Assembly (NCBI GenBank): GCA_964580185.1
Contig: CAZOJQ010000008.1
Location: 2,426-66,425 of the forward strand
Source of the DNA: an uncultured Thermotogaceae bacterium
Lineage (GTDB): Bacteria > Thermotogota > Thermotogae > MWEM01
Reading direction: 5' to 3'
Length of the DNA: 64,000 nt
Shown here: piece by piece, positions 1 to 64,000 of the stretch
How the letters are laid out: every line of letters starts with the position of its first letter
Position numbering within the stretch: position 1 is the stretch's first letter
Program-made: the position numbers and the translations under genes
Notes under the pieces: model-generated
What the model saw: the letters and a program-made list of their open reading frames with translations, nothing else
Told to the model about the DNA's origin: nothing
Databases searched by the model: none

Positions 1-738
1 GGGAAGAGCACGGTACAGAATATCCTTTCGCGGTTGCTTCCCATACAGTCTGGCGATGTGATGATCGAGGGGGTTCCGATTCGGGCGATGAAGCAAACCT
101 ACTATGAAGAGATCGGCGTATCTTTTGAATTGCCCAATCTGTATGAGAAACTCACGGGTTATGAGAACTTGGCTTTCTTTGGGAGGCTTTTCAAGAAGAA
201 TACAATCGATCCAGATACGCTCTTGCGCATGGTGGGGTTGGAGAATGCGAGAAACAAAAAGACCAAGGAGTATTCCAAAGGGATGAAGCATCGATTGGTC
301 TTCGCCCGATCTCTGATCAACAGGCCCAAGATTCTGTTCTTGGATGAACCGACCTCTGGCTTGGACCCATCCACCGCCCAGGAGATCAAAACCATCATCC
401 GCGAGCAGCGTGATCAAGGGACAACGATTTTTTTGACCACCCACAACATGTTTACCGCCGAAGAGCTGTGCGACCATGTTGCTTTTTTGTATGAGGGAGC
501 GATCGTTGCCATGGACACACCGAAAAACTTGAAACTGCAGTATGGAACACAATCTGTGCAGATCGAGTATCGAGAAAAGGATCAAGCCCAGAGGGCGATT
601 TTCTTCATGGATCGACCGGAAGAAAAAAAGCGCCTGTCCGACTTGGTCGCGCAATACCCGGTCATTACGCTTCATTCTCAGGAGGCTACATTGGAACAGA
701 TCTTCATCAAGCTCACGGGAAAGGAGTTGCAGGTATGA
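1..738 (+). CDS. ABC transporter ATP-binding protein (5' end truncated by window edge)
   Basis: Reading frame is open from nt 1 with Walker A (GKST) at the very start. ABC signature-like SKGMKHRL and Walker B ILFLDEPTSGLD follow downstream. Stop overlaps the next gene's start. Confidence 0.8.
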   Translation, partial: GKSTVQNILSRLLPIQSGDVMIEGVPIRAMKQTYYEEIGVSFELPNLYEKLTGYENLAFFGRLFKKNTIDPDTLLRMVGLENARNKKTKEYSKGMKHRLVFARSLINRPKILFLDEPTSGLDPSTAQEIKTIIREQRDQGTTIFLTTHNMFTAEELCDHVAFLYEGAIVAMDTPKNLKLQYGTQSVQIEYREKDQAQRAIFFMDRPEEKKRLSDLVAQYPVITLHSQEATLEQIFIKLTGKELQV

Positions 739-1772
739 GGCGTTTTCTTGCGGTCCTATGGGCAAATGTGCGTTTGGATACGAAAACCGCTTGGCGGAAT
801 GGTTTTTTCGCCATTACGATCGCTTTGGTTGCTGCCTATGCCGCCGCGGTGAATTGGTTGATCCCTCCTTCGTTCGAGGCGGAAAGACCGACCATAGGGT
901 TTGTGGATCGCACGGATGATCAGCGATGGAAATCATTCTTGGCCCTGCAAGAACACGGGTTCCAGTTGTATTCTGACCGGTCCCTTCTCGAACAAGAAGC
1001 GCGGGATCATGGGATCATAGGCGTGGTAGCATACGAAAAAGAAATCATCTTGATTGCTCAAGGGTATGAACAGCCGAAAACCGTCACAGCGATCGAAGAG
1101 TTCCTTCGGTTTTCGGATCAGATGATCCAAAAGGTTATCATTCCTCCAATGATCTCTACCGAGAACCTCCATCCGCACGCGGTTTCTTTGCCGATGAACC
1201 TCCGATTCATTCCTGTTTTGCTGGCTACCGATGTTATGCTCATCGCGTTTTTTCTCATATCGGCCATGCTGTTCAACGAAAAGAAGGAACGGAGCCTATT
1301 TGCTTACCGCGTTTCGCCTGGGGGCACATATGCCTACATTCTTTCGAAGGTTTTGGTCAATGTAGGAAACTGCCTTCTCTTTTCTCTGTTATTTCTGATC
1401 GCCACGAATCAATGGCGTATCGATCTATGGCCCTTTATCCTTATGGTTGCGCTTTCCTCCGGTTTGATGTCCTTTCTCGGATTGCTTCTGGCCCAGTTTT
1501 ACGATTCGCTGATGGATTTTCTGTATATCATCCTTGGGGTCACGCTGATTGCTTTATTGCCGGCAATTCCGTATTTCAATCCGTCGATTGGTGCCCCTGT
1601 ATTCCAGTGGATTCCTTCATATCCCGTTTTCTTTGGCGTTCATCGATTGCTGGAGGGAGCGAGCGGCATTCCTTGGCAAATGTTTATGCCCGCGTTGGTT
1701 CTGCTGGCCGTTCTGATCCCATTGACTGGGTGGTCGTTCGGAAAGACAACAATGAAAAGAAGCGGATTATGA
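735..1772 (+). CDS. ABC-2 type transporter permease
   Basis: Hydrophobic multi-TM protein immediately downstream of the ATPase with a 4-nt overlap. Typical ABC-2 exporter layout. Confidence 0.6.
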   Translation: MRRFLAVLWANVRLDTKTAWRNGFFAITIALVAAYAAAVNWLIPPSFEAERPTIGFVDRTDDQRWKSFLALQEHGFQLYSDRSLLEQEARDHGIIGVVAYEKEIILIAQGYEQPKTVTAIEEFLRFSDQMIQKVIIPPMISTENLHPHAVSLPMNLRFIPVLLATDVMLIAFFLISAMLFNEKKERSLFAYRVSPGGTYAYILSKVLVNVGNCLLFSLLFLIATNQWRIDLWPFILMVALSSGLMSFLGLLLAQFYDSLMDFLYIILGVTLIALLPAIPYFNPSIGAPVFQWIPSYPVFFGVHRLLEGASGIPWQMFMPALVLLAVLIPLTGWSFGKTTMKRSGL

Positions 1773-1785
1773 GCTTCTTTAGGAG

Positions 1786-2793
1786 ATGATGAACATGAGT
1801 CGACTGTTTGCGTTGGCCGGGAAAGATATTCGCAACGGGTTTCGAAACCAAATCATTCTATATATGTTTTTTTCTCCGATCATCATGATCCTTGCCTTTC
1901 AGATGGTGATCCCCCTCTTGGAGGGTACGGAAGTGCGGTTTGTTGTTGATCCTTCCGTGCCCACAGGCTTTGAAGATCGCTTGAGGCAGACAAGCCAGGT
2001 GGAACGCGTTTCTTCCTACGAAGAATTGACAGATTGGGTCAACCAGTCTTCGGGTTGGATCGGGGTTTTGCGCAAGGAATCATCCTATGCGTTGGTCTTT
2101 TATGGTACCGAAGAAGAGGAGATCCGGAAAGCCGCAGTTCAAATGACGATGATCGCGGCATCGGATTTGAGTGACTCCGTTCCTGTTTCGGTCCACTCGA
2201 TGGGGGTGGAACAATCTCAGCTGTACACCTTTTTGACGGCTGTTTTGATTTTGCTGATCGGAATGTGGGCAGGGATTTCGATGGGCCTAACGGTTGTCGA
2301 TGACAAAGAGAGCGGTATGATTCGAGCGCAAGGAGTGAGTCCTATCACCATCGGTCATTATTGGGTATCGAAGATCCTGATCGTTGTGGTGTACAATCTC
2401 TTGTATGGAGTGATCGTATCCTTGGCGATGCTTGGAACGTCATTCCCCGGAGAGCGGGTGCTCATGGTTGTTTTGGCTTCCAGCGCCTTGGGGGTGTTCA
2501 TGGGAATGATCATCGGGGTGTTTGCTGACAATCAGAATACGGCGATCGCGATCATCAAAGTCGTGGCCTTTCTTTTGGGCTTCGTTCCGTTGCTTTCCAT
2601 GTTTTTCGATTCCAATTGGGAGTGGGTGTTTTACCCGATCCCAAGCTTTTGGGTGTTCCGATCGGTCTCTGGTATAGTGTCGGGCACGGGAGCGTATGGT
2701 TGGCATTTTGTCTTGGCCATTCTGACGAATGTCGGGGCTTTTGTGTTGATGATGCCGTTGATGATCAAAAAACTGAGGCTGCGAATCCATTGA
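1786..2793 (+). CDS. ABC-2 type transporter permease (second membrane subunit)
   Basis: Second multi-TM protein in the same operon. No soluble domains recognised. Confidence 0.6.
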   Translation: MMNMSRLFALAGKDIRNGFRNQIILYMFFSPIIMILAFQMVIPLLEGTEVRFVVDPSVPTGFEDRLRQTSQVERVSSYEELTDWVNQSSGWIGVLRKESSYALVFYGTEEEEIRKAAVQMTMIAASDLSDSVPVSVHSMGVEQSQLYTFLTAVLILLIGMWAGISMGLTVVDDKESGMIRAQGVSPITIGHYWVSKILIVVVYNLLYGVIVSLAMLGTSFPGERVLMVVLASSALGVFMGMIIGVFADNQNTAIAIIKVVAFLLGFVPLLSMFFDSNWEWVFYPIPSFWVFRSVSGIVSGTGAYGWHFVLAILTNVGAFVLMMPLMIKKLRLRIH

Positions 2794-2882
2794 AACCCTT
2801 TAGATGGATTGACAAAACAGGGAGTATTGGGGTATGATTATGCGGGTTCAGAGGAAAGCAATAGGGGATTTCGAGGTGAAAA

Positions 2883-3488
2883 ATGCTTCGCAAGGGATTT
2901 GAACGAGAAGAGGACGTTGTTCGCTCAGCGCTTTCGGAATTTGCGGAGAAAGGATATGAGAAAGCGTCGATCAATACGATTATCAAAGAATCGGGGATTA
3001 GCAAAGGTACCTTTTATTACCACTTTTTGGGCAAAGAAGAATTGTTTCTCTATCTTGTTCAAAAAGCGGGGGATCTGAAGGTGGAATGGTTGCAAACCCA
3101 TATTCCAAAAGACAGACAGGAACCATGGACGCTTTTCGAATCTCTGAGAGTCCATATGAATATGATGGTCGGGTTTATGAAGCAATATCCTGAATATGTT
3201 GAGTTTAGTTTCAGCACAATCCTGAATGCAAGTCCAGAACTGATGGAAAAAGCGCTTCGAGACATGGAACCCAAGCTGAGAGATTTTTTTGTGCCCTTGA
3301 TCGATCGGGAGTATAGCCTAAACAGGTTCGCGCCTTGTTTTGATCGGGATTTCGTTGAAACCATTATCTTGTACCTCTTTCGAAACGCTTGGTCGATGCT
3401 CAAAGAGTACAGAGAACAAACGATCGACGTGCTCATGCATCGGGTGGACCAGCTGATCACCTTTATCGAACGAGGATTGTCGAGGTAG
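2883..3488 (+). CDS. TetR/AcrR family transcriptional regulator
   Basis: N-terminal TetR HTH (EKGYEKASINTIIKESGISKGTFYYHF) in a ~200-aa protein. Confidence 0.8.
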   Translation: MLRKGFEREEDVVRSALSEFAEKGYEKASINTIIKESGISKGTFYYHFLGKEELFLYLVQKAGDLKVEWLQTHIPKDRQEPWTLFESLRVHMNMMVGFMKQYPEYVEFSFSTILNASPELMEKALRDMEPKLRDFFVPLIDREYSLNRFAPCFDRDFVETIILYLFRNAWSMLKEYREQTIDVLMHRVDQLITFIERGLSR

Positions 3489-3503
3489 GGGGAGGAGAGG
3501 AAG

Positions 3504-4700
3504 ATGAACCATATTTTCTGGACCCTGCATCCGGTGCGTATCCCCGATGCGGTCCGAGCAAAAAAAGAGTATGTGTACGATTCAAATGGTACGGAATTCG
3601 TCGATCTCGAATCAGGAGTTTGGTGTACCTCGGTCGGACACAATCATCCGAGGATTTGCCAAGTGATTCAAAAGCAGTCCGAGCAGCTCATGCATACCGG
3701 ATATATCTACGCGCATCGGGTAATTGAGGAAAGCGCCATCGAGTTGCTGGAGACGATGGGCTTGGATGATGGGAAAGGGGTTTTTTTGTGTTCGGGAAGC
3801 GAAGCCATCGAATTTGGCGTTCGTTTTGCCCAAAAGATTATGGATCGCCCGCTCATTCTATCGATGAGCGATTCGTACTATGGAGCGTATGGATCGGCAA
3901 CGACGAGAGATTCCCATACCTGGACCACTTTTGATTGGTTGGAACGCTGCCGAAACTGCCCCAAGGCCGAAACCTGTGATCGCGATTGCGCGCAGTTGAA
4001 AACTATTCCCTTCGATCGGCTCGGAGGGTTTTTGTTCGAGCCGGGGAGCTCTTCGGGATTTGTGCGGTTTCCTCCGAAGGGCCTGATCCGGTTGATCAGC
4101 CAAACCATCCAATCGGAGGGTGGCTTGGTGCTTGTCAATGAGATCACGACGGGGATCGGCCGAACTGGTAAATGGTATGGTTTTGAACATTATGGCATCC
4201 AACCCGATATTGTGGCAATTGGAAAAGGAATCGGAAATGGCTACCCGGTCAGTTTTACCGGGATTTCTCAACAATGTGTGGGTCGCTGGGAAGGCAAGTC
4301 TTTCCCATACGCGCAATCGCATCAGTATGATCCTTTGGGCGCGCGCGTGGCTCTGGAGGTTGTTCGCGTTATCAAGGAAGAGGGCTTGATCGATCGCGCC
4401 CACAATGAAGGTCGTTTTTTGAAAAGCGCCTTAGAAGGGCTTAAGATACGGTATCCAGTGATCCATGCCTCGCGAGGGAGAGGATTGATGGTGGCGATTG
4501 ATTTGGATCGAGCGCAAAGCATCTTTGAAGGATTGCTCGCTAACCGGTTCATCCTTTCGTTGCGTTCTGGAGGGAAAACGCTTCGATTGGATCCTTGTTT
4601 GAATGTTGACCACCAAACACTGGAACGGTTTCTTTCCTGCCTGGAATCTCTGTTGAAATCGGTGGACAAGATTGATAAACCGATTTCTTTCCAATCGTGA
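3504..4700 (+). CDS. Class III PLP-dependent aminotransferase (GSA-aminomutase-like)
   Basis: Fold-type I class III motifs, including the candidate PLP-lysine in DIVAIGKGIGNGYP and a GIGRTG loop. Length 398 aa. Confidence 0.7.
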   Translation: MNHIFWTLHPVRIPDAVRAKKEYVYDSNGTEFVDLESGVWCTSVGHNHPRICQVIQKQSEQLMHTGYIYAHRVIEESAIELLETMGLDDGKGVFLCSGSEAIEFGVRFAQKIMDRPLILSMSDSYYGAYGSATTRDSHTWTTFDWLERCRNCPKAETCDRDCAQLKTIPFDRLGGFLFEPGSSSGFVRFPPKGLIRLISQTIQSEGGLVLVNEITTGIGRTGKWYGFEHYGIQPDIVAIGKGIGNGYPVSFTGISQQCVGRWEGKSFPYAQSHQYDPLGARVALEVVRVIKEEGLIDRAHNEGRFLKSALEGLKIRYPVIHASRGRGLMVAIDLDRAQSIFEGLLANRFILSLRSGGKTLRLDPCLNVDHQTLERFLSCLESLLKSVDKIDKPISFQS

Positions 4701-4716
4701 AAACTGGGAGGTTCGT

Positions 4717-5427
4717 ATGACCCATCTTCTTGAGCGGATCCATAGACAATTTGACGATTTGAGGAGCGCACAATCATTGAACACCAAAACGGTCCGCTCC
4801 TTCAGCGCGGAGTTGTTCCGGACCCTTAATGTTCCAAGCCTCGAAACGGTCTTTCCTTTTTGCGAGGTATTGCTGAAAGAAAAGAGATGGCCTTACAACA
4901 CGATTGCCTTTGATTGGGCCCACCGGATGAGGAACCAATATCAAAAGGAAACTTTTTTCCTTTTTGAGCGGTGGTTGAGGGAGTATGTCTCCGATTGGGG
5001 GGACTGCGACGACTTCTGCACACACGCTTTGGGGGAATTGGTGATGCAACAAACCGATTCGTTCCCGAAAATATTGGAGTGGACCCATTCCCCTCTGTTC
5101 CCGGTTCGAAGGGCATCGGCCGTCACGCTCATCCTGCCCATCCGCAGAAACCGATATCATCACACCAACCCTTTGCGGATCGCTGAACGATTGATGAATG
5201 ATGCGCACTATCTGGTGGTAAAAGGATATGGATGGATGCTCAAAGTCTTGGCGGAACAGGATCTTGACGCTGTGATCGGCTTTATCCAAACCCATAAAAC
5301 CCATATGCCCCGTCTTTCGTTGCGGTATGCCATCGAAAAGATGGACCCTTCAATCCGATCAATGCTTATGCAAAAGGAACGGAGGAAAAGGCCCTCTACC
5401 TGCGAGAATGATGAGGGTTTCGAATGA
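4717..5427 (+). CDS. DNA alkylation repair enzyme, AlkC/AlkD HEAT-like-repeat glycosylase family
   Basis: Three recalled family motifs are present: DWGDCD (DNWDLVD-like), a W..RR block (FPVRRASAV) and a GYGWMLK block (AVGWVLRE-like). Start placed at the ATG after a GGGAGG RBS at 4703-4708; the ORF-track start at 4672 lacks an RBS. Confidence 0.55.
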   Translation: MTHLLERIHRQFDDLRSAQSLNTKTVRSFSAELFRTLNVPSLETVFPFCEVLLKEKRWPYNTIAFDWAHRMRNQYQKETFFLFERWLREYVSDWGDCDDFCTHALGELVMQQTDSFPKILEWTHSPLFPVRRASAVTLILPIRRNRYHHTNPLRIAERLMNDAHYLVVKGYGWMLKVLAEQDLDAVIGFIQTHKTHMPRLSLRYAIEKMDPSIRSMLMQKERRKRPSTCENDEGFE

Positions 5428-5888
5428 GAGAAGACCAAACGGTTGCGTTTTTTCCTGCTACGAGTGAGGATATCGATGATTTTCTATTCCTGATGAAGAA
5501 AGAAGCAGCTGAGTACCTCGAAAAAACTCTAGAAATTATGGGCGTTTCATGGGACCAGTTCGCTGGATTGGTCCGTAAGACAGGAGTGGTTCAGCGGATA
5601 ACGGTTCAGGGCAGAAAGGCGGGATACTTTTGGACTGAAGAACGGGATCAGATCCTCCATCTACACGGGCTTGTCCTCCATTCAGAGTTTCAAGGCCAAG
5701 GGATCGGAAGCTTCGTATTCCGTCATATATGTAATCAGTATCGCGGACGAATGGATGCCATCGAACTGGGGGTTCACCAATCCAACGAAAAGGCCATCGC
5801 AATATACAAGCGATGGGGTTTTCATCTGACGAGCTCTATGGAGGAGTATGGTTTTTTGATTCTCCAGTATCCCCTTTCGGAAATGTGA
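5424..5888 (+). CDS. GNAT family N-acetyltransferase
   Basis: ~150-aa protein with a GNAT motif A-like QGQGIGSFVF..AIELGV..N..AI..Y...GF. 4-nt overlap with the upstream gene. Confidence 0.65.
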   Translation: MREDQTVAFFPATSEDIDDFLFLMKKEAAEYLEKTLEIMGVSWDQFAGLVRKTGVVQRITVQGRKAGYFWTEERDQILHLHGLVLHSEFQGQGIGSFVFRHICNQYRGRMDAIELGVHQSNEKAIAIYKRWGFHLTSSMEEYGFLILQYPLSEM

Positions 5889-5986
5889 AATTTCTTCTGA
5901 AACCAATCGTAACTTTCTTGCGTAGCGATTCAACCATTCCCATTCTGAGAGTACCGTAGCAGTCCCCCGGAAGATTCGGAATAAAA

Positions 5987-5997
5987 TGTGCTATACT
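5987..5997 (+). promoter_or_regulatory. Putative extended -10 promoter element (TGTGCTATACT) upstream of the oxidoreductase gene
   Basis: TGnTATACT about 50 nt upstream of the ATG at 6050. No clear -35. Confidence 0.35.
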
Positions 5998-6049
5998 ATC
6001 AGAGAATTTTGGGGGTTCGATTGCTTACAACCCAGAAAGGGGCATAGAT

Positions 6050-7567
6050 ATGGCGCAAAAAAAGGTCTTGATTATCGGAGCGGGGATTGCTGGGTTATCG
6101 GCCGGTTCTTATCTGCAACGAAATGGATATGATACGGAGATATTTGAAGCGCATTCCATTCCGGGGGGGCTTTGCACCGCCTGGAAACGGGGCGATTATA
6201 CAATCGATTACTGCATTCATTGGTTGATGGGCACCAAACCCAATACGGGGTTTGATGTCGTTTGGGACGAATTGGGCGCATTCGAGAACGAGGACGGAAG
6301 CCGCTCGGAAATCGTCAACCCAGAGACCTTTTCCCAAATGGAGTTTGTGGATGGTTCGGTGGTGCGGTTGTTTTCGAACGCGGATCGCTTGAAAGAAGAG
6401 CTTTTAAGAGTTGCGCCCGAAGACCGAAAGATGATCGAACAGCTCGCAAAAGATTTGAAAAGCATGAGCCGGTACCAAATCACTACCGATCCAGAGAATC
6501 ACAGCCCCATTCACTCCGCAAGGGTCCTCTTAGGGAATCTATCGATTATGCGCCGGTTTTTGAGACACGCGAGAACGCCCATGAAAGTGTATGCCGATCA
6601 ATTCCGTAATCCGATCATGAAGAAGGTGTTGGTTGGCGTAATTCCACCCGACTGGTCTGTTATGTCATTGACCATGGGGCTTGGTATGCAGCATCGTCAA
6701 GCAGCCGGGTACCCTGTGGGAGGCTCTCTTACCTTTGCTCGGAATATTGAACGGAAATATCGGTCTTTGGGAGGGAACGTCCATTACCGCCATCCTGTGG
6801 AGAAAATTCTAGTAAAAAAAGGGAAAGCCGTTGGCATTCGTCTTTCTTCCGGGGATGAAGTGATGGGGGACGAAATTGTATCAGCAGCAGATGGACATTC
6901 AACTTTGTTCGAGATGCTCGAAGGGCATCATCTGACCGACAGCATAAGGAAGGCGTATGAAACTTTTCCATTGTTCCCTTCTTCCGTTTTCTTTGGGTTT
7001 GGAATCGCTCGGGATCTGTCTAGCGAACCACACAATCTGATTCTTGAACTGGATAAACCTTTTCCCTTGCCAGATGGTTCTACCCAAGACTTGCTGGCAA
7101 TCACGTTTCGGCATTACGACCCCACACTGGCCCCAAAAGGGAAAACTTCCGCACAAGTGATTTTTAATACATGGCGTGACCAATACTGGCGGGACTTGGC
7201 CCGCTCCGACCGGAAAGGGTATGAGCAAGTGAAAGTGCAGTTGAAAAACCAGGTTGTGGAGTTGATGGAGAAACGATTTCCGGGGATTGGTTCGGATATC
7301 GAGGTGTCAGACGTATCAACCCCACACACCGTACAACGGTATACCCGGAATTGGCATGGGAGCTACGAAGGGTTCGGACCCACGCCACAGAGCGTGATAG
7401 CCCGGTTGCCCAATACATTGCCTTCTTTGCAGAGCTTTTCGATGATTGGGCAATGGACAACCCCTGGCGGAGGGTTGCCTCCTGCCGGTCTGGACGGCCG
7501 GAATCTTGCGCGACGGTTCTGCCGACAGGATCGAGTCCCTTTTTCGGGAACGGGTGTCCATCGCTGA
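6050..7567 (+). CDS. NAD(P)/FAD-dependent oxidoreductase, phytoene desaturase/amine oxidase (CrtI-like) family
   Basis: N-terminal Rossmann dinucleotide motif VLIIGAGIAGLSAG...E...GG. 505 aa, typical of CrtI-like flavoproteins. Confidence 0.65.
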   Translation: MAQKKVLIIGAGIAGLSAGSYLQRNGYDTEIFEAHSIPGGLCTAWKRGDYTIDYCIHWLMGTKPNTGFDVVWDELGAFENEDGSRSEIVNPETFSQMEFVDGSVVRLFSNADRLKEELLRVAPEDRKMIEQLAKDLKSMSRYQITTDPENHSPIHSARVLLGNLSIMRRFLRHARTPMKVYADQFRNPIMKKVLVGVIPPDWSVMSLTMGLGMQHRQAAGYPVGGSLTFARNIERKYRSLGGNVHYRHPVEKILVKKGKAVGIRLSSGDEVMGDEIVSAADGHSTLFEMLEGHHLTDSIRKAYETFPLFPSSVFFGFGIARDLSSEPHNLILELDKPFPLPDGSTQDLLAITFRHYDPTLAPKGKTSAQVIFNTWRDQYWRDLARSDRKGYEQVKVQLKNQVVELMEKRFPGIGSDIEVSDVSTPHTVQRYTRNWHGSYEGFGPTPQSVIARLPNTLPSLQSFSMIGQWTTPGGGLPPAGLDGRNLARRFCRQDRVPFSGTGVHR

Positions 7568-7601
7568 GCATAAGCGGGCTGTTGAATCGGGGCTTGATAG
7601 A

Positions 7602-9293
7602 TCACGATCCAAGATCCTGTTCCAAACGCATGGATTGGGCAAACCGTTCCATGAATCGGGGATCGTTGTGGAGTGGGATATGCGTGAACTGTTTCTGGAA
7701 GGCATAAACAGAATCGAGCAGGTGGGGGTTCAAAAGGGCTTTTGCTAACCCTTCGCACGCAGCGTTTTCCTCTGCTTTCACCTTATGGGAAGGGATCGAT
7801 GGGATTAGGCCGATTTTCTGTATGGCTTGAACATCTAGGTGAGTGCCAAAATGACCCGCAAGGTAGATTTGATCCAAATCGGTGGATGGGATTCCTATTC
7901 GTTCCAGCAAAGTATCAACCCCGGCACGAATGGCTCCTTTGGCAAGCTGCACTTGTCGGATGTCTTTTTGGGTAAGCAGGATGGGTCGATCACTGGGTAT
8001 TTCGTTCAGCACAATGGACCGATCGCCATCGCTGTAGGCCAATCGATTATGGATTCTCCCGTTTGGGAGGATCAAGCCGCTGTCGATGAGAAGGGCGATC
8101 CACTGAATCAGGGCCGATCCGCAGATGCCTTTCGGATGGCCATTACCGATTACTGTGTATCGGACCTTCCCATTCGAATCCTTCCACAACCGATCAACAG
8201 CTCCCGGAAGCGCGAGCATCCCATGCGTTATGTTCATCCCTTCAAACGCTGGTCCTGCTGCTGTGGAACAGCAAAACACTTGATGATCCTTGACCAACAC
8301 AATTTCCCCGTTTGTTCCGATATCGATGAGCATTCGAGCTCCTGATCGCGAGAGGCCCGGGAGGTGCAGTCCGCAATGGATGCATGCGGCGAGAATGTCC
8401 GATCCCACAAACCCAGCGATATTGGGTAGAAAGTGGACCGTAGTCTGCGGGTCTACCTGATTCAACCCAACTTCCGCGGCTTTTTTTTCGGGCGTTGAAA
8501 TCACACGCGGTTCAAAGGGCATCTGCCCCAAGGAGCGGGTAGAAATCCCCCAAAAGAGATGATGCATGCCTGTGTTCCCTACCAGACCAAGTGTATGTAC
8601 TTGGTTGGGTAAGATTCTTTCACGGAGGAGCAGCGTTTGGACCATCTGATCGATAGCGGACTGGATCTGCTTCTGAAGAGTATCCATTCCTTCTGGCTGA
8701 TTCGCGTAAGAAATCCGGGTGATCAAGTCTGCGCCATACAAGGTTTGCGGATTCTTTCGGCGCATCGATTGGGCCACACCGCTGTCTGGTCGCAAAAGAT
8801 ACGCAGTCAGAGTTGTGGTGCCAATATCGACTGCGATGGAATATGAGGCTTTCTTTGGGTCTGTGTTTGAACGATTTGGCGAAAAGGGAGCGGTAGGAGA
8901 TAAGGGTTCCTCGGATTCAATAGAAAGGTGAGGGGCCAAAACGACAATCGCTTCTCCTTCGATTCGGGCCAAGCAAGCCAACCGATGATCATTAGAAAGG
9001 CCGCGGGAACGAAGCACTTCCGATTCTCGCTCGGATTGCTTAGACAAGTCTCCAGAGGCTCGAACCACACAACCGCCACACGTGCCCTTTCCTCCGCAAG
9101 GAAAAGAATACGAAACCCCATGATCTCTCAGAATCTGCATCAATGTTTGTCCGATAGGAACGGAAATCTTGATCGACTGTCCGGTTGTTTCTATCTGAAT
9201 CCGGCATTTGATAGGCCATTCACCTGCTTTCTCGCATTGAACTACCCATGATGGAAAGGGTTTTCTCTGGGATAATTGTACCATGCTTTTCAT
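7602..9293 (-). CDS. ASKHA-domain protein with N-terminal plant-type [2Fe-2S] ferredoxin (RACo-like corrinoid activation protein, DUF4445 type)
   Basis: N-terminal ferredoxin with a CGGKGTCGGC cluster-binding loop, followed by an ASKHA phosphate-1 motif DIGTTTL. 563 aa. Confidence 0.6.
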   Translation of the reverse strand: MKSMVQLSQRKPFPSWVVQCEKAGEWPIKCRIQIETTGQSIKISVPIGQTLMQILRDHGVSYSFPCGGKGTCGGCVVRASGDLSKQSERESEVLRSRGLSNDHRLACLARIEGEAIVVLAPHLSIESEEPLSPTAPFSPNRSNTDPKKASYSIAVDIGTTTLTAYLLRPDSGVAQSMRRKNPQTLYGADLITRISYANQPEGMDTLQKQIQSAIDQMVQTLLLRERILPNQVHTLGLVGNTGMHHLFWGISTRSLGQMPFEPRVISTPEKKAAEVGLNQVDPQTTVHFLPNIAGFVGSDILAACIHCGLHLPGLSRSGARMLIDIGTNGEIVLVKDHQVFCCSTAAGPAFEGMNITHGMLALPGAVDRLWKDSNGKVRYTVIGNGHPKGICGSALIQWIALLIDSGLILPNGRIHNRLAYSDGDRSIVLNEIPSDRPILLTQKDIRQVQLAKGAIRAGVDTLLERIGIPSTDLDQIYLAGHFGTHLDVQAIQKIGLIPSIPSHKVKAEENAACEGLAKALLNPHLLDSVYAFQKQFTHIPLHNDPRFMERFAQSMRLEQDLGS

Positions 9294-9460
9294 TGGGAAA
9301 CCAGGGTTTGAGCATAAACGGTTTTACCGCTCAAGTATGCGAAAAAAGGGAGAAAATTTGGTGATAGGTCTGATTTGTGATATACTTCGCAAGGGATTAT
9401 TGACCCGATTATCGATTAGATCAAACCAGAACGTTATATGCTCGAAAGGGGGTATGGATT

Positions 9461-10213
9461 TTGGAAAACGCGATGATTCAATTTCAACAGGTGAACAAGG
9501 TGTTTGCTGCACGGAAGAAAAGTGTTCAGGCACTGAAGGATGTCTCATTCGAAGTCAGAAAAGGCGAGATCTTCGGATTGCTTGGACCCAATGGCGCTGG
9601 AAAGACAACGGCATTGCGGATATTGTCTACTCTATTGGTGCCTACCCGCGGGAAAGTAGGTGTTTGTGGGTATGATACCCAGAAAGATTCTCAACAGGTC
9701 CGAAAGAGGGTTGGATTCCTTTCGTCCGATATGAGCCTGACAGGCAATATGACTTCGCGAGAAACCCTACGGTTTTTTGGGGAACTCAATCATTTGGAAA
9801 AAGGAACGATCGAGAATCAGATTACCAATCTATCCCAATACCTTGGGATGAAGGATTTTCTGGACCGAAGAATGGGGACCTATTCACAAGGGATGAAACA
9901 GAAAACGTTGATCGCCATCGCTTTGATCCATTCTCCGGATATCATTGTCTTTGACGAACCGACCAATGGGTTGGATATCTTGACTGCAAGAACGGTATTG
10001 GATTATCTCAAAGATCTCCAATCCCAAGGGAAAACGATTATCCTATCCACGCATGTGATGGAAGTCGCTCGCAAGATGTGCGATCGAATCGGGATTATCG
10101 ACCATGGTATGCTCAAAATCATCGGAACGCTCCCCGAAATCTTGGAAAAAACCCAGACCGACGATTTGGAAGATGCGTTCTTTTCGATCGTAAAGGAAGG
10201 GGATGCTGCATGA
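9461..10213 (+). CDS. ABC transporter ATP-binding protein
   Basis: Walker A GPNGAGKTT, signature YSQGMKQK and Walker B IIVFDEPTNGLD. Confidence 0.85.
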   Translation: MENAMIQFQQVNKVFAARKKSVQALKDVSFEVRKGEIFGLLGPNGAGKTTALRILSTLLVPTRGKVGVCGYDTQKDSQQVRKRVGFLSSDMSLTGNMTSRETLRFFGELNHLEKGTIENQITNLSQYLGMKDFLDRRMGTYSQGMKQKTLIAIALIHSPDIIVFDEPTNGLDILTARTVLDYLKDLQSQGKTIILSTHVMEVARKMCDRIGIIDHGMLKIIGTLPEILEKTQTDDLEDAFFSIVKEGDAA

Positions 10214-11415
10214 AAGATACATTGCTGATCTTCCGCAAGGAATTCTATCAAACTTTTAAGGATAAACGGACCGTATTTTCTTCTTTTGTTCTGCCAGTCA
10301 TCCTCTTTTTGGTGATCTTCCAAGTAATCGGCAGTATGCAGACTCAAACCGAACAACGGCTTCAAGAGACCACCTTTGTCATCTTTACCAATCAGGAAAC
10401 TCTTGCGCGAGAAGTGCTGCACCAGGCTGGCATTCTCTTTCAGATTGTGACGGACACGCCGGATGATTTGGATCAATCGATTCGAGACCGCGAGATCCAT
10501 TTAGCCATGATTTTCAGCGATCCGGCAAAAACGATAGATGAGTACATCCGAATGGATAATCTTCAAATCGAGTTTATCTCATTCTCGGAGCAGATGGAAT
10601 CAAGCAGGGCGTTGAACCACGCGTTTTATGGGATTTCGCAGCTCAGAAATCAAGAAATTCGGTCCATTATGCAATCGCTGGGTGTGAACCCAGAAGTACT
10701 AAATCGCCCATATACCCATACAACAAACATTGCAACGGAACGGGAACAAGCTGGGAACTTCTTGGGGATGATGTTGCCCTATATGCTTGTGATTTATCTC
10801 TTCGCGGGATCCTTTTCTTTGGGTTTTGATACAACTGCTGGAGAAAAAGAACGCCAGACCCTTACCATTCTTTTGGTGAATCAAGTCTCCCGCACCGCTA
10901 TCGCTTGGGGGAAGATCCTCTATATGATGCTGGCCAACCTATTGATGGCTTTGATTTCGTCGATAGCCTTTTCCATTGGGTTTTCCCGAATGATGAGTGG
11001 TGGTTCCGATATGGGGGGAAACTTTATGGCTGCATTCTCCGCGGATCTGGTCGCCATGCTGATTATTACCGTGTTATCCATGTCCGTTATCGTTGCGACA
11101 ATTATTGCGGCTATCGGGATTTTTGCAAAAACAGTCAAAGAAGCGACCGCTTATACCATGCCGTTGTATATCGTTGCCGTTATTTTTGGGATCATGAGCA
11201 TGCAACCTGGCGGTTTGGAGAGTATTCCCTTTATCGGGTTTATCCCTCTGATGAATGGAATCGACACCCTCAAAGCCTTGTTTACGAGCAATGTCATTCC
11301 CTATCAGCAGATTCTTCAAACGGTCTTGATCAATGTGGGTGTCGCCGTCTTTTTAGCATGGGTCACATCCCGCATGTTCAGCAATGAAAAATTTGTCTTC
11401 CGGACCGAAAACTAA
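10210..11415 (+). CDS. ABC-2 family permease (NatB-like)
   Basis: Starts with an ATGA overlap on the ATPase stop. One N-terminal TM helix, a large extracytoplasmic loop, then C-terminal TM helices. Confidence 0.65.
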   Translation: MKDTLLIFRKEFYQTFKDKRTVFSSFVLPVILFLVIFQVIGSMQTQTEQRLQETTFVIFTNQETLAREVLHQAGILFQIVTDTPDDLDQSIRDREIHLAMIFSDPAKTIDEYIRMDNLQIEFISFSEQMESSRALNHAFYGISQLRNQEIRSIMQSLGVNPEVLNRPYTHTTNIATEREQAGNFLGMMLPYMLVIYLFAGSFSLGFDTTAGEKERQTLTILLVNQVSRTAIAWGKILYMMLANLLMALISSIAFSIGFSRMMSGGSDMGGNFMAAFSADLVAMLIITVLSMSVIVATIIAAIGIFAKTVKEATAYTMPLYIVAVIFGIMSMQPGGLESIPFIGFIPLMNGIDTLKALFTSNVIPYQQILQTVLINVGVAVFLAWVTSRMFSNEKFVFRTEN

Positions 11416-11451
11416 GGTTCCTTGGCTCGGCGTTTCAGCCATTGTTGAGAT

Positions 11452-11991
11452 ATGAATTCTGCATCCAATCGATCGAAAACGATCTTAGTATGCGCGACGA
11501 CGCTCAACGGATGGATTGGTCGTGACGGTCAGAATCAGCCCGATTGGACATCACGTGAGGATATGGATCATTTCTCATCCTTTACGCGACGGATTGGCGC
11601 GGTTGTTATGGGACACCGGACCTTCCGGACCCTACCGCGCCCACTTCCGAACCGCCTGAATGTCGTGATGACAAGAAACCCAGAGTTGGAGGCGCATTCC
11701 AGCGACGAAGTATGGTATTGTTCTTCCAGTCCGATTCGGTTGCTGGAAACGCTTAAGAAACGGGGATTCCCTGAAGTATGTGTGATTGGAGGAGAAGCGA
11801 TCAATACGCTTTTCTGGAACGAGCGGCTGATCGATGAAATGGTCGTTACGATCGAACCGGTATTGTTTTCCGGTCAGGTAGCCTTGGTAGGATCCAAAGC
11901 CATTGAACGGAGATTGAGTCTGTTAACTCATCGTGCTTTGCCCTCTGGGGCATTGATTCTTCATTATCGGGTTTTGGACTGGAGCTCCTGA
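11452..11991 (+). CDS. Dihydrofolate reductase-like / RibD C-terminal domain protein
   Basis: 179 aa. Family motif CVIGGEAINTLF and the general DHFR-like pattern. Confidence 0.5.
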   Translation: MNSASNRSKTILVCATTLNGWIGRDGQNQPDWTSREDMDHFSSFTRRIGAVVMGHRTFRTLPRPLPNRLNVVMTRNPELEAHSSDEVWYCSSSPIRLLETLKKRGFPEVCVIGGEAINTLFWNERLIDEMVVTIEPVLFSGQVALVGSKAIERRLSLLTHRALPSGALILHYRVLDWSS

Positions 11992-12992
11992 ATTATTACC
12001 GCTCGGTCTGTCGCTTCCAAAACCGCAATCCGATCAATCAACGGGGGATGCGTACTGAGAAGGTTAGCAAAGAACCCCCGTTTTTCCGCCAGCTTCAGCA
12101 TCTTCGGTTCTGATATAAACAAGTGGGCGGTGGCGCCGTTTGCTTGTTTGGTCGCGATGGGTTTTTGGTAGATTTTCCGAAAGGCGGAAGTCAATCCATT
12201 CGGATTTCGCGTAAACTCAACAGCAGTCGCGTCTGCCAAGAACTCGCGTTTTCGGGAAATGGCAAAGGTCATCAATCGGCTGATCTGACCAACAATAAAC
12301 ATAATCAGAGCCGTCGCAAAAATCGCCGCAATGATCGCCAATATGGCCCCTTGGGAGTCTCCTTTATCGCTTTTTCCCCCTCGGCGAGAGCGAGAAGCTC
12401 CACCAGTCATTGCGATGAACCCTGTTGTTCGGAGCATGATCAATCCTGCGCGGAAAGCGACAAGCGAGAGCAGAAGAACCCCGCCAACGAGCGCGCTGAC
12501 AATCGTCATCAAAAGAACGTCCCGGTTTTTGATGTGAGCGATTTCATGGGCGACCACGCCTTCAGTTTCTTCCCGATTGAGGTTGGTTAGCAACCCCGTT
12601 GTTACGCAAACATACGACTCTTTCGTCTTGGTCCCTGTGGCGAAGGCGTTGATGGAAGGATCATCCATGACAAAGATTTTTGGTCGTGTCATTCCCGAAG
12701 AGATGCTCAATTCGTCGGCGATATTGAGCAATTGCTTCTCTTCCAGATTCGTTGTTTCTGGTTGCACTTCTTTAGCGCCCACGGATTTCAACACGATTTT
12801 GCTCCCGGACCCAAATGCGATCAAGGCTTGGATTGCTACAAAGATAACCAAAACCGCGGTGATAATGCCGCTTGTCATAAAGGTCAAATCCAAAAACACC
12901 CCTGCCCCAATAGCGATCCCAAAGATTATGCCAACCAATATGATTGTCTTCCGCACATTCTTTTTTTGTTGTTGGTAGAAATCCACCGCCAC
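11964..12992 (-). CDS. htpX: M48 family zinc metalloprotease HtpX-like
   Basis: HEIAH zinc motif (VAHEIAHIKNRD), N-terminal TM helices and a downstream glutamate region. Confidence 0.75.
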   Translation of the reverse strand: MAVDFYQQQKKNVRKTIILVGIIFGIAIGAGVFLDLTFMTSGIITAVLVIFVAIQALIAFGSGSKIVLKSVGAKEVQPETTNLEEKQLLNIADELSISSGMTRPKIFVMDDPSINAFATGTKTKESYVCVTTGLLTNLNREETEGVVAHEIAHIKNRDVLLMTIVSALVGGVLLLSLVAFRAGLIMLRTTGFIAMTGGASRSRRGGKSDKGDSQGAILAIIAAIFATALIMFIVGQISRLMTFAISRKREFLADATAVEFTRNPNGLTSAFRKIYQKPIATKQANGATAHLFISEPKMLKLAEKRGFFANLLSTHPPLIDRIAVLEATDRAVIIQELQSKTR

Positions 12993-13094
12993 GGTAGTTC
13001 ACCCCCTAATCGTTCGCTATAAACCCATCATATTCAATATTGTACCATGAAAGCAAATAAAAAAAACCGCTTCTTCCGTTCTTTTGGTGGAATC

Positions 13095-13103
13095 TGGTAT
13101 ACT
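13095..13103 (+). promoter_or_regulatory. Putative extended -10 promoter element (TGGTATACT) upstream of the SagB-like gene
   Basis: TGnTATACT 35 nt upstream of the AGGAGG RBS and the ATG at 13138. Confidence 0.35.
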
Positions 13104-13137
13104 ATCTGTGATAACGCCCAGATAAAGGAGGAGATTT

Positions 13138-13896
13138 ATGGAAGACTATCGGAACCATAGAGCTAACTTAAAATCGGTAGGATGGGAACAGGTACGCATA
13201 TTGGAGACCGATCAGAAAAAAGGAGTTCCGCATCCGGATCTTGAGAAAGGAGTGCCTGAAGGCGCCAAAACCATAAAGTTACCTGCGTTCCAGGAAGTGG
13301 CTCAAAGGGAGACCCGGTTTTATCCCTTGTTCCATGATCGGAAAAGCCATAGGAAATTCTTGGAGGAAGGGCTGTTTTTGGAAGAAGTCTCTTTCCTTTT
13401 GTGGGCGACACAAGGGCTAAAAAGCATCACAAAAGACGGGGCTACCTCTTTTCGTACCGTGCCTTCTGGCGGTTCCCGGCATTCTTTTGAGACCTATGTT
13501 TTTGCCCAGAAGGTAGACGGGCTGAAGCCTGGATTGTATCGGTATCTCCCTGTAACGCATGAATTGGTCTTTCTCTTTGATCGCGAAGACTTTTCTAATC
13601 AGCTTACCCAGGCGTGTTTGGGCCAGCAATTTGTTGGTCAGGCCCCTGTGAGCTTTATTTGGACAACCATTCCCTATCGAACGGAATGGAGGTATGCGCA
13701 TGTAGCTCACAAGATCATCGGTATCGATGCGGGGCATTTGTGCCAAAACCTGTACTTGGCTGTTGAGGCGATTGGGGCTGGCACGTGTGGAATCGGTGCC
13801 TACAACCAGGAGTTGATCGACACGTTATTGGATGTTGACGGAGAAGATGAGTTTGTCATTTATCTCGCTCCGATCGGGAAAGTTCATTCTGGCTAA
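13138..13896 (+). CDS. SagB-type dehydrogenase domain protein (nitroreductase superfamily)
   Basis: Motif PSGGSRHSFETYV resembles the SagB RPS(P)SAG(A)LYP block. ~250 aa, glycine-rich C-terminal FMN-binding region. Confidence 0.55.
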   Translation: MEDYRNHRANLKSVGWEQVRILETDQKKGVPHPDLEKGVPEGAKTIKLPAFQEVAQRETRFYPLFHDRKSHRKFLEEGLFLEEVSFLLWATQGLKSITKDGATSFRTVPSGGSRHSFETYVFAQKVDGLKPGLYRYLPVTHELVFLFDREDFSNQLTQACLGQQFVGQAPVSFIWTTIPYRTEWRYAHVAHKIIGIDAGHLCQNLYLAVEAIGAGTCGIGAYNQELIDTLLDVDGEDEFVIYLAPIGKVHSG

Positions 13897-13919
13897 TATG
13901 AACACAGAGGTGTCGGGTA

Positions 13920-14863
13920 TGCGGAAAAGCAAAAAAAAGCCCGAAAGGATTATCGTAATCGGCAAAGAAGAGCATGTAGGCAGTATGATCCAAGAGACGC
14001 TACAAAAGAATCCCAGTCCGACGGTAGTCCAGCAGTACATGAATCCTTCGGCCCATATTCTGCTTGAAGCGATCCAATCTCCTTTGGAACGACCCGATAT
14101 GCTGTTAATCGCAGATCCACGTCTTGGACGTTCGGTAGAACATGAAATCGATCAAGCCAGAAAAGCGGGAGTAAAAATCGAATACCTTCCAAATTTGGTT
14201 GAAAAAAGATTGAAACGGATCCCCTTGGATTTAATCGATCAGTTTCGAGACTATTATGATGTGGTCTTGTCTCAAAAAAAACCTTCTCGTGTGGAGAGGG
14301 TTTTTGACGTGTTCGTTTCTTTAAGCGCCCTTGTGCTTCTTTCTCCGTTGACTCTCGGGGTCGCTTTGGGCATTTTGATTACATCAGGAAGGCCCATTAT
14401 CTTTGCTCAAAAAAGAGCAGGGGTCTTTGGAGAACTCTTTACTTTTTACAAGTTTCGAAGTTTGTCCGCCCCCAACGGTCCTGTTGAATTGGAAGATCCC
14501 AACAGCGCGATTTCAGAACGGTCAACTGCTTTTGGAAGGTGGATCCGGAAAACGCGGATCGACGAAATCCCTCAGTTTTGGAATGTTTTAACGGGGAAAA
14601 TGGCGTTCATCGGACCGCGGCCAGAGATGGTCCACTATCATCAAATGTGCGTCGAGCAAATTCCCTTTTACCCATACCGGTTCCGCGTCAAACCGGGGAT
14701 TACCGGTTGGGCTCAGGTTTCTTACAAACACACGACAACGGTAGATGAATACAAGCGCAAGACAGAATATGATCTGTATTCTATCAAAAACAAGAGCGCC
14801 CGATTGAACGCGTTGATTCTCGTAAAGACGATTATCACGATGCTTGGGATGAAAGGCAAATAA
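13920..14863 (+). CDS. Polyprenyl-phosphate sugar phosphotransferase (bacterial sugar transferase, WbaP/PssY-like)
   Basis: C-terminal catalytic block RPGITGWAQV and conserved KFRSL/DE..QFWNVL motifs, with one TM helix. Start chosen at the ATG preceded by GAGGTG rather than the longer ORF-track start. Confidence 0.7.
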
Positions 14864-14870
14864 CCCAGGA

Positions 14871-15293
14871 TTACAGAGGCCCTGTTGTAAAACTCCTCAC
14901 TGGGCTGTGCGTCGATGCGATGTGACCGGTCGGATACTCCAAACAAGCCATAACGAGCCAGTAGTAAGTCGTATTGGGCTGTAAATCAACTGTGAGCGTA
15001 TAGGTCTCATCTGTAATCATTATCGGCTGGCCATTCAGAACATACAAAACGGGGTCCGTTTGTTCGCTGATGTACAGTTGGTAAAACTCTGTTGGAGTTC
15101 CTCCAACCCATGTGAAGGTGGGACGGAGCCCAATATTGGTTGATCCGTTCGCAGGAGCGACAAGTTCAGGTGCGGGAGGTACAGGGCGCCGATCTCTTCG
15201 TTGACAACCAAGGTTGAGCGCGCACACCAAGACGAGGATAGCAATTAATCCTAAAAGAACTATGGTTCGTGTACCGTGCCTTTTCTTCATCAT
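14871..15293 (-). CDS. Secreted/lipoprotein with fibronectin type III-like domain
   Basis: N-terminal signal peptide ending ALNLGC (lipobox-like) and an FN3 sequence pattern (PTFTW...Y.L.V.A....G....S..R.FTT). Confidence 0.5.
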   Translation of the reverse strand: MMKKRHGTRTIVLLGLIAILVLVCALNLGCQRRDRRPVPPAPELVAPANGSTNIGLRPTFTWVGGTPTEFYQLYISEQTDPVLYVLNGQPIMITDETYTLTVDLQPNTTYYWLVMACLEYPTGHIASTHSPVRSFTTGPL

Positions 15294-15367
15294 AATCCCT
15301 CCTTATGTTCGTTTTTTGGACCTTTATCGGTAGGATCGACGAGGATATGCACTCGATCAGAGAACAA

Positions 15368-15437
15368 GACTCAAAGAGCAGGACTCGAAGAGCAGGACTC
15401 AAAGAGCAGGACTCGAAGAGCAGGACTCGAAGATCCG
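15368..15437. repeat. Tandem direct repeat, 14-bp unit GACTCRAAGAGCAG x ~5 (28-bp super-unit x 2.5), intergenic
   Basis: Copies read directly at 15368, 15382, 15396, 15410 and a degenerate one at 15424, with A/G alternating at unit position 6. Confidence 0.9.
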
Positions 15438-15449
15438 TAATCAACCAAA

Positions 15450-16454
15450 TTAGACAAAATTGAATCCGGGTAGCGGCATCGGAGGAAGCGCAAATTGCGT
15501 AAGCCTTGTGTCTTCCATGATGCCCAGCCGTTCGTAAAGAGAATCTGAATCCACAATTTTCACCGTATGGTACGGGGGGAAATAGGTGGATGTCGTTGAA
15601 CTGTAGTGGTTGAAAATAAGCATGTTTAAAAACTCCAAATCGCTTTCGGGAATGATGAGTTGGAAGGATGGGTGGCCATCCCGCACCAATTTTTCCATAC
15701 CAGAAAGCAAACTGATACGGCTCCCCGCATACTCGATAATCCTGCTTTGATCGGCTTTGAAGGTAAAATACCCTCGATAAATTCCAAAGGCTTTAACCAA
15801 ATAGGTAGGTCCGATCTGTGCTTTCTCGAGAGATTTGGGCCCTTCTTGAAGCAACTGCTCGTGCACTTGAAGAAGCGTGGCAAAATCGCTTTCGGTTCTT
15901 CGGAAGCGTACATCCTCCGCCCAGTACAAATGAAACACTTCTTGAAAAAGGTCCGGGGTTAATGGTTCGATTTCGACCGGGATCAATCCTTCCTCTTCTT
16001 CCCCGGCAATTTCGAAAAACATCGATTTCCCCATTTCCCGGTATCCTCGTCGAAGATATAAGTTTCGATTCCCCGAAATAAGGATCATCTCCACTTTTTC
16101 CTGAATCAGTTGGGCTTCCAGTGCTTCCAACACTTTAGAAGCATGCCCTTTTTCCCGGAAATCGGGATGCGTGGCGACCCCGCCAAGAAAACCCGTTCGG
16201 ATTTTTAACCCGGGAATCAAAAGATCTGTCACATACGCAGCGACATGAGAAACAATTTGCCCCGAGTCTTTCGCAATAAAGACATGAGGTAGGTTTTGAT
16301 CGGAAAACAATAAAGGAAATTCAATTTCCATTGTGGGATCCTGGTCTTTTCGGAAAATGTCGTTGATTAAACCAAACACTTCCCGCATCTCGTCTTGCCT
16401 AGGATTCCTGACGTCCATGCCGGCACCTCCGCAATCTATGCCCCGATTTATCAA
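15450..16454 (-). CDS. GNAT family N-acetyltransferase with C-terminal extension (Eis-like architecture)
   Basis: GNAT motif A (FLGGVATHPDFREKGHASKVL). An alternative start at MDVRNPRQ is possible. Confidence 0.55.
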   Translation of the reverse strand: MINRGIDCGGAGMDVRNPRQDEMREVFGLINDIFRKDQDPTMEIEFPLLFSDQNLPHVFIAKDSGQIVSHVAAYVTDLLIPGLKIRTGFLGGVATHPDFREKGHASKVLEALEAQLIQEKVEMILISGNRNLYLRRGYREMGKSMFFEIAGEEEEGLIPVEIEPLTPDLFQEVFHLYWAEDVRFRRTESDFATLLQVHEQLLQEGPKSLEKAQIGPTYLVKAFGIYRGYFTFKADQSRIIEYAGSRISLLSGMEKLVRDGHPSFQLIIPESDLEFLNMLIFNHYSSTTSTYFPPYHTVKIVDSDSLYERLGIMEDTRLTQFALPPMPLPGFNFV

Positions 16455-17482
16455 TCATTATTATACCAGATTTTGTCTTGTAGATATAGTGCTTCCCATT
16501 GTTTCATTACGTTTTCCCCAGAATAGATGATGCTGAGTTCCTTGGAATGGGTTTGAAACGCTTCTCGAAGACTTGTGTCTTCTTGAATCCGGCGAAGTTG
16601 ATCCGCAAATTCTTCGGATGAATCACCAAACAGGTAATGCTCAGAAAGGATTTCCCGATAAAGCTCGATATTCCTGAGCAACAATGGCAGATGACAATTG
16701 GCGGCTTCAAGGACAGTCATCGGGAACAACTCCTGATAGGAGGGTAGGAATAAAACATCTGCGGCTTGGAAATACTGTGCCACTTCCGAACGATCTACGA
16801 TCCCGGTGAATTGAAGGTTTTGGGGCGGGTTTTCCATGATTTTTGCATATCGCTCATAGCCATCAGTCAGCTTACCAAAAGAGAACCCTCCAACCCAAAC
16901 AAACTGATATTGGGGCAAAAGCAAAGCGGTTTGGACAAAATCGTCGATGCCTTTGCGCTTTTGCACTTGGCCAGCTCCGACAATCAGAAAATCGCTCTCC
17001 TTTATCCCCATTTTGGCGCGAAGCTGGGATTTCTCTTCGGGCGCAAGGGGTCGGAATATCTCTCCGGAAACGTAGTTGGGGACATAAAAAACTTTTTCTC
17101 TACTCAAACCGGCTTTTGTCAAAGTTTCTTTGTAAAATGGATTGACAACAACCAATCGGTCGGCTTTGTTATAGAAATGGATCATATATCGAACCAGGAA
17201 GGGCATGACCCAGCGTGGGATCTTCAAACTGCCGACAAGGGAATCCGGCATAACGTGACAAGAGACTACGACTTTCCTCTTTTTCCGTTTTGCCTTTCTC
17301 ATCAGGAAATAGGAACCGGGATCGAATGTGTGAATGTGAAGGAGATCCCAGTGGTCTTTTGGTTCGAGGACGACCTGAATCTTCTCGGATTGTTGCATAA
17401 GCTTCCGGTGCTCGAGAAAAGCCGAATCCACTCCCTGGCCTTTCACTTTTCCGGAAACAGAACGGATATACAGTTTCTTCAT
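16451..17482 (-). CDS. Glycosyltransferase family 4 (GT-B fold)
   Basis: GT4 C-terminal pattern (ADVLFLPSYQELFPMTVLEAANCHLPLL). 343 aa. Confidence 0.7.
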   Translation of the reverse strand: MKKLYIRSVSGKVKGQGVDSAFLEHRKLMQQSEKIQVVLEPKDHWDLLHIHTFDPGSYFLMRKAKRKKRKVVVSCHVMPDSLVGSLKIPRWVMPFLVRYMIHFYNKADRLVVVNPFYKETLTKAGLSREKVFYVPNYVSGEIFRPLAPEEKSQLRAKMGIKESDFLIVGAGQVQKRKGIDDFVQTALLLPQYQFVWVGGFSFGKLTDGYERYAKIMENPPQNLQFTGIVDRSEVAQYFQAADVLFLPSYQELFPMTVLEAANCHLPLLLRNIELYREILSEHYLFGDSSEEFADQLRRIQEDTSLREAFQTHSKELSIIYSGENVMKQWEALYLQDKIWYNND

Positions 17483-19626
17483 GTGCTTTCTCCCCTTTTC
17501 GATACCAGTACCACCATAGTTTTGGGATGGATCAGGATGCTCTGTTTTATGACCGGGGCTTGCGTTTCATCCTCATAACAACTGCTTTCGCCTTCAAGGA
17601 AGGTGTCGATTACCTTGACCCACTTCTTTCCCGGGTAAGAAGGAACTTCAAAAGTCAAGGCGTGATCATAGGCATTGATCGCGCAATAGATATCATCATC
17701 TGGATCAAGATAAGACTCCAAATCTTCGCCACTGATCACAAACGCAAGAGTGTGGGATGGATGGCTCCAATCGGGCTTTCCGGGTTTTATTCCGTGCCAG
17801 GTTATATCTCGTACGGAGTGAGAAATCTTCTTTCCGGTGAAAAAGTGCTCTCTTCGAAGGCAATTATGACGTTTCCGAAAAGCAATCATTTTTTGGACAA
17901 AGAGGTGGATGTCCGAAAACTGGTCTTTTCTGGACCAATCCAACCAAGTCAACTCATTGTCGTGACAATACGCATTGTTGTTCCCTAGTTGCGTCCGAGC
18001 AAACTCATCACCCATTAAAATCATCGGTGTCCCTTGCGAGACCATAAGCAAGGAAAAAAAATTCTTGATTTGTTGTTTTCGCAATCGAACGATCGAGGGG
18101 TCGTCCGTTTCTCCTTCATGTCCATGGTTGCATGAAAAATTATCGTTGGACCCGTCTTGATTGTTTTCTCCATTCATGAGGTTGTGTTTCCGCGAATAGG
18201 AAACAAGATCCCACATCGTAAACCCATCGTGCGCAGTTACAAAGTTGATGCTATCAAACGGTTTTCTCCCGGGTTTATCGTATAAATCACTGCTTCCAGC
18301 AATTCTGGTTGCGAGTTCCGGGACTAAGCCCTCATACCCATGAAAAAACTTACGGGCTACATCGCGAAACTTTCCATTCCACTCGGACCACCCGCTTGGG
18401 AAATCCCCGACGAAGTATCCCCCGCCAGCATCCCACCCTTCAGCGATCAATTTGGATCCCGCGATGATCGGGTCTTCCGCAATGTCCTTCAGTAGAGAGA
18501 GGTCTCCGATCCACTTTCCATTGGGCGCTCGACCCAAAACTGAAGCCAAATCAAAACGAAACCCATCCACGTGCATTTCTGTGACCCAGTACCGAAGCGA
18601 ATCAAGAATCATCTGTTTGAGCACTGGGTGATTGCAGTTCAGGGTATTTCCACATCCGGAATAGTTTAGGTAGTAGCGTTTGTTGTTTGGATCAAGCATG
18701 TAATAGATGTTGTTGTCAAACCCTTTGAAACTGAGGGTTGGGCCATCTTGCGCCCCTTCGCCAGTATGATTGTACACTACATCCAAAAGGACTTCGAGAC
18801 CGCTATCATGTACTGTTTTCACAAAATCACGGAACTGAATGACCTGATCTCCCAACTGCAATCCGCGGGTAAAAGACCCTTCAACCGAAAAAAAGTTGAG
18901 CGGATCGTATCCCCACATATTCTTCAAGCGTTCTCCAGTCACTGGGTTGGAGTGAGTGTTTGCGTTCGGGTTAAACTCGAAGATGGGCATCAATTCAATG
19001 GATGTAATGCCTAGCTGTTTCAGGTAATCCAGTTTTTCCTCAATCCCCATAAAGGTTCCGGGGTACGATACTTGAGACGTGTCGGAAATGGTGAAGAATC
19101 GGACGTGTAATTCATAGATAATGGTATCTTTCATCGGGATCCGGATCGGGCGATCTTTCCCCCAATCATATTCACCCGAATTAATTACGATTCCTTTTGC
19201 CGGGCTTCTGGCCGAATCCAACTGAGAAAAGGATAGATCACCCCGCGGATCATTCCGATCGTAGCCGTAGGCATGGTCTTCATCCCAATTAAACGCCCCC
19301 GAAATGGCTTGGGCATATGGATCCACCAATAGTTTATTGGGATTGAATCGATGCCCTTCAAGGGGATTGTACGGTCCGATGGCTCGATATCCATAACATT
19401 GACCATGTCCCACACCGGTCAGGAAAATGTGCCAGATATCCCCAGTGCGATTGATCTTAGGATCCAACTCAAATCGGTGGGAAGGACGATCATCATAATA
19501 GGCATCATAGAGTTCCAGGATTATTGCTTTCGCATGCCTCGAAAATAGGGCAAAATTGGTTCCGTTTGGAGAGACTGTGGGTCCAAGGATATTGGGTTTG
19601 CCAGCAGAGACGGTGATCATGGACAC
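17479..19626 (-). CDS. glgX: Glycogen debranching enzyme GlgX (GH13, isoamylase type)
   Basis: GH13 catalytic regions (DVVYNHT, GFRFDLA, EGWD, FVTAHD) and an N-terminal CBM48-like region. 715 aa. Confidence 0.8.
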   Translation of the reverse strand: MSMITVSAGKPNILGPTVSPNGTNFALFSRHAKAIILELYDAYYDDRPSHRFELDPKINRTGDIWHIFLTGVGHGQCYGYRAIGPYNPLEGHRFNPNKLLVDPYAQAISGAFNWDEDHAYGYDRNDPRGDLSFSQLDSARSPAKGIVINSGEYDWGKDRPIRIPMKDTIIYELHVRFFTISDTSQVSYPGTFMGIEEKLDYLKQLGITSIELMPIFEFNPNANTHSNPVTGERLKNMWGYDPLNFFSVEGSFTRGLQLGDQVIQFRDFVKTVHDSGLEVLLDVVYNHTGEGAQDGPTLSFKGFDNNIYYMLDPNNKRYYLNYSGCGNTLNCNHPVLKQMILDSLRYWVTEMHVDGFRFDLASVLGRAPNGKWIGDLSLLKDIAEDPIIAGSKLIAEGWDAGGGYFVGDFPSGWSEWNGKFRDVARKFFHGYEGLVPELATRIAGSSDLYDKPGRKPFDSINFVTAHDGFTMWDLVSYSRKHNLMNGENNQDGSNDNFSCNHGHEGETDDPSIVRLRKQQIKNFFSLLMVSQGTPMILMGDEFARTQLGNNNAYCHDNELTWLDWSRKDQFSDIHLFVQKMIAFRKRHNCLRREHFFTGKKISHSVRDITWHGIKPGKPDWSHPSHTLAFVISGEDLESYLDPDDDIYCAINAYDHALTFEVPSYPGKKWVKVIDTFLEGESSCYEDETQAPVIKQSILIHPKTMVVLVSKRGEST

Positions 19627-19632
19627 CTCGAT

Positions 19633-20235
19633 TTACGGATTCTTCTTCTTCTCTGTTAGTCTTTTTTCCTCTCCTTTGATCAAACGCTGGATATTTTTTT
19701 TGTGCCGGAATACCGAGAGCAAGGTCAAGCCCAAAAACAGAAAAAAGTAAGAGAGATCAGAGAAAAGGAATAGAGAAGAAATCGTTGCTAAAATCATACC
19801 ACTCATTGTGGAAAGAGAGACCAAACGGGTTTTTGCAAAGAGCAGCAACGAACTTCCCAAAAAAATCGAACCTGCAATCGGGCTGAGCGCAAAGAAGACT
19901 CCCATTGTTGAAGCAACCCCTTTGCCCGATCGAAATCGGAGAAAGAGGGAAAAGTCATGGCCAATGACGCCAGCAATCGAAGAGATAAATAATAGTGGTT
20001 TTGCTGGTTGGAACACAAGTTGCAGGATCACTAAAGGGACAAGAACTTTGCAGCAGTCCATAACAATGCACATGACCGCAACTTTCCAACCAGAGGCTCG
20101 GAAGGCATTGGTTGCTCCAACATTTCCACTTCCTACCTTCCGAACATCCACTCCTTTTACCCAATACGGGATAATGAAACTGAATGGAATTGAACCACAG
20201 ACGTACATAATTATTGCCCAAATCACTTCAGTCAT
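19633..20235 (-). CDS. plsY: Glycerol-3-phosphate acyltransferase PlsY
   Basis: 200-aa polytopic membrane protein with PlsY motifs (GSGNVGATNAFR). Sits directly downstream of der in the conserved der-plsY arrangement. Confidence 0.8.
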   Translation of the reverse strand: MTEVIWAIIMYVCGSIPFSFIIPYWVKGVDVRKVGSGNVGATNAFRASGWKVAVMCIVMDCCKVLVPLVILQLVFQPAKPLLFISSIAGVIGHDFSLFLRFRSGKGVASTMGVFFALSPIAGSIFLGSSLLLFAKTRLVSLSTMSGMILATISSLFLFSDLSYFFLFLGLTLLSVFRHKKNIQRLIKGEEKRLTEKKKNP

Positions 20236-21602
20236 ATCGGCCTCCGAGCCATAAACTTCAAGAAGAGGGGGGACCCCAAACCCATCGAAAGATATTTGCG
20301 AAGCCCTCTCTTTAAGGTTTTTTTGTATGTATCGGGGATCTCGGATGGATCGTTAACATAGATTGAAATAATGGGTGGTCCCACTGATACTTGGGTGGCA
20401 TAGTACAGCTTGAGGAATTTTTTCCCGCTTCGGGGGGGCGGAGCGATCGTCTTTACTTTTTCTAAGGCTGAGTTTATGGCTCCTGTTGAGAAAGAGGATT
20501 GGAACGATCGATACGCTTCCTCAATATGAGTGAAGAGTAGATCGAGCCCTTGTTTTTTCAATGCGGAGACGAACGCAATCAAGCTATAGTCAATGAAGTG
20601 GAACCGCTGTTGCACCATCTTTTCCATGGTTTTCAAACCAGGATGGGGAATGGTGTCAGATAGATCCATTTTGTTGATCGCAATAATGCTTGCTTTCCCT
20701 GCATTTTCGATGATGCCCGCAATTTTCAGGTCTTGGTCGGTGATGCCTTCAGAAAAATCGATGACCAGTATACATACATCAGCTCGTTGAATGGCTTTTT
20801 GGGCTCTGAGAAAACCATAGCTTTCGATCGTATACTTCTCAACCCGCGAACGCCTCCTCATGCCTGCCGTATCAATAAAAAGCACTTCTTTCCCCTGCCA
20901 TCGGACAAGGTCGTCGATGGAGTCTCTTGTCGTCCCTGGTATGGAAGTGACCAACGCGCGGTCTTTCCCGAGGATCGCGTTAAACATCGAAGATTTCCCG
21001 GAGTTTGGCTTACCCACGATTGCTACTTTGATGCAAGGGTTGGAGGGATTAGGAACAGCAACTAAAGCGCTATCTGATTGTTCAACGGTTTCTTTGCGCT
21101 CCAGAAGAATCTCGGAAATTTGGTCTTTTAGATCCTGCAAACCCATATTATGAGCTGCAGAGATCATTATCGGCTCTCCCATTCCCAATTCATACAATGC
21201 CGATCGACTCGGTTCCGTTTTCTTGTCGCTTTCCGATTTATTGGCTACGAAAAGAAACGAATACCCACCCTTGCGAATAATCTCGGCGTAGTCGTGATCT
21301 TCCTGGGTGGGTAGTTCTTGCGCGCTTACCACAAACAAAAGCAAATCCGCTTCATCGAGGATTTCAATGGTTCTCTGACGCATCTTGGACTCTATCTCCC
21401 CTTGAGGCCGGGAGAACAAACCACAAGTATCGACAAAACGAACCTCAGCACCATCAATGATCGCTTCACCATAAACTGCGTCTCGAGTCACTCCAGGGGT
21501 ATCATCCGTAATGGCCTTGTTCTTTCGAATGAGTTTGTTGAATAGACTTGATTTCCCCACATTGGGTTTTCCAACGATCATTACGGTAAACAAAGAGTTC
21601 AC
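20232..21602 (-). CDS. der: Ribosome biogenesis GTPase Der (EngA)
   Basis: Two tandem GTPase domains (GKPNVGKSSLFN and GKPNSGKSSMFN) plus a C-terminal KH-like domain. Confidence 0.9.
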   Translation of the reverse strand: MNSLFTVMIVGKPNVGKSSLFNKLIRKNKAITDDTPGVTRDAVYGEAIIDGAEVRFVDTCGLFSRPQGEIESKMRQRTIEILDEADLLLFVVSAQELPTQEDHDYAEIIRKGGYSFLFVANKSESDKKTEPSRSALYELGMGEPIMISAAHNMGLQDLKDQISEILLERKETVEQSDSALVAVPNPSNPCIKVAIVGKPNSGKSSMFNAILGKDRALVTSIPGTTRDSIDDLVRWQGKEVLFIDTAGMRRRSRVEKYTIESYGFLRAQKAIQRADVCILVIDFSEGITDQDLKIAGIIENAGKASIIAINKMDLSDTIPHPGLKTMEKMVQQRFHFIDYSLIAFVSALKKQGLDLLFTHIEEAYRSFQSSFSTGAINSALEKVKTIAPPPRSGKKFLKLYYATQVSVGPPIISIYVNDPSEIPDTYKKTLKRGLRKYLSMGLGSPLFLKFMARRPI

Positions 21603-23512
21603 CCCTGTTGTTGGGTTTGATCCAATGGTTGTTGATCTTCCTCCGAAACCTGATCCGCTGGGACCTGATCCGTTGGAACCTGATCCGTTGGAACCTGATC
21701 CGTTGAGGCCTGTTCCGATTCGCTTGCTTGATCCGAAGGGTTGTCTTCGGATCGTTCGTGCGCTCTTTGCTCTTGGATCTTTTCCTTAGCCTCTTTTTCC
21801 TTTTGCTTCTCTTGAACCATTTCAGCAAGGCTCATTTCTGAGTCGGCGGGGTTCAGATACTGTTCATAATCATCGTCTTCATCGTGGGATTCCGATGGAT
21901 CCGATGGATCTTGTTTTAACTGCTTGATGGAAATTACCATATTGCGCCGATCTTTATCTTCATCGATAATCAACCGAACAACAGCCGCTTCGATAGGATC
22001 TCCAACTTTGAGAACATCCGCCGGTCGCTCCACGCGTTCTGTGGATATTTGAGAGACGGGAAGAAAGGCTTCGACTTCATAGACATCAAGCATACATACT
22101 GCTCCCGATTCAGTCACGCGTAGGACATGCCCTTGAATAACACTTCCCTTTTGAAGCTCATCTTGAACCTTTTTCCATGGATCATCCATTGCTTTCCGGA
22201 TGCTTAATCGAATTTTTTCCTGGTCGGGATTGATTTCGAGCACACGGACGCGAACTGGATCATCAACATGGAAGGCTTCTTCCAAATTGTCCAAAAAATT
22301 CCAGGAAGCTTCGGATACATGGACATACCCGCTGATCCCTTCTTCGAGTTCAACAATTAACCCTGTCGAGAGGATTTTTACGATTTTTCCATCCCATACC
22401 GAACCGATCGAGAACTTTGCGGTTGCGTCTTCCCAAGGATTGCCCCGAACCCGTTTTAGGCTCAATGAAATTTTTCGGTTGGCTTTGTCGATGGATAAGA
22501 TTTCTACCTCGACACGCTCTTCTTCCTGCACAACCGATCGAATGTCGGGTCTTCTTCGAGTCCAAAAGATTTCTGAGGCGTGAACCAATCCTTCCATACC
22601 GGAATCGATCCGTACAACAAATCCAAACGGAAGGATTTTAATGACTTCGCCTTCAACAATCTGACCTGGTTGATACTTTTCGTCGATTTCTTCCCATGGA
22701 TCTTTTTGTAAGCTTTTCAGGCTTAAGGTAACTTTGTGTTTTTCCGAATCCACATTTAGGATTTCGGCTTTCAGTTTTTGGCCAGAACGGAATCGTTTCT
22801 TTGGGTCAACATCCCGATCAAAAGATATTTCCGATCGAGGGATCAATCCAGAAATGGGTCCGATATTCAAAAACACCCCGAAATCTTCGATGTTTTCTAC
22901 CACTCCTTCGATCATTTGACCGGTAGCAATGGAATCAAAAAACTGAGTGATCTCTTCCTGGAACATGGTTTTTCGTGAAAGTACGATATTGGTCTGCCTT
23001 TTTCGCCGTTGACGAAAGTCGATGACTTCAAAATCCATCTTCTGGTTGATCGGATCTTCATTCCGTTTGAACATGGACTGCCCGCCAGGAAGAAAGGCTT
23101 CAACCACATCAAAAACCATGACTGTGTAACCGCCTCGAACCCGTTCTTTCACCGTTCCTTGGACTCTCGTCTGATTGTGATAGGCATCCTGCAACGCTTT
23201 CATAGCATCTCGCACTGCTCTGCTGCGTTCAGAAACCTGGATTCTTCCTTCCTCTTCGTTGATATATGTAACAACTCCATTGATGGTGTCTCCAACTGCA
23301 TAATCGTGTACAGGACGGACCAATTCGGAGGAAGAGATAATCCCTTCGCTCTTTGCCCCCACCTCCACCAGAAGCTCATCTTGTAAAATTTGCAGCACTT
23401 TCACGCTGATCCGATCTCCTCGAGAGGGATTTCCCAAAAAGCCGTTGTCCAGATGTTCAAGGGCTTCTTCCATGTTACTGATTTCCAAAGGTTCTTCTCT
23501 ACCGTCGATCAT
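21599..23512 (-). CDS. rpsA: 30S ribosomal protein S1 with repetitive acidic C-terminal tail
   Basis: Multiple S1 domains (repeated GxV.G.V..I..FG.FV). The C-terminal tail carries a PTDQV repeat. Confidence 0.85.
   Translation of the reverse strand: MIDGREEPLEISNMEEALEHLDNGFLGNPSRGDRISVKVLQILQDELLVEVGAKSEGIISSSELVRPVHDYAVGDTINGVVTYINEEEGRIQVSERSRAVRDAMKALQDAYHNQTRVQGTVKERVRGGYTVMVFDVVEAFLPGGQSMFKRNEDPINQKMDFEVIDFRQRRKRQTNIVLSRKTMFQEEITQFFDSIATGQMIEGVVENIEDFGVFLNIGPISGLIPRSEISFDRDVDPKKRFRSGQKLKAEILNVDSEKHKVTLSLKSLQKDPWEEIDEKYQPGQIVEGEVIKILPFGFVVRIDSGMEGLVHASEIFWTRRRPDIRSVVQEEERVEVEILSIDKANRKISLSLKRVRGNPWEDATAKFSIGSVWDGKIVKILSTGLIVELEEGISGYVHVSEASWNFLDNLEEAFHVDDPVRVRVLEINPDQEKIRLSIRKAMDDPWKKVQDELQKGSVIQGHVLRVTESGAVCMLDVYEVEAFLPVSQISTERVERPADVLKVGDPIEAAVVRLIIDEDKDRRNMVISIKQLKQDPSDPSESHDEDDDYEQYLNPADSEMSLAEMVQEKQKEKEAKEKIQEQRAHERSEDNPSDQASESEQASTDQVPTDQVPTDQVPADQVSEEDQQPLDQTQQQG
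21651..21715. repeat. In-frame 15-bp tandem repeat (CCTGATCCGTTGGAA x ~4) inside the rpsA 3' end
   Basis: Read directly from the sequence. Encodes PTDQV x4 on the minus strand. Confidence 0.85.
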
Positions 23513-23518
23513 CTTAGT

Positions 23519-24409
23519 TCAACCTCCTGTATTTCTCAGAATGATTTCCTGCGTCATCCGCACATCTTGTGCGGATGTCGATGTACCGCTAATGATTCCA
23601 TAAGAAGTATTCGGTCTCATTTGCTTGCAATGAATGCGAATCTCTTCTGGGTGTTCAATATGGATGGGTTCATCCAGATGAGCCCGGGCAATCTCGACGA
23701 GTTTTCGGGTATTGGAGCTGTTCTTTCCGCCCACAACGATAACCCCGTCCAGTTCCCGAGCCATTTTTTGAACCTCTTTTTGACGATCTCGTGATATGGG
23801 ACATATTGTATTGAAAACTAGTAGGCTCTGAAATGGTTTAAGGGACTGAATCATCCAGAGCGCGACGGATCGAAAATCTTGTTCTGAAACGGTAGTTTGC
23901 GATAAAAGAGCAAGACTCTGATTCAGATCTTTTAGATTCCAATGGGCTTGCAGCATATCCAAACTTTCGATCACTCGAATCCCTGGAGCATAACCCATAA
24001 GAGCTTGCATCTCCGGATGACGAGAGGTTCCAAGAACAAATCCATCATACTGTCGGCTTTGAAGGTTCTGGGCTTGTCGGAACAACTGCTTCACAATGGG
24101 ACAAGTTAAATCCACAAGCTTCGCCGCTCTTTTTTTGAGGTCCAAAAAAACCGATGGGGAAACTCCATGGGCTCGGATTAGTACAGTTTTGCCGCTTAAG
24201 TCCGCACAATGATCAGAATCCAATACCTCAAGGCCAAGGGCAACAAGAGAATGCATTACCGATGGATTATGCACCAACTCTCCGGTAACGCAAACCTGTT
24301 CTCCTTGATCAAGAAGCGTCTTGGCTGTATCAACCGCTTTTTGCACACCGGAACAAAACCCGATACTATGGGCCAAATGCGTGTTGACTATGGTGATTTT
24401 CCTTTCCAT
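23519..24409 (-). CDS. ispH: 4-hydroxy-3-methylbut-2-enyl diphosphate reductase IspH (LytB)
   Basis: Three conserved cysteine motifs: GFCSGV, TCPIV and NTICPIS. 296 aa. Confidence 0.85.
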   Translation of the reverse strand: MERKITIVNTHLAHSIGFCSGVQKAVDTAKTLLDQGEQVCVTGELVHNPSVMHSLVALGLEVLDSDHCADLSGKTVLIRAHGVSPSVFLDLKKRAAKLVDLTCPIVKQLFRQAQNLQSRQYDGFVLGTSRHPEMQALMGYAPGIRVIESLDMLQAHWNLKDLNQSLALLSQTTVSEQDFRSVALWMIQSLKPFQSLLVFNTICPISRDRQKEVQKMARELDGVIVVGGKNSSNTRKLVEIARAHLDEPIHIEHPEEIRIHCKQMRPNTSYGIISGTSTSAQDVRMTQEIILRNTGG

Positions 24410-25062
24410 ATCGCATCAACCCAAATCCCGATCGTCGCTATCACTTCTTCCAAAGTCAGATCGGTTGTGTCCAACACAACAGCGTCTTCTGCGGGTTTTA
24501 ACGGGGCGTGAAGCCTTTGGCTATCCCGTTCGTCCCGTTCTTTGAGCTCTTCCATTGTCTCTTCAAACGATCTTTGGATGCCTTCTTGCTCCCATTCTTT
24601 GCATCTTCGAAGCGCTCTTTCCTCCAAAGAGGCTTCCAAGAACACCTTAAGGTCCGCTTCGGGAAAAACAACAGTACCGATATCTCTACCCTCCATCACA
24701 ATGGTCTTGCCGGATGCCATATCTCGGATCGATTGATTGACTTTTTCACGGACTTCCGGGTATGAAGACACAGGTGAAGCCCATTTTCCTACCTCAGGGG
24801 TTCGTATTTCCTCTCCCACTTTTTTTTCGTTCAAAAAAAGGCAGTTTTCCTCAAAGGAAAAAGAAATGCTTTCCAACAGGGGAATCCATTCAGAAGGGTC
24901 CGATTCGATCACGCTTTGATTCATGAGGAATAGGGCGATGCTTCGATATAGAGCGCCACTATCGAAATGGGTAAAAGAAAACCGCTCCGCGAGCTTTTGC
25001 GCAACTGTGCTTTTTCCACTTCCTGCCGGGCCATCTATGGCCAAGCAAAACGCTGGGTTCAT
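24388..25062 (-). CDS. cmk: Cytidylate kinase
   Basis: P-loop AIDGPAGSGKST and the cmk-rpsA neighbourhood. 224 aa. Confidence 0.85.
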   Translation of the reverse strand: MNPAFCLAIDGPAGSGKSTVAQKLAERFSFTHFDSGALYRSIALFLMNQSVIESDPSEWIPLLESISFSFEENCLFLNEKKVGEEIRTPEVGKWASPVSSYPEVREKVNQSIRDMASGKTIVMEGRDIGTVVFPEADLKVFLEASLEERALRRCKEWEQEGIQRSFEETMEELKERDERDSQRLHAPLKPAEDAVVLDTTDLTLEEVIATIGIWVDAIWKGKSP

Positions 25063-25394
25063 TTCAACCCTTCCTCCATAGTATCCATAATGGTAAATAT
25101 TTTATCCAGGCGGGTCATCTCGAAAATTCTCCTGATATTTTGCCGCATACCGACCAGTTTGAGCGTCTTCTTATAGTTACGAGTTTCCCGTAAGACGGAC
25201 ACGAGCGTTCCCAAACCGGCGCTATCAATATAGGGCACCATAGACAGATCCAACAGAAGAGTGGGACAATCACCCCGGATGTGATCCTCCAAATTTTCTT
25301 TGAGTTTTGGGGAGTGATATGCGTCAATATCACCAATGATACGGACGACCACAGCATCCTCCATTTCCTGAACTTGGAATGAAATCTCGTTCAT
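25059..25394 (-). CDS. STAS-domain anti-sigma factor antagonist (SpoIIAA-like)
   Basis: 111 aa with the family motif YIDSAGLGTLV. Confidence 0.7.
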   Translation of the reverse strand: MNEISFQVQEMEDAVVVRIIGDIDAYHSPKLKENLEDHIRGDCPTLLLDLSMVPYIDSAGLGTLVSVLRETRNYKKTLKLVGMRQNIRRIFEMTRLDKIFTIMDTMEEGLK

Positions 25395-27181
25395 GATACT
25401 CCCTCCTTTGATGGTCTTCGGTTTGAAAGAACTTCCAACCCCAATATGCGAAGCTGGTCTTCAGGAACTTCTGAAGGCGCGCCAGTCATTAGGCAGGTCC
25501 CTGTTGTTGTTTTCGGAAAAGCGATCACTTCGCGAATGTAGTCTTCACCAGCCATTAATGCGACGAGCCGATCCAAACCCAAAGCACATCCCGCATGAGG
25601 GGGAGTTCCATATAAAAATGCTTCCAGAAGAAACCCAAACTTATCCTTTTGGTCGCTTTCATCCAATCCCAAAAGGGTAAAAACCTTCTTTTGGGTTTCG
25701 GTTTCGTGGATCCGAACGCTTCCACCACCAAGCTCCCATCCATTCATTACCACATCGTAGGCATGCGCGTGAATCCGTAACGGATCTTGATGATTCCAAC
25801 GATCAAATTCCTCCATAACGGGAAGGGTAAAAGGATGGTGCTCAGCGACATATCGTTTGGATTCCTCGTCGTAGTGAAACATAGGGAACCGATTCACCCA
25901 TAAGAAGGCGTCGGTTTGACCGCTGGTTTTCTTTTCTTTTTTTGCGATATGCGTCCTTAAAGCGCCTAATGCGGTATTGACAGTTTCCTTTTCCCCCATG
26001 ATCAGAAACGCAATGGCCCCTTGGCTTATATTCATCCGCTCAGCGAGAGAACGCAGCAATTCAGGGCTGAAGTATTTCTGGAAGGAGGACTGGATCCCCT
26101 CGTTTCCGTATTTCAGAGTCATCAACCCACCGGCTTCATATTGCCGAACGAAGGTTTCCAGCTCGGTAATGGTTTTCCGGGAATAGGCATTTCCATTTTC
26201 CGGAAGGGTGAATCCCTTGACAACGCCTCCTTGATGAAGGATGTCCTTCGCGATCGCGAAGGAAGATTCCTGGAAATACTCCGATACTTCTTGGAGTTTC
26301 ATGTCATAGCGGAGGTCGGGTTTGTCTGTACCATAATCATTCATCGCTTGTTCGAATGAGATGATGGGGAATGGACGAGGAATCTCGATCCCTTTCACTT
26401 CACGAAAGACTTGGGCAAGCATCGCTTCCGTTACATCCATTACATCTTCTTCTGTAGCAAAGGACATCTCATAGTCGATCTGAGTAAACTCTGGCTGTCG
26501 ATCGGCGCGGAGATCTTCGTCCCGAAAGCATTTCGCGATCTGATAATATCGGTCGGTCCCAGCAATCATCAACAGTTGTTTGAGAATTTGCGGGGATTGA
26601 GGAAGCGCGTAGACCTTTCCGGGTTTCATCCGCGAAGGAACCAAATAGTCCCGAGCGCCTTCCGGTGTACTCTTGTTCAGGATCGGGGTTTCGATATCGA
26701 GAAATCCTTCCCGATTAAAGAAATCCCGAATTGCGTGGGTTACCTGATGACGCAGGATGAGATTTTTTTGCATTCGGGGTTTCCGCAGATCCAAGTATCG
26801 ATATCGCAACCGCATTTCTTCGGTAACATCTTCTTCTTTATTCGTATAGATGGGGGGTGTTGCTGCTTTGGACAAAAGCTCGACTTCATAGGCGAGCACT
26901 TCGATTTCCCCAGTGAGCATTTCGGGATTGCGCGCTTCTTGGGGCCGTTCTATGACCTTTCCCTGCACGCAAACCACGTCTTCCCCACGCAAGGAAGCGG
27001 CCAGATCATAGGATCGAGTATCAGGATGCACCGTGATTTGTGTGATCCCATACCGATCCCGCAAGGAAAAAAAGATGATCCCTCCAAGATTGCGAATTCG
27101 ATCGATCCATCCGTTCAGTACAACTGTGCTCCCTGCTTCGGTTCGTTGTAGTTCCCCGCATGTATGCGTCCGCTTTTTCAT
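25391..27181 (-). CDS. aspS: Aspartate--tRNA ligase
   Basis: N-terminal OB anticodon-binding domain, class II motifs (FRDEDLRADRQPEFTQID, GGGSVRIH), and 596 aa including the GAD insertion. Confidence 0.9.
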   Translation of the reverse strand: MKKRTHTCGELQRTEAGSTVVLNGWIDRIRNLGGIIFFSLRDRYGITQITVHPDTRSYDLAASLRGEDVVCVQGKVIERPQEARNPEMLTGEIEVLAYEVELLSKAATPPIYTNKEEDVTEEMRLRYRYLDLRKPRMQKNLILRHQVTHAIRDFFNREGFLDIETPILNKSTPEGARDYLVPSRMKPGKVYALPQSPQILKQLLMIAGTDRYYQIAKCFRDEDLRADRQPEFTQIDYEMSFATEEDVMDVTEAMLAQVFREVKGIEIPRPFPIISFEQAMNDYGTDKPDLRYDMKLQEVSEYFQESSFAIAKDILHQGGVVKGFTLPENGNAYSRKTITELETFVRQYEAGGLMTLKYGNEGIQSSFQKYFSPELLRSLAERMNISQGAIAFLIMGEKETVNTALGALRTHIAKKEKKTSGQTDAFLWVNRFPMFHYDEESKRYVAEHHPFTLPVMEEFDRWNHQDPLRIHAHAYDVVMNGWELGGGSVRIHETETQKKVFTLLGLDESDQKDKFGFLLEAFLYGTPPHAGCALGLDRLVALMAGEDYIREVIAFPKTTTGTCLMTGAPSEVPEDQLRILGLEVLSNRRPSKEGVS

Positions 27182-27188
27182 GATCTGT

Positions 27189-27656
27189 TCATTCCTTCAT
27201 TTTCTCGGATGCCTTTCTCACGGCATTCTCAATTTTGACGTATCCTGTACAGCGACAAAGGTTGCCTTCCAGTCCTTTTCGGATTTCTTGAGTACTGGGA
27301 TTGGGGTTATGGTCCAAAAGTGCCTTAGTGGCCAGAATTATCCCCGGCGTGCAAAACCCGCATTGAACAGCTCCTTCATCAATAAACGATTGCTGAATTG
27401 GATGAAGACCCTGGTCTGTTCCAAGTCCTTCGATTGTTTGGATTTCTTTCCCGTCGAGCTGAGCGGCCAGAAGCAGACAAGAACAAACCGCTTCGCCATT
27501 CATAAGGATCGTGCATGCCCCACACTCGCCTTCTCCGCACCCTTCTTTGACACCAGTGAGAGAAAGGGACTCTCTGAGAAAATCCAAAGCCCTCAGATCA
27601 TCGGGAACATCCGCCTCCTGGTTTTTTCCATTGATCCGAAATTGGATGGGGATCAT
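27189..27656 (-). CDS. (2Fe-2S)-binding protein, CoxS/XdhC small-subunit family of molybdopterin hydroxylases
   Basis: Two cluster motifs: CGEGECGAC..C (plant-type) and CGFCTPG...CRCTGY. 155 aa. Confidence 0.8.
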   Translation of the reverse strand: MIPIQFRINGKNQEADVPDDLRALDFLRESLSLTGVKEGCGEGECGACTILMNGEAVCSCLLLAAQLDGKEIQTIEGLGTDQGLHPIQQSFIDEGAVQCGFCTPGIILATKALLDHNPNPSTQEIRKGLEGNLCRCTGYVKIENAVRKASEKMKE

Positions 27657-27669
27657 CGAATCGGACTCC

Positions 27670-28044
27670 TCACTCCTGGATCATTTTCAGATACGCGTCT
27701 TTGTCCATCAATCCTTCAATCTGTCCGGGTTGAACCCCTTCCAACCGAATGATCCACCCTTCCCCTTCCGCGTCTTGGTTGATCGTCTCAGGGGATGAAT
27801 CCAAAAGGGTATTAATTTCAACTACTTCTCCGTCAACAGGAGCATATATATCACTCGCTGCTTTCACGGACTCAATAGAACAAACAACCTGCCCTTTTTT
27901 TACTTTTTTTCCCACTTCGGGCAAATCGACATATACCACATCTCCAAGTTCTTCCTGGGCGTGGCTGCTTATTCCAATCGTTGCTCGAGTACCCGACAAC
28001 TCCACCCATTCATGAGATTGCGTATACTTTTTCATGCTATTCAT
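27670..28044 (-). CDS. gcvH: Glycine cleavage system H protein
   Basis: Lipoyl-lysine motif ESVKAASD. 124 aa. Confidence 0.9.
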   Translation of the reverse strand: MNSMKKYTQSHEWVELSGTRATIGISSHAQEELGDVVYVDLPEVGKKVKKGQVVCSIESVKAASDIYAPVDGEVVEINTLLDSSPETINQDAEGEGWIIRLEGVQPGQIEGLMDKDAYLKMIQE

Positions 28045-28055
28045 CCCTTTCTGAT

Positions 28056-29177
28056 TTATGGTGATTTTTTCTTGGTGCGGACACTACCCCGATAGAAGGG
28101 CATCTTGATTACTTTGGCAGGCACCGTTTTGCTTTCGCGAATCATTATCTCGACTTCAGCGCCAACTTTGAAGTCTTTTGGCAGATAGGCCATCGCTAGG
28201 TTTTCACCAACGGACGGGGACTGATTTCCTGAAGTGACCTGTCCGACTTTTTTTCCTTTGAGAGTCACGGCATTGCCTTGCCTTGGTATTCCCCCTTTTT
28301 CAAGAGTTTGAAGGCCTTTCAACCGTTTGTTGACCCCTTCTTCTTTCTGCTGCTTGAGGGCGGAATGGCCGATGAATGGTTTCGAAAGATCCACTGTCCA
28401 TGAAAGTCCCGCTTCCAAAGGGGTTGTTTGCTCATCCAGTTCATGTCCGTACAACATGTAACATGCTTCAAATCGGAGGAGGTCCCGAGCACCGAGTCCA
28501 GCCGGTCTGGCTCCCAACTCGATCAGTTTCCTCCATAAGGGTTTGGCGGCATCCGGATGGAGATAAAACTCAAACCCATCTTCTCCCGTATAACCGGTTC
28601 GAGAAACGATGCATTCAATTCCGTTGATCCGCCCAATGGCAAAGGAATAGAAATCGATCGCGTCCAGCTCAACTCCGGACACAGATTCCAGGAGAGATTG
28701 GGCATTCGGACCTTGCAATGCGATTTGCGCGTAGTCGTTGGAAGCTTCTATTACTTGAACAGCAAACCCTTCGGTCTGAGATCGGATCCATTCAAAGCAT
28801 TTGCTTGTATTGGATGCGTTGACTACCAAAAGGATTTCGTCTTTTCGGATCTTGTATGCGAGAAGGTCATCGATCACGCCACCCTGATTGTTGCAGAGCA
28901 TTGTGTAACAAACTTCCCCGAATTTCATTGTTTCGATATTGTTGGTCAAAAGATGGTTGCAAAAAGAGATCGCATCGGGTCCATTGACTCGAATTTCGCC
29001 CATATGACTGATGTCGAAAAGCCCAGCATTGCTCCGGACGGATCGGACCTCGTCAAGAATGCCGGAATACTGTATTGGCATGCTCCAACCGGCAAAATCG
29101 ACTATTTTGGCACCCAACCTCTTGTGCTCTGGAAATAGGGCTGTTGTCTTGGTCTGAGTGAGATCTTTTTCTGTCAT
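28056..29177 (-). CDS. gcvT: Glycine cleavage system T protein (aminomethyltransferase)
   Basis: 373 aa with the GcvT N-terminal signature (PIQYSG...DISHMG) and a C-terminal barrel. Confidence 0.85.
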   Translation of the reverse strand: MTEKDLTQTKTTALFPEHKRLGAKIVDFAGWSMPIQYSGILDEVRSVRSNAGLFDISHMGEIRVNGPDAISFCNHLLTNNIETMKFGEVCYTMLCNNQGGVIDDLLAYKIRKDEILLVVNASNTSKCFEWIRSQTEGFAVQVIEASNDYAQIALQGPNAQSLLESVSGVELDAIDFYSFAIGRINGIECIVSRTGYTGEDGFEFYLHPDAAKPLWRKLIELGARPAGLGARDLLRFEACYMLYGHELDEQTTPLEAGLSWTVDLSKPFIGHSALKQQKEEGVNKRLKGLQTLEKGGIPRQGNAVTLKGKKVGQVTSGNQSPSVGENLAMAYLPKDFKVGAEVEIMIRESKTVPAKVIKMPFYRGSVRTKKKSP

Positions 29178-29644
29178 GAACCGGAATCCTCCTCCTCATC
29201 ATCGTTTTGTTCTCCACCGATTTCATCTTCACCGTTATGGCTGACAGTAATTTCAATGATATCTTTTGCCTCATCATAACACGAAGAAGGAACCAAGATC
29301 TCCATGGGTACGATCCCTGTTTGCCCCATAATGACCGGTTCTCCAAAGGGTATTGCCAAGCCTTTTAATAGACAGGGGATGCCTGCTGCATCCAATGTTG
29401 ATTTAATGATTTCCGCAGTCATTTCATCCGGTGTTGTTGTCACGGCATACCACTTTTCCATGACACTTTCAAGGTACCTCATATTATCTTTGAGCAATCC
29501 CAAAGCTTTATCATAGTCTTCTTCATCCACCCAGATTTCCACAGGAGTCATTTTTTTCTCTTCAAAGGAAATCCCATTATCTTCCAAGATATCCATCATT
29601 GTTCTTGCTTGTTCTTTGTACTTGAAGAGTTTTAACATTTTCAT
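29174..29644 (-). CDS. Acidic tandem DUF2007-like (putative signal-transducing, PII-like fold) protein
   Basis: Two ~70-aa repeats and an Asp/Glu-rich tail. Overlaps the gcvT start by 4 nt. Family assignment is by resemblance only. Confidence 0.35.
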   Translation of the reverse strand: MKMLKLFKYKEQARTMMDILEDNGISFEEKKMTPVEIWVDEEDYDKALGLLKDNMRYLESVMEKWYAVTTTPDEMTAEIIKSTLDAAGIPCLLKGLAIPFGEPVIMGQTGIVPMEILVPSSCYDEAKDIIEITVSHNGEDEIGGEQNDDEEEDSGS

Positions 29645-29700
29645 CATATCACCTCCTTGATCCAATTATATCACAAGCCTGAATAAAATGGATGTTCCCA

Positions 29701-30423
29701 TTAGTTGGAGGGTGGAACAATCCACAACTCTGAATGTCCATCCGCTTCTCGTTCTACTAAGTTGGCCACTCCAAGTTTGACAATCTCAAGAATGGCCAAA
29801 AAAGTGACGATCAGTGAAATCCGGTCTTCCGCTTCGGACAGAAGCGGGCGAAATTCCAATTCGCCCTCCTCCTGGAGCCGTTGTGTCAGGCTTCGGACCC
29901 GAGATGTGAGGGAATACCGCTCCCCTTTGACTCGATATACCTTTTCTCTGAGTTTGAGTTCATTATAAGCGCTCCGAAAGACCTCCAAGAGCTTCTTCGG
30001 TAACTCGCGCGTTCGGTCCTTGGGGAGGATTTTATTCCGGACAATTGTGCCAAATCGTTTTTGGGCATCTTCAAATCGGCTATCCAAAAAGGTGACAATC
30101 TGCTTCATCTGCTCATATTCCTGCAATTGGTTTTCCAGTTGCGCTTTGGCGTTCCGGAATTCTTCCTGATCGTCGTCTTTTGCCAAGAGCGCTTTCGATT
30201 TCAACTCCATGAGAGTAGAAGCCATAACCAAAAAATCAGAGGCGATAAATACATCAATTCGCTGCATTTTTTCTACATAAGAAGAAAACTCATCTGCAAT
30301 CAAGGCAATTTGTATGTCCCGTATATCCATCTGGTGTTTGCGGATGAGAAAGAGAAGCAAATCCAAGGATCCTTCAAACGCTCCGATTTGGAACTGAAAG
30401 GTGTCTTGAAGTTCTTCGCTCAT
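29701..30423 (-). CDS. scpA: Segregation and condensation protein A (kleisin)
   Basis: N-terminal motif FEGSLDLLLFLIRKHQMDIRDIQIA is typical of ScpA. 240 aa. Confidence 0.75.
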   Translation of the reverse strand: MSEELQDTFQFQIGAFEGSLDLLLFLIRKHQMDIRDIQIALIADEFSSYVEKMQRIDVFIASDFLVMASTLMELKSKALLAKDDDQEEFRNAKAQLENQLQEYEQMKQIVTFLDSRFEDAQKRFGTIVRNKILPKDRTRELPKKLLEVFRSAYNELKLREKVYRVKGERYSLTSRVRSLTQRLQEEGELEFRPLLSEAEDRISLIVTFLAILEIVKLGVANLVEREADGHSELWIVPPSN

Positions 30424-30424
30424 C

Positions 30425-31414
30425 TTAGAACATCAGATGCATCGCAGTACGAACTTTTTCCAAAGTCTGATGGGCAATGATCATGGCTTTCTGATTCCCC
30501 TCTTCAATTGCTTGGTGTACGATCGAGGGACGCGCTTCGATTTCAGAAAGCTTGCTCCAAATGGGTGATAGGATTGCAGTAAGATTTAGGATTAGCGCTT
30601 TTTTGCACTCAATACACCCAATCTTGGCTTTTGTGCACCCTTCGGTAATCCATTGCGCCTGATCGGGTGGTACCTGAAACGCTTTGTGATACGACCAAAC
30701 AGGGCACTTTTCCGGGTCGCCCGGATCGGTCTTTCTTTTGCGGGCTGGATCGGTAATCATTGGAAGGATTGCTTGTTCCAGTTGTTCCGGGGAAGAGTCG
30801 ATCTCGATCACATTGCGATAACTTTTTGACATCTTCCGGCCGTCGGTTCCGAGAAGTTTTGTAACGGGAGCCAGAAGGGATTTCGGTTCCGGGAACAGAT
30901 CGATTTCATAGAGATAGTTGAACCTCCGAGCAATTTCTCGGGATAGCTCAAGATGGGAAAGTTGGTCTTCTCCTACTGGAACCGCTTCCCCCAGAAGAAC
31001 CAAGATATCGGCCGCTTGGAGAATGGGATACATGAGAAAGCCCATATTGGATAAATCCCGATCGGAAAGTTCTTGTTTCATGTCTTTGTAGGTGGGGACT
31101 CGTTCCAAGCGTGCCACTGAAGTAAACATGGAAAAAAGCAAGGTAAGTTCTGCGGTCTCTTTCAGAGCGGATTGAACGAAAAGCACCGATTTCTCGGGAT
31201 CCAGCCCGCACGCTATGAATGTTTTCATGACTTCAAAGGTATTTTGGGGGATCATCCGGGTATTGGCGTAATCTGTAGTCAAGGCATGCCAATCAACTAC
31301 GAAAAAAAAGGTTTCATTTCCTTCATTTTGCAAGCGGACCCAGTGTTCCAAAATCCCGACATAGTGCCCGATATGAAGCTTGCCTGTAGGTCTCGTACCG
31401 CTAACAATCCTCAC
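30425..31414 (-). CDS. trpS: Tryptophan--tRNA ligase
   Basis: HIGH motif (GKLHIGHY) and KMSKS motif (KMSKS). Apparent GTG start preceded by GGAGGTG. Confidence 0.9.
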   Translation of the reverse strand: MRIVSGTRPTGKLHIGHYVGILEHWVRLQNEGNETFFFVVDWHALTTDYANTRMIPQNTFEVMKTFIACGLDPEKSVLFVQSALKETAELTLLFSMFTSVARLERVPTYKDMKQELSDRDLSNMGFLMYPILQAADILVLLGEAVPVGEDQLSHLELSREIARRFNYLYEIDLFPEPKSLLAPVTKLLGTDGRKMSKSYRNVIEIDSSPEQLEQAILPMITDPARKRKTDPGDPEKCPVWSYHKAFQVPPDQAQWITEGCTKAKIGCIECKKALILNLTAILSPIWSKLSEIEARPSIVHQAIEEGNQKAMIIAHQTLEKVRTAMHLMF

Positions 31415-31447
31415 CGTTTACACCTCCGAACTTTCAATTTACCGATC

Positions 31448-31456
31448 AATTGTACC
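31448..31456 (-). promoter_or_regulatory. Putative extended -10 element (TGGTACAAT) of the trpS promoter, inside an AATTGT-N3-ACAATT inverted repeat
   Basis: Reverse complement of attgtacca at 31448-31456, about 35 nt upstream of the GTG start. Confidence 0.35.
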
Positions 31457-31540
31457 ACAATTCGGCTTTGTACGGACAAAACTCGAAAGATCGGTAGAGG
31501 GTTCCAGAAGGATGGAACCCGGGACAAGGGATGGGTTCAT

Positions 31541-31577
31541 AAAAAAAAGGAGCGAAATGGATTCGCTCCTTTGGTTT
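31541..31577 (-). terminator. Rho-independent terminator downstream of gdhA (bidirectional hairpin)
   Basis: 8-bp perfect stem GGAGCGAA/TTCGCTCC with a 5-nt loop. On the minus strand it is followed by an 8-T run; on the plus strand it is flanked by TTTGGTTT. Confidence 0.75.
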
Positions 31578-31627
31578 GATGGAAAAGCTTGTGCGTTGCT
31601 CAGGCCGTTTTGAAGATTTGATGAGTG

Positions 31628-32896
31628 TCAGGGATAGATCCCTCGTAGCTTCGTAGCATGAGCAACTTTTTCAATGGCCACAACGTAGGCTGCGGATCGC
31701 ATATCGGTTTTGTATCGTTCCGCGCAATCGGCCACATCGGCGAAGGCTTTTTCCATGATGGAGTGCAACGCTTGTCGAATCCGGTCCAAATCCCAGAAAA
31801 ACCATTGCAGCCCTTGAACCCATTCAAAATAGGAAACAGTGACCCCACCGGCATTGGCTAAAAAGTCGGGCACACAGAAAATGCCTTTCTTGATGAGGAT
31901 TTCGTCCGCTTCGGGGGTAACAGGCCCATTTGCCCCTTCTACGATGATCTTGGCACGAATGTGATCCGCATTGTTTTGATTGATCACATTTTCCAACGCA
32001 GCCGGAATCAGGATATCGACATCCAAGGTAAGCAACTCTTCGTTGGTCATTACCTTTTCTGCTTTGGGATAGCCTTTAATGACTTTGTTCGTCTTCACGT
32101 ATTCCATAACGTCTTGCACATCAAACCCATTGGAATTGTACATACCTCCGGACACATCACTAATCCCTAAGATTGTTGCTCCACATTCCTGCTGGGTAGT
32201 CAGCGCAGCGAAAGAACCAACATTTCCAAATCCCTGTACCGCCACGGTCATCTTGTTAATCGGTTTGTTGATGACTCCTTTATCGTTCAGGTATTTTACC
32301 GCTTGTTCGGCGCAAACTCTGCATCCTCTGCCCGTTGCTTCATTTCTACCAAGAGATCCACCAATGTCAACGGGTTTGCCTGTAACAATTCCTAACACCG
32401 AGTGGCCAATATTCATACTGTAGGTATCCATGTACCATGCCATGATTTGGGCATTGGTATTCACATCAGGTGCGGGAATGTCTTGGTTTTCCCCGATGAT
32501 GATCTGGATTTCCGAGAAGAATCTTCGGGATAATCGTTCAATTTCCGAATCGGAGAGGAGGCTGGGATCTACTTGAACACCACCTTTACCACCGCCATAA
32601 GGAATACCGACCACTGCACTTTTCCAGGTCATCCAAAACGCAAGGGCCTTGACTTCGTCTAAGGTAACGTCGGGATGGTATCGGATCCCACCTTTGGCTG
32701 GACCCCTGGTTAAACTGTGCTGTACCCGATGCCCAGTAAAAACCTTGATGGAACCGTTATCCATGCGCACAGGGAAATTAACGGTTAACTCCCGTTTGGG
32801 TAACGACAGGGCTTCTCTCATCGATGGATCGAGTTGCATTACATCTGCAGCCTTGTTAAACTGTTTTAGCGCATTTTCAAAAAGACTCAACGCCAT
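31628..32896 (-). CDS. gdhA: NAD(P)-specific glutamate dehydrogenase
   Basis: GDH family motifs, including the catalytic-lysine region (GGGKGG), and a Rossmann domain. Start moved to MALSLFEN, which follows a perfect AAAGAGGAGG RBS. Confidence 0.85.
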   Translation of the reverse strand: MALSLFENALKQFNKAADVMQLDPSMREALSLPKRELTVNFPVRMDNGSIKVFTGHRVQHSLTRGPAKGGIRYHPDVTLDEVKALAFWMTWKSAVVGIPYGGGKGGVQVDPSLLSDSEIERLSRRFFSEIQIIIGENQDIPAPDVNTNAQIMAWYMDTYSMNIGHSVLGIVTGKPVDIGGSLGRNEATGRGCRVCAEQAVKYLNDKGVINKPINKMTVAVQGFGNVGSFAALTTQQECGATILGISDVSGGMYNSNGFDVQDVMEYVKTNKVIKGYPKAEKVMTNEELLTLDVDILIPAALENVINQNNADHIRAKIIVEGANGPVTPEADEILIKKGIFCVPDFLANAGGVTVSYFEWVQGLQWFFWDLDRIRQALHSIMEKAFADVADCAERYKTDMRSAAYVVAIEKVAHATKLRGIYP

Positions 32897-33097
32897 AACC
32901 TCCTCTTTTTGGTTTTTTTCAATTTTTTTCTGGATATTGATCATCGTTTCTATACCGATTCTACACGAACTCTTGCGTTTTCCTGCCTTCTAATTGTGCG
33001 GGTTTTTCGCCTTTAGGTTGAATCTAGTGCCAAGAGAGTAGTCATACTTGCTCAATGAGAAGTATGCTTGTGTATACATGAAAGAGATACCATTCCA

Positions 33098-33709
33098 TTA
33101 TGTACCATTGGAAAAGGAAGACGATCCCGGTTTCTTTTTCCCGTGTTTCTTTCTGATGATCGATCGCGTCAACAGTAAGGCCCCACCAAGAAGCGCGTAT
33201 AAACTGATGATCCAGAGAATGATTTCAAAACGCGAAATGATGATGATGCCGAATGTGATACTGACAATCCCTGCAAGGGCAATCACCCATTTATACCAGG
33301 AGCCTGCTGTTTTCAAAGGGAGCAAGAACCCTACAACGGTTTCCAAAACGCCAAAATAGATCAGTGTCAACCCAACCACAAAAACCGCAATCGTTCCAAC
33401 AAATCCCGGTGCAGCAAACGATAGGATTCCGATGATGATGCCTGCAAACATTTCAAATCCGGTCATTACCTTGTTTTGATCTGTGTCTTTTTTAAAAAAC
33501 ACAAAGAGCTTGTAAGCGCCTATGGCAAAACCCAAAATCCCGATCAGCGTAATGATGATCTTGGAGGATTCTTCTGGCCAGATGAGAGTAACCGTTCCGA
33601 AAACGACCATGATGATCCCCTTGTAAAGCCAGTCATACCATTTCCGCCGAGAGTATTCCGCCTTTTTTTCTCCGAAAAATGAGATTCTTCGCGTCTTTTC
33701 TTCCACCAA
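33098..33709 (-). CDS. DUF308/HdeD-family membrane protein
   Basis: Six TM helices with a repeated Gly-rich helix pattern. 203 aa. Confidence 0.5.
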   Translation of the reverse strand: MVEEKTRRISFFGEKKAEYSRRKWYDWLYKGIIMVVFGTVTLIWPEESSKIIITLIGILGFAIGAYKLFVFFKKDTDQNKVMTGFEMFAGIIIGILSFAAPGFVGTIAVFVVGLTLIYFGVLETVVGFLLPLKTAGSWYKWVIALAGIVSITFGIIIISRFEIILWIISLYALLGGALLLTRSIIRKKHGKKKPGSSSFSNGT

Positions 33710-33768
33710 ACCACATCCTTCCTAGGAGCATTTGCCCCAATACCATTCATCGAAAACGCGTTCAATTG

Positions 33769-34218
33769 CTAAAAAAGGACACGAACCAGTTCCTCAGGAT
33801 CAAGACGATAGGACGAGGGATTTCCCTGGAAAAAATGGTGCTCATGGATCAAATGAAGCGCCAACTCTGAGTAGGTTACACATTCCTGGGTGGATATTCT
33901 GCAGACGCGCACGTTAACCTTAGCGTAGACACCGTCTTGGAAGGGACATACCAGTTTGCCACGGGCTTCATCCACCCAAACTTCCCATTCATCTTCCACC
34001 CCAATCGGCTCCCCGAGTCCTTTCCGCCCATGAATCATGAAGTGTTCCATCCGTTGATATAGGTCATCGAACGATTTTCCCGATTTGGCTAATCGTTCTT
34101 CATCTTCGGTAATGATATCGATCAAAGGGCGTTGATCCTCTCCGAGAAATCCCTGTCCAGAAATTACTCCTGGTTGCATATTTCTCTGAGCCATCTGCAA
34201 TTCTGGGGTCATTTTCAT
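33769..34218 (-). CDS. Hypothetical protein (150 aa), terminal gene of the Nqr/Rnf-like operon
   Basis: GGGGGG RBS followed by ATG begins 8 nt after the nqrF-like stop. No recognised domain. Notable His-rich stretch HLIHEHHFF. Confidence 0.45.
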   Translation of the reverse strand: MKMTPELQMAQRNMQPGVISGQGFLGEDQRPLIDIITEDEERLAKSGKSFDDLYQRMEHFMIHGRKGLGEPIGVEDEWEVWVDEARGKLVCPFQDGVYAKVNVRVCRISTQECVTYSELALHLIHEHHFFQGNPSSYRLDPEELVRVLF

Positions 34219-34229
34219 CGTATCCCCCC

Positions 34230-35354
34230 CTAGGCAAATTTGTCGTAATAGATCCGGTCTTCCGGGATCCCATTGTTCTTCATAACCTGCACGCATGCGT
34301 TGATCATGCCGGGGCTTCCGCACAAGTATCCTTCTTTGGCATGATCGGAATCTACCCGATCGCGCAGGTATTCGTCCAGGACATCGGTAATTAACCCTGT
34401 TTCGCCCTTCCATTCATCTTCGGGCAATGGGTCGGATAAAGCGGGAATGAAATGGAAAAGGGGCCACCGTTCTTCCAAATCTCCGAAAAGATCTAGATAG
34501 AAAAGGTCTCTTTTAGAGCGAGCTCCAAAGAAATACCAAATATGCCGCGATTGATCCCCTTTTTCAAACAAATCCATTAGGATCGACTTGATGGGCGCCA
34601 TCCCGGATCCACCGGCTACGCAGATCATATCTGCATCGGTGTCACGGACGTAAAAATCTCCAAAAGGCCCGATCAGTTCGATTGATTGTCCTTCTTTCAG
34701 GAGTTCGTGAACATACGTCGTTGCAATCCCATTCGGTACTCGTCGGATGAGCAATTCGACGGTTTTTGGTTGGGAGGGATTTGATGACATGGAATACGCT
34801 CTTTGTGTTGATTCGGGGATTTTGCGGTAGGGAGGAATCACAAGTTGGACATATTGCCCAGCTTGGTATTCAATGGAAGCAGGCTTTTCTAGAGAGATCC
34901 GTACCTCTTTGATATCATGAGTCACATCGTTCAATGAATCGATCACTCCCAGATACGGCCGGGCTATGAACAGTTCTTCGGGGATTTGGATTTGGATGTT
35001 CGCTTTCAGCTTGATCTGACAAGACAATCGAATCCCATCTTGCTGCTCCTGTGGGGTTAGTAGGGGGTATTCCGTTGGAAGGATCGGCCCAATATCGGAA
35101 AGGACCGTAATTTTGCAGGCCCCACAGCTCCCCCGCCCTCCACAGGCAGATGGAATGAACACCTCCTGCTCGGAAAGGGCCGAAAGGAGAGATGCGCCTC
35201 CTTTTGTTTGGAGAATCTTCTTTCCCCGGTTGATATCGATTTTCACTTCTCCGTAGTTGTTGACGATCGCGTCAATGATGGCGATGGTTAAAGCCAAAAT
35301 CGCTCCGATTCCTCCAACGACGAGTGGGGCAATCCAGATTGACATTCCGATCAT
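34230..35354 (-). CDS. nqrF: Na+-translocating NADH:quinone reductase subunit F-like (TM helix + [2Fe-2S] ferredoxin + FAD/NAD(P) FNR domain)
   Basis: N-terminal TM helix, ferredoxin motif CGGRGSCGACK...C, and the FAD-binding motif RAYSMSS (NqrF-typical RAYSMAN). Confidence 0.7.
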   Translation of the reverse strand: MIGMSIWIAPLVVGGIGAILALTIAIIDAIVNNYGEVKIDINRGKKILQTKGGASLLSALSEQEVFIPSACGGRGSCGACKITVLSDIGPILPTEYPLLTPQEQQDGIRLSCQIKLKANIQIQIPEELFIARPYLGVIDSLNDVTHDIKEVRISLEKPASIEYQAGQYVQLVIPPYRKIPESTQRAYSMSSNPSQPKTVELLIRRVPNGIATTYVHELLKEGQSIELIGPFGDFYVRDTDADMICVAGGSGMAPIKSILMDLFEKGDQSRHIWYFFGARSKRDLFYLDLFGDLEERWPLFHFIPALSDPLPEDEWKGETGLITDVLDEYLRDRVDSDHAKEGYLCGSPGMINACVQVMKNNGIPEDRIYYDKFA

Positions 35355-35359
35355 CCTTC

Positions 35360-35953
35360 CTATTGAACGCTCAACATACCCGCAAAGCCAATGAACGCCA
35401 TCGCCATGATCCCAATGGTAATGAGCGTGATTCCTGGACCCTGCAAAGCAGGAGGTATGGGATTTTTGTCAATTCTTTTCCGGATTGCTGCAAGCAACAG
35501 GATGGCAAGCCACCAGCCAATTCCTGAACCTGCGCCGAATAAAACCGATTGAAGAAAATTGTAATGACGAAGCTGCATGAACAGGGCAACACCCAAAATG
35601 GCGCAATTGACGGTGATCAAAGGGAGGAAGATCCCTAGACTGATATACAAAGAAGGAGAGAGCCGGTCGATCACCATTTCAAGAACTTGTACAACGGCGG
35701 CTATGACAATGATGAAAACGATGTAGCGTAGATACTCCAGCTCAAGAGGGATGAGAACCGAATGAAGGACAACCCAGTTCACCGCAGTTGTGAGGGTCAT
35801 GACCAAAGTTACTGCCATCCCCAATCCATTGGAGGATTTGAAATCTTTAGAAACTGAAATGAATGAACACATACCCAAGAAGTTGGTCAGGAGAATATTG
35901 GAAGTGAATATTGCTGCAAAGAAAAGGATCAATGCATGAATGGGAGGGGTCAT
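35360..35953 (-). CDS. nqrE: NqrE/RnfA family membrane subunit
   Basis: 197-aa six-TM protein of the NqrDE/RnfAE family. Confidence 0.7.
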   Translation of the reverse strand: MTPPIHALILFFAAIFTSNILLTNFLGMCSFISVSKDFKSSNGLGMAVTLVMTLTTAVNWVVLHSVLIPLELEYLRYIVFIIVIAAVVQVLEMVIDRLSPSLYISLGIFLPLITVNCAILGVALFMQLRHYNFLQSVLFGAGSGIGWWLAILLLAAIRKRIDKNPIPPALQGPGITLITIGIMAMAFIGFAGMLSVQ

Positions 35954-36579
35954 GGCTTTGCCTCCTGATTCTTTTTTGTCGCAGTTTTTGCCAAATAATT
36001 CCCGCGCGCGATCCAGATAAAAATCCCCAACATGAAAAACCCACTAGGGGCCATGATCATTATGGTCCAAGGGACAAACGATTCGGATAGCAAGCGGATG
36101 CCAAATATGGAACCAAATCCCAAAATTTCTCTGCATATGGCAATCGTCATGAGGACAATCATAAACCCAAACCCAGTTGTCAACCCATCCCAAAAGGAGA
36201 GAAATGGTTTGTTGGACTGCGCAAAGGCTTCTGCCCGACCCATGATGATGCAGTTGGTAATAATAAGACCCACATACGGTCCCAGGGCTTTGCTAATGTT
36301 TGGGAGAAAAGCTCGAAGGGCGATATCTACCAAGATTACAAAGAAGGAAATGACCAAGGTTTGGATGATCATCCGCACTTTTCTCGGGATCCAGTTTTTC
36401 ATTAAGGAAAGGAAGAAGTTTGAAAAGGCAGTGACAAAGGTGACACTTGTCGCAAGAATCAGGGTGTTCATTGCATCATTGGTGACTGCTAAAGTCGAGC
36501 AGATACCCAATATTTGCACGAATACCGGATTGTTTCCCCATACATTATCTTTGAGGATTTGCGCCGATTTGGATGCCAT
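35950..36579 (-). CDS. nqrD: NqrD/RnfE family membrane subunit
   Basis: 209-aa polytopic protein that is a paralogous partner of the preceding subunit. 4-nt overlap. Confidence 0.7.
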   Translation of the reverse strand: MASKSAQILKDNVWGNNPVFVQILGICSTLAVTNDAMNTLILATSVTFVTAFSNFFLSLMKNWIPRKVRMIIQTLVISFFVILVDIALRAFLPNISKALGPYVGLIITNCIIMGRAEAFAQSNKPFLSFWDGLTTGFGFMIVLMTIAICREILGFGSIFGIRLLSESFVPWTIMIMAPSGFFMLGIFIWIARGNYLAKTATKKNQEAKP

Positions 36580-36580
36580 T

Positions 36581-37198
36581 TTAAATCCCCCCTTCGTGAA
36601 CCAAAGCTTGAAGGATATGGAGGGATTGGTTCAGGATCTTTTCCACAGATTCGGATGTTAGAGTCGCGCCTGTGACAGCATCAACAGCGGCATTATCAGG
36701 ATCGGGATCGCCCAACCTTCCTGCGGAACGAAGCATGGTTATTCGACCTTCCGGGATGGCTTCATTCCGGAATTGGTCTTTAAACCAAAGATCATCGATT
36801 CGGCCACCCAATCCAGGAGTTTCATTTTGTTCGATGAAATCAATTCCTACGATCCGCGAAGCATCCTCGTTAACAGCCACGATACCGGTGATCGTTCCCC
36901 AGAGTCCATTTCCCGTGAATCGAATTGCATACACGGTTTCTCCTTCTCGAACGGTTTGGTATAAAACCCCTTGACTGGTGTCGTGCTCAGTGATAGTTTC
37001 GTCATAGAGATCATACACTTGATCGATCCGATCATAGGGAATATCCATGGCGAATAGGACTGCTCTGCGAAAGAAGAGTTCGTTATTTCGAGCAATCGGT
37101 TCTTTTGTGCTTTCATTCGCTAAGGCAAGGAGAGCGACTAAGACAAAGGTTACCCCGAAGGTGAAAAGGACGGAATAGGTTTTGCTGTCTTTTTTCAT
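36581..37198 (-). CDS. nqrC: NqrC/RnfG family FMN-binding subunit
   Basis: Single N-terminal TM helix and the covalent-FMN motif TGATLTS near the C-terminus. Start moved to MKKDSKT (206 aa). Confidence 0.7.
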   Translation of the reverse strand: MKKDSKTYSVLFTFGVTFVLVALLALANESTKEPIARNNELFFRRAVLFAMDIPYDRIDQVYDLYDETITEHDTSQGVLYQTVREGETVYAIRFTGNGLWGTITGIVAVNEDASRIVGIDFIEQNETPGLGGRIDDLWFKDQFRNEAIPEGRITMLRSAGRLGDPDPDNAAVDAVTGATLTSESVEKILNQSLHILQALVHEGGI

Positions 37199-38097
37199 GG
37201 GTTCACCTTCTTGGGTTTCGGGATTTTCAGATCGATCAAAGAGGCGAACGTATTCCCGATCAATACGCCAAAACTCGTTCCTTCGGGGAAGAGGGAAAAG
37301 GTTCGGACCAGTACTGAAGAAACCCCGATGATCATTCCATACAACCATTGCGCTTTGGGTTTCTTGGGAGCTGAAACTGGATCGGTTGCCATAAATACTA
37401 TCACAAAAAGAATGCTTCCTGAAATAAAGGAATGAAATGCTGGCAAAGCCCTGGCTACCCCAAAGATATCAAGGATCAGTATGAGTCCAAACGAACTAGC
37501 CAGCGTTGAAACGATAATCCGCCAGCTCGCTGTCTTTGTATACAGAAGGTAGATCGCTGCCAACAGGATTAAAAGAATCGGTCCTTCTCCCATAGCCCCA
37601 GCGCGGTTTCCGATAAGGGTATCCCAAACGGAAAAGGTTTTTCCCTCCCGAAGAATGGAGAGGGGTGTGGCTGAAGTCATTACATTTGATCCAAATCCGC
37701 CTGGTTCAAGAAATCGAGCGGTCATTTCTCCTGGGAAAGCAATATATATAAATAACCGTCCGACAATGGCTGGATTAAAGACATTCTTGCCAAATCCTCC
37801 ATAGGCTTCTTTGCCCATGATTACCCCGAACATGATCCCAACCAATGCGATCCACCACGGAGTTAACGGCGGAAGAGACAGAGTGAAGAGCATACAGGTA
37901 ACAAGGACTGCTTCGCTGACTTTCTTTTTTTGTCGTCGTTCCATCAGGAATTCAGATAAAATCCCGCCCGCGAACACGACGAGAGACAGCAAAAGCAAAT
38001 GCCACCCATACGCCCAAAACGCGAAGGCATAGATGGGGATTAATGCATAGATCACACGCCGCATCATGACTTGCTTGGTGAAAATGTTTATGGCCAA
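37195..38097 (-). CDS. nqrB: NqrB/RnfD family membrane subunit
   Basis: Polytopic membrane protein with the FMN-attachment-like motif SATPLS. At 300 aa it is shorter than canonical NqrB and closer to RnfD. Confidence 0.65.
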   Translation of the reverse strand: MAINIFTKQVMMRRVIYALIPIYAFAFWAYGWHLLLLSLVVFAGGILSEFLMERRQKKKVSEAVLVTCMLFTLSLPPLTPWWIALVGIMFGVIMGKEAYGGFGKNVFNPAIVGRLFIYIAFPGEMTARFLEPGGFGSNVMTSATPLSILREGKTFSVWDTLIGNRAGAMGEGPILLILLAAIYLLYTKTASWRIIVSTLASSFGLILILDIFGVARALPAFHSFISGSILFVIVFMATDPVSAPKKPKAQWLYGMIIGVSSVLVRTFSLFPEGTSFGVLIGNTFASLIDLKIPKPKKVNP

Positions 38098-38143
38098 ATG
38101 GATCCTTCTCCTCTCCTAAGGTTTGGTCGGCTGACTGAACCGA

Positions 38144-39910
38144 TCATTCCACCCGAATTGAAATAGCAAAGGTTTGAATCGGAGGGTCCGTTTCCCATGG
38201 GCGGCTGAAGGAAAACACAATAACGGTTTCGCCTGGTTGCAATGCTTGAAAGGTCCATTCCACTTGATACCCAGGGCCGATCAGTCTTATAGCGGGTTCA
38301 TACGGGATTTCTTGCCGATCAATGACCAAAACCACTTCCGGATTTTGAATCTCTACAGACCAGACATACCCTGTTGCGGCGTTTTCTGGCAGGGAGATAC
38401 CGGAGTACTGCCCGATTGATAGGAGATTGGTCTGCCATATAAGGTCTTTCCGTTCTGGAGTGGACGATTTCGTGATCAGCGGAGTAACCAGAATGCTCGG
38501 AGCGTAGGAACGGATGATCTGTTCGAACCTGCCATCTCGTTTTATACTGTCCAAGGCTTTTTGCAGTTGATAGACAAAGTGCGGATGCGTTCCTTTGGAT
38601 GCTGTTATGTAGAAATCTTGAGTCCGAACCGGCAATAGGGGAACGACATCATTGATGGAATATCCCGCGGACTCGAACAGAGAGGGCGCGGTTAGGTCGG
38701 TGAAGATCGCGAGCTCCACATCTCCATGAATCAGTTGATGTACAGTGTCTCGAGGATCCAAAGCGCTCTTCAGGTTAGCAAACCCTAGGTCTTTCAACAA
38801 TTGCTCAGTCCACCAATCTTGAGTGGTTCCAATGGCTGAGTATGCTTTGGCTGCCATCAGATCAGGGAGGATTGACTCAAAGTCTCTTCGACCATAAAGA
38901 TAAGCGGTATTGCTTCCTACGGGTCCAATCCAACTAAACAAAGGGTCCCGCAAAGGAGTCCGATCCATACTGAATAGCAGAATGTTGGGAAGATTCAACG
39001 CCAAATCGTATCCGATGGCCCACGGAACAACCAAAATCTCTTGATCCATTCCTACCTGTTCCATAAGCGCTTCCATGATTTCAACGACAAATCCCGAAGG
39101 ACGATGATTCGCTCCCATGAAAGTCACAGGAGGGTATTCTTCGGTGATTAGCGTGTATATTCCGGGTACATAATGATCTGGGAGCCACCTTTTGTATATC
39201 TCTGCAAATGCTCCGCTCTCCTTGAGTTCGTCCAAAACTCTTTGCCAATTAGCGATGGTGTCCGAAGGGACGCTTTTCGAAAAGCCCAAAAAGTTCATTT
39301 CCAAGTGAATGGGAATGACCGGAACCATAGTCAAAGAGGATTCATGAACCATGAAGCTTGGCGCGACAATTGAGTTAAAAGGAGCAAGTTCGATCTTGTT
39401 TTCGAGAAGATCGTCGAACATTTTTTGTTCATGATCGTAGACAATCAAATTCTCGAATCCCGAATCCAGTAAGATTTGATGAGAATAGTAGTTGCGGACG
39501 ACTCCGATGGAAGTTGCCAGTTTGGCCTCTTCCATGGAAGAAATGATCAACAGTTCCTTTGAAGAAGCATACAGATTGGTCATATTGATTGCCAGAGGAC
39601 CGACCCATTGGAATTGGTCTTTTCTGGCTGGAGTATACACCAGAGTTGGCAATGAAACCATATCTCCATCCAACATACGGGCGATTGCTTGATCAACGGA
39701 GGAAGGATCCCAATGGATGGTATCTCCCAACCGATCTGCAATCAAATTGGCCACTTCAACGACTAACCCAGCGGCGCTTCCGTTTTCTTCGTATGTCAAC
39801 GGGTAATAGTCAGGGTGGTACAAGAAAGTGAGTTCTCCTCCAAACCCTTTACCCAATCCAATAATCCCCACAATCCATAGATACACAACCCATTTTTTCC
39901 ATCGAGCCAT
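38144..39910 (-). CDS. Exported protein with two tandem type-3 solute-binding (SBP_bac_3-like) domains and a C-terminal chagasin-family (I42) cysteine-peptidase-inhibitor-like domain
   Basis: N-terminal signal/anchor, then two repeats with the SBP3 pattern (YTPARKDQFQWVGPL and the second copy). The C-terminal ~100 aa carry the three chagasin motifs ENAATGYVW (NPTTGFAW), IGPGYQVEW (GxGG-like) and FSRPWE (RPW). Confidence 0.5.
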   Translation of the reverse strand: MARWKKWVVYLWIVGIIGLGKGFGGELTFLYHPDYYPLTYEENGSAAGLVVEVANLIADRLGDTIHWDPSSVDQAIARMLDGDMVSLPTLVYTPARKDQFQWVGPLAINMTNLYASSKELLIISSMEEAKLATSIGVVRNYYSHQILLDSGFENLIVYDHEQKMFDDLLENKIELAPFNSIVAPSFMVHESSLTMVPVIPIHLEMNFLGFSKSVPSDTIANWQRVLDELKESGAFAEIYKRWLPDHYVPGIYTLITEEYPPVTFMGANHRPSGFVVEIMEALMEQVGMDQEILVVPWAIGYDLALNLPNILLFSMDRTPLRDPLFSWIGPVGSNTAYLYGRRDFESILPDLMAAKAYSAIGTTQDWWTEQLLKDLGFANLKSALDPRDTVHQLIHGDVELAIFTDLTAPSLFESAGYSINDVVPLLPVRTQDFYITASKGTHPHFVYQLQKALDSIKRDGRFEQIIRSYAPSILVTPLITKSSTPERKDLIWQTNLLSIGQYSGISLPENAATGYVWSVEIQNPEVVLVIDRQEIPYEPAIRLIGPGYQVEWTFQALQPGETVIVFSFSRPWETDPPIQTFAISIRVE

Positions 39911-39958
39911 GATTGCACTCCTCCTGTCAATGGTTTTCAGTACTCATCGTCCAATCCA

Positions 39959-40483
39959 TCAAAGAGGATCAGAGATTATGCCACGAAGATCTTGGAAATA
40001 CTGCTTCTGGAGCTGAAACATTACGCGAGACTGATCCGGGTCTTTTTCATGATCCATTCCGAGAAGATGAAGGAGGGAATGGATCAAAAGAAAAGCCATC
40101 TCTTCGTACGGTTGATGGCCTTCTTCCGTCGCTTGTCTTTCTACCTCTTGGGCTGAGAAATAAATTTCTCCCACGAGGGGTGATTCTTCTCCAACCATAT
40201 CCCATTGGGTTTCTTGGTCTAGATAGTTGAAGGTCAAGACATCCGTGGTTTCTTGTTTATTTCGGTATTGGCTGTTCAAACGGCGCATTTCTTCATTATT
40301 GGTGTAAATGATGTTCAATCGAGACCCGAGCGCTGCAAATCCCTTGGGCATTACATGGTCGACAATGGCTTGTATTTGAGGAAGAGAAAGGGGCGCTTGT
40401 TGCTCGGGGCCAATTGCCATTAGTTCTACAGTAAGGCTGGCGCTTTTGCGTTCATCCATTTCCTTTTCCTCCTTTTTCCCCAA
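39959..40483 (-). CDS. ybeY: Endoribonuclease YbeY (rRNA maturation factor)
   Basis: Metal-binding motif HSLLHLLGMDHE. Confidence 0.85.
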   Translation of the reverse strand: MGKKEEKEMDERKSASLTVELMAIGPEQQAPLSLPQIQAIVDHVMPKGFAALGSRLNIIYTNNEEMRRLNSQYRNKQETTDVLTFNYLDQETQWDMVGEESPLVGEIYFSAQEVERQATEEGHQPYEEMAFLLIHSLLHLLGMDHEKDPDQSRVMFQLQKQYFQDLRGIISDPL

Positions 40484-41918
40484 TGATCAAAGCGATTTCC
40501 TCTTTCGGGTATTCGATTCGTTTGTGGGAGAATTTATGGAGGACGCGAATAAATTCCTCGATAATGATTTCAATATCCTTCAAGGTCAAGCCTGAATCAT
40601 CCAACTGTCTTTCCAGATAGATCCCGTTGATGATATCATTGACTACTTCTTTGATCTTTTGAATGTTTGGATTCTGAATGCTCCGAGCTGCGGCTTCAAC
40701 AGAATCCGCAAGCATCAAAATTCCGGCTTCTTTAAACTTTGGACGGGGTCCCAAGTATCGAAACTGTTCTTCGGTTACAGACAAATCGGCGGCTTTTGCT
40801 TTGTTGTAGAAGAACTTTTGAACCCTTGTTCCGTGATGTTGAGCCGCTAAATCTTGAAAAAGGAGGGGGAGTCGGTACTTTTCGCAAAGTTCAACCCCAT
40901 ATCGGATGTGCTCCTGCAAAACCAAGTGACTCAGATTGGGCGCCAAATGATCATGCGGATTTTCGTCCGTTTGGTTTTCAACGAAAAAGAGCGGTTTTTT
41001 TATCTTTCCAATGTCATGAAAATATGCGCCCGTTCTTGCCAAGATGGGGTTAACCCCGATTTTCTCAGCAGCGGCTTCCGAAAGGTTTGCCAGCATAAAG
41101 CTATGGTAGTAGGTGCCTGGAGCATTCTCCAATAAGCTTTTTAAGAGGGGTTGGTTCAGGTTGCCTAGTTCCATCAGCCCAATGTTGGAATAGATTCGGC
41201 TTCCCCATTCGACATAGGGTAAGATCCCAACCACAAGAACCGAAGAGATGGGAGGCAAAATGCTTACAAGTAGCAGGTCTATCAATTGAAACCGTTCAAA
41301 TCCTGCGTACATCAATAAAAGAAAGAAAGCGCCTTTCAACGCTCCAAGCAAAAAAGAATACATAGCGAGATCGATTCTACGGTTGATATTTTGGACCACG
41401 CTAGCCGTAGCAACACCAGTGAGAAGCAAGAAAAGAATATATGGTGCACTGCTTGGGAACAGGATTCCAGCGTGAAAAGCAATAAAAATGGCGGCCGCGT
41501 GTCCGGCTCGTTTTCCAAAAAGGATCGCAACCATTGCAACCCCAAGAAAAACCGTTACGCTCAGATGACCCATCGAAAAACCCATCAAGGTGTTCAATGT
41601 GCATTGGAAAAGGAGGACGGAGTAAAAGGTAATGCGATAGCTTCTGTGCAATAAGAAAAATCGGTTTTTGACAATTGCTGTTTCGCAAATCAGGAGTTCG
41701 ATTGCGAACAGAAAAAGGAAAGTCATGAGGAAAAAAAAGATCTGCTGGTTTCCAAAGGTGAGAGTCGTTACAAGGCTTAAGAAAACTGCATTGATGAACA
41801 TTTCCCAATTCATCCGTACGTACCGTTGGAAATGCCTGATTATTTGATGGGCAGAAACCAGTTTATCCTTGCGTTGAGTCTTCATTTGGTTGCATCTCCT
41901 CGAATCGCTCGTATGCAT
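40452..41918 (-). CDS. 7TM-receptor HD-domain phosphohydrolase (PgpH/YqfF-like); exact start uncertain
   Basis: Seven TM helices followed by an HD domain (HSFMLANL...AYFHDIGK). Conserved phoH-pgpH-ybeY gene order. Confidence 0.7.
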
Positions 41919-42897
41919 CGATAATGCTTTTTACTAAAGGATGGCGAATCACATCCTGTTTTCCCAAAGAAACGAACGATATTCCAAGGACTCCTTTTAA
42001 TATCGACTGACATTCCACCAACCCAGAGGCCACTCCCTTTTGTAGGTCTACTTGGGTAATGTCTCCTGTAATGACCACTTTTGAGTAAAATCCGATCCTT
42101 GTAAGGAACATCTTCATCTGCTGATGGGTTGTGTTCTGCGCTTCGTCTAAAATGATGAAGGAATGATTCAACGTTCTTCCGCGCATATATGCCAATGGGG
42201 CAATTTCGATAATTTGCTTTTCTTTCAGAAATTGAAATCGTTCCGGGGTAATCATATCAAAGAGGGCATCATACAAAGGCCGGAGATAGGGATCCACCTT
42301 CTCTACCAAACTACCTGGGAGAAATCCCAATCGCTCACCGGCTTCAACGGCGGGTCGTGTCAGAATAATCCTCTGAACTTTCCCCGATTTCAATGCTTCC
42401 ACGGCCATAGCGACCGCAAGATACGTTTTCCCTGTACCCGCTGGACCAATAGAAAAAACCATATCATTTTCTTTCATGGCTTCCAAATACTTGGCTTGTC
42501 CTTTGGTTTTGGGTTTGACCTTGGCCATCTTTAACAAAGCGCTCTGGGCTCCAAGGACGGGAGACTGAAAGCCAACCTCCTCTTGGGCAATGGAATTGTT
42601 TGATTGTCTCAATTCTTTGCCCATTTGAGTGTATCGGTCAAGAAGGTATTCTGTTTCCATATCATCGGGAACATGACCCAGTTGAACCATCCGAACAAAT
42701 TCGGAAAGCATTCGAACCGCAGATTCCACTTGACCCGAATCTTCTCCCCGCACCCATATTTCATCATCAACTGCGCTGATATCCACTTGAAATCGCTCTC
42801 GGAAAGTACGGAGTTTGGCATCTTTCTGTCCGAAGAGGTATACAAGCTCAACATCATAAGGAATTGGGATCTTTTTCAAAGATAATGCCAAATTCAC
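41863..42897 (-). CDS. phoH: PhoH-like ATPase with N-terminal KH domain
   Basis: Walker [14 protein letters not shown] plus PhoH C-terminal motifs. 344 aa. Confidence 0.8.
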
Positions 42898-44129
42898 ACC
42901 TCCATCAATCGCAGAAGGTCTTCAATTGTCTCTCTTTTCCGGATGCATGTAACTTTAGGGCCATCCACCAATACTTCAGCGGGACGAAGGGAGGCATTGT
43001 AATTCGATGCCATTGAGAACCCATACGCGCCCGCATCCAGAATGGCGATCAGTTCACCGGATTCCACCTTGGCCAAATCACGATCCCAAGCGAGTATGTC
43101 ACCTGATTCACACAATCCCCCCACCACATCGCACACGGTTTTCTCTCTCTGGTCGGAATGAGAGATCAAGGGGATGATTTGGTGATAGGATTGATATAGG
43201 GCGGGACGAATCAGATGGGCCATGTGGGTATCGCATACCAAGAAACTCCGACTGTGCCCTTTCTTATGATAAATGCATTTGCTAACCAGTATTCCTGCAT
43301 TTGCGATCAAAAACCGCCCCAATTCCAGAAGAACGGGTGGTTCAAATCTGCTTAATCTGGGAAGGATATGTTTTTGATACTCCTTGATCGAAAATGCTGT
43401 TCCATCATGCAGATAATCAATTCCCCAGCCTCCACCCATGTTCAAGCGTTGGATGGTAGGGTAAGATTGCGCGAAAGCGCTTAGCTTGTCTATCGCTTCG
43501 ACAAATGGGGAAACCTCCTGAAGATTGGAACCAATATGAGCATGAATGCCGACAATGCCCAAGCGATCATGAGCGAGAAGCTCTTTGGCTTGTTCCAAAG
43601 GGATACCGAATTTGCTTTTTTTTAGGCCGGTAGAAACATAGGGATGGACCAACGGGTCAACATCTGGATTTACCCTGAGAAAAAACAAAGGCCGGATGGA
43701 TGGTTGGATCACGTCAACCAAATCTACCACTTGCCGATACACTTCCTGAGAATCGATATTGATGGAGTGGACTCCTTCTCTAAGGAAAAAAGTTATGTCT
43801 GAAGGGGAAATCGCATTGCCGTTGATAACAATCTGATCGGGGGAAGCTCCGGCGCGCCGAGCGAGAAGATACTCGTAGCGTCCCACAACATCGAGCGAAC
43901 AACCCTCCTGAACCATCAAATGCATCAGGTGGATGTTGTCGTTGGCTTTGCATGCAAATCCGATTTGCGTCGGTATGTCTCCAAATACTCGTCGTACTTT
44001 CTGGATGTTTTCCAGGATTGCGCGTTTGCTGTATATGTACGTTGGAGTGCCATATTCATTTGTTATGTCATTCGCGCGCGCGTCTTCTATATACCATGTT
44101 TGATTCCGCATGTGAATCATATGAACCAC
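42894..44129 (-). CDS. lysA: Diaminopimelate decarboxylase
   Basis: Fold-type III PLP enzyme with K in FACKAN, a GGG loop, and EPGR/CESGD motifs. 411 aa. Confidence 0.8.
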
Positions 44130-44134
44130 CTGTT

Positions 44135-44692
44135 CTATGGGAATTGGATGATCATTTCCTGGATCCCGAAAGGAAGGTGCTCCACTTGAACTCCTGACTG
44201 GATGAGGAAATCGATCGCATATCCTTTTCGATATGCTTCATAATAGACTACTCGTTTGATACCCGATGCAATAATAAGTTTGGCGCAGTCGATGCAGGGG
44301 CTCAGGGTTACATATAGAGTGGCTTGATCCAATGGAATTCCAATCCGGCTCGCATAGGCGATCGCATTTTGTTCGGCATGGATGGTACGAATACACCCCC
44401 CCCGTTGCGTATCGATGATGCAACCTTCCTGATCACATTGAGCCATACCGGAAGGTGCGCCATTATACCCGATCGAAACAATCCGGGTGTCCTTGCAGAT
44501 AACCGCTCCGATTTGTCCGCGCAAACATGTGCTGCGCTTTCCTACGATCCGTGCAATTGTCATATACATTTGATCGAATGAGGGGCGGGATAATTGGGTT
44601 TTCCGGGGTTCTTCCCCCTGGGAAAGAATCAACTCGGGATGTTGTTCAATGAGTTTGCGATATTGATCCGTCATGATCCATCCTCGACCCAC
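44135..44692 (-). CDS. dCMP deaminase (CMP/dCMP deaminase zinc-binding family, ComEB-like)
   Basis: HAEQNAI ... PCIDCAKLI zinc motifs. Confidence 0.8.
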   Translation of the reverse strand: MGRGWIMTDQYRKLIEQHPELILSQGEEPRKTQLSRPSFDQMYMTIARIVGKRSTCLRGQIGAVICKDTRIVSIGYNGAPSGMAQCDQEGCIIDTQRGGCIRTIHAEQNAIAYASRIGIPLDQATLYVTLSPCIDCAKLIIASGIKRVVYYEAYRKGYAIDFLIQSGVQVEHLPFGIQEMIIQFP

Positions 44693-46041
44693 TGCTCATT
44701 TTTTACCAAAAATCGACCGTCGACCATTGTGCTGACCACTTTCCCCTCCAACGGAAATCCTTCATATGGCGAGTAATCGGTATTCATGTGTAGTTCCTTT
44801 GAGTGGATGGTCCACTTCTTCCCAGGATCAAAAAAGGTCAGGTTGGCTGGGGCACCAGGTGTGATCTTCCCTCTAAGGGGGTATTGACCAAAAATTTTCG
44901 CCGTTTGGGAAGAAAAGATTTTGGAACACCGATCCAGCGTTTCGTCTTTCAGTATGGGTTTGAGGCGAGAAAAAACAAGAGAGAAGCTTAATTCTACGCC
45001 CGCAATCCCATAAACCATTTTGGTAAGATCAGAAGCTCCCTTTTCTTTTTCTACGGAAAGGAAGGGACAGTGATCCGTTCCAACTGTGTGGATTCGCTTT
45101 TCTGCGAGATGCTTCAACAAGAGATCCTGATCCTCCACCGCTCGCAAGGGTGGGCACATTGCGAACAAGAACCCGCTTTCGGTCTGGTACGCGTCTTGAT
45201 CCAACAAGAGGTATTGGGGACACGTTTCGATAAAAATCCTCCTACCGAGCAAATGTCCGTATTTTCGATGCAGTTCTTCAACGGTCGCTCCGCTGGAAAT
45301 ATGAACGAAATACACGCTCGCTTCGGTTTTTTCTACCAAATGGGCGATCTTCATGACCTCGACTGATTCAGAAATCACGGGGCGGAGATAAGGAAGCTTT
45401 GAAACGGGAATGGGTTCGCCTTCTAGTGTCTTCCTTTGATGAGAAATCAAGTCATCGTTTTCCGCATGGATCAATACCAGTCGATTCTTTCTGGCTGCTG
45501 CTCGCAGGAGCTCGTGCAAGTAACCGGTTCCGGTCATCCGACCCGAATCTTTATATGTCGTGAAGATTTTGATCCCTTTGATTCCCTCCTGAATGGCGAT
45601 TTCTACCAAACGCTCTGGAGATATCTTTGGTTCGGCAACAGCTAGATGAAGAACAACTGGCAGTACCGAATCAATTGTTTCCTTTCTTCGGCGTTGCAGA
45701 AAGAAGAAGAGCTGGTCTTCTCCTTCCGTAACCACATCGGAAAAATCCATCAACAGGGTGATGCCTCCAAACGCAGCAGCACGGCTGCCGGAAGCAAAGG
45801 TATCCGCGGAGATATGCGAACCTACATCGAGTTGCATGTGAACATGAGGATCGATAAGCCCAGGGAGGATTGTTTGTCCCTGGGCGTCGTACTTCCAGCC
45901 GGAATCCTGTTTGATCAATCCAGATCGCTGGATTGATGTGATAGAATTACCGGTGATTTGCATGTCAACCAAGAAAGTCCGAGCCCCAATCCATATGGCT
46001 CCATTTCGGATGACTCCAGAGTGGGGAGCCTTTTCGGTCAA
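44671..46041 (-). CDS. Cyclic amidohydrolase (dihydropyrimidinase/D-hydantoinase/allantoinase family)
   Basis: 456 aa with the DPHVHMQLD metal-binding start and an amidohydrolase TIM barrel. Confidence 0.7.
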   Translation of the reverse strand: MTEKAPHSGVIRNGAIWIGARTFLVDMQITGNSITSIQRSGLIKQDSGWKYDAQGQTILPGLIDPHVHMQLDVGSHISADTFASGSRAAAFGGITLLMDFSDVVTEGEDQLFFFLQRRRKETIDSVLPVVLHLAVAEPKISPERLVEIAIQEGIKGIKIFTTYKDSGRMTGTGYLHELLRAAARKNRLVLIHAENDDLISHQRKTLEGEPIPVSKLPYLRPVISESVEVMKIAHLVEKTEASVYFVHISSGATVEELHRKYGHLLGRRIFIETCPQYLLLDQDAYQTESGFLFAMCPPLRAVEDQDLLLKHLAEKRIHTVGTDHCPFLSVEKEKGASDLTKMVYGIAGVELSFSLVFSRLKPILKDETLDRCSKIFSSQTAKIFGQYPLRGKITPGAPANLTFFDPGKKWTIHSKELHMNTDYSPYEGFPLEGKVVSTMVDGRFLVKNEQWVEDGS

Positions 46042-47027
46042 GGACGCCCGCCCATTGTTAAAGCCATTATGGCTTTTGCAGTGTGGAGACGGTTTTCGGC
46101 TTCATCATACACGACAGACCATTTTCCATCGATGATTTCGTCGGTGACTTCTTTATTCCGATCCGCAGGCAGAGCATGCATATAAATGGCTCGGCTGCGA
46201 GCCAAATCTATCTTTTTTCGATCGCAAATCCAGTCCTTGTACTCTGCTTGTTTTGCCCGGATCTCCTGTTCGTTCGAGCCAACATAGAAGCCGCCCCAGT
46301 TTTTCGCAATGATGACATCGGCGTCATGGAAGGCTTCTTCCATCTCATGGACCACTTCGAGCTTCGTCCCGGTACAGCGCGCATTCTCATGGGCCTGTTC
46401 CATGATTTCAGGCATTAAATCGAACCCTTTGGGATATGCAAGGGTGACGTTCATCCCAAATCGCGGAAACATGAGAACTTGAGACTGAGGAACAGAAAGG
46501 GGTTTAAGGTGAGATTCTGCGTATGCCCAGGATACAACTACCTTCAGGCCTCGGGGCTCCTTACCAAACTGTTCTTGAATGGTCATCATATCAGCCATGA
46601 CTTGGAATGGATGGTATACATCATCTTGAAGATTGAGCACAGGCACTTTCGACCATTCTGCCACTCCTCTGAGATAGGAATTCCCAAAGCCATGTTTGCA
46701 GTGTCGGATCGATATGCCATGACCCATACGGCTCAAAACCATGGCGGTGTCCTTGGGGGTCTCTCCATGAGAAATCTGCATATGCAAAGGAGCCAAAAAA
46801 TGGGCATGACCGCCTAGTTGGGTCATACCGGCTTCCATGGAGTTTCGGGTCCGCGTGGATTCGTCAAAGAAGATCATGAAGAGCGTCTTGTCGGATAGAT
46901 AACGGGTTGATTCATTTAAGGCAAATTTCTTTTTCATATCGAATGAAAGGTCCAGCATCATAGACAGTTCTTCGACCGAGTAATCCTGGGTTGTGATAAA
47001 GTGCCGATTGCGAAATTCAATTGCCAT
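46038..47027 (-). CDS. Carbamoyltransferase (OTC/ATC fold, possibly YgeW-like)
   Basis: Carbamoyl-phosphate motifs STRTR and HPFQ, plus HALP in place of HCLP. Start set at MAIEF after an AAAGGGGGAAAA RBS. Confidence 0.6.
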   Translation of the reverse strand: MAIEFRNRHFITTQDYSVEELSMMLDLSFDMKKKFALNESTRYLSDKTLFMIFFDESTRTRNSMEAGMTQLGGHAHFLAPLHMQISHGETPKDTAMVLSRMGHGISIRHCKHGFGNSYLRGVAEWSKVPVLNLQDDVYHPFQVMADMMTIQEQFGKEPRGLKVVVSWAYAESHLKPLSVPQSQVLMFPRFGMNVTLAYPKGFDLMPEIMEQAHENARCTGTKLEVVHEMEEAFHDADVIIAKNWGGFYVGSNEQEIRAKQAEYKDWICDRKKIDLARSRAIYMHALPADRNKEVTDEIIDGKWSVVYDEAENRLHTAKAIMALTMGGRP

Positions 47028-47074
47028 AGGTTTTCCCCCTTTGCTGGTATTGATAAAGGACTGACACAAATGGA

Positions 47075-48412
47075 TTATAGCATATTTGCCATGGGATTCG
47101 ATCGGGGTTCTTTAAGATCTTTTCCATAGACAACATACTTCCGAGAGGCTTTAAGACCCAAATACCGGATATTCATCATCATGGAAGCGTTTTTCTCTTC
47201 AATCGTCGCGAATTCCACGGAATGGAAGCCCATTCGGGTGAGGTTTTGATGGAGTTTTACGATCATCAATCCGGAAATGCCTCGCTGGAAGTGTTCTTTG
47301 CTAATGTAAAAAATCATTCCCCGGGCGTTTTTCATCCGGTTCTTTTCTTTCAGGAATCGGACCCATCCAAAAGGAAGGAGTTTCCCGTGAATGCGTTGGA
47401 TGAGCGGATTGAAATTCGGGATGCATACCGCTAATCCCACTTTTTTCCCTCGATATACGCAAAAAACGACCAAAGAGGGATCCAACATCTTCTTGAACTC
47501 CTTAACGATTTCAATGCAGTCTTTGCGCGTGAACTGGCGGATGTCTTCCTGCAAATCCTGATTGGCTTCATTCAACAGGAGCATCAGGTCTTCAGCTACT
47601 TCGGGTATGTTCGAGAAATCGGGAGATTCCATGGAATACCCAAAATGATCCGCAGCGACAGGAAACAGGCGTTGGATCTTCTCATGCGTGCTCATTTTTT
47701 GGATCTGCTCTGTTTCGAAAGACCCATAGTGTTCCAGAACACGCTCTATGTATTGTTCATGGCCAGGTGAGATCGGTTTCTGCAAATCGTATTCAAAGGC
47801 GAAGTAGTTGAACATTGGCTGGTATCCTTCCATCAAAAGAGGGTAGTAGGGAGGATTCCAGGCCAAAAAGAGAGGCGGTATTCGATCAAATCCTTCAACG
47901 AGCATTCCACGGAAATCGTCGCCGTTGGTAAATGAAATGGGACCTTTGATCATATCCATTCCTTGCTGAATGGCCCAATCTTCAGCAGCGGTAAGCAGCT
48001 TCCGCGCAACAGCCCGGTCATCGATGCAGTCGAAAAAGAAAAAATGGGCATGTCGTTGTCCTTTTTGCTGATTCATCTGGTTGTCAATCCCAACGCAGAC
48101 CCGACCCACACATCGGTTGTCTCTCAGAGCGAGGAAGAACTGATGAGGTCCTCCTTTTAGGACCGGGGTGTCTCCTTTTTGGATCGCCTTTGTTTCCGTG
48201 CTCCGAAGCATGGGGACCCAATAGGGTTGGGTCCTATGGAGATGGCGTGGGAAATCCCGAAATCTCCGCTTGTCTTTTTTTGTTTGGACTAGATGGATTA
48301 TTGGTTCGGTATCGTTGGGCAATGAAGGGGTATGAGGGGACAGGTTATTCATACGGTTCCGTTTTCTTGAATGGCTGGGAGGCATCCCACCATAATCTTC
48401 GCTTTTGTACAT
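47075..48412 (-). CDS. Hypothetical protein with acyl-CoA N-acyltransferase (GNAT-like) fold(s)
   Basis: Weak GNAT-like segments. Start ambiguous, ~380-445 aa. Confidence 0.3.
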   Translation of the reverse strand: MYKSEDYGGMPPSHSRKRNRMNNLSPHTPSLPNDTEPIIHLVQTKKDKRRFRDFPRHLHRTQPYWVPMLRSTETKAIQKGDTPVLKGGPHQFFLALRDNRCVGRVCVGIDNQMNQQKGQRHAHFFFFDCIDDRAVARKLLTAAEDWAIQQGMDMIKGPISFTNGDDFRGMLVEGFDRIPPLFLAWNPPYYPLLMEGYQPMFNYFAFEYDLQKPISPGHEQYIERVLEHYGSFETEQIQKMSTHEKIQRLFPVAADHFGYSMESPDFSNIPEVAEDLMLLLNEANQDLQEDIRQFTRKDCIEIVKEFKKMLDPSLVVFCVYRGKKVGLAVCIPNFNPLIQRIHGKLLPFGWVRFLKEKNRMKNARGMIFYISKEHFQRGISGLMIVKLHQNLTRMGFHSVEFATIEEKNASMMMNIRYLGLKASRKYVVYGKDLKEPRSNPMANML

Positions 48413-48798
48413 ACAACCGCATTGACAATCACCTTGCCTTTCAACTTGAACACATCGCCCAATCTTTGAGTCAGACTTACTTCGTAGATCATTTGATCAC
48501 CCGGGTGAATTGCCTTCAAGAAAACGGATTCTTCAATTTTCATGAAAAGGGGGATTTGCGAAGAAGAATCGGGGATATACTGGCGGAGTAAAAACCCTGC
48601 GGATTGCGCGATCCCTTCAACTTGCATAATGCCGGGATATATCGGGTGTGAAGGAAAATGTCCCTGGAAAAACGGTTCGTTGATCGTGACGTTTTTGATT
48701 GCTCGGATAAATGCATCGGTGCATTCAATGATCCGATCCACAAGAAGCATGGGGTATTTATGAGGAGCGATCTGAAGGATTTCTTTGCTTTCCATTCC
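48349..48798 (-). CDS. fabZ: 3-hydroxyacyl-ACP dehydratase FabZ
   Basis: Hot-dog fold motifs (HFPSHPIYPGIMQVE). Start set at MESKEIL, overlapping the fabF stop. Confidence 0.8.
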   Translation of the reverse strand, partial: GMESKEILQIAPHKYPMLLVDRIIECTDAFIRAIKNVTINEPFFQGHFPSHPIYPGIMQVEGIAQSAGFLLRQYIPDSSSQIPLFMKIEESVFLKAIHPGDQMIYEVSLTQRLGDVFKLKGKVIVNAVVCTKAKIMVGCLPAIQENGTV

Positions 48799-48800
48799 GT

Positions 48801-50033
48801 TCAATCCTTCGAGAGAAGGATGCTGGCATTGTGACCACCAAAACCCAGAGAATTTTTTAAGACATAGCGAATCGGTTTTTCTACCGACTGGGTTGGAATC
48901 CAAAACCCTTCCGATTGTGGGTCCGGGTTGCATAGATTCGGGGTTCCGTGAATAAACCCTCTTTGGGATTGCAAAATACAAGCAATGAGTTCATTCGCGC
49001 CGGCAGCTCCCAGTCCATGGCCAATCATGGCTTTTGTCGATTGCAGAGCAGGTCTCCGGTTTGCTTGACCATATAGGGTTTGTAACGCGATCAGTTCTGA
49101 TTTGTCTCCTCTTGGGGTACTGGTGGCGTGGCAATTCACCAGATCAACCTCTTCTTTTTGAATGGATGCCATGGAAATGGCATGGTCCATTGCTCTCGCT
49201 ACCGTCTCTCCACCGGGTTCGATCGCGCTGAAGTCATAGGCGTCACCGCTCATTCCAAATCCGTCAATAAACCCATAGATCTGGGCGTTTCGTTTCATGG
49301 CGTGAGAATGGTCCTCAAGCACCAATGCCCCCGCACCTTCACCCATGACAAACCCATCCCGTTCCCGATCGAATGGCCGAGAGGCGTGTTCCGGGTCTTC
49401 GTTGTTCCGGGAAAGAGCCATCATATTGGCAAATGCAGCGATAGGCAAAGGAGAAATGACCGCTTCCGCTCCCCCACAAATCCCGACTTGGATGTACTCA
49501 TGCCGAATCATCATGGCGGTTAGGATAATGGAGTGCAATGATGTCGCGCACGCGCTGATTGTCGCAAAGTTTGGACCTTGCAATCCAAATTCCATGGCCA
49601 CCGCGCCTGCTGACATATCGGGGATCATCATAGGGATTAAAAAAGGAGAGGTGTATCGGGAACCGTATTTCTGGAACGATTCAAATTCCGCCATCAGCGT
49701 ATGGATTCCACCGATCCCAGATGAGACTGTAACTGCAGCATGGGTCTTCCAACTCCCTAGCATATCGAGGCCGGAATCCTCAAGCGCCATTTTGGATGCA
49801 GCAATGGCATATTTGATCACTGGATCATACCGTTTGGCTTTCTTCTTTTCCATATAATCCGTTGCTTCAAACCCTTTTACTTCTGCCGCAATCTGAACGA
49901 TCTCATTGGTTGGATTGTATTTGGTGATTCGTTGAATGCCAACACGCAATTCTTTCAAAGCCGTTTCATATTCCTGAAGGGTCAAAGCAATCGGATTGAT
50001 CGTTCCGAGACCCGTAATGGCAACCCTGCCCAA
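48801..50033 (-). CDS. fabF: 3-oxoacyl-ACP synthase II
   Basis: KAS active-site Cys region (ATISACATSLHSI), plus an HGTP motif and a GHG motif. 410 aa. Confidence 0.85.
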   Translation of the reverse strand: MGRVAITGLGTINPIALTLQEYETALKELRVGIQRITKYNPTNEIVQIAAEVKGFEATDYMEKKKAKRYDPVIKYAIAASKMALEDSGLDMLGSWKTHAAVTVSSGIGGIHTLMAEFESFQKYGSRYTSPFLIPMMIPDMSAGAVAMEFGLQGPNFATISACATSLHSIILTAMMIRHEYIQVGICGGAEAVISPLPIAAFANMMALSRNNEDPEHASRPFDRERDGFVMGEGAGALVLEDHSHAMKRNAQIYGFIDGFGMSGDAYDFSAIEPGGETVARAMDHAISMASIQKEEVDLVNCHATSTPRGDKSELIALQTLYGQANRRPALQSTKAMIGHGLGAAGANELIACILQSQRGFIHGTPNLCNPDPQSEGFWIPTQSVEKPIRYVLKNSLGFGGHNASILLSKD

Positions 50034-50178
50034 TGGGATTCACCTCCAATCTCCTGGGCCCTCAATGGTTTTTGGAACACCCTGGGGTCTTTTGATTATA
50101 TCATGGTTTTGGGAAAAAGGACTTTGTCTGTTTCAACAATCGAAAGCAGAGCCCATCGTACACTCGCCGTTGATCCGA

Positions 50179-51546
50179 TCAATCTCTTGTTTGTGGTTTG
50201 TTGGACAAAGCTTTTTCAAGGGCATCACCCAAAACCTGCAATGAAAAGCATTTTTTTCCGATCGTGAAGTTTGTCGAAACCCACTCTTGAACCGAGGCGG
50301 GATTATGGAGCAAGTCTGAAAGAGTTTGTATGGCCCGTTGCATGTCTGGTTTCGGCACGGTATGGATGTTGGTTTGGATGATTTGCGCGGATGAACCCAA
50401 GGAAACGATTCGGATCCCTTTTGGGCCGATATCGGTTTGGAAGACAGGGTATTCGTATCCGAGGATGAGTTTTTGAGCAAAAATGGCTTCCAACAGTTGA
50501 TTTCCCCACCCTTCTTGAATGCTCGGATAGGTTATGATATCTGCCATTGTGTACATATCCCACAACGAATATCGAACAGGGTTTGCGCTTCTCGTTTGAC
50601 CCACAAGATCCCCACAAAAATGGGTTGGATAGGAGTGATTCGTTGCCTTTTTCTGTAGAAATGCCAGATAATCCTGGTCTTGCTGCTCCGCATATCCACA
50701 AAGTACGAAATGGATCCGAGAATCCTTTTGAAGGGTTGGGCCACCTGCAAAAATCGGTTGCCCTGAGGAGCGGTCAAGAGTAGCAAAAACTTTGCGGAAG
50801 TCTTCGATAAAGTCGAAGGCCATTTCGATGCCTTTTCTGGGAAGGATCCGGGTTGCTTGCAAAAAAACCAGATCATCCGGAGCAATCCCTAGACGGGGCC
50901 GTATGGTTTCGGAAAACCCATCTCGTTTCCACACAGGAGCCTGAAAATCCATGACATTCGGGAGCACATAGCTTGGAATCCCTTTTCGGGTTTTTAGTTG
51001 ATTCTGGGCAATTTGGTTGATCACGAAATGGGAAAAGTTGGGGCCGGAAGGGGGTAGGTACTGTTCCATGATCTTTCGAATAAAGGGTGTAGTTGGTTGC
51101 TCGTACTGAGAGCGTTCCCAAAAGAAGTCATGATTGTGGCCGATTCCCTGAATCCCGGTGTCTTTAATGGCTTCCGCAACACCTACGGCAGCAGGCAGGT
51201 TCCACCCCAAAGCCCATATGTTGTGAATGATCAGACCATCCAATTGCTCCTGTTGAATGAGGGTTGTTAATTCGTTTTGAATCAATTTGGCTTTCTTAAG
51301 AATCTTCCGTTCCAACTCATCGGGAGATAAGCGACCCAAATCCACAAACGAGGCGTGAAAGGTATCTAGGTTCTCAGGATCGTTCATTGCGATTCCGTCC
51401 AATGTGGATGATTCTACGTCCTTGGTTTCTCCGGAAATACGGATGACTGAAAACCCTTTCTGAGTCAGTACCTGAATCTGTTTTTCGATTTCTAAAGAAA
51501 CTCCATCTGTTTCGCCGACACGATAGTGCATGATTCCAATTTTCAT
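50179..51546 (-). CDS. Glycosyltransferase (GT-B fold; possible compatible-solute glycoside synthase type)
   Basis: ~455 aa with GT-B C-terminal pattern. Start set at MKIGIMHY, abutting the nhaC stop. Confidence 0.45.
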   Translation of the reverse strand: MKIGIMHYRVGETDGVSLEIEKQIQVLTQKGFSVIRISGETKDVESSTLDGIAMNDPENLDTFHASFVDLGRLSPDELERKILKKAKLIQNELTTLIQQEQLDGLIIHNIWALGWNLPAAVGVAEAIKDTGIQGIGHNHDFFWERSQYEQPTTPFIRKIMEQYLPPSGPNFSHFVINQIAQNQLKTRKGIPSYVLPNVMDFQAPVWKRDGFSETIRPRLGIAPDDLVFLQATRILPRKGIEMAFDFIEDFRKVFATLDRSSGQPIFAGGPTLQKDSRIHFVLCGYAEQQDQDYLAFLQKKATNHSYPTHFCGDLVGQTRSANPVRYSLWDMYTMADIITYPSIQEGWGNQLLEAIFAQKLILGYEYPVFQTDIGPKGIRIVSLGSSAQIIQTNIHTVPKPDMQRAIQTLSDLLHNPASVQEWVSTNFTIGKKCFSLQVLGDALEKALSNKPQTRD

Positions 51547-52901
51547 GGCATTCCTCCTCTTCGAAGATGAATCAGCTCTTCTCCCCACCGAAATAGAGGA
51601 ACCAGGTATAGGAAGAAGGCAAATGGGATAAACCGGGCGTCATATCCGAGCATTTGCGCCGGGATGGCGCCTGCTACATTCCAGGGAATCATGACAGAAA
51701 GAAGAACAGAAGTGTCTTCTAAATCCAAAGCCAGTTCCCGAGCGGTTGCATTCAGTTTTTTATACGGGGTATGCAGAAAGTGATGGGTCATGATGATGCT
51801 TAGTGTTTGGGTGCATCCCAATGATGCAGTGAGTAGGCTTGTAACCATCGCAGAAAAGAAGCGTCCCATCTTTTGACTGAGCCGTTCCATTTTGTGAGTA
51901 AAAGCTTGAGCCATGCCAGTTTTTCCGAAAAGGCCGGCAAAAGCAGATGAGACAATTACCACCATGATCGGTTTTGCCATAAACTGGATTCCTCCCCCTT
52001 GAAAAATGGAACTCAAAGGGTCGTCTTTCGGAAGGGAAAAGCCCATAATCAGGGTTCGGAGGGATTGATCGAGAGAAAGCCCTTGATCGATCGTTGCCAC
52101 GATCATCGCGCTCAGGGCGCTCAAGGCCATCGCCCACTTGACTTGGATCCTTAGTGAAACGAAAAAAACCAGGATGCATATCGGTAAAAAATTCCACAAA
52201 GAGAGTTGAAAGGATTCGGGGATCTGCAGCAAAAGAAAGGTTTGGTCTGTATCGGTTTTCAACGGTTGGATCAGTGAAAGGAGGATATACAGCCCGCAGC
52301 TGGCGAAAAAGGGAAGCCACATGGTTCGACTCATGGAACGAACATTCTGGTAAATGTTCGTTTGGGTCACAATCGCAACCAAGTGAGCGCTTGAAGACAT
52401 CGGAGAAATCCGATCACCCACATAAGCCCCGCCAATGCATGCGCCAACAACAAAAGCCGGTTCAACTTGGCTCATCCGGGCTATGATGACCAAAACCGTA
52501 CCCATCGTACCGATTGTGCCGAACGATGTTCCCATAAGCAGGGAAACAAGGGCGCACAAGAGAAAGCAGAAGAGGAGGAACATTTGGGGGATCATGATTC
52601 GAATGCCATAATAGACTAGGCCGGCCATGGTTCCGGAAGCAAACCAAAATCCGATCAGAATGCCGATAAAAAAGAAGATCTGCAGGAGGGGGAGTACTTT
52701 CCATGCTCCAGCAAAAGCCATCTTCCAAACTTCTTTTGCTGGCCATCCCTTTCGAACTGCAATCCATCCAAAAAGAAACAACCCAATCAGGAGCGGGTAT
52801 AGAATAAATATGCCAAGTAAGGAACTGATGAGAACGAGGAGGAAAACAAGAATCAGGGTTATCAGAACCAACGGGCGTTCTTCCTTTTCGTTTGAAGCCA
52901 A
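51543..52901 (-). CDS. nhaC: Na+/H+ antiporter NhaC family
   Basis: 452-aa, ~12-TM protein with NhaC-type sequence character. Confidence 0.55.
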   Translation of the reverse strand: MASNEKEERPLVLITLILVFLLVLISSLLGIFILYPLLIGLFLFGWIAVRKGWPAKEVWKMAFAGAWKVLPLLQIFFFIGILIGFWFASGTMAGLVYYGIRIMIPQMFLLFCFLLCALVSLLMGTSFGTIGTMGTVLVIIARMSQVEPAFVVGACIGGAYVGDRISPMSSSAHLVAIVTQTNIYQNVRSMSRTMWLPFFASCGLYILLSLIQPLKTDTDQTFLLLQIPESFQLSLWNFLPICILVFFVSLRIQVKWAMALSALSAMIVATIDQGLSLDQSLRTLIMGFSLPKDDPLSSIFQGGGIQFMAKPIMVVIVSSAFAGLFGKTGMAQAFTHKMERLSQKMGRFFSAMVTSLLTASLGCTQTLSIIMTHHFLHTPYKKLNATARELALDLEDTSVLLSVMIPWNVAGAIPAQMLGYDARFIPFAFFLYLVPLFRWGEELIHLRRGGMP

Positions 52902-52904
52902 AGG

Positions 52905-53597
52905 TTACAAGAACATGCTTGGATAAACATGGTAAATGTCCTTTTCGATTTCTAAGACCTCATCCAAAGACCATTCGGACTCTCCGGTTTTCTTGTCGAT
53001 ATCCCAGCTGCCGATGATGGTTGATGGGGGAGAAGAAAGAAACACAATCCTTTGAGAAAAGACAATTGCCTCGCGAAGCTGGTGCGTGACCAGTATAGAG
53101 GCATTATCTTTGGAAACCCAATCGGTCAGAATAAGCTTGATCAATCGATTCCGGCTCTTCACGTCGAGGTTTTGGAACGGTTCATCCAAAAGAAGACATT
53201 GGGGATGGTACAAGAGCGCGCGGGCAATATTGACTCTTTGTTTCATACCGCCGCTTAAAAAAGCGGGTGGCCGTTCTCCTTCCCGTTCCAGACCGACTTT
53301 TTGGAGCATAGTAGTGATATCGGGGTCTTCAGCCCCAACCAAGGCCAAGTTTTTCCGAACGGTTTTCCATGGAATGAGTCGATCGTCCTGGAACACAAAA
53401 CCGAGGCGGTTGCATCTTCGTTCCACGGATCCACAGTCAGGAAGCAATAATCCCGCAATCAGTCGAAGCAAAGTAGACTTGCCACACCCTGAGGGCCCTA
53501 CCAAAGCGATATGATCTCCCTTACGAAGGGATAGACTGATATTCCGGATCACCTTTTTTTCTCGAAAGTCTTTACACACTTCTCGAATGTCAATCAT
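52905..53597 (-). CDS. ABC transporter ATP-binding protein (NitT/TauT family, SsuB/TauB-like)
   Basis: Walker A GPSGCGKST, signature LSGGMKQR and Walker B LLLDEPF. Start at MIDIREV, overlapping the permease stop by 1 nt. Confidence 0.8.
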   Translation of the reverse strand: MIDIREVCKDFREKKVIRNISLSLRKGDHIALVGPSGCGKSTLLRLIAGLLLPDCGSVERRCNRLGFVFQDDRLIPWKTVRKNLALVGAEDPDITTMLQKVGLEREGERPPAFLSGGMKQRVNIARALLYHPQCLLLDEPFQNLDVKSRNRLIKLILTDWVSKDNASILVTHQLREAIVFSQRIVFLSSPPSTIIGSWDIDKKTGESEWSLDEVLEIEKDIYHVYPSMFL

Positions 53598-54388
53598 TAT
53601 TTTGTATCTCCATAGGTGTTTTTGTTCAGTTTCCACCGCCGAAACCACGGGAGAGAAGATAACCCGATCAAAAAGTACTCAAATGCGATTCCGCAAGCGA
53701 CAGCAAGGAGAGTATAAGCAAGAACCCGATCCGTTTCCAGGTAGGTTTTATGCCATGCGATTCGGAGTCCAATCCCACTGTCTCCAATGAGAAACTCAGC
53801 GGCGATCGTGGCTTTCCACATAGTACCCAAAGATACTTGGATGGAAGAAAAGAGGAACGGAAACATAGATCCAAGATATATCTGAGTAAGGCGATTCCAC
53901 AGAGAAACTCGAAAGACATGAGCCATCTCGAGAAGTCCGCGGTTAACCGATCGAACTCCAGACGCGACGTTGTAAATGATCAAGGGCAAGAGCGTGACGA
54001 CTACAATAAATAAAGGAGACTGCCACCCCATTCCCCACAATACCAAAACGCTGGTTAGCCAAGAAACGATTGGCATCGCGCGGAGGATCATCAAAAAGGG
54101 CTGAAAAAAGGGATCGAGAAACGGGAAAAGACCGATTACAAACCCAATCGGGATTCCAAGCCCTAAAGAGATGATCATCCCCAAAAAACCCTTACCGAAC
54201 GTAGAGAGAAGCGCGTTCCATATTTGCGGGGATTGAAAGAGGGAGAAAAGAGTCCGGATAACCTGAACAGGCGAAGGAATTATGAGAGAAGACCCAATCC
54301 AGATCGAAAGCAATTCCCAAACAACCCCTAGCAATAGGATGCTGAGCGTGAATAGGAACAGACGGTTTCGAATGACTCGTTTGAACAA
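53597..54388 (-). CDS. ABC transporter permease (NitT/TauT family, SsuC-like)
   Basis: Six TM helices and an EAA-like loop. 263 aa. Confidence 0.7.
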   Translation of the reverse strand: MFKRVIRNRLFLFTLSILLLGVVWELLSIWIGSSLIIPSPVQVIRTLFSLFQSPQIWNALLSTFGKGFLGMIISLGLGIPIGFVIGLFPFLDPFFQPFLMILRAMPIVSWLTSVLVLWGMGWQSPLFIVVVTLLPLIIYNVASGVRSVNRGLLEMAHVFRVSLWNRLTQIYLGSMFPFLFSSIQVSLGTMWKATIAAEFLIGDSGIGLRIAWHKTYLETDRVLAYTLLAVACGIAFEYFLIGLSSLPWFRRWKLNKNTYGDTK

Positions 54389-54420
54389 AAGAGTAATCCT
54401 CCCTCGGTTTTTTCCCGTAT

Positions 54421-54456
54421 GAAAAAAGGAAGCATGGTTCAGTTGCCCATGCTTCC
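54421..54456 (-). terminator. Rho-independent terminator downstream of the hydrogenase gene
   Basis: 10-bp perfect stem GGAAGCATGG/CCATGCTTCC with a 9-nt loop, followed on the minus strand by TTTTTTC. Confidence 0.7.
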
Positions 54457-54484
54457 TATCGATGATCTCGTTTGGAGCAAACCC

Positions 54485-56244
54485 TTATTCGTGGATCGCT
54501 TTTTCAAGAGCTGCTTTTTGGCTTCGATCGGAGTAATGGGTGTGTAGCAAATCATGGGCGAGGTGGCTCAAGGGTTTGTCGAAAAAGTCTTCATAGATCT
54601 TTTGGATGGATGGGTTTTCATGAGATCTCCTTAGTGTCATCCGTTCGTCGATTGAGTATACGGAAGCCATTCGTTTTTGAAGGATCTTCCCATCCAAACT
54701 ATACGGTTGTCCGCCGCCGCCAATACAACCTCCTTGGCAAGCCATGACCTCCACAAAGTGATAAAAGACTTCTCCTTTATGGATTTTCCCAACCAGCTCC
54801 TGGGCCTTTGTCATCGAATGTGTCACTGCGACTTTGACTTCAATCCCATTGAGATCCACAGAGGCAGCTTTGATGCCTTCCAATCCGCGGACTGGTTCGA
54901 AATTCAGGGTAGGCAAGGGTTTACCCGTTTTCAATTCATACGCTGTACGCAATGCCGCTTCCATAACTCCCCCAGTTACACCGAAAATCACTGCGGCTCC
55001 GGTTGATTCACCCAAAGGATTGTCGTAGGCTTCATCCGGGAGCGTTGCGTAGGGGATTTTCTTGATTCGGATCAATCGGCCAAGCTCTCGGGTAGTCAGG
55101 ACGGCATCAACGTCTCGAATGCCATCTCTCGAATGTTGCGGCCGTTCAGCTTCATCTTTCTTCGCGGTGCAAGGCATAATTGATACACTATAGATTTGCG
55201 ATGGGTCAACATTGAGTTTTTTCGCGAAGTATGTCTTAATCACCGCACCCAACATCTGCTGAGGGGATTTGGCGGTTGATAAATTCTCCGTGTACTCCGG
55301 ATAGTACTTTTCGACAAAATTGACCCAGCCTGGGCAACAAGAGGTAAACATCGGAAATGGACCGCCTTCCTCTACTCGTTGGAGGAGTTCGCTGCCTTCT
55401 TCCATGATGGTTAAATCTGCGGAAAAATCTGTGTCAAACACATAATCAAAGCCCAACTGCTTGAGGGCGGCAACCATCTTCCCCGTGGAAACACTGCCTG
55501 AATCCATACCGAACTCCTCTCCCACTGCCACCCTTGTAGACGGGGCAGTTTGGGCGACGAGGATCTTCTCTTTCTTTTCCAAGGCATTCAGAACTTCATG
55601 CACTGCGGATTTCTCGATGATGGCTCCAGTGGGACAAAAAGCGGAACACTGACCGCAGTTGATGCAGTCTGTATTGGCAAGCGGTTGATCAAAAGCGGTT
55701 AATGGTAACGAATCAAAACCCCGATGAGCGATTCCGTAAATATTTAAGCCCTGAATGTCAGAGCAAGCCCGGACACATCGGGAGCAGAGAACGCATTTGT
55801 TCAGATCTCGGATCAGTGAAGGAGAGCTCTCATCCATTGCGGATAATTCGGAGTGAAAATCCGCAAAGGTATCCGGGACATCATATCGATAGATCAAGTC
55901 TTGAAATTCACATCGATTATTGGATTCACATGTCATGCAGGTATTGGGATGGCGAGCCAGCAAAAGGCTTAAGTTCGTTTGGATCGCAGAGGCTACTCGA
56001 TCTGTTTTGGTCTTAACCACCATACCTTCGCTCACGATGGTTGTACAGGCGGTTTGAAGGTTTCGCATGCCTTCCACTTCGATCGCGCAAACCCTGCATC
56101 CCCCTGTTGACGGAAGCCGTGGATGATTGCACAGAGTAGGCACATACACATTATTCTGTTGACATGCCTCTAAGAGAGTCGATCCGGCAGGAACTTGCAC
56201 CTCTTTCCCATTCAATTGGATGGTGATTAAGGACATTGAATTCC
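54485..56244 (-). CDS. hydA: Monomeric [FeFe]-hydrogenase catalytic subunit HydA (N-terminal 2Fe-2S, accessory 4Fe-4S clusters and H-cluster)
   Basis: H-cluster motifs L1 TSCCPGW, L2 MPCTAKK and L3 MACQGGCIGGGGQP. N-terminal [2Fe-2S] and two CxxCxxCxxxCP ferredoxin motifs. Start placed at MSLITIQ after a GAAGGAGGG RBS; the longer ORF-track start would run into the tRNA. Confidence 0.85.
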
Positions 56245-56311
56245 CTCCTTCATAAGGATAGTAATCAATCTGGAAAAACCTTGTTCGAGGTTGGAATGAG
56301 CTGATGACGAT

Positions 56312-56399
56312 TGGCGGAGGCGGTGGGACTCGAACCCACACGGGGGGTTACCCCACCGATTTTCAAGACCGGCTCCTTAGCCAATTCGGTCACGCCTCC
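56312..56399 (-). tRNA. tRNA-Ser (anticodon TGA), 88 nt type II with long variable arm, CCA encoded
   Basis: Acceptor stem GGAGGCG/CGCCTCC, anticodon loop CTTGAAA (identical to E. coli tRNA-Ser UGA), variable arm GGGGTAACCCC, T-arm GTGGGTTCGAGTCCCAC. Confidence 0.85.
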
Positions 56400-56407
56400 C
56401 CAGTGAA

Positions 56408-56818
56408 TCATCTTCCTCTTTTTCCCGTCTTCTTCTGACGAGCTCTTCGAAACTCCGAAATCTTCTTCTCGGAGTCTTTCATGAATTTGGAGAGCTTCTT
56501 TTCAAAATCTGTATCGTCACTCTCGGATTCCGATTTCTGATGGGCACTCGCACTCTTTCTGTGAACGGTTACAGGTTGAACGGTAGAATCATCCAAGCCT
56601 TTCAGCGTCAAATCGACCTTTCCGTCTTTCGTAATGCCTAAAACCTTTGCTTTGATCGGTTGTCCAACCTTCAAATAGTCGTCAACATTTTTCACGTACT
56701 CACTGGCAATATTCGAAATATGGATCAGACCCTTTTCTCCAGACTCAAGGTCTACAAACGCGCCGAATCGGCGAATTCCTGAGATTTTTCCTTCAACAAT
56801 GCTTCCCTTTTCAGACAT
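56408..56818 (-). CDS. S1 RNA-binding domain protein (YabR/GSP13-like)
   Basis: Single S1 domain (VEGKISGIRRFGAFVDL...GLIHIS) with a basic C-terminal tail. Confidence 0.7.
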   Translation of the reverse strand: MSEKGSIVEGKISGIRRFGAFVDLESGEKGLIHISNIASEYVKNVDDYLKVGQPIKAKVLGITKDGKVDLTLKGLDDSTVQPVTVHRKSASAHQKSESESDDTDFEKKLSKFMKDSEKKISEFRRARQKKTGKRGR

Positions 56819-56875
56819 GCTTTACCTTCTGAAGACCAGAAGTGCCTCCTTCCGTAAGATCAAAAGCTCTCACCA

Positions 56876-57091
56876 TCAATACTTGTTGCCGTATTTTTTT
56901 CGGAATTTGTCGATTCGCCCTTCCGTATCGATGATGAGCGAATCACCTTTCCCTTGGAAAAAGGGATGACAGGATGAACAGACATCAAGTTTCATCTCAT
57001 CGGAAATGGACCATACTTCATACTCCGCTCCACACGCACATCTGGCTTGAATCTTTTTCAAAACAGGATGGATTTTTGTCTTCAACAACAC
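56876..57091 (-). CDS. rpmE: 50S ribosomal protein L31
   Basis: ~70 aa with zinc-ribbon cysteines CxC...C..C and the KIHP motif. Confidence 0.7.
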   Translation of the reverse strand: MLLKTKIHPVLKKIQARCACGAEYEVWSISDEMKLDVCSSCHPFFQGKGDSLIIDTEGRIDKFRKKYGNKY

Positions 57092-57161
57092 TCACCTCTC
57101 ATAAAATGTCCTGTGTATTATATCATATCCGCACCTGTGGTGCAAGATCGAATCCTACGGT

Positions 57162-60100
57162 TTAGATCGCGGTCTTCTTCTGTCCGAAAACAGACTCTTC
57201 ATATTCAATAGCAGTATACCAATCCATACCAGTACCAGCAGGCACAATCTGTCCGATAATCACGTTTTCCTTAAGCCCTTTCAGCTCGTCGATGCTTCCG
57301 CGAAGCGCGCTCTCCGTAAGCACTTGGGCAGTCTGCTGGAATGAAGCGGCGCTCAACCAACCAATTCGTTCCAAAGAGGCTTTTGTGATTCTCAATAGCT
57401 TCCGCCGATACTTCACCGGTTCTTTCGCAAGGATCTGAATGGTTTTGGTTTTGGGTTCAGGATTGAGTTCGGAGGCGTGTTCTTCAACAATCTCCACTTC
57501 TTTGACTCCCGCTCGAACCAGCTTTTGGAGCAAGGACTCAGTAACGGTTTCCCCATCTTTGGCGAGCTCCACAAGCTCTTTGTCTTCCCGAGTAAGCACA
57601 TGACGGGCCAATTCTTTGCCCAGAACCCGTTTCCGGTTTTCGTTGACTTTGGCGTTGTTTTTCAAAAGGGTTTCGTTGGCTTTTCGCACTTCTTGAATCA
57701 TAACCAAATCGCCCACAAGGAAATCGGTGTCACCGGGATCAATCACTTCAACTTTGCTCAGCATCTGTTTGATAATGAGTTCGATGTGTTTGTTGTGGAT
57801 TTCTACGCCTTGTTCCGAGTATACCCGTTTGATTTCTCGAAGGAGATAGGTGAAGGTCGCATCCACATCGAGTTCCTGCATAAGCTCTCTCGGGCGCAAA
57901 GCGCCGGTGGAAAGCGCGGATCCTGGAAGGACTTTGTCTCCGACAAGGTTGCGTGTTTTCAGATTGGACGCAAGCTCATACTCCGAGATTCTTCCTTCAT
58001 AATCTTCCAGGTAGATCTTGGTTTTCCCGGTTTCATCCTGTTTGATGTCCTTCACAAATCCACGGACTTTGCTGAAAATGGCAGGGTTTTCTTTTAGTTT
58101 CTTTCTGGCTTCGAACAACTCTTCGGCTCTGGGCAATCCTTGGGTAATGTCTGCTGCAGAAGCGATTCCGCCTGTATGAAAGGTTCTCATCGTCAACTGC
58201 GTACCGGGTTCACCGATCGATTGGGCCGCGATAATCCCCACAGCTTCGCCCACAGACACAATCCGGTGATTCGAAAGATCCATTCCATAACACTTAGCGC
58301 ACACTCCATCTTCGGCTTCGCAATCAAAGACCGTCCGGATCTTTATGGTCGGTCTGACTTCCACTTCTGAGACCTCTTCTTCGGCAAGCAAACGAGCCGT
58401 CGCTGGATCGATCTTTTCCTCTTCCAACAACAAAACGCGTTTTCCGTCTTGGGACCGAATCTTCTGTTTGGAGTAGTTGCCCACCACCGGGAATTCCAAT
58501 ACACTCACTTCCGATATCCCATGATTGTTGCACTCCTGCATCATATGCCAGTTCACAGGTGTTCCTGCTTGAAACAAGAGCATACCGTTGGATGCGAAGA
58601 TATCCTCTTTCAACTCAATGTATGAATGATTGTCTTTTCTCATGTCTTGATACCGCAGAGAATACTCCCTCATGACATCGACTTTTTGAGAGAAGGTCGC
58701 CAGGAACCGAGCGTCATTGTCGTACAGCATGACATCCCGATCATACGATCTCGAAGGATCCTGATCATTCCGAAGCACCTCGCCGGTCCGCGGGTGGATC
58801 ACCGCTTCGCCCAGCACTCGACCGAAGATGTTCTTTTCCAGATTTTCGATCTCCATATCTTCATCGCGAAGAGCGGTCGCTTCGACTCCGTGGTGGGTAC
58901 CGCAATCTGCTTTCAAAACGACAATCCCTTGGGAGACATCGACCAGACGGCGCGTCAGATATCCGGCATTTGCCGTACGCAATGCGGTGTCTGCGGATCC
59001 TTTTCTCCCTCCGTGGGTGGACATGAAGAACTCCATAACGCTAAGGCCTTCCCGGAAGTTCGCGCGGATCGGAAGTTCGATAATATCACCCGCGGGTCCA
59101 ACCATAAGGCCGCGCATTCCGGCTAGCTGTTTGATCTGGTCGATATTTCCTCGCGCGCCCGAAGCCACCATCATATACAAGGGGTTGAACAGGTCCTTAC
59201 CCAGATAGTCATAGGTTTCCTTCTGAATCAATTCAGTCGTCTTATCCCAGATCTTGATGATCTCTCTTTTTCGTTCCAGAGTGGTCAAAAACCCTTTTCT
59301 GTAGTAGGCTTCAATCTCTTTGATCTTTTTCTCCGCTTGACGAATGAAGTCTTTTTTCTTGGGCGAGATCACCACATCCACGACCGAAATTGTCAGCCCG
59401 GCTTGAGTTGCATAATGGAACCCAAGGTCTTTGATATCGTCTAACAATTCTGCGGTGCGGTCGATGCCGTACTTTTTGAAGATCTCATAGATCAGTTCTT
59501 TGATCTGCTTTTTCCCGAAGGTCTTCTGATAATCTTGAAAATCGGTCGGGATGATCTCGTTCCAAATCGCGCGGCCTAGAGTGGTCTTGATTCGCCAAGG
59601 TGTTCCTCCGCGGCCCCCTTCGATATCCATAAGGACAGGGGTATGGAGGTTCAACGGTTTTTCGGACTGGTTGATCTTCGCAAACTCCAGCGCCAGCAGT
59701 CCTTCTTCCAAGGAGCTGAATCGATGGGGAATCTCTTCTTCGGGGATTTGATCAAAGTCTTTTCGGGCCAGTGTCAGATAGTAAATCCCAACGATGATTT
59801 CCTTGTCGGGTCTTGACAATGGTTGTCCATCCGCAGGAGAAATGATGTTGTACCGGGAGAGCATCAGCAGTTTGACTTCTGCTTGGGCTTTCGCGGACAA
59901 AGGTACATGCACCGCCATCTGGTCTCCGTCGAAGTCGGCGTTGAATGGCGGACATACCAACGGATGAAGACGGATGGCATTTCCTTCCACCAAACGGGGC
60001 ATGAAAGATTGGATCGAGATCCGATGGAGCGTAGGCGCTCGGTTCAGCATGATCGGATGCTCTTTGATGACGTCTTCCAACACTTCCCATGCTTGGGGCA

Positions 60101-62156
60101 TTTCCTTTTCAATGATGGCTTTTTTCAGTTTTCGTGCTGTCTTGGATGTGGTTTCGTCTCCTAAGAGTTTGGCCAACACAAAGGGTTTAAAGAGTTCCAG
60201 CGCCATCTTTTTGGGGATTCCGCATTCATGGATTCTGAGTTCAGGGCCGACCACAATAACAGCCCGTCCGGAATAGTCCACTCGTTTTCCCAACAGGTTC
60301 CTTCGAAACCGTCCTTTCTTCCCTTTCAGAAGGTCCGTTAAGGATTTCAGAGGCCGGCCACCGCGGTCTGTGATTGGCTTGGACATCCGGCCATTATAGA
60401 TGAGCGCGTCGACCGCCTGTTGCAGCATCCGCTTTTCATTGCGAACAATAACATCGGGCGCGTTCAGATTCATTAATTTGGATAATCGATTGTTTCGATT
60501 GATGACTCTCCGGTAGAGATCATTCAAATCGGTTGTCGCAAACCGACCTCCTTCGATCTGAATCATCGGTCGGAGCTCGGGAGGAATCACGGGTACAGAG
60601 TTCAAGATCATCCACGTCGGATCGTTCGCTGAGGTCAAAAGGTCCTTGACGATCTGCAAGCGTTTCCTCAGTTTGAGCACGCGCGCGTTGGATCGGGGAA
60701 TCAGCCGAAGTTCATCTTCGATTTCGACTCGGATTTTCTCTAAATCCAGCTTTTCCAAAAGGATCTTTACCGCTTCAGCGCCGGTCTGCGCTTCAATCTT
60801 GCCCGGATACACGGTATGGTAGGCCTCATACTCATTGTCGGTCAAAATGTCACCGACTTTTTTGTTGATTTCTTGGGATACCGCTTCATCAATCTCGGTA
60901 ATCACCAAGATGGGTCGGTCGTTTTCAATTTCCGCTTCGACATTGAACATGCCGGGGTAGTAGTTTTCAAGGGTTTTGTACTCTGTAAGGGATAGGATTT
61001 CTTCCTCATACACAAACCGGTCGGCGATATGAGCGTCCTTTTCGACCATCTCGCCTTCATTGACATAGAGGATGGAACCTTCAATGATCGGGTATTTCTT
61101 TTCTTCAATAATATTTTCGATCAGGATCTGCCCATTGGAAGCGGTAACAAGCCGCCCATCAGGTCCTGAAGCAACCGTTAATCCTTTTCCGAAAACCACC
61201 TGACCCGAGAATTTGGATCGAATGGGGTCGTAGGTGACCATCTCGGAGAGGGGATCTCCTTTTTTTACTTTTGACTCGTCTTTCACCAAAACTTTGGCTC
61301 CATACGGTATGCTGAAGGTAACCGGCTGATCACCGCTCGTAATGATCGGCTCAATGGAAATCGTTCCCAGTCCTTCATCCACATCCACCGTTCCGTCGAT
61401 TGGCGCGTAAAGGGCAGGATGGGTCTGTTCGCTTGCCAATTCTTGTCCTTCTTCCACTCGATCTCCCGCCCGAACGTTGAGCATGGTGTCTTTGTGGACT
61501 GTATGGCCTTTGCTCACCTTATCCGTGATATGGACCCAATTGATGAGTTTGCCTGTATGGGTTTCTTCTTCGGTGATCGATACTTCCCCACCGATTTCCG
61601 CTCGAACGGGCCCCATGGGGCTCTTTACGATAACTGCGGGTTCGGCTTCAAAATCCCAAAACTCATTGTAGATGGAAAACTCCGTTTCATACAGGGTATC
61701 GCCGCTATCGAAGGGGGTGTTCTTTTTGTTGACCACCATAAACATTTTTTCGATGATCCGCAAAGATCCAAAATAGATGATGTTTTCCAAATCCTTGCTG
61801 GCCATGCTGAGTAGATTGGCAAGAATGCTTGGGGTGCTTTTCAAGTACCAAAGATGAACAACCGGAGCGGCAAGATCGATATGACCCATATTGAACCTTC
61901 GAGAAGACTTTGGCTCGATCCGAACACCGCATCGTTCACATACGGTCCCTTCATATTTCTTTCCTTTATACTTTCCGCACGAACATTCATAGTCTTTGGT
62001 AGGCCCAAAGATCTTTTCGCAAAACAACCCGTCTCGTTCGGGCTTAAAGGTTCGATAGTTGATGGTTTCGGGTTTTTTTACCTCTCCGTTGGTCCAACCC
62101 ATGATCGTCTCAGGAGAAGCCATCGTTATTTTGACATGGTTAATCTTTCTCATCAC
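57162..62156 (-). CDS. rpoC: DNA-directed RNA polymerase subunit beta-prime (1664 aa, with large lineage-specific insertion)
   Basis: N-terminal zinc finger CSCGKY...CERCGV, the catalytic NADFDGDQM motif, and the trigger loop/bridge helix. Confidence 0.95.
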
Positions 62157-62165
62157 GCACCCCCA

Positions 62166-64000
62166 TCACTCTTTATCCAAGAGGATTTCATTCCCATGTT
62201 CGTCGAATACTTTTACGTCGAGGGCTACTCCCCTCAATTCCTTCACCAAGACTTTGAAGCTTTCCGGGATCCCGGCTTCTGGAACATTCTTGTTTTTGGA
62301 AATAGCCATGTATACTTCATTTCTTCCAAAGACATCGTCGGATTTAATTGTCAGCATTTCGTTCAGGGTATTGGTTGCGCCATAAGCTTCTAAAGCCCAT
62401 ACTTCCATTTCCCCAAACCTTTGTCCTCCGAACTGCGCTTTTCCTCCCAGAGGTTGTTGATGAATCAACGAATACGGTCCAACACTGCGCGCATGTATTT
62501 TGTCTTGCGCGATATGGACCAGTTTCATAATATACATAACACCGACAACAACTGAATTGGCAAAAGGTTCTCCTGTACGCCCATCTCGTAGGAATACTTT
62601 CCCGGACATGGTCTTGGGATGGTCTCCTTCTGTGATCCCCAATTCGCTTCTCCGTTTATACAAAGCACTCAAGACTTCATCTTCTTTCGCGCCGTCGAAT
62701 ACAGGTGTTGCAACAAACCAACCATTTAAATCAGCGAGCCATCCGAGATGTGTTTCCAAGATTTGCCCAATATTCATTCTCGAAGGAACCCCTAATGGAT
62801 TCAAAATAATATTGATCGGTTTGCCATCCGGCATAAACGGCATATCCTGTTTGGGAAGAATTTTGGATACCACTCCTTTGTTTCCGTGCCGACCCGCAAA
62901 CTTGTCTCCAATATCCAACGGTTTTCTACAGGCCACATATACCCGCACCATCGTATTAACCCCTGGACCGAGCTCGGAAACATCGTCTTTTTGGAAGATT
63001 TGAACATCGATCACTCGACCATTCACTCCGTGCGGCAGTTTCAGAGAAGTGTCACGGATGTCACGCCCGCGGTCTCCGAAAACTGAACGGATGATCTTTT
63101 CTTCGGGTGAGATCTCCGCTTCCCCTTTGGGGGTTACTTTTCCGACCAGAATATCTTCCGAAGTCACAAAAGCACCAATTCGAATGATGCCTTGCTCATC
63201 GAGGTTTTTCAAGCGATCTCGTCCAACATTTGGAATATCCGGTGTGATCTCTTCCGGACCCAAACGAGTCTCTCGCGCGTTGACCTCATACATTTCGATA
63301 TGGACAGAGGTGAATGTATCCTGCTCCAGAAGCTCTTCACTCATTAACATTGCGTCCTCGAAATTGTACCCTTCCCATGGCATGAAGGCGACCATAACAT
63401 TCTGTCCAAGCGCAAGCTCTCCCATATCCGTTGCGGGTCCGTCCGCGATCGGATCGCCAACACTCACGTACTCACCGACACTAACGATCGGACGTTGGTT
63501 GATCATCGTATCCTGGTTGGAACGGACGAATTTTTTCAGGTGGTAGGCATCGACAACTGGGTTTTTCCCATCAAACATAAGCTTGCCTTCTTCATCTTTC
63601 CGATGGATCCGGATGGAACTGGCATCCATTTTCACAACCTGTCCTGGATACTTGGCTAAGACCACAAACCCCGAATCCCGTCCTGCAATCCACTCAATCC
63701 CCGTACCTACTTTAGGCGCTTCGGGATGAACGAGAGGGACTGCTTGCCGTTGCATATTGGATCCCATCATGGCACGGTTGGAGTCATCATGCTCCAAAAA
63801 CGGGATCAAAGCCGTTGAAATCGCAATGGTTTGTTTTGGGGAAACATCGATAAAATCGACTTGATTCTTTTCAATATACTTGATTTCACTATGAAACCGA
63901 ACCGTCGGAAAGTCTACAGCAATCTCCCCATTCTTGGAGATTGGAGTATTGGCTTGGGCAATATTGTAATGTTCTTCTTCATCAGCAGTCAAATAGAAGA
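62166..64000 (-). CDS. rpoB: DNA-directed RNA polymerase subunit beta (3' portion; 5' end beyond the window)
   Basis: C-terminal RpoB motifs ([17 protein letters not shown]). The ORF is open to the window edge, and its stop lies 9 nt upstream of rpoC. Confidence 0.95.

What the first reader, a model, noticed from the sequence alone, without database searches (positions are those of the whole stretch)
33769..38097. NqrA-less, RnfB-less Nqr/Rnf hybrid ion-pump operon (B-C-D-E-F order) ending in an unknown 150-aa gene
Five contiguous minus-strand genes encode homologues of NqrB/RnfD, NqrC/RnfG (TGATLTS FMN motif), NqrD/RnfE and NqrE/RnfA, then an NqrF-type subunit (TM helix + plant [2Fe-2S] + RAYSMSS FAD/NAD FNR domain). 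No NqrA (or RnfC) homologue and no polyferredoxin RnfB is encoded anywhere in the window. The NqrF-type subunit rather than RnfB argues for Nqr. The missing NqrA, the short RnfD-sized B subunit (300 aa) and the presumably anaerobic, quinone-poor host argue for an undescribed intermediate in which NqrF feeds an Rnf-like membrane core. The operon ends with a tightly coupled 150-aa ORF (8-nt gap, GGGGGG RBS) of no recognisable family, carrying a His-rich HLIHEHHFF stretch. That ORF could be an assembly factor, a flavin-maturation factor, or the electron-acceptor module.
Basis: partly seen in the sequence, partly recalled or inferred. Interest (0 to 1): 0.7.

Follow-up and report, generated by a model that had tools for sequence, protein, structure and literature searches.

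The report
NqrA-less NQR pump with new subunit
This is a six-gene operon for a sodium-pump-type NADH dehydrogenase that lacks the usual NqrA subunit and always carries an uncharacterised 150-residue protein. That protein is sometimes fused to rubredoxin, and the operon often sits beside oxygen-detoxification genes, which suggests what this long-unexplained enzyme of anaerobes reduces.

Summary
Window 33769-38097 (minus strand) holds six tightly packed genes, B-C-D-E-F-X. All cofactor ligands of an NQR/RNF membrane core are present, along with an NqrF-type NADH input subunit. No NqrA, RnfC, RnfB, NqrM or ApbE is encoded anywhere in the window.

NqrA-less nqrBCDEF operons were already noted in passing in 2014 and 2018, with the electron acceptor called unknown. 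A reciprocally rooted D/E tree places this system in the NQR lineage (198-199 of 200 bootstraps), so it is not an Rnf hybrid.

What appears new is gene X.
- It follows F in 70 of 73 related loci where sequence after F is available, spanning about nine phyla, with a median gap of 12 nt.
- It belongs to a large family (997 clusters at 50% identity).
- It has no Pfam, NCBIfam or PDB relative, and its confident predicted fold has no match.
- In some operons X is fused to rubredoxin.
- Rubredoxin, superoxide reductase, rubrerythrin, flavodiiron and nitroreductase genes flank 19 of 80 loci, often adjacent and on the same strand.

Best reading (inferred, about 45%): an ion-pumping NADH:rubredoxin-type oxidoreductase that feeds oxygen and peroxide detoxification, with X as the cytoplasmic output or adaptor module. 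This is a new variant of a known kind.

The parts
37195..38097 (-). B subunit (NqrB/RnfD family, 300 aa, TTG start). It carries the flavinylation motif MTSATPLS and the conserved FMATDPVS. It lacks the ~95-residue N-terminal extension of NqrB.
   Evidence: PF03116 at 1.8e-81. NqrB NF003756 scores 209.7 bits and rnfD TIGR01946 scores 203.7 bits, both below their cut-offs. PDB matches: NqrB 139 bits, RnfD 134 bits. Alignment.
36581..37198 (-). C subunit (NqrC/RnfG family, 205 aa). It has a membrane anchor plus an FMN_bind domain with the flavinylation motif DAVTGATLTS. Its start overlaps the stop of B (ATGA).
   Evidence: PF04205 at 1.2e-17. NqrC models score 90-93 bits and rnfG 75 bits, all below their cut-offs. 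Alignment.
35950..36579 (-). D subunit (NqrD/RnfE family, 209 aa). Both Cys ligands of the intramembrane [2Fe-2S] cluster are conserved (LGICS, TNCIIMGRAE).
   Evidence: PF02508. NqrD NF006777 scores 227 bits against a cut-off of 235. PDB matches: NqrD 181 bits versus RnfE 157, 124 and 99 bits. Tree.
35360..35953 (-). E subunit (NqrE/RnfA family, 197 aa). Both Cys ligands are conserved (LGMCS, VNCAILG), as is the VQVLEM glutamate.
   Evidence: PF02508. rnfA scores 223.7 bits and nqrE 220.6 bits, both below their cut-offs. PDB matches: RnfA 189 bits, NqrE 186 bits. Tree.
34230..35354 (-). F subunit (NqrF type, 374 aa; gene callers use a 371-aa start). It consists of an N-terminal TM helix, a plant-type [2Fe-2S] ferredoxin domain (CGGRGSCGAC...C) and an FNR-type FAD/NADH domain (RAYS). 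It lacks two insertions found in classical NqrF.
   Evidence: Fer2 + FAD_binding_6 + NAD_binding_1. TIGR01941 nqrF scores 290.3 bits against a cut-off of 295. V. cholerae NqrF scores 230 bits versus 150 for the next family. Identity to K. pneumoniae NqrF is 38%.
34219..34229 (-). F-X intergenic spacer (11 nt, GGGGGGATACG). It carries a G-run Shine-Dalgarno-like sequence and implies translational coupling.
   Evidence: Sequence read. The median F-X gap in related loci is 12 nt.
33769..34218 (-). X: a conserved sixth gene encoding a 149-aa soluble acidic protein (pI 5.1, no TM segment) of a family that is not yet named. Conserved core residues are GFLG-D28-x-R30, D39, G87, (C/S)91-P92, K100, H122, H127, F129, G132, S135, R138 and P141.
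   Evidence: No Pfam or NCBIfam hit. 997 representative clusters match at E<=1e-3. X directly follows F in 70 of 73 loci. AF2 gives pLDDT 88, rising to 91-96 with a deeper alignment. No fold or sequence relative in the PDB. No similarity to NqrA or RsxC. Conservation analysis.

Best explanation
The six genes encode one membrane complex of the NQR lineage. The steps below are marked as shown or inferred.

Shown from sequence:
- F takes a hydride from NADH (FAD, then its [2Fe-2S] cluster).
- The D/E pair keeps the four cysteines of the intramembrane [2Fe-2S] cluster.
- C and B keep the threonines that carry covalent FMN.
- B keeps the NqrB/RnfD core, where riboflavin sits in solved complexes.
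The electron path NADH -> F -> D/E -> C -> B, and the acidic residues implicated in ion translocation, are therefore intact.

Also shown: there is no NqrA, RnfC or RnfB. In their place a soluble 149-residue protein X is encoded immediately after F in almost every relative.

Inferred: X binds the cytoplasmic face of B, which NqrA or RnfC covers in the known complexes. There it acts as the electron-output or adaptor module. It passes electrons from the riboflavin of B to a soluble high-potential acceptor instead of to quinone or NAD+. The most likely acceptor is rubredoxin. Through rubredoxin the electrons would reach rubrerythrin, superoxide reductase, flavodiiron O2/NO reductase or nitroreductase-type enzymes.

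NADH (-320 mV) to rubredoxin (around 0 mV; general knowledge) spans about the same potential as NADH to menaquinone. The reaction could therefore drive Na+ or H+ export. Fermentative anaerobes without quinones would then conserve energy while detoxifying oxygen species.
For: - Core cofactor ligands are intact, and the family assignments hold.
- The system is of NQR lineage: A-less + NQR form a clade in 198/200 (D) and 199/200 (E) bootstraps of a paralogue-rooted tree.
- The gene set is conserved. In 80 loci found through F, from Spirochaetota, Thermotogota, Bacillota, Fusobacteriota, Verrucomicrobiota/Kiritimatiellia/Victivallales, Cloacimonadota, KSB1, Krumholzibacteriota and Desulfobacterota, the order B-C-D-E-F-X is kept. 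X follows F in 70 of the 73 loci with sequence after F, at a median gap of 12 nt. The flanks are otherwise unconserved, and no locus has NqrA, RnfC, RnfB or NqrM.
- X relatives with only 28-32% identity still sit in the same operon.
- Fusions point to electron output. X-rubredoxin occupies the sixth position of a BCDEF operon on 11 contigs. X-rubredoxin, X-rubrerythrin-like and X-nitroreductase fusions occur among family representatives.
- Neighbours point the same way. One locus reads Rbr-AhpC-FDP-SOR-ferritin-Rbr-B-C-D-E-F-X, all on one strand. Rubredoxin lies immediately upstream of B on the same strand in three loci of the Planctomycetota-Verrucomicrobiota-Chlamydiota (PVC) group. A rubrerythrin-like gene overlaps the X stop codon in L083.
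- Overall 19 of 80 loci carry 34 such genes in 728 kb of flank. 24 of them are on the operon strand and 16 lie within 2.1 kb (Pfam-verified).
- Such genomes have only about 1-3 rubredoxin genes each (PMC5924567).
- Precedent: the E. coli Rnf homologue Rsx is annotated as reducing the soluble [2Fe-2S] protein SoxR.
Against: - In this window no rubredoxin or ROS-defence gene lies next to the operon, and 76% of related loci have none within about 8 kb.
- The background frequency of such genes was estimated, not measured on the same genomes.
- X shows no recognisable cofactor motif. Cys91 is Ser in 19 of 59 operon-linked members, and only H122 is an invariant histidine.
- The AF2 model of the X-rubredoxin fusion does not fix the two domains relative to each other (pTM 0.72, linker pLDDT about 60).
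- X-like domains also occur in long multi-repeat, apparently secreted proteins, so the domain is not restricted to this complex.
- Three loci (L038, L039, L041) have BCDEF without an adjacent X.
- No biochemical data exist, and the coupling ion and the acceptor are untested.
- ApbE, which would be needed for flavinylation, was found near only 2 of 88 loci.
Confidence: 0.45

Rival explanations
1. It is an NADH:(mena)quinone oxidoreductase that works without NqrA. Quinone binds to B as in V. cholerae NQR. X is a small structural subunit that stabilises the exposed cytoplasmic face and has no role in electron transfer.
For: NqrA carries no cofactor, and its function is unclear according to the 2025 review (PMC12174285). 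D and E group with NQR. B scores marginally better against NqrB than against RnfD.
Against: B lacks the N-terminal ~95 residues of NqrB. The carriers are mostly fermentative anaerobes (Thermotogota, Spirochaetota, Clostridia, Cloacimonadota), which as a rule are not known to make quinones (general knowledge, not tested here). This rival does not explain the X-rubredoxin fusion or the clustering with ROS-defence genes.
Confidence: 0.2
2. X is a dedicated maturation factor and is not part of the mature complex. It could, for example, deliver iron for the D/E [2Fe-2S] centre, as a functional analogue of NqrM. The true electron acceptor would then be unrelated to X.
For: No NqrM homologue was found in any locus. 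X has conserved His, Asp and Cys/Ser residues. NqrM likewise follows nqrF in classical operons. A rubredoxin domain could serve as an iron-binding module.
Against: Rnf complexes assemble the same centre without NqrM (general knowledge). Cys91 is not conserved. X is also fused to rubrerythrin-like and nitroreductase domains, which are acceptors and not assembly proteins. Tight translational coupling suggests stoichiometric production.
Confidence: 0.15
3. X is itself the terminal catalytic subunit: a new small redox enzyme that reduces O2, H2O2, superoxide or another small molecule. In that case BCDEFX would be a self-contained respiratory complex.
For: Rubredoxin domains are typically fused to the enzymes they feed, as in rubrerythrin and desulfoferrodoxin (general knowledge), and X-Rd fusions exist. 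X has invariant H122, K100, D28/D39 and R30/R138 on a confidently predicted new fold. X-like domains also occur outside the operon context in other proteins.
Against: No metal- or flavin-binding motif was recognised and there is no structural relative. The fusions to complete rubrerythrin-like and nitroreductase enzymes fit an adaptor role better than a second catalytic site.
Confidence: 0.1
4. It is an Rnf-like ferredoxin-linked complex, running NADH to ferredoxin in reverse on the ion gradient, with F substituting for RnfC.
For: B is RnfD-sized, and E scores as well against RnfA as against NqrE. The hosts use ferredoxin-dependent [FeFe]-hydrogenases.
Against: There is no RnfB-type polyferredoxin or other low-potential Fe-S module. 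F enters at the D/E end of the chain as in NQR. The D/E phylogeny excludes RNF. Known carriers already have a canonical Rnf as well (PMC4148951, PMC5924567).
Confidence: 0.05

Closest known systems
Na+-translocating NADH:quinone oxidoreductase (Na+-NQR, NqrABCDEF) of Vibrio cholerae / Klebsiella pneumoniae
   Same: The gene order B-C-D-E-F is the same. The F subunit is of NqrF type. All cofactor ligands of B, C, D, E and F are present. D and E are phylogenetically sister to NQR.
   Different: There is no NqrA and no NqrM. B lacks the N-terminal ~95 residues. F lacks two insertions and is only 34-38% identical. No subunit reaches an NCBIfam equivalog cut-off. There is an extra conserved gene, X. 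The acceptor is probably not quinone.
Rnf complex (RnfCDGEAB; Acetobacterium woodii, Clostridium tetanomorphum, Azotobacter vinelandii) and E. coli RsxABCDGE
   Same: The four-subunit membrane core is homologous. B has RnfD length. Like Rsx, which reduces SoxR, the complex may reduce a soluble cytoplasmic iron protein linked to oxidative stress.
   Different: There is no RnfC and no RnfB. NADH enters through an NqrF-type subunit at the D/E end. The D/E phylogeny excludes it from RNF.
NqrA-less 'NqrBCDEF' noted in Thermotoga (Pseudothermotoga) thermarum/lettingae, Clostridium ultunense, Alkaliphilus metalliredigens and 'Ca. Izimaplasma' ZiA1
   Same: It is the same system. L068 is a Pseudothermotoga locus, and F homologues from Pseudothermotoga, Thermosipho, Petrotoga and Marinitoga are 59-67% identical (PMC4148951, PMC5924567, PMC6256511).
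   Different: Those papers list five genes and call the acceptor unknown. None of them mentions the sixth gene X, its fusions, or the link to rubredoxin and ROS-defence genes.
'NQR/RNF-like' flavinylated systems of Meheust et al. 2021 (eLife, PMC8238504)
   Same: Both are partial NQR/RNF systems in anaerobes and candidate phyla that use an NqrF-like NAD(P)H-binding domain.
   Different: That class is defined by a single protein that fuses an NqrB/RnfD membrane domain to the NAD-binding domain, and it lacks D/E. Here B and F are separate and the complete B-C-D-E core is present. Under the operational definition of that paper, this operon would have been counted as NQR.
Soluble NADH:rubredoxin oxidoreductase (NROR) - rubredoxin - rubrerythrin/SOR/flavodiiron chains of clostridia, Thermotoga and Pyrococcus (general knowledge)
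   Same: The proposed overall reaction is the same: NADH to rubredoxin, then to the O2/ROS-reducing enzymes. The partner genes are also the same.
   Different: NROR is a soluble pyridine-nucleotide-disulfide-family flavoprotein with no ion translocation and is not homologous. The system here would be membrane-bound and energy-conserving.

Membership tests
Na+-NQR (NqrABCDEF) | NqrF subunit: TM helix + [2Fe-2S] ferredoxin domain + FNR-type FAD/NADH domain | tested here: met
   The domain architecture and ligands are present. The best PDB and NCBIfam matches are NqrF (230 bits; 290.3 bits against a cut-off of 295).
Na+-NQR (NqrABCDEF) | NqrA subunit encoded with the operon | tested here: not met
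   No hit with K. pneumoniae NqrA in the window or in 88 loci. No NQRA Pfam family among the window ORFs scanned. The gene upstream of B varies between loci. X is unrelated to NqrA.
Na+-NQR (NqrABCDEF) | Each subunit reaches the curated NCBIfam equivalog score | tested here: not met
   B scores 209.7 against 414, C 93.3 against 329, D 227.1 against 235, E 220.6 against 247.6 and F 290.3 against 295.
Na+-NQR (NqrABCDEF) | Covalent-FMN threonines in B and C, and four Cys in D/E for the intramembrane [2Fe-2S] cluster | tested here: met
   Alignment with K. pneumoniae Nqr and E. coli Rsx shows SAT(P) in B, SGAT-type TGAT in C, and two Cys each in D and E. Actual flavinylation cannot be tested here.
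Na+-NQR (NqrABCDEF) | NqrB N-terminal cytoplasmic extension (~95 aa) | tested here: not met
   B aligns only to NqrB residues ~130-398 and is 300 aa long against 412-415 aa.
Na+-NQR (NqrABCDEF) | D/E subunits group phylogenetically with NQR and not with RNF | tested here: met
   Paralogue-rooted NJ tree: 198/200 and 199/200 bootstraps. Only gammaproteobacterial NQR references were available, so sister versus nested position is unresolved.
Na+-NQR (NqrABCDEF) | Quinone reduction and Na+ pumping | not testable with these tools
   This needs biochemistry.
Rnf (RnfABCDGE) | RnfC (FMN, 2x[4Fe-4S], NAD(H) site) and RnfB (polyferredoxin) | tested here: not met
   No significant hits with E. coli RsxC or RsxB beyond generic Fer4 domains of unrelated proteins. 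The only Fer4 protein in the window is an [FeFe]-hydrogenase.
Rnf (RnfABCDGE) | Subunits reach the TIGRFAM rnfA/D/E/G subfamily scores | tested here: not met
   rnfD scores 203.7 against 207.05, rnfG 75.4 against 102, rnfE 170.1 against 213.4 and rnfA 223.7 against 229.3.
NQR/RNF-like system of Meheust et al. 2021 | Single protein with an N-terminal NqrB/RnfD domain fused to a C-terminal NAD_binding_1 domain | tested here: not met
   B (PF03116 only) and F are separate genes, and D and E are present. The definition is taken from PMC8238504.
X family (unnamed ~150-aa protein family) | About 150 aa with the motifs GFLGxDxR ... D ... G-x3-(C/S)PF ... K ... H-x4-H-x-F-x2-G-x-GS-x2-R-x2-P, encoded directly after the NqrF-type gene | tested here: met
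   The window X scores 189 bits against the family profile and holds all the conserved residues. Its position after F matches 70 of 73 loci.

The most novel reading that the evidence does not exclude
BCDEFX is a previously unrecognised class of respiratory enzyme in strict anaerobes: a Na+/H+-pumping NADH dehydrogenase whose terminal module X is a new-fold redox protein. X would either reduce rubredoxin or directly reduce O2, H2O2 or superoxide. Oxygen detoxification in quinone-free fermenters would then be coupled to energy conservation. On this reading NQR evolution also included a swap of NqrA (RnfC-derived) for an unrelated output subunit.
Probability: 0.35. Interest if true: 0.85.

Novelty: new variant of a known kind. 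Interest (0 to 1): 0.7.

Why it matters
Since 2014 genome papers have noted NqrA-less nqrBCDEF operons in Thermotogae and clostridia and have stated that the electron acceptor is unknown.

This analysis shows that the unit is really six genes. The sixth protein is a large family with no annotation and a new predicted fold. Gene fusions and neighbourhoods point to rubredoxin and the oxygen/peroxide-defence enzymes as the electron sink.

This turns an open question into a direct experiment: does the complex contain X, does it reduce rubredoxin with NADH, and does it pump Na+? Cultured carriers are available, including Ilyobacter polytropus, Pseudothermotoga lettingae, Marinitoga and Thermosipho.

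If the proposal is true, it would add an energy-conserving step to oxidative-stress defence in anaerobes. It would also refine the picture of how NQR evolved from RNF.

Tried and rejected
- Word-index homologue search with X alone found only 7 relatives and made X look lineage-specific. The exhaustive profile search overturned that impression, finding 997 clusters.
The single genome scan was therefore spent on F.
The natural X-rubredoxin fusion was modelled instead, but it does not fix the orientation of the two domains.
- Promoter and terminator scans around the operon were not above shuffled expectation.
- Scans for Rex, PerR and Fur boxes upstream of B were inconclusive. PerR-like matches were found in 13 of 66 upstream regions against 16 of 325 mostly coding controls, so the comparison is confounded by AT-rich intergenic composition.
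- The idea that the 445-aa ORF at 47075-48412 could be a divergent NqrA was rejected, because it is GNAT-like.
- The upstream SBP/chagasin gene and the downstream DUF308 gene were considered as possible parts of the system. The SBP gene is not conserved next to the operon, and DUF308 recurs only in two other loci.
- The host phylum could not be settled. D and E group with Marinitoga and Pseudothermotoga, and rpoC is 1664 aa, but the closest F hits include both Thermotogota and Spirochaetia.

Full report
**The observation**

Listing ORFs across window 30000-42000 shows six co-directional minus-strand genes:
- B, 37195-38097
- C, 36581-37198
- D, 35950-36579
- E, 35360-35953
- F, 34230-35354
- X, 33769-34218

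The B/C and D/E junctions overlap by 4 nt. C/D and E/F are separated by 1 and 5 nt.

Pfam assigns B to NQR2_RnfD_RnfE, C to FMN_bind, and D and E to Rnf-Nqr. F carries Fer2 + FAD_binding_6 + NAD_binding_1, and X has no hit. NCBIfam places every subunit between the Nqr and Rnf models and below every curated cut-off, with F only 5 bits short of nqrF.

Alignment with K. pneumoniae NqrB-F and E. coli RsxA/D/E/G (loci fetched) shows that the key residues are present. These are the FMN-carrying threonine motifs of B and C, the four cysteines of the D/E intramembrane [2Fe-2S] cluster, the four cysteines and RxYS motif of F, and the conserved acidic residues of B, D and E. B lacks roughly the first 95 residues of NqrB.

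**Is NqrA, RnfC, RnfB or ApbE elsewhere in the window?**

No significant match was found.
- phmmer with K. pneumoniae NqrA and NqrM and with E. coli RsxC, RsxB and ApbE against all ORFs of at least 40 aa gave no significant hit in the window. The only match was a marginal RsxB hit (E 0.004, 16 bits) to the 618-aa [FeFe]-hydrogenase.
- Pfam scans of 40 ORFs of at least 150 aa, chosen by hand as likely genes, gave none of the relevant families. Six further large ORFs were recognised by eye and not scanned.
- That hydrogenase is also the only protein with 4Fe-4S motifs.
- A 445-aa ORF of NqrA-like size is GNAT-like.

The hydrogenase supports an anaerobic, fermentative host.

**Prior knowledge**

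The NqrA-less arrangement is not undescribed.
- A 2018 paper reports the same for Clostridium ultunense, P. lettingae and Alkaliphilus metalliredigens, and speculates about a lower-potential acceptor (PMC5924567).
- A 'Ca. Izimaplasma' genome announcement lists NqrBCDEF.
- The 2014 evolutionary study of NQR did not find nqr in Thermotogae (PMC4014512).
- The 2025 RNF/NQR review does not treat such forms.
- The 'NQR/RNF-like' class of Meheust et al. 2021 is a different thing, an NqrB-NAD-binding fusion.
- Searches for NqrA-less forms and for papers linking NqrF or Nqr to rubredoxin turned up nothing on a rubredoxin link, and none of the papers read mentions a sixth gene.

**How widespread is it, and is X part of it?**

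A word-indexed search with X alone found only seven relatives, all in B-C-D-E-F-X operons with different flanks. An exhaustive profile search of 1.84 billion cluster representatives found 997 clusters at E<=1e-3 and 279 at E<=1e-10.

F has thousands of homologues. The closest (58-67% identity) come from Thermotogota (Petrotoga, Marinitoga, Tepiditoga, Fervidobacterium, Thermosipho, Pseudothermotoga) and Spirochaetota.

The best 80 loci span nine or so phyla.

In those 80 loci I located B, C, D, E, F and X with phmmer/hmmsearch.
- The order is invariant.
- All six genes are present in 65 loci.
- X follows F in 70 of the 73 loci that have sequence after F, with a median gap of 12 nt.
- Three loci (L038, L039, L041) genuinely lack an adjacent X.
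- Clustering of flanking genes found nothing else conserved.
- No locus has NqrA, RnfC, RnfB or NqrM, and only two have ApbE nearby.
- X relatives with only 28-32% identity to the window X still sit after F.

A cultured organism, Ilyobacter polytropus DSM 2926, carries the operon on its megaplasmid, where X is annotated as 'hypothetical protein'. Classical NqrF proteins are only 34-38% identical to the window F, so the A-less clade is clearly separated from them.

**Phylogenetic position**

D and E are paralogues, so a joint tree roots each half. The tree used 33 A-less sequences, NQR from V. cholerae and K. pneumoniae, and RNF from E. coli, A. vinelandii, A. woodii and C. tetanomorphum. The PDB sequences were transcribed from the alignments.

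In an NJ tree with 200 bootstraps, A-less and NQR form a clade excluding RNF in 198 (D) and 199 (E) replicates. The system therefore belongs to the NQR lineage. 'Hybrid' describes its HMM scores, not its ancestry.

Only gammaproteobacterial NQR was available as a reference. I therefore cannot say whether the clade is sister to all NQR or nested within it, and 'intermediate' remains untested.

**What is X?**

- It is a soluble, acidic protein (pI 5.1) with no hydrophobic segment.
- AlphaFold2 gives a confident alpha/beta model (pLDDT 88). With a deeper alignment, in the context of the fusion protein, the X domain reaches 91-96.
- A family profile finds no PDB sequence.
- hhalign detects no relation to NqrA or RsxC.
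- Among 59 operon-linked members the invariant residues are G17, G87, P92, K100, H122, F129 and G132.
- D28, R30, D39, H127, S135, R138 and P141 are nearly invariant.
- Position 91 is Cys in 40 members and Ser in 19.

**Clues to function**

Three lines of evidence bear on this.

1. Fusions. Family representatives include X-rubredoxin (P0174, P0199), X-rubrerythrin-like (P0168) and X-nitroreductase (P0179). The X-rubredoxin protein P0339 is encoded on 11 contigs. In the three contexts shown it occupies exactly the sixth position after F, and the full B-C-D-E-F set is visible in L093.

2. Neighbourhoods.
   - One lineage has rubrerythrin-peroxiredoxin-flavodiiron protein-desulfoferrodoxin-ferritin-rubrerythrin immediately upstream of B-C-D-E-F-X, all on the same strand.
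   - In the 80 loci chosen through F, without regard to neighbours, 19 carry 34 genes for rubredoxin (9 loci), rubrerythrin (9), superoxide reductase (6), nitroreductase (3), ferritin (3) or flavodiiron protein (2).
   - These lie in 728 kb of flank. 24 are on the operon strand and 16 are within 2.1 kb (Pfam checks).
   - Rubredoxin sits directly upstream of B in three loci from the Planctomycetota-Verrucomicrobiota-Chlamydiota (PVC) group, and a rubrerythrin-like gene overlaps the stop codon of X in L083.
   - Comparable anaerobe genomes have about one to three rubredoxin genes each (PMC5924567). My estimate is that this is at least a tenfold enrichment, but the background was not measured on the same genomes.

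3. Precedent. E. coli Rsx, an Rnf homologue, is annotated as the system that reduces the soluble [2Fe-2S] protein SoxR.

**Mechanism proposed**

Shown from sequence: an intact path NADH -> F -> D/E -> C -> B, no NqrA/RnfC/RnfB, and a sixth soluble protein that is produced with the complex.

Inferred: X occupies the cytoplasmic face of B and passes electrons from the terminal flavin to rubredoxin, or directly to tethered acceptors in the fusion proteins. This would supply the O2- and ROS-reducing enzymes. The ~300 mV drop from NADH would be used to export Na+ or H+.

I put this at about 0.45. The rivals are:
- a quinone reductase with X as a structural subunit (0.2);
- X as a maturation factor analogous to NqrM (0.15);
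- X as a catalytic terminal reductase (0.1);
- a ferredoxin-linked Rnf-like function (0.05).

Weaknesses of the proposal:
- The window itself has no ROS gene next to the operon.
- X has no recognisable cofactor motif.
- The modelled X-rubredoxin fusion has a flexible linker and no fixed interface (pTM 0.72).
- X-like domains also occur in long multi-repeat, apparently secreted proteins.

**Verdict**

It overstates novelty for the five-gene core, and the 'hybrid' ancestry is not shown.

What appears new, within the literature I could search, is threefold. X is a near-universal sixth gene of a widespread NQR-lineage system. X defines a large unannotated family with a new predicted fold. Fusions and neighbourhoods point to rubredoxin-linked oxygen defence as the missing electron sink.

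I rate this a new variant of a known kind, with interest 0.7.

Noticed in passing
window 38144-39910 (-): A 588-aa protein ends 46 nt upstream of the B gene. It has two SBP_bac_3 solute-binding domains and a C-terminal chagasin-type peptidase inhibitor (I42) domain, which is an unusual architecture. It is not conserved next to the operon in other loci.
   Followed up: partly
window 33098-33709 (-); L032 9610-10212: A DUF308/HdeD-like membrane protein gene directly follows X in the window. The same is seen in two Oceanispirochaeta-type loci. The meaning of this recurrence is unknown.
   Followed up: partly
window 54485-56341 (-): A 618-aa [FeFe]-hydrogenase (Fer2_4, NADH-G 4Fe-4S, 2xFer4, Fe_hyd_lg_C and Fe_hyd_SSU domains). 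It marks the host as a fermentative anaerobe. An NhaC-type Na+/H+ antiporter lies nearby at 51543-52901.
   Followed up: partly
window 57162-62156 (-) and 62166-63992 (-): rpoC encodes an unusually long 1664-aa beta' subunit and is preceded by rpoB. From memory, that length resembles Thermotogota RpoC. D and E of the operon also group with Marinitoga and Pseudothermotoga, but the host phylum was not settled.
   Followed up: partly
window 27189-27656 (-): A stand-alone 155-aa CoxS-like protein with two [2Fe-2S] domains (Fer2 + Fer2_2). No molybdenum hydroxylase large subunit lies next to it; its neighbour is aspartyl-tRNA synthetase.
   Followed up: no
window 7602-9293 (-): A RACo-like reductive activator of corrinoid enzymes (Fer2 + RACo middle + RACo C-terminal ASKHA domain). 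No corrinoid protein or methyltransferase gene was identified nearby.
   Followed up: no
window 13138-13896 (+): A nitroreductase-family gene about 20 kb from the operon. It is the only member of the ROS/redox-stress gene classes found in the window, and it is too far away to count as linked.
   Followed up: no
L027 4706-5149 (-) and two other loci: An RseC/MucC-family membrane protein gene lies divergently upstream of B in three loci. In E. coli RseC works with the Rnf homologue Rsx in reducing SoxR (general knowledge), so this may be a meaningful accessory gene.
   Followed up: no
P0130 (885 aa), P0230 (2506 aa), P0247 (385 aa), P0264, P0268: X-like domains also occur as two or three tandem copies in long proteins, one of which has an N-terminal signal-peptide-like sequence. 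The domain therefore has a life outside the NQR-type operon. These contexts could not be looked up.
   Followed up: partly
L038, L039, L041 (after F, ~9100-9700): Three loci (Salinispira, a Fusobacteriaceae MAG and a Spirochaetia MAG) have B-C-D-E-F but no X after F. Two of them have a rubredoxin gene 1-5 kb downstream. X may lie elsewhere in those genomes or be dispensable.
   Followed up: partly
upstream of B in L078, L061, L050, L042 and others: PerR-box-like palindromes (TTATAATNATTATAA with 1-2 mismatches) lie upstream of the operon in several loci. The enrichment over control regions is confounded by AT-rich intergenic composition.
   Followed up: partly
window 36032-36661 (+): A 209-aa ORF lies antisense to the D gene. 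Its length mirrors D, and it is almost certainly a shadow ORF and not a gene.
   Followed up: no

What the first reader, a model, noticed from the sequence alone, without database searches (positions are those of the whole stretch)
38144..39910. Fusion of two solute-binding (SBP_bac_3) domains to a chagasin-like cysteine-protease inhibitor domain, 46 bp upstream of the Nqr/Rnf-like operon
The C-terminal ~100 aa carry all three hallmark chagasin/ICP (MEROPS I42) motifs: ENAATGYVW (NPTTGFAW), a GPG(Y) loop and FSRPWE (RPW). Upstream are two tandem periplasmic amino-acid-binding-type domains and a signal/anchor sequence. I do not recognise this SBP-SBP-I42 architecture. It suggests a ligand-sensing or tethered exported inhibitor of papain-like (C1) peptidases. 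It is co-directional with nqrB and separated by only 46 bp, so it may be the first gene of that operon.
Basis: seen in the sequence. Interest (0 to 1): 0.65.

Follow-up and report, generated by a model that had tools for sequence, protein, structure and literature searches.

The report
Binding protein fused to protease inhibitor
A secreted bacterial protein made of two amino-acid-binding modules carries a genuine chagasin-type cysteine-protease inhibitor domain at its tail; this uncharacterised combination is confined to one small bacterial family, and its position next to the Nqr respiratory genes is a local coincidence.

Summary
Window 38144-39910 (-) encodes a 588-aa exported protein: signal peptide, two SBP_bac_3 domains, conserved linker, and a C-terminal chagasin/ICP (MEROPS I42) domain. 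The I42 call passes every computational test run. Pfam gives 67.9 bits against a cutoff of 27.2. The top sequence hits in the PDB are ICPs. The AlphaFold model's 12 best Foldseek hits are all solved ICP/chagasin structures. The three protease-contacting loops are significantly more conserved than the rest of the domain (p=0.00065).

The fusion is one clade, found only in Kosmotogaceae/Mesotoga (Thermotogota; 11 GTDB species loci). It sits on an ancient, widespread 485-aa "orphan" double-SBP family with no conserved ABC-transporter partner. The I42 module was lost twice: once by loop deletion in a nested clade, once by a 1-nt frameshift.

The nqr adjacency occurs only in the window and one 84%-identical relative, so it is not a conserved operon.

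Most likely function: a periplasmic or secreted tight-binding inhibitor of papain-like cysteine peptidases carried on a ligand-binding scaffold. Target and ligand are unknown. I42 domains in multidomain exported proteins are common in prokaryotes, so this is a new variant of a known kind, of moderate interest.

The parts
38144..39910 (-). Complete CDS (588 aa + stop) of the SBP-SBP-I42 fusion protein
   Evidence: ORF list; Pfam; a 100% identical protein P0001 and 30+ full-length homologues
39918..39925 (-). Ribosome-binding site AGGAGGAG, 7 nt upstream of the ATG
   Evidence: Read directly from the sequence
39836..39910 (-). Sec-type signal peptide (about aa 1-25: MARWKK + hydrophobic core + GFG|GE)
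   Evidence: Sequence. Homologues show n-region, h-region and AxA sites such as GLA|Q and LAA|Q. AF2 models it as a lone helix with low pLDDT at aa 20-24. No dedicated signal-peptide predictor was available.
39176..39835 (-). SBP_bac_3 domain 1 (aa 26-245). It keeps the carboxylate-binding Arg96 (T-x-x-R), but the canonical G-S/T-T and Asp positions are replaced (RNYY; Asn179).
   Evidence: Pfam; AF2 alpha/beta fold; alignment to AncQR/AncCDT-1; invariant T93/R96
38501..39163 (-). SBP_bac_3 domain 2 (aa 250-470). It retains Arg321, G-T-T (361-363) and Asp405 at the positions of the canonical amino-acid-contacting residues, and is the most conserved part of the protein.
   Evidence: Pfam; alignment to AncQR and GlnPQ SBD2; invariant columns across 61 sequences; 31% invariant columns
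38417..38500 (-). Conserved linker (aa 471-498; P471 invariant). Its first part is the C-terminal tail of the 485-aa core family.
   Evidence: Alignments A1 and A2. pLDDT is about 90 in the full-length model but below 50 when the domain is modelled alone, suggesting it packs on SBP2.
38147..38416 (-). Chagasin/ICP (MEROPS I42) domain, aa 499-588; eight-stranded Ig-like beta-sandwich
   Evidence: PF09394 67.9 bits; PDB sequence hits PaICP 2wgn, EhICP2, PbICP-C, chagasin; Foldseek top 12 hits all ICPs, TM up to 0.81
38360..38386 (-). Loop L2 motif ENAATGYVW (family consensus EN[GA]STGY[IV]W), equivalent to chagasin NPTTG(F)
   Evidence: N510, T513, G514, Y515, W517 invariant in 16 homologues; aligned to NPTTGFRW of PaICP; motif definition from PMC2607524
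38261..38281 (-). Loop L4 IGPGYQV (family consensus VGAPY), a degenerate form of hydrophobic-hydrophobic-GXGG
   Evidence: Only G545 is invariant. It aligns to LVGSGG of PaICP, MVGFPS of EhICP2 and LLGGPD of PbICP-C. It is the lowest-pLDDT part of the domain.
38189..38206 (-). Loop L6 motif SRPWET (family consensus RRPWES), equivalent to chagasin RPW
   Evidence: R570, P571, W572, E573 invariant; aligned to RRPWE of PaICP and SRPWE of EhICP2

Best explanation
The gene encodes an exported (periplasm or 'toga' space, or released) three-module protein.

The N-terminal 470 residues belong to an ancient, widespread family of tandem class-II (SBP_bac_3) solute-binding proteins. This family is not linked to any ABC transporter. 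Its second domain keeps the canonical amino-acid-contacting Arg / Gly-Thr-Thr / Asp residues.

In the common ancestor of a Kosmotogaceae/Mesotoga clade, this protein acquired a C-terminal chagasin-family (I42) domain. That domain retains the Ig-like sandwich and the L2, L4 and L6 loops. [quoted passage not shown]

The most likely function of the tail is therefore reversible tight-binding inhibition of such peptidases outside the cytoplasm. The double-SBP body would serve as a soluble carrier or ligand-binding scaffold.

Shown here: domain identities, fold, motif conservation, clade restriction, lack of a conserved genomic partner. Inferred: actual inhibition, extracytoplasmic location, amino-acid-type ligand. 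The target is probably foreign (peptidases from other community members or grazers) or an unidentified endogenous enzyme.

The position upstream of nqrBCDEF is a lineage-specific gene-order accident, although the genes may be co-transcribed in this organism.
For: Domain and fold evidence:
- Pfam I42 hit at 67.9 bits vs cutoff 27.2, over the full profile length.
- phmmer and profile hits to solved ICPs only: PaICP 3.3e-9, PbICP-C 2.5e-8, EhICP2 5.4e-8, chagasin.
- AF2 C-terminal model pLDDT 81. Foldseek top 12 hits are all I42 structures (E 1.5e-9 to 3e-5, TM 0.6-0.8), then a drop to generic Ig folds.

Loop conservation:
- Loop columns have entropy 0.59 vs 1.21 for the rest of the domain, permutation p=0.00065. 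N510, T513, G514, Y515, W517, G545, R570, P571, W572 and E573 are invariant over 16 homologues of 41-84% identity.
- These are the residues defined as protease-contacting in PMC2607524 and required for inhibition in bacterial Cpi1.

Export:
- Signal peptides in all homologues.

SBP part:
- Pfam.
- Full-length AF2 pLDDT 89, pTM 0.85.
- Foldseek hits to the GlnPQ SBD1-2 tandem, BvgS/EvgS periplasmic domains and many amino-acid SBPs, TM about 0.8 per domain.
- R321, G-T-T and D405 align to the conserved Arg, G-S-T and Asp of AncQR and GlnPQ SBD2.

Evolution:
- Single origin of the fusion, with the loop-less group nested inside it.
- Fusion restricted to Kosmotogaceae/Mesotoga.

Precedent:
- I42 domains in other exported or surface-anchored multidomain proteins, with SLH, Big_2, Kazal and others.
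Against: - No candidate target: there is no clan-CA cysteine peptidase among the 57 ORFs of the window or in the flanks of relatives. Whole genomes could not be scanned.
- L2 lacks the Pro of NP[ST][ST]G (N-A-A-T-G here, N-G-S-T-G in most homologues).
- L4 keeps only the first Gly of GXGG.
- The I42 module was lost twice, by loop deletion in P0023/27/30/32 and by frameshift in Mesotoga sp. UBA6090. It is therefore dispensable, and its beta-sandwich can persist without loops.
- The SBP ligand and any docking partner are unknown.
Confidence: 0.6

Rival explanations
1. The I42-like domain no longer acts as a protease inhibitor. It would be an Ig-like structural, spacer or adhesion module, or would bind a non-protease partner, on a solute-binding protein whose real job is ligand capture for a transporter or sensor encoded elsewhere.
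For: A nested clade keeps the beta-sandwich after deleting L4 and losing the L2 and L6 motifs. The module is frameshifted off in one Mesotoga lineage. L4 is degenerate and L2 lacks Pro. No target peptidase was found. Many prokaryotic I42 domains sit among Big_2/SLH surface modules.
Against: The three loops are the most conserved part of the domain (p=0.00065). RPWE and N..TGY.W are invariant over sequences down to 41% identity. That is hard to explain for a mere spacer. The L4 variants seen here resemble those in the aligned chains of EhICP2 and PbICP-C; PbICP-C was crystallised in complex with falcipain-2, and from memory both are active inhibitors.
Confidence: 0.2
2. Ligand-gated or product-feedback inhibitor. 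Closure of the SBP domains on an amino acid or peptide (the products of proteolysis) would change the exposure of the I42 loops. Conversely, protease binding might alter SBP signalling. Either way, extracellular proteolysis would be coupled to nutrient sensing.
For: The covalent fusion has a conserved, apparently ordered linker: pLDDT about 90 in the full-length model but below 50 in isolation, with overall pTM 0.85. SBP2 keeps amino-acid-contacting residues. The tandem SBP fold is used as a sensor module in BvgS/EvgS. Sister variants of the core carry a Cache-like sensor domain instead of I42.
Against: There is no direct evidence of coupling. Geometry could not be inspected. The SBP core functions without any C-terminal domain in most phyla. 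The I42 module is separable and dispensable. Plain tethering explains the data more simply.
Confidence: 0.1
3. The protein is the first gene, or an accessory subunit, of the Nqr-type Na+-pumping NADH:quinone oxidoreductase operon, for example filling the slot of the missing NqrA.
For: It is co-directional with nqrB across a 46-nt gap, with no terminator-like or promoter-like site in the spacer. The operon nqrBCDEF lacks nqrA. The arrangement is kept in the 84% relative.
Against: In about 10 other lineages the gene has entirely different neighbours and no nqr, ybeY or pgpH gene within the flanks. There is no similarity to NqrA/RnfC. The protein has a signal peptide, whereas NqrA is cytoplasmic (established knowledge). 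The upstream spacer to ybeY is equally short, so the whole minus-strand gene string is simply compact.
Confidence: 0.03

Closest known systems
Bacterial ICP / chagasin-like inhibitors: Pseudomonas aeruginosa ICP (PDB 2WGN), P. syringae Cip1, P. putida Cpi1
   Same: Same Pfam family (PF09394). PaICP is the best PDB sequence match, E 3.3e-9. Same Ig-like fold. Sec-exported. L2 and L6 motifs conserved, including the RPWE extension. In Pseudomonas these proteins act outside the cytoplasm on foreign papain-like proteases.
   Different: Those are single-domain proteins of about 110-140 aa, and Cpi1 is a lipoprotein. Here the domain is the C-terminal fifth of a 588-aa protein with two SBP domains and no lipobox. 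L2 has Ala or Gly instead of Pro. L4 is GPGY/GAPY instead of GXGG.
Plasmodium berghei PbICP (PDB 3PNR chain B) and Entamoeba EhICP2 (3M86/3M88)
   Same: EhICP2 is the best fold match (TM 0.71-0.81). PbICP is a precedent for a chagasin-like inhibitory domain at the C-terminus of a larger protein. Their L4 sequences (GFPS, GGPD) are as degenerate as the one here.
   Different: They are eukaryotic. The N-terminal part of PbICP is not an SBP. They regulate endogenous or host cathepsin-L-like enzymes.
Tandem SBP_bac_3 modules: GlnPQ SBD1-SBD2 (6H30); BvgS and EvgS periplasmic Venus-flytrap tandems (4Q0C, 9ILW)
   Same: Two consecutive class-II amino-acid-type binding domains. These are the top full-length Foldseek hits, E 2.6e-27 to 3e-20.
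   Different: Those tandems are fused to an ABC permease or a histidine kinase. This one is a free exported protein. The relative domain arrangement differs (whole-chain TM only 0.3-0.45), sequence identity is about 15%, and none carries an inhibitor domain.
The 485-aa 'orphan' double-SBP family (e.g. Desulfuromonas carbonis JCM30471_11210, P0048)
   Same: Direct homologues of residues 1-485 (34-37% identity, 55 invariant columns). They have a signal peptide and no adjacent ABC transporter genes.
   Different: They end right after the linker. Some variants carry a Cache-like C-terminal domain instead. Their function is also uncharacterised.
Other prokaryotic multidomain I42 proteins (tandem I42 repeats; I42 + SLH, Big_2, Kazal + beta-propeller, META, FGE-sulfatase)
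   Same: An I42 domain is embedded in a larger exported or surface protein.
   Different: No SBP_bac_3 partner was seen in the sampled set. Many contain 2-8 I42 copies, whereas this protein has one.

Membership tests
MEROPS I42 / Pfam PF09394 (chagasin, ICP) | Significant match to the family profile over its full length | tested here: met
   67.9 bits vs gathering cutoff 27.2, profile positions 4-91 of 91. Profile-to-PDB hits are ICPs only at E<0.02.
MEROPS I42 / Pfam PF09394 (chagasin, ICP) | Eight-stranded Ig-like beta-sandwich superposable on solved ICPs | tested here: met
   AF2 model pLDDT 81 with 8 strands. Foldseek top 12 hits are all I42 structures, TM up to 0.81. This is a predicted structure, not an experimental one.
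MEROPS I42 / Pfam PF09394 (chagasin, ICP) | L2 motif NPTTG / NP[ST][ST]G | tested here: inconclusive
   N-A-A-T-G-Y here and N-[GAP]-S-T-G-Y in homologues. Asn, the second Thr, Gly and the aromatic residue are invariant, but Pro is replaced in 15 of 16. PbICP-C has NAGTGY, so this is within known family variation.
MEROPS I42 / Pfam PF09394 (chagasin, ICP) | [quoted passage not shown] | tested here: inconclusive
   L-I-G-P-G-Y here and L-V-G-A-P-Y in the consensus. Only the first Gly is invariant. This is similar to EhICP2 MVGFPS and PbICP LLGGPD.
MEROPS I42 / Pfam PF09394 (chagasin, ICP) | L6 motif RPW/F | tested here: met
   R570-P571-W572 (plus E573) invariant in all 16 loop-bearing homologues.
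MEROPS I42 / Pfam PF09394 (chagasin, ICP) | Tight-binding inhibition of clan CA family C1 peptidases | not testable with these tools
   Requires enzyme kinetics.
SBP_bac_3 (class II / polar amino-acid-type periplasmic binding proteins) | Profile match and bilobal alpha/beta fold, twice | tested here: met
   Pfam 96.9 bits, two stretches. AF2 pLDDT 89. Foldseek per-domain TM about 0.8 to ArgBP, GlnBP, LAO and others.
SBP_bac_3 (class II / polar amino-acid-type periplasmic binding proteins) | Conserved alpha-carboxylate Arg, G-[ST]-T and alpha-ammonium Asp of amino-acid binders | tested here: inconclusive
   SBP2: R321, G361-T-T and D405 align with the corresponding AncQR and GlnPQ SBD2 residues. 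SBP1: R96 is kept, but G-S-T is replaced by RNYY and Asp by Asn179. The roles of these residues are taken from established knowledge of HisJ/LAO/GlnBP and were not checked by superposition here.
SBP_bac_3 (class II / polar amino-acid-type periplasmic binding proteins) | Genomic association with cognate ABC permease and ATPase genes | tested here: not met
   There is no conserved ABC partner in 5 fusion-clade contexts or 6 core-family contexts. The ABC operon upstream in L007 has its own Bmp-type SBP.
Nqr (Na+-NQR) operon / NqrA-like subunit | Homology to NqrA/RnfC, or conserved linkage to nqrB-F | tested here: not met
   No NqrA or RnfC profile hit. Linkage occurs only in one 84% relative, and is absent from L004-L012, L018-L023 and L059/60.

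The most novel reading that the evidence does not exclude
The fusion is an allosteric device. Amino-acid or peptide binding by the tandem SBP would gate exposure of the chagasin loops; alternatively, protease capture would alter SBP docking to a sensor or transporter. Either way the cell would get product-feedback control or sensing of extracellular cysteine-protease activity. That would be the first ligand-regulated proteinaceous protease inhibitor built on a periplasmic binding protein.
Probability: 0.1. Interest if true: 0.75.

Novelty: new variant of a known kind. Interest (0 to 1): 0.4.

Why it matters
Chagasin-family inhibitors are well studied in parasites and, recently, in Pseudomonas as secreted or lipid-anchored shields against host papain-like proteases. 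This case shows the same inhibitory module, with its contact loops under clear constraint, grafted onto a tandem solute-binding protein. The hosts are free-living anaerobic Thermotogota from digesters and subsurface habitats, where no host is involved.

If the domain is active, it points to cysteine-protease warfare or protease regulation in anaerobic communities. It also offers a natural, probably thermostable scaffold that combines ligand binding and protease inhibition.

The work also draws attention to a widespread, strongly conserved 'orphan' double-SBP family of unknown function, which accepts different C-terminal modules (none, Cache-like, I42).

It does not bear on Nqr biology.

Tried and rejected
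1. NqrA replacement or nqr-operon membership: rejected. There is no homology, the protein has a signal peptide, and the linkage is not conserved.
2. Search for a target peptidase: all 57 non-overlapping ORFs of the window were Pfam-scanned. Only an M48 metallopeptidase was found and no clan-CA enzyme. Flanks of relatives gave nothing consistent. Whole genomes could not be scanned.
I substituted 6 single look-ups, which showed no recurring partner. One locus has a subtilisin gene 30 bp downstream (L056) and one has a sensor-domain gene overlapping upstream (L058).
5. Model coordinates were not exposed to the Python sandbox. Loop accessibility and the I42-SBP2 interface therefore could not be measured. 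Only pLDDT patterns were used.
6. Literature searches for this architecture, or for Mesotoga cysteine peptidases and inhibitors, found nothing relevant.
7. A cell-wall (NlpC/P60, muropeptide) connection was considered because of scattered YkuD, Amidase_2, LysM and transglutaminase neighbours. They do not recur, so the idea was dropped.
Full report
OBSERVATION

The region 38144-39910 holds one 588-aa ORF on the minus strand. It starts at an ATG, with AGGAGGAG 7 nt upstream. Pfam finds SBP_bac_3 twice (96.9 bits) and Inhibitor_I42 (PF09394) at aa 499-585, covering positions 4-91 of the 91-position profile. The I42 hit has E 9.4e-19 and 67.9 bits against a curated cutoff of 27.2. NCBIfam gives only weak, far sub-threshold similarity to cystine, Lys/Arg/Orn and Arg binding proteins.

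The downstream gene is an NqrB/RnfD homologue whose TTG start lies 46 nt away.

IS THE C-TERMINAL DOMAIN REALLY A CHAGASIN/ICP DOMAIN?

Four independent lines say yes.

- Sequence against solved structures. The single sequence hits P. aeruginosa ICP 2WGN (6.5e-7), amoebiasin-2 (EhICP2), PbICP-C, amoebiasin-1 and chagasin. A 12-sequence profile improves these to 3.3e-9, 2.5e-8 and 5.4e-8 and adds Leishmania ICP. Nothing unrelated scores better than E 0.09.
- Fold. An AlphaFold2 model of aa 470-588 (pLDDT 81, pTM 0.70) has eight strands. Its 12 best Foldseek matches in the PDB are all I42 inhibitors: EhICP2, amebosin, chagasin free and in complex with cathepsin L or falcipain, PbICP-C and PaICP. 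These have E 1.5e-9 to 3e-5 and TM up to 0.81. After them come generic Ig-like domains at E above 2e-4.
- Motifs. The family is defined by L2 NPTTG, L4 hydrophobic-hydrophobic-GXGG and L6 RPW/F (PMC2607524; written NP[ST][ST]G, GxGG, RP[WF] in the Cpi1 preprint). In 16 homologues of 41-84% identity, N510, T513, G514, Y515, W517 (L2), G545 (L4) and R570, P571, W572, E573 (L6) are invariant. L2 lacks the Pro, and L4 keeps only the first Gly. PbICP-C (NAGTGY, LLGGPD) and EhICP2 (MVGFPS) deviate in the same way in the printed alignments.
- Selective constraint. The 22 loop columns have mean entropy 0.59 against 1.21 for the other 68 columns of the domain. Only 0.065% of random column sets of that size are as conserved. 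The sequences are related, so this is an indication rather than a strict probability.

THE REST OF THE PROTEIN

All homologues begin with a basic n-region, a hydrophobic core and mostly AxA-type cleavage sites, so the protein is exported. No signal-peptide predictor was available.

The full-length AF2 model is confident (pLDDT 89.2, pTM 0.85). It shows two bilobal alpha/beta domains (26-245, 250-470), a linker and the beta domain. Foldseek places the tandem nearest to GlnPQ SBD1-SBD2 (6H30), the BvgS and EvgS periplasmic domains and a histidine-kinase sensor domain. Each half superposes on many amino-acid SBPs at TM about 0.8.

In HMMER alignments to AncQR and GlnPQ SBD2, SBP2 has R321, G361-T-T and D405 at the positions of the conserved Arg, G-S-T and Asp. 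From established knowledge of HisJ/LAO/GlnBP, these residues hold the ligand's alpha-carboxylate and alpha-ammonium groups. SBP1 keeps R96 but has RNYY and Asn179 at the other two positions. SBP2 thus looks like a competent amino-acid-type site, while SBP1 is remodelled. SBP2 is also the most conserved part of the protein, with 31% invariant columns.

DISTRIBUTION AND EVOLUTION

The word-indexed search found a 100% identical protein, an 84% relative, and about 30 full-length homologues (41-51% identity) carrying both Pfam domains. Where named, they come from Mesotoga, Kosmotogaceae or 'Thermotogota'. Cluster look-ups add cultured Mesotoga infera (WP_231936874.1), M. prima and Kosmotoga sp. All are annotated only as 'transporter substrate-binding domain-containing protein' or similar.

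A scan of 185,579 GTDB species genomes with the linker+I42 profile found linker-inclusive matches only in 11 Kosmotogaceae, Mesotoga, Thermotogaceae and Petrotogales loci (10 spanning the linker and domain, 1 truncated at a contig end). Other phyla matched only the I42 domain itself.

Below the fusion clade come hundreds of proteins of about 485 aa from Desulfuromonas, Smithella, Sulfurovaceae and many metagenomes. They match residues 1-485 at 34-37% identity, with 55 invariant columns. Some 680-aa variants carry a Cache-like C-terminal domain instead. An NJ tree of the SBP region makes all 575-595-aa proteins one clade, separate from the 485-aa proteins. This indicates a single acquisition of the I42 domain.

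The I42 module has been lost twice.

- In P0023/27/30/32 (575-576 aa), nested in the clade as sister to the window protein, the beta-sandwich remains. The 19-residue L4 hairpin is deleted, L2 is ESGGMW or EADGVW, and RPW is RSA or QSA. Pfam no longer calls I42 there.
- In Mesotoga sp. UBA6090, a 1-nt deletion at the codon of invariant Pro471 splits the gene. The result is a 476-aa SBP-SBP ORF and a signal-less 119-aa I42 ORF. The identical 119-aa I42 protein is called on at least six contigs, and the split was inspected in two independent assemblies (L059, L060). The gene is otherwise 89% identical, with a single gap, to the intact M. prima gene.

The SBP ligand-site residues stay invariant in both cases. 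The double-SBP body is therefore the autonomous, primary function and the I42 tail is an optional add-on. Where the loops are present, they are tightly conserved.

HOW UNUSUAL IS AN I42 FUSION?

An exhaustive HMMER search of 1.84 billion representatives found 5,842 I42 relatives. Many of the strongest hits are tandem arrays of 2-8 I42 domains, and some are long proteins. Ten long ones were Pfam-scanned. They combine I42 with SLH anchors, Big_2, Kazal plus beta-propeller, Cu_amine_oxidN1 plus PrcB_C, META or FGE-sulfatase domains.

Embedding I42 in exported or surface proteins is therefore common in prokaryotes. No SBP_bac_3 partner was seen outside Kosmotogaceae, and the closest non-fusion I42 proteins are stand-alone at 90-190 aa. 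No paper describes the architecture.

GENOMIC CONTEXT AND THE OPERON CLAIM

In the window the gene sits in a long minus-strand string: phoH, pgpH-like 7TM-HD, ybeY, this gene, then nqrB, C, D, E, F. Both flanking spacers are under 50 nt, and neither contains a terminator-like or promoter-like site. Co-transcription is therefore plausible.

The arrangement recurs only in the 84%-identical relative (L001, L002, L016). tblastn with the window's NqrB-F, YbeY, PgpH and PhoH finds none of them in the flanks of the fusion gene in L004-L012, L018-L023 or L059/60. In those loci the neighbours are radical-SAM/ferredoxin genes, a Bmp-type ABC operon, IMPDH, a Crp regulator/prismane gene and others.

The core family is equally context-free, with no recurring ABC permease or ATPase. 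The nqr adjacency is therefore a lineage-specific gene order and not a functional unit. The protein has no NqrA/RnfC similarity and is exported, so it does not fill the missing NqrA slot.

MECHANISM

The best-supported model is as follows. After Sec export, the tandem SBP body binds a small carboxylate or amino-acid-type ligand, at least in SBP2. The C-terminal chagasin domain presents L2, L4 and L6 at one end of the sandwich and blocks the active-site cleft of papain-like cysteine peptidases, as shown structurally for chagasin, PbICP-C and others.

Characterised bacterial relatives act on foreign proteases outside the cell: Cip1 of P. syringae and the lipoprotein Cpi1 of P. putida. The I42+SLH proteins found here suggest that envelope-tethered versions are widespread. 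The Kosmotogaceae version would then be a soluble carrier-linked variant.

- Shown: domain identities, fold, loop constraint, export signal, clade restriction.
- Inferred: real inhibition, location, ligand class.
- Unknown: target enzyme, SBP ligand, any docking partner, and whether the two activities are coupled.

No clan-CA peptidase is encoded in the 64-kb window.

The linker is confident in the full-length model (pLDDT about 90) but disordered when the domain is modelled alone. The loops have the lowest pLDDT of the domain (68-82). This is compatible with a fixed domain orientation and exposed, mobile loops, but coordinates could not be inspected.

VERDICT

The functional suggestion is reasonable but unproven. 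The operon idea is not supported.

This is a lineage-restricted, uncharacterised new variant of a known kind: a chagasin-family inhibitor domain on a tandem-SBP carrier. It is already in databases under generic names. Interest is moderate (0.4). The ligand-gated inhibitor reading is not excluded (about 0.1) and would be considerably more interesting.

Noticed in passing
L060 3580-5360 (junction ~4994-4996); also L059: In Mesotoga sp. UBA6090 (GCA_002435945.1 and a JGI metagenome) a 1-nt deletion (GTGCCAAAC to GTG-CAAAC) at the invariant Pro471 codon splits the fusion gene. The result is a 476-aa SBP-SBP ORF and a 119-aa signal-less I42 ORF, which NCBI annotates separately as 'protease inhibitor I42 family protein'. 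The identical 119-aa protein is called on at least 6 contigs.
   Followed up: yes
L010 8001-9731 (P0023); also P0027, P0030, P0032: A nested Thermotogota clade (575-576 aa) keeps the C-terminal beta-sandwich but has deleted the 19-aa L4 hairpin and lost the L2 and RPW motifs. It is a natural 'loop-less' control for the inhibitor hypothesis.
   Followed up: yes
window 34230-38097 (-): An Nqr-type operon, nqrB (only 300 aa), C, D, E, F (NqrF = Fer2 + FAD_binding_6 + NAD_binding_1), with no nqrA/rnfC homologue among the Pfam-scanned ORFs of the window. The organisation is the same in the 84% relative (L001). NqrB and NqrC score below the NCBIfam equivalog cutoffs for both Nqr and Rnf.
   Followed up: partly
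P0035, P0051, P0052, P0092 (e.g. L058 6001-8043): 680-aa variants of the double-SBP core carry a weak Cache-like (sCache_2/dCache_2) C-terminal domain in place of I42. In L058 the gene overlaps an upstream HK-GC-Chemotax_sensor-domain gene. The core therefore accepts different C-terminal modules.
   Followed up: partly
L056 6001-8639: In one metagenomic contig a 478-aa core-family double-SBP gene is followed 30 bp downstream by a Peptidase_S8 (subtilisin) gene, with a trypsin-like peptidase gene nearby. This is a single case and does not recur.
   Followed up: no
P0297 (937 aa) and other hits: Prokaryotic proteins combining two I42 domains with a Kazal serine-protease-inhibitor domain and a beta-propeller, plus arrays of up to 8 I42 repeats (P0261, 1199 aa). 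Multi-inhibitor surface proteins seem common and understudied.
   Followed up: partly
window 38144-39910 vs L001 8001-9764: Between the window and its closest relative the fusion protein is 84% identical, whereas most neighbours are 91-96% identical (NqrB 91, NqrD 93, NqrE 96, NqrF 91, PgpH 93, PhoH 94). YbeY (80%) and NqrC (86%) are the exceptions. The fusion gene evolves faster than most of its surroundings.
   Followed up: no
L004 9783-12350: About 2.5 kb without any called gene lies immediately downstream of the Mesotoga prima fusion gene. It was not examined.
   Followed up: no
window 57162-62156 (-): The rpoC ORF is 1664 aa. It has weak sub-threshold Peptidase_M23 and RnfC_N (barrel-sandwich hybrid) similarity at aa 182-257, probably a lineage-specific insertion in the beta' subunit.
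   Followed up: no
window 33769-34413 (-) and 13417-13746, 14871-15293 (-): ORFs with no Pfam match. The first overlaps the 3' end of nqrF as listed, so it probably starts later; L001 has a 149-aa no-Pfam gene at that position.
   Followed up: no
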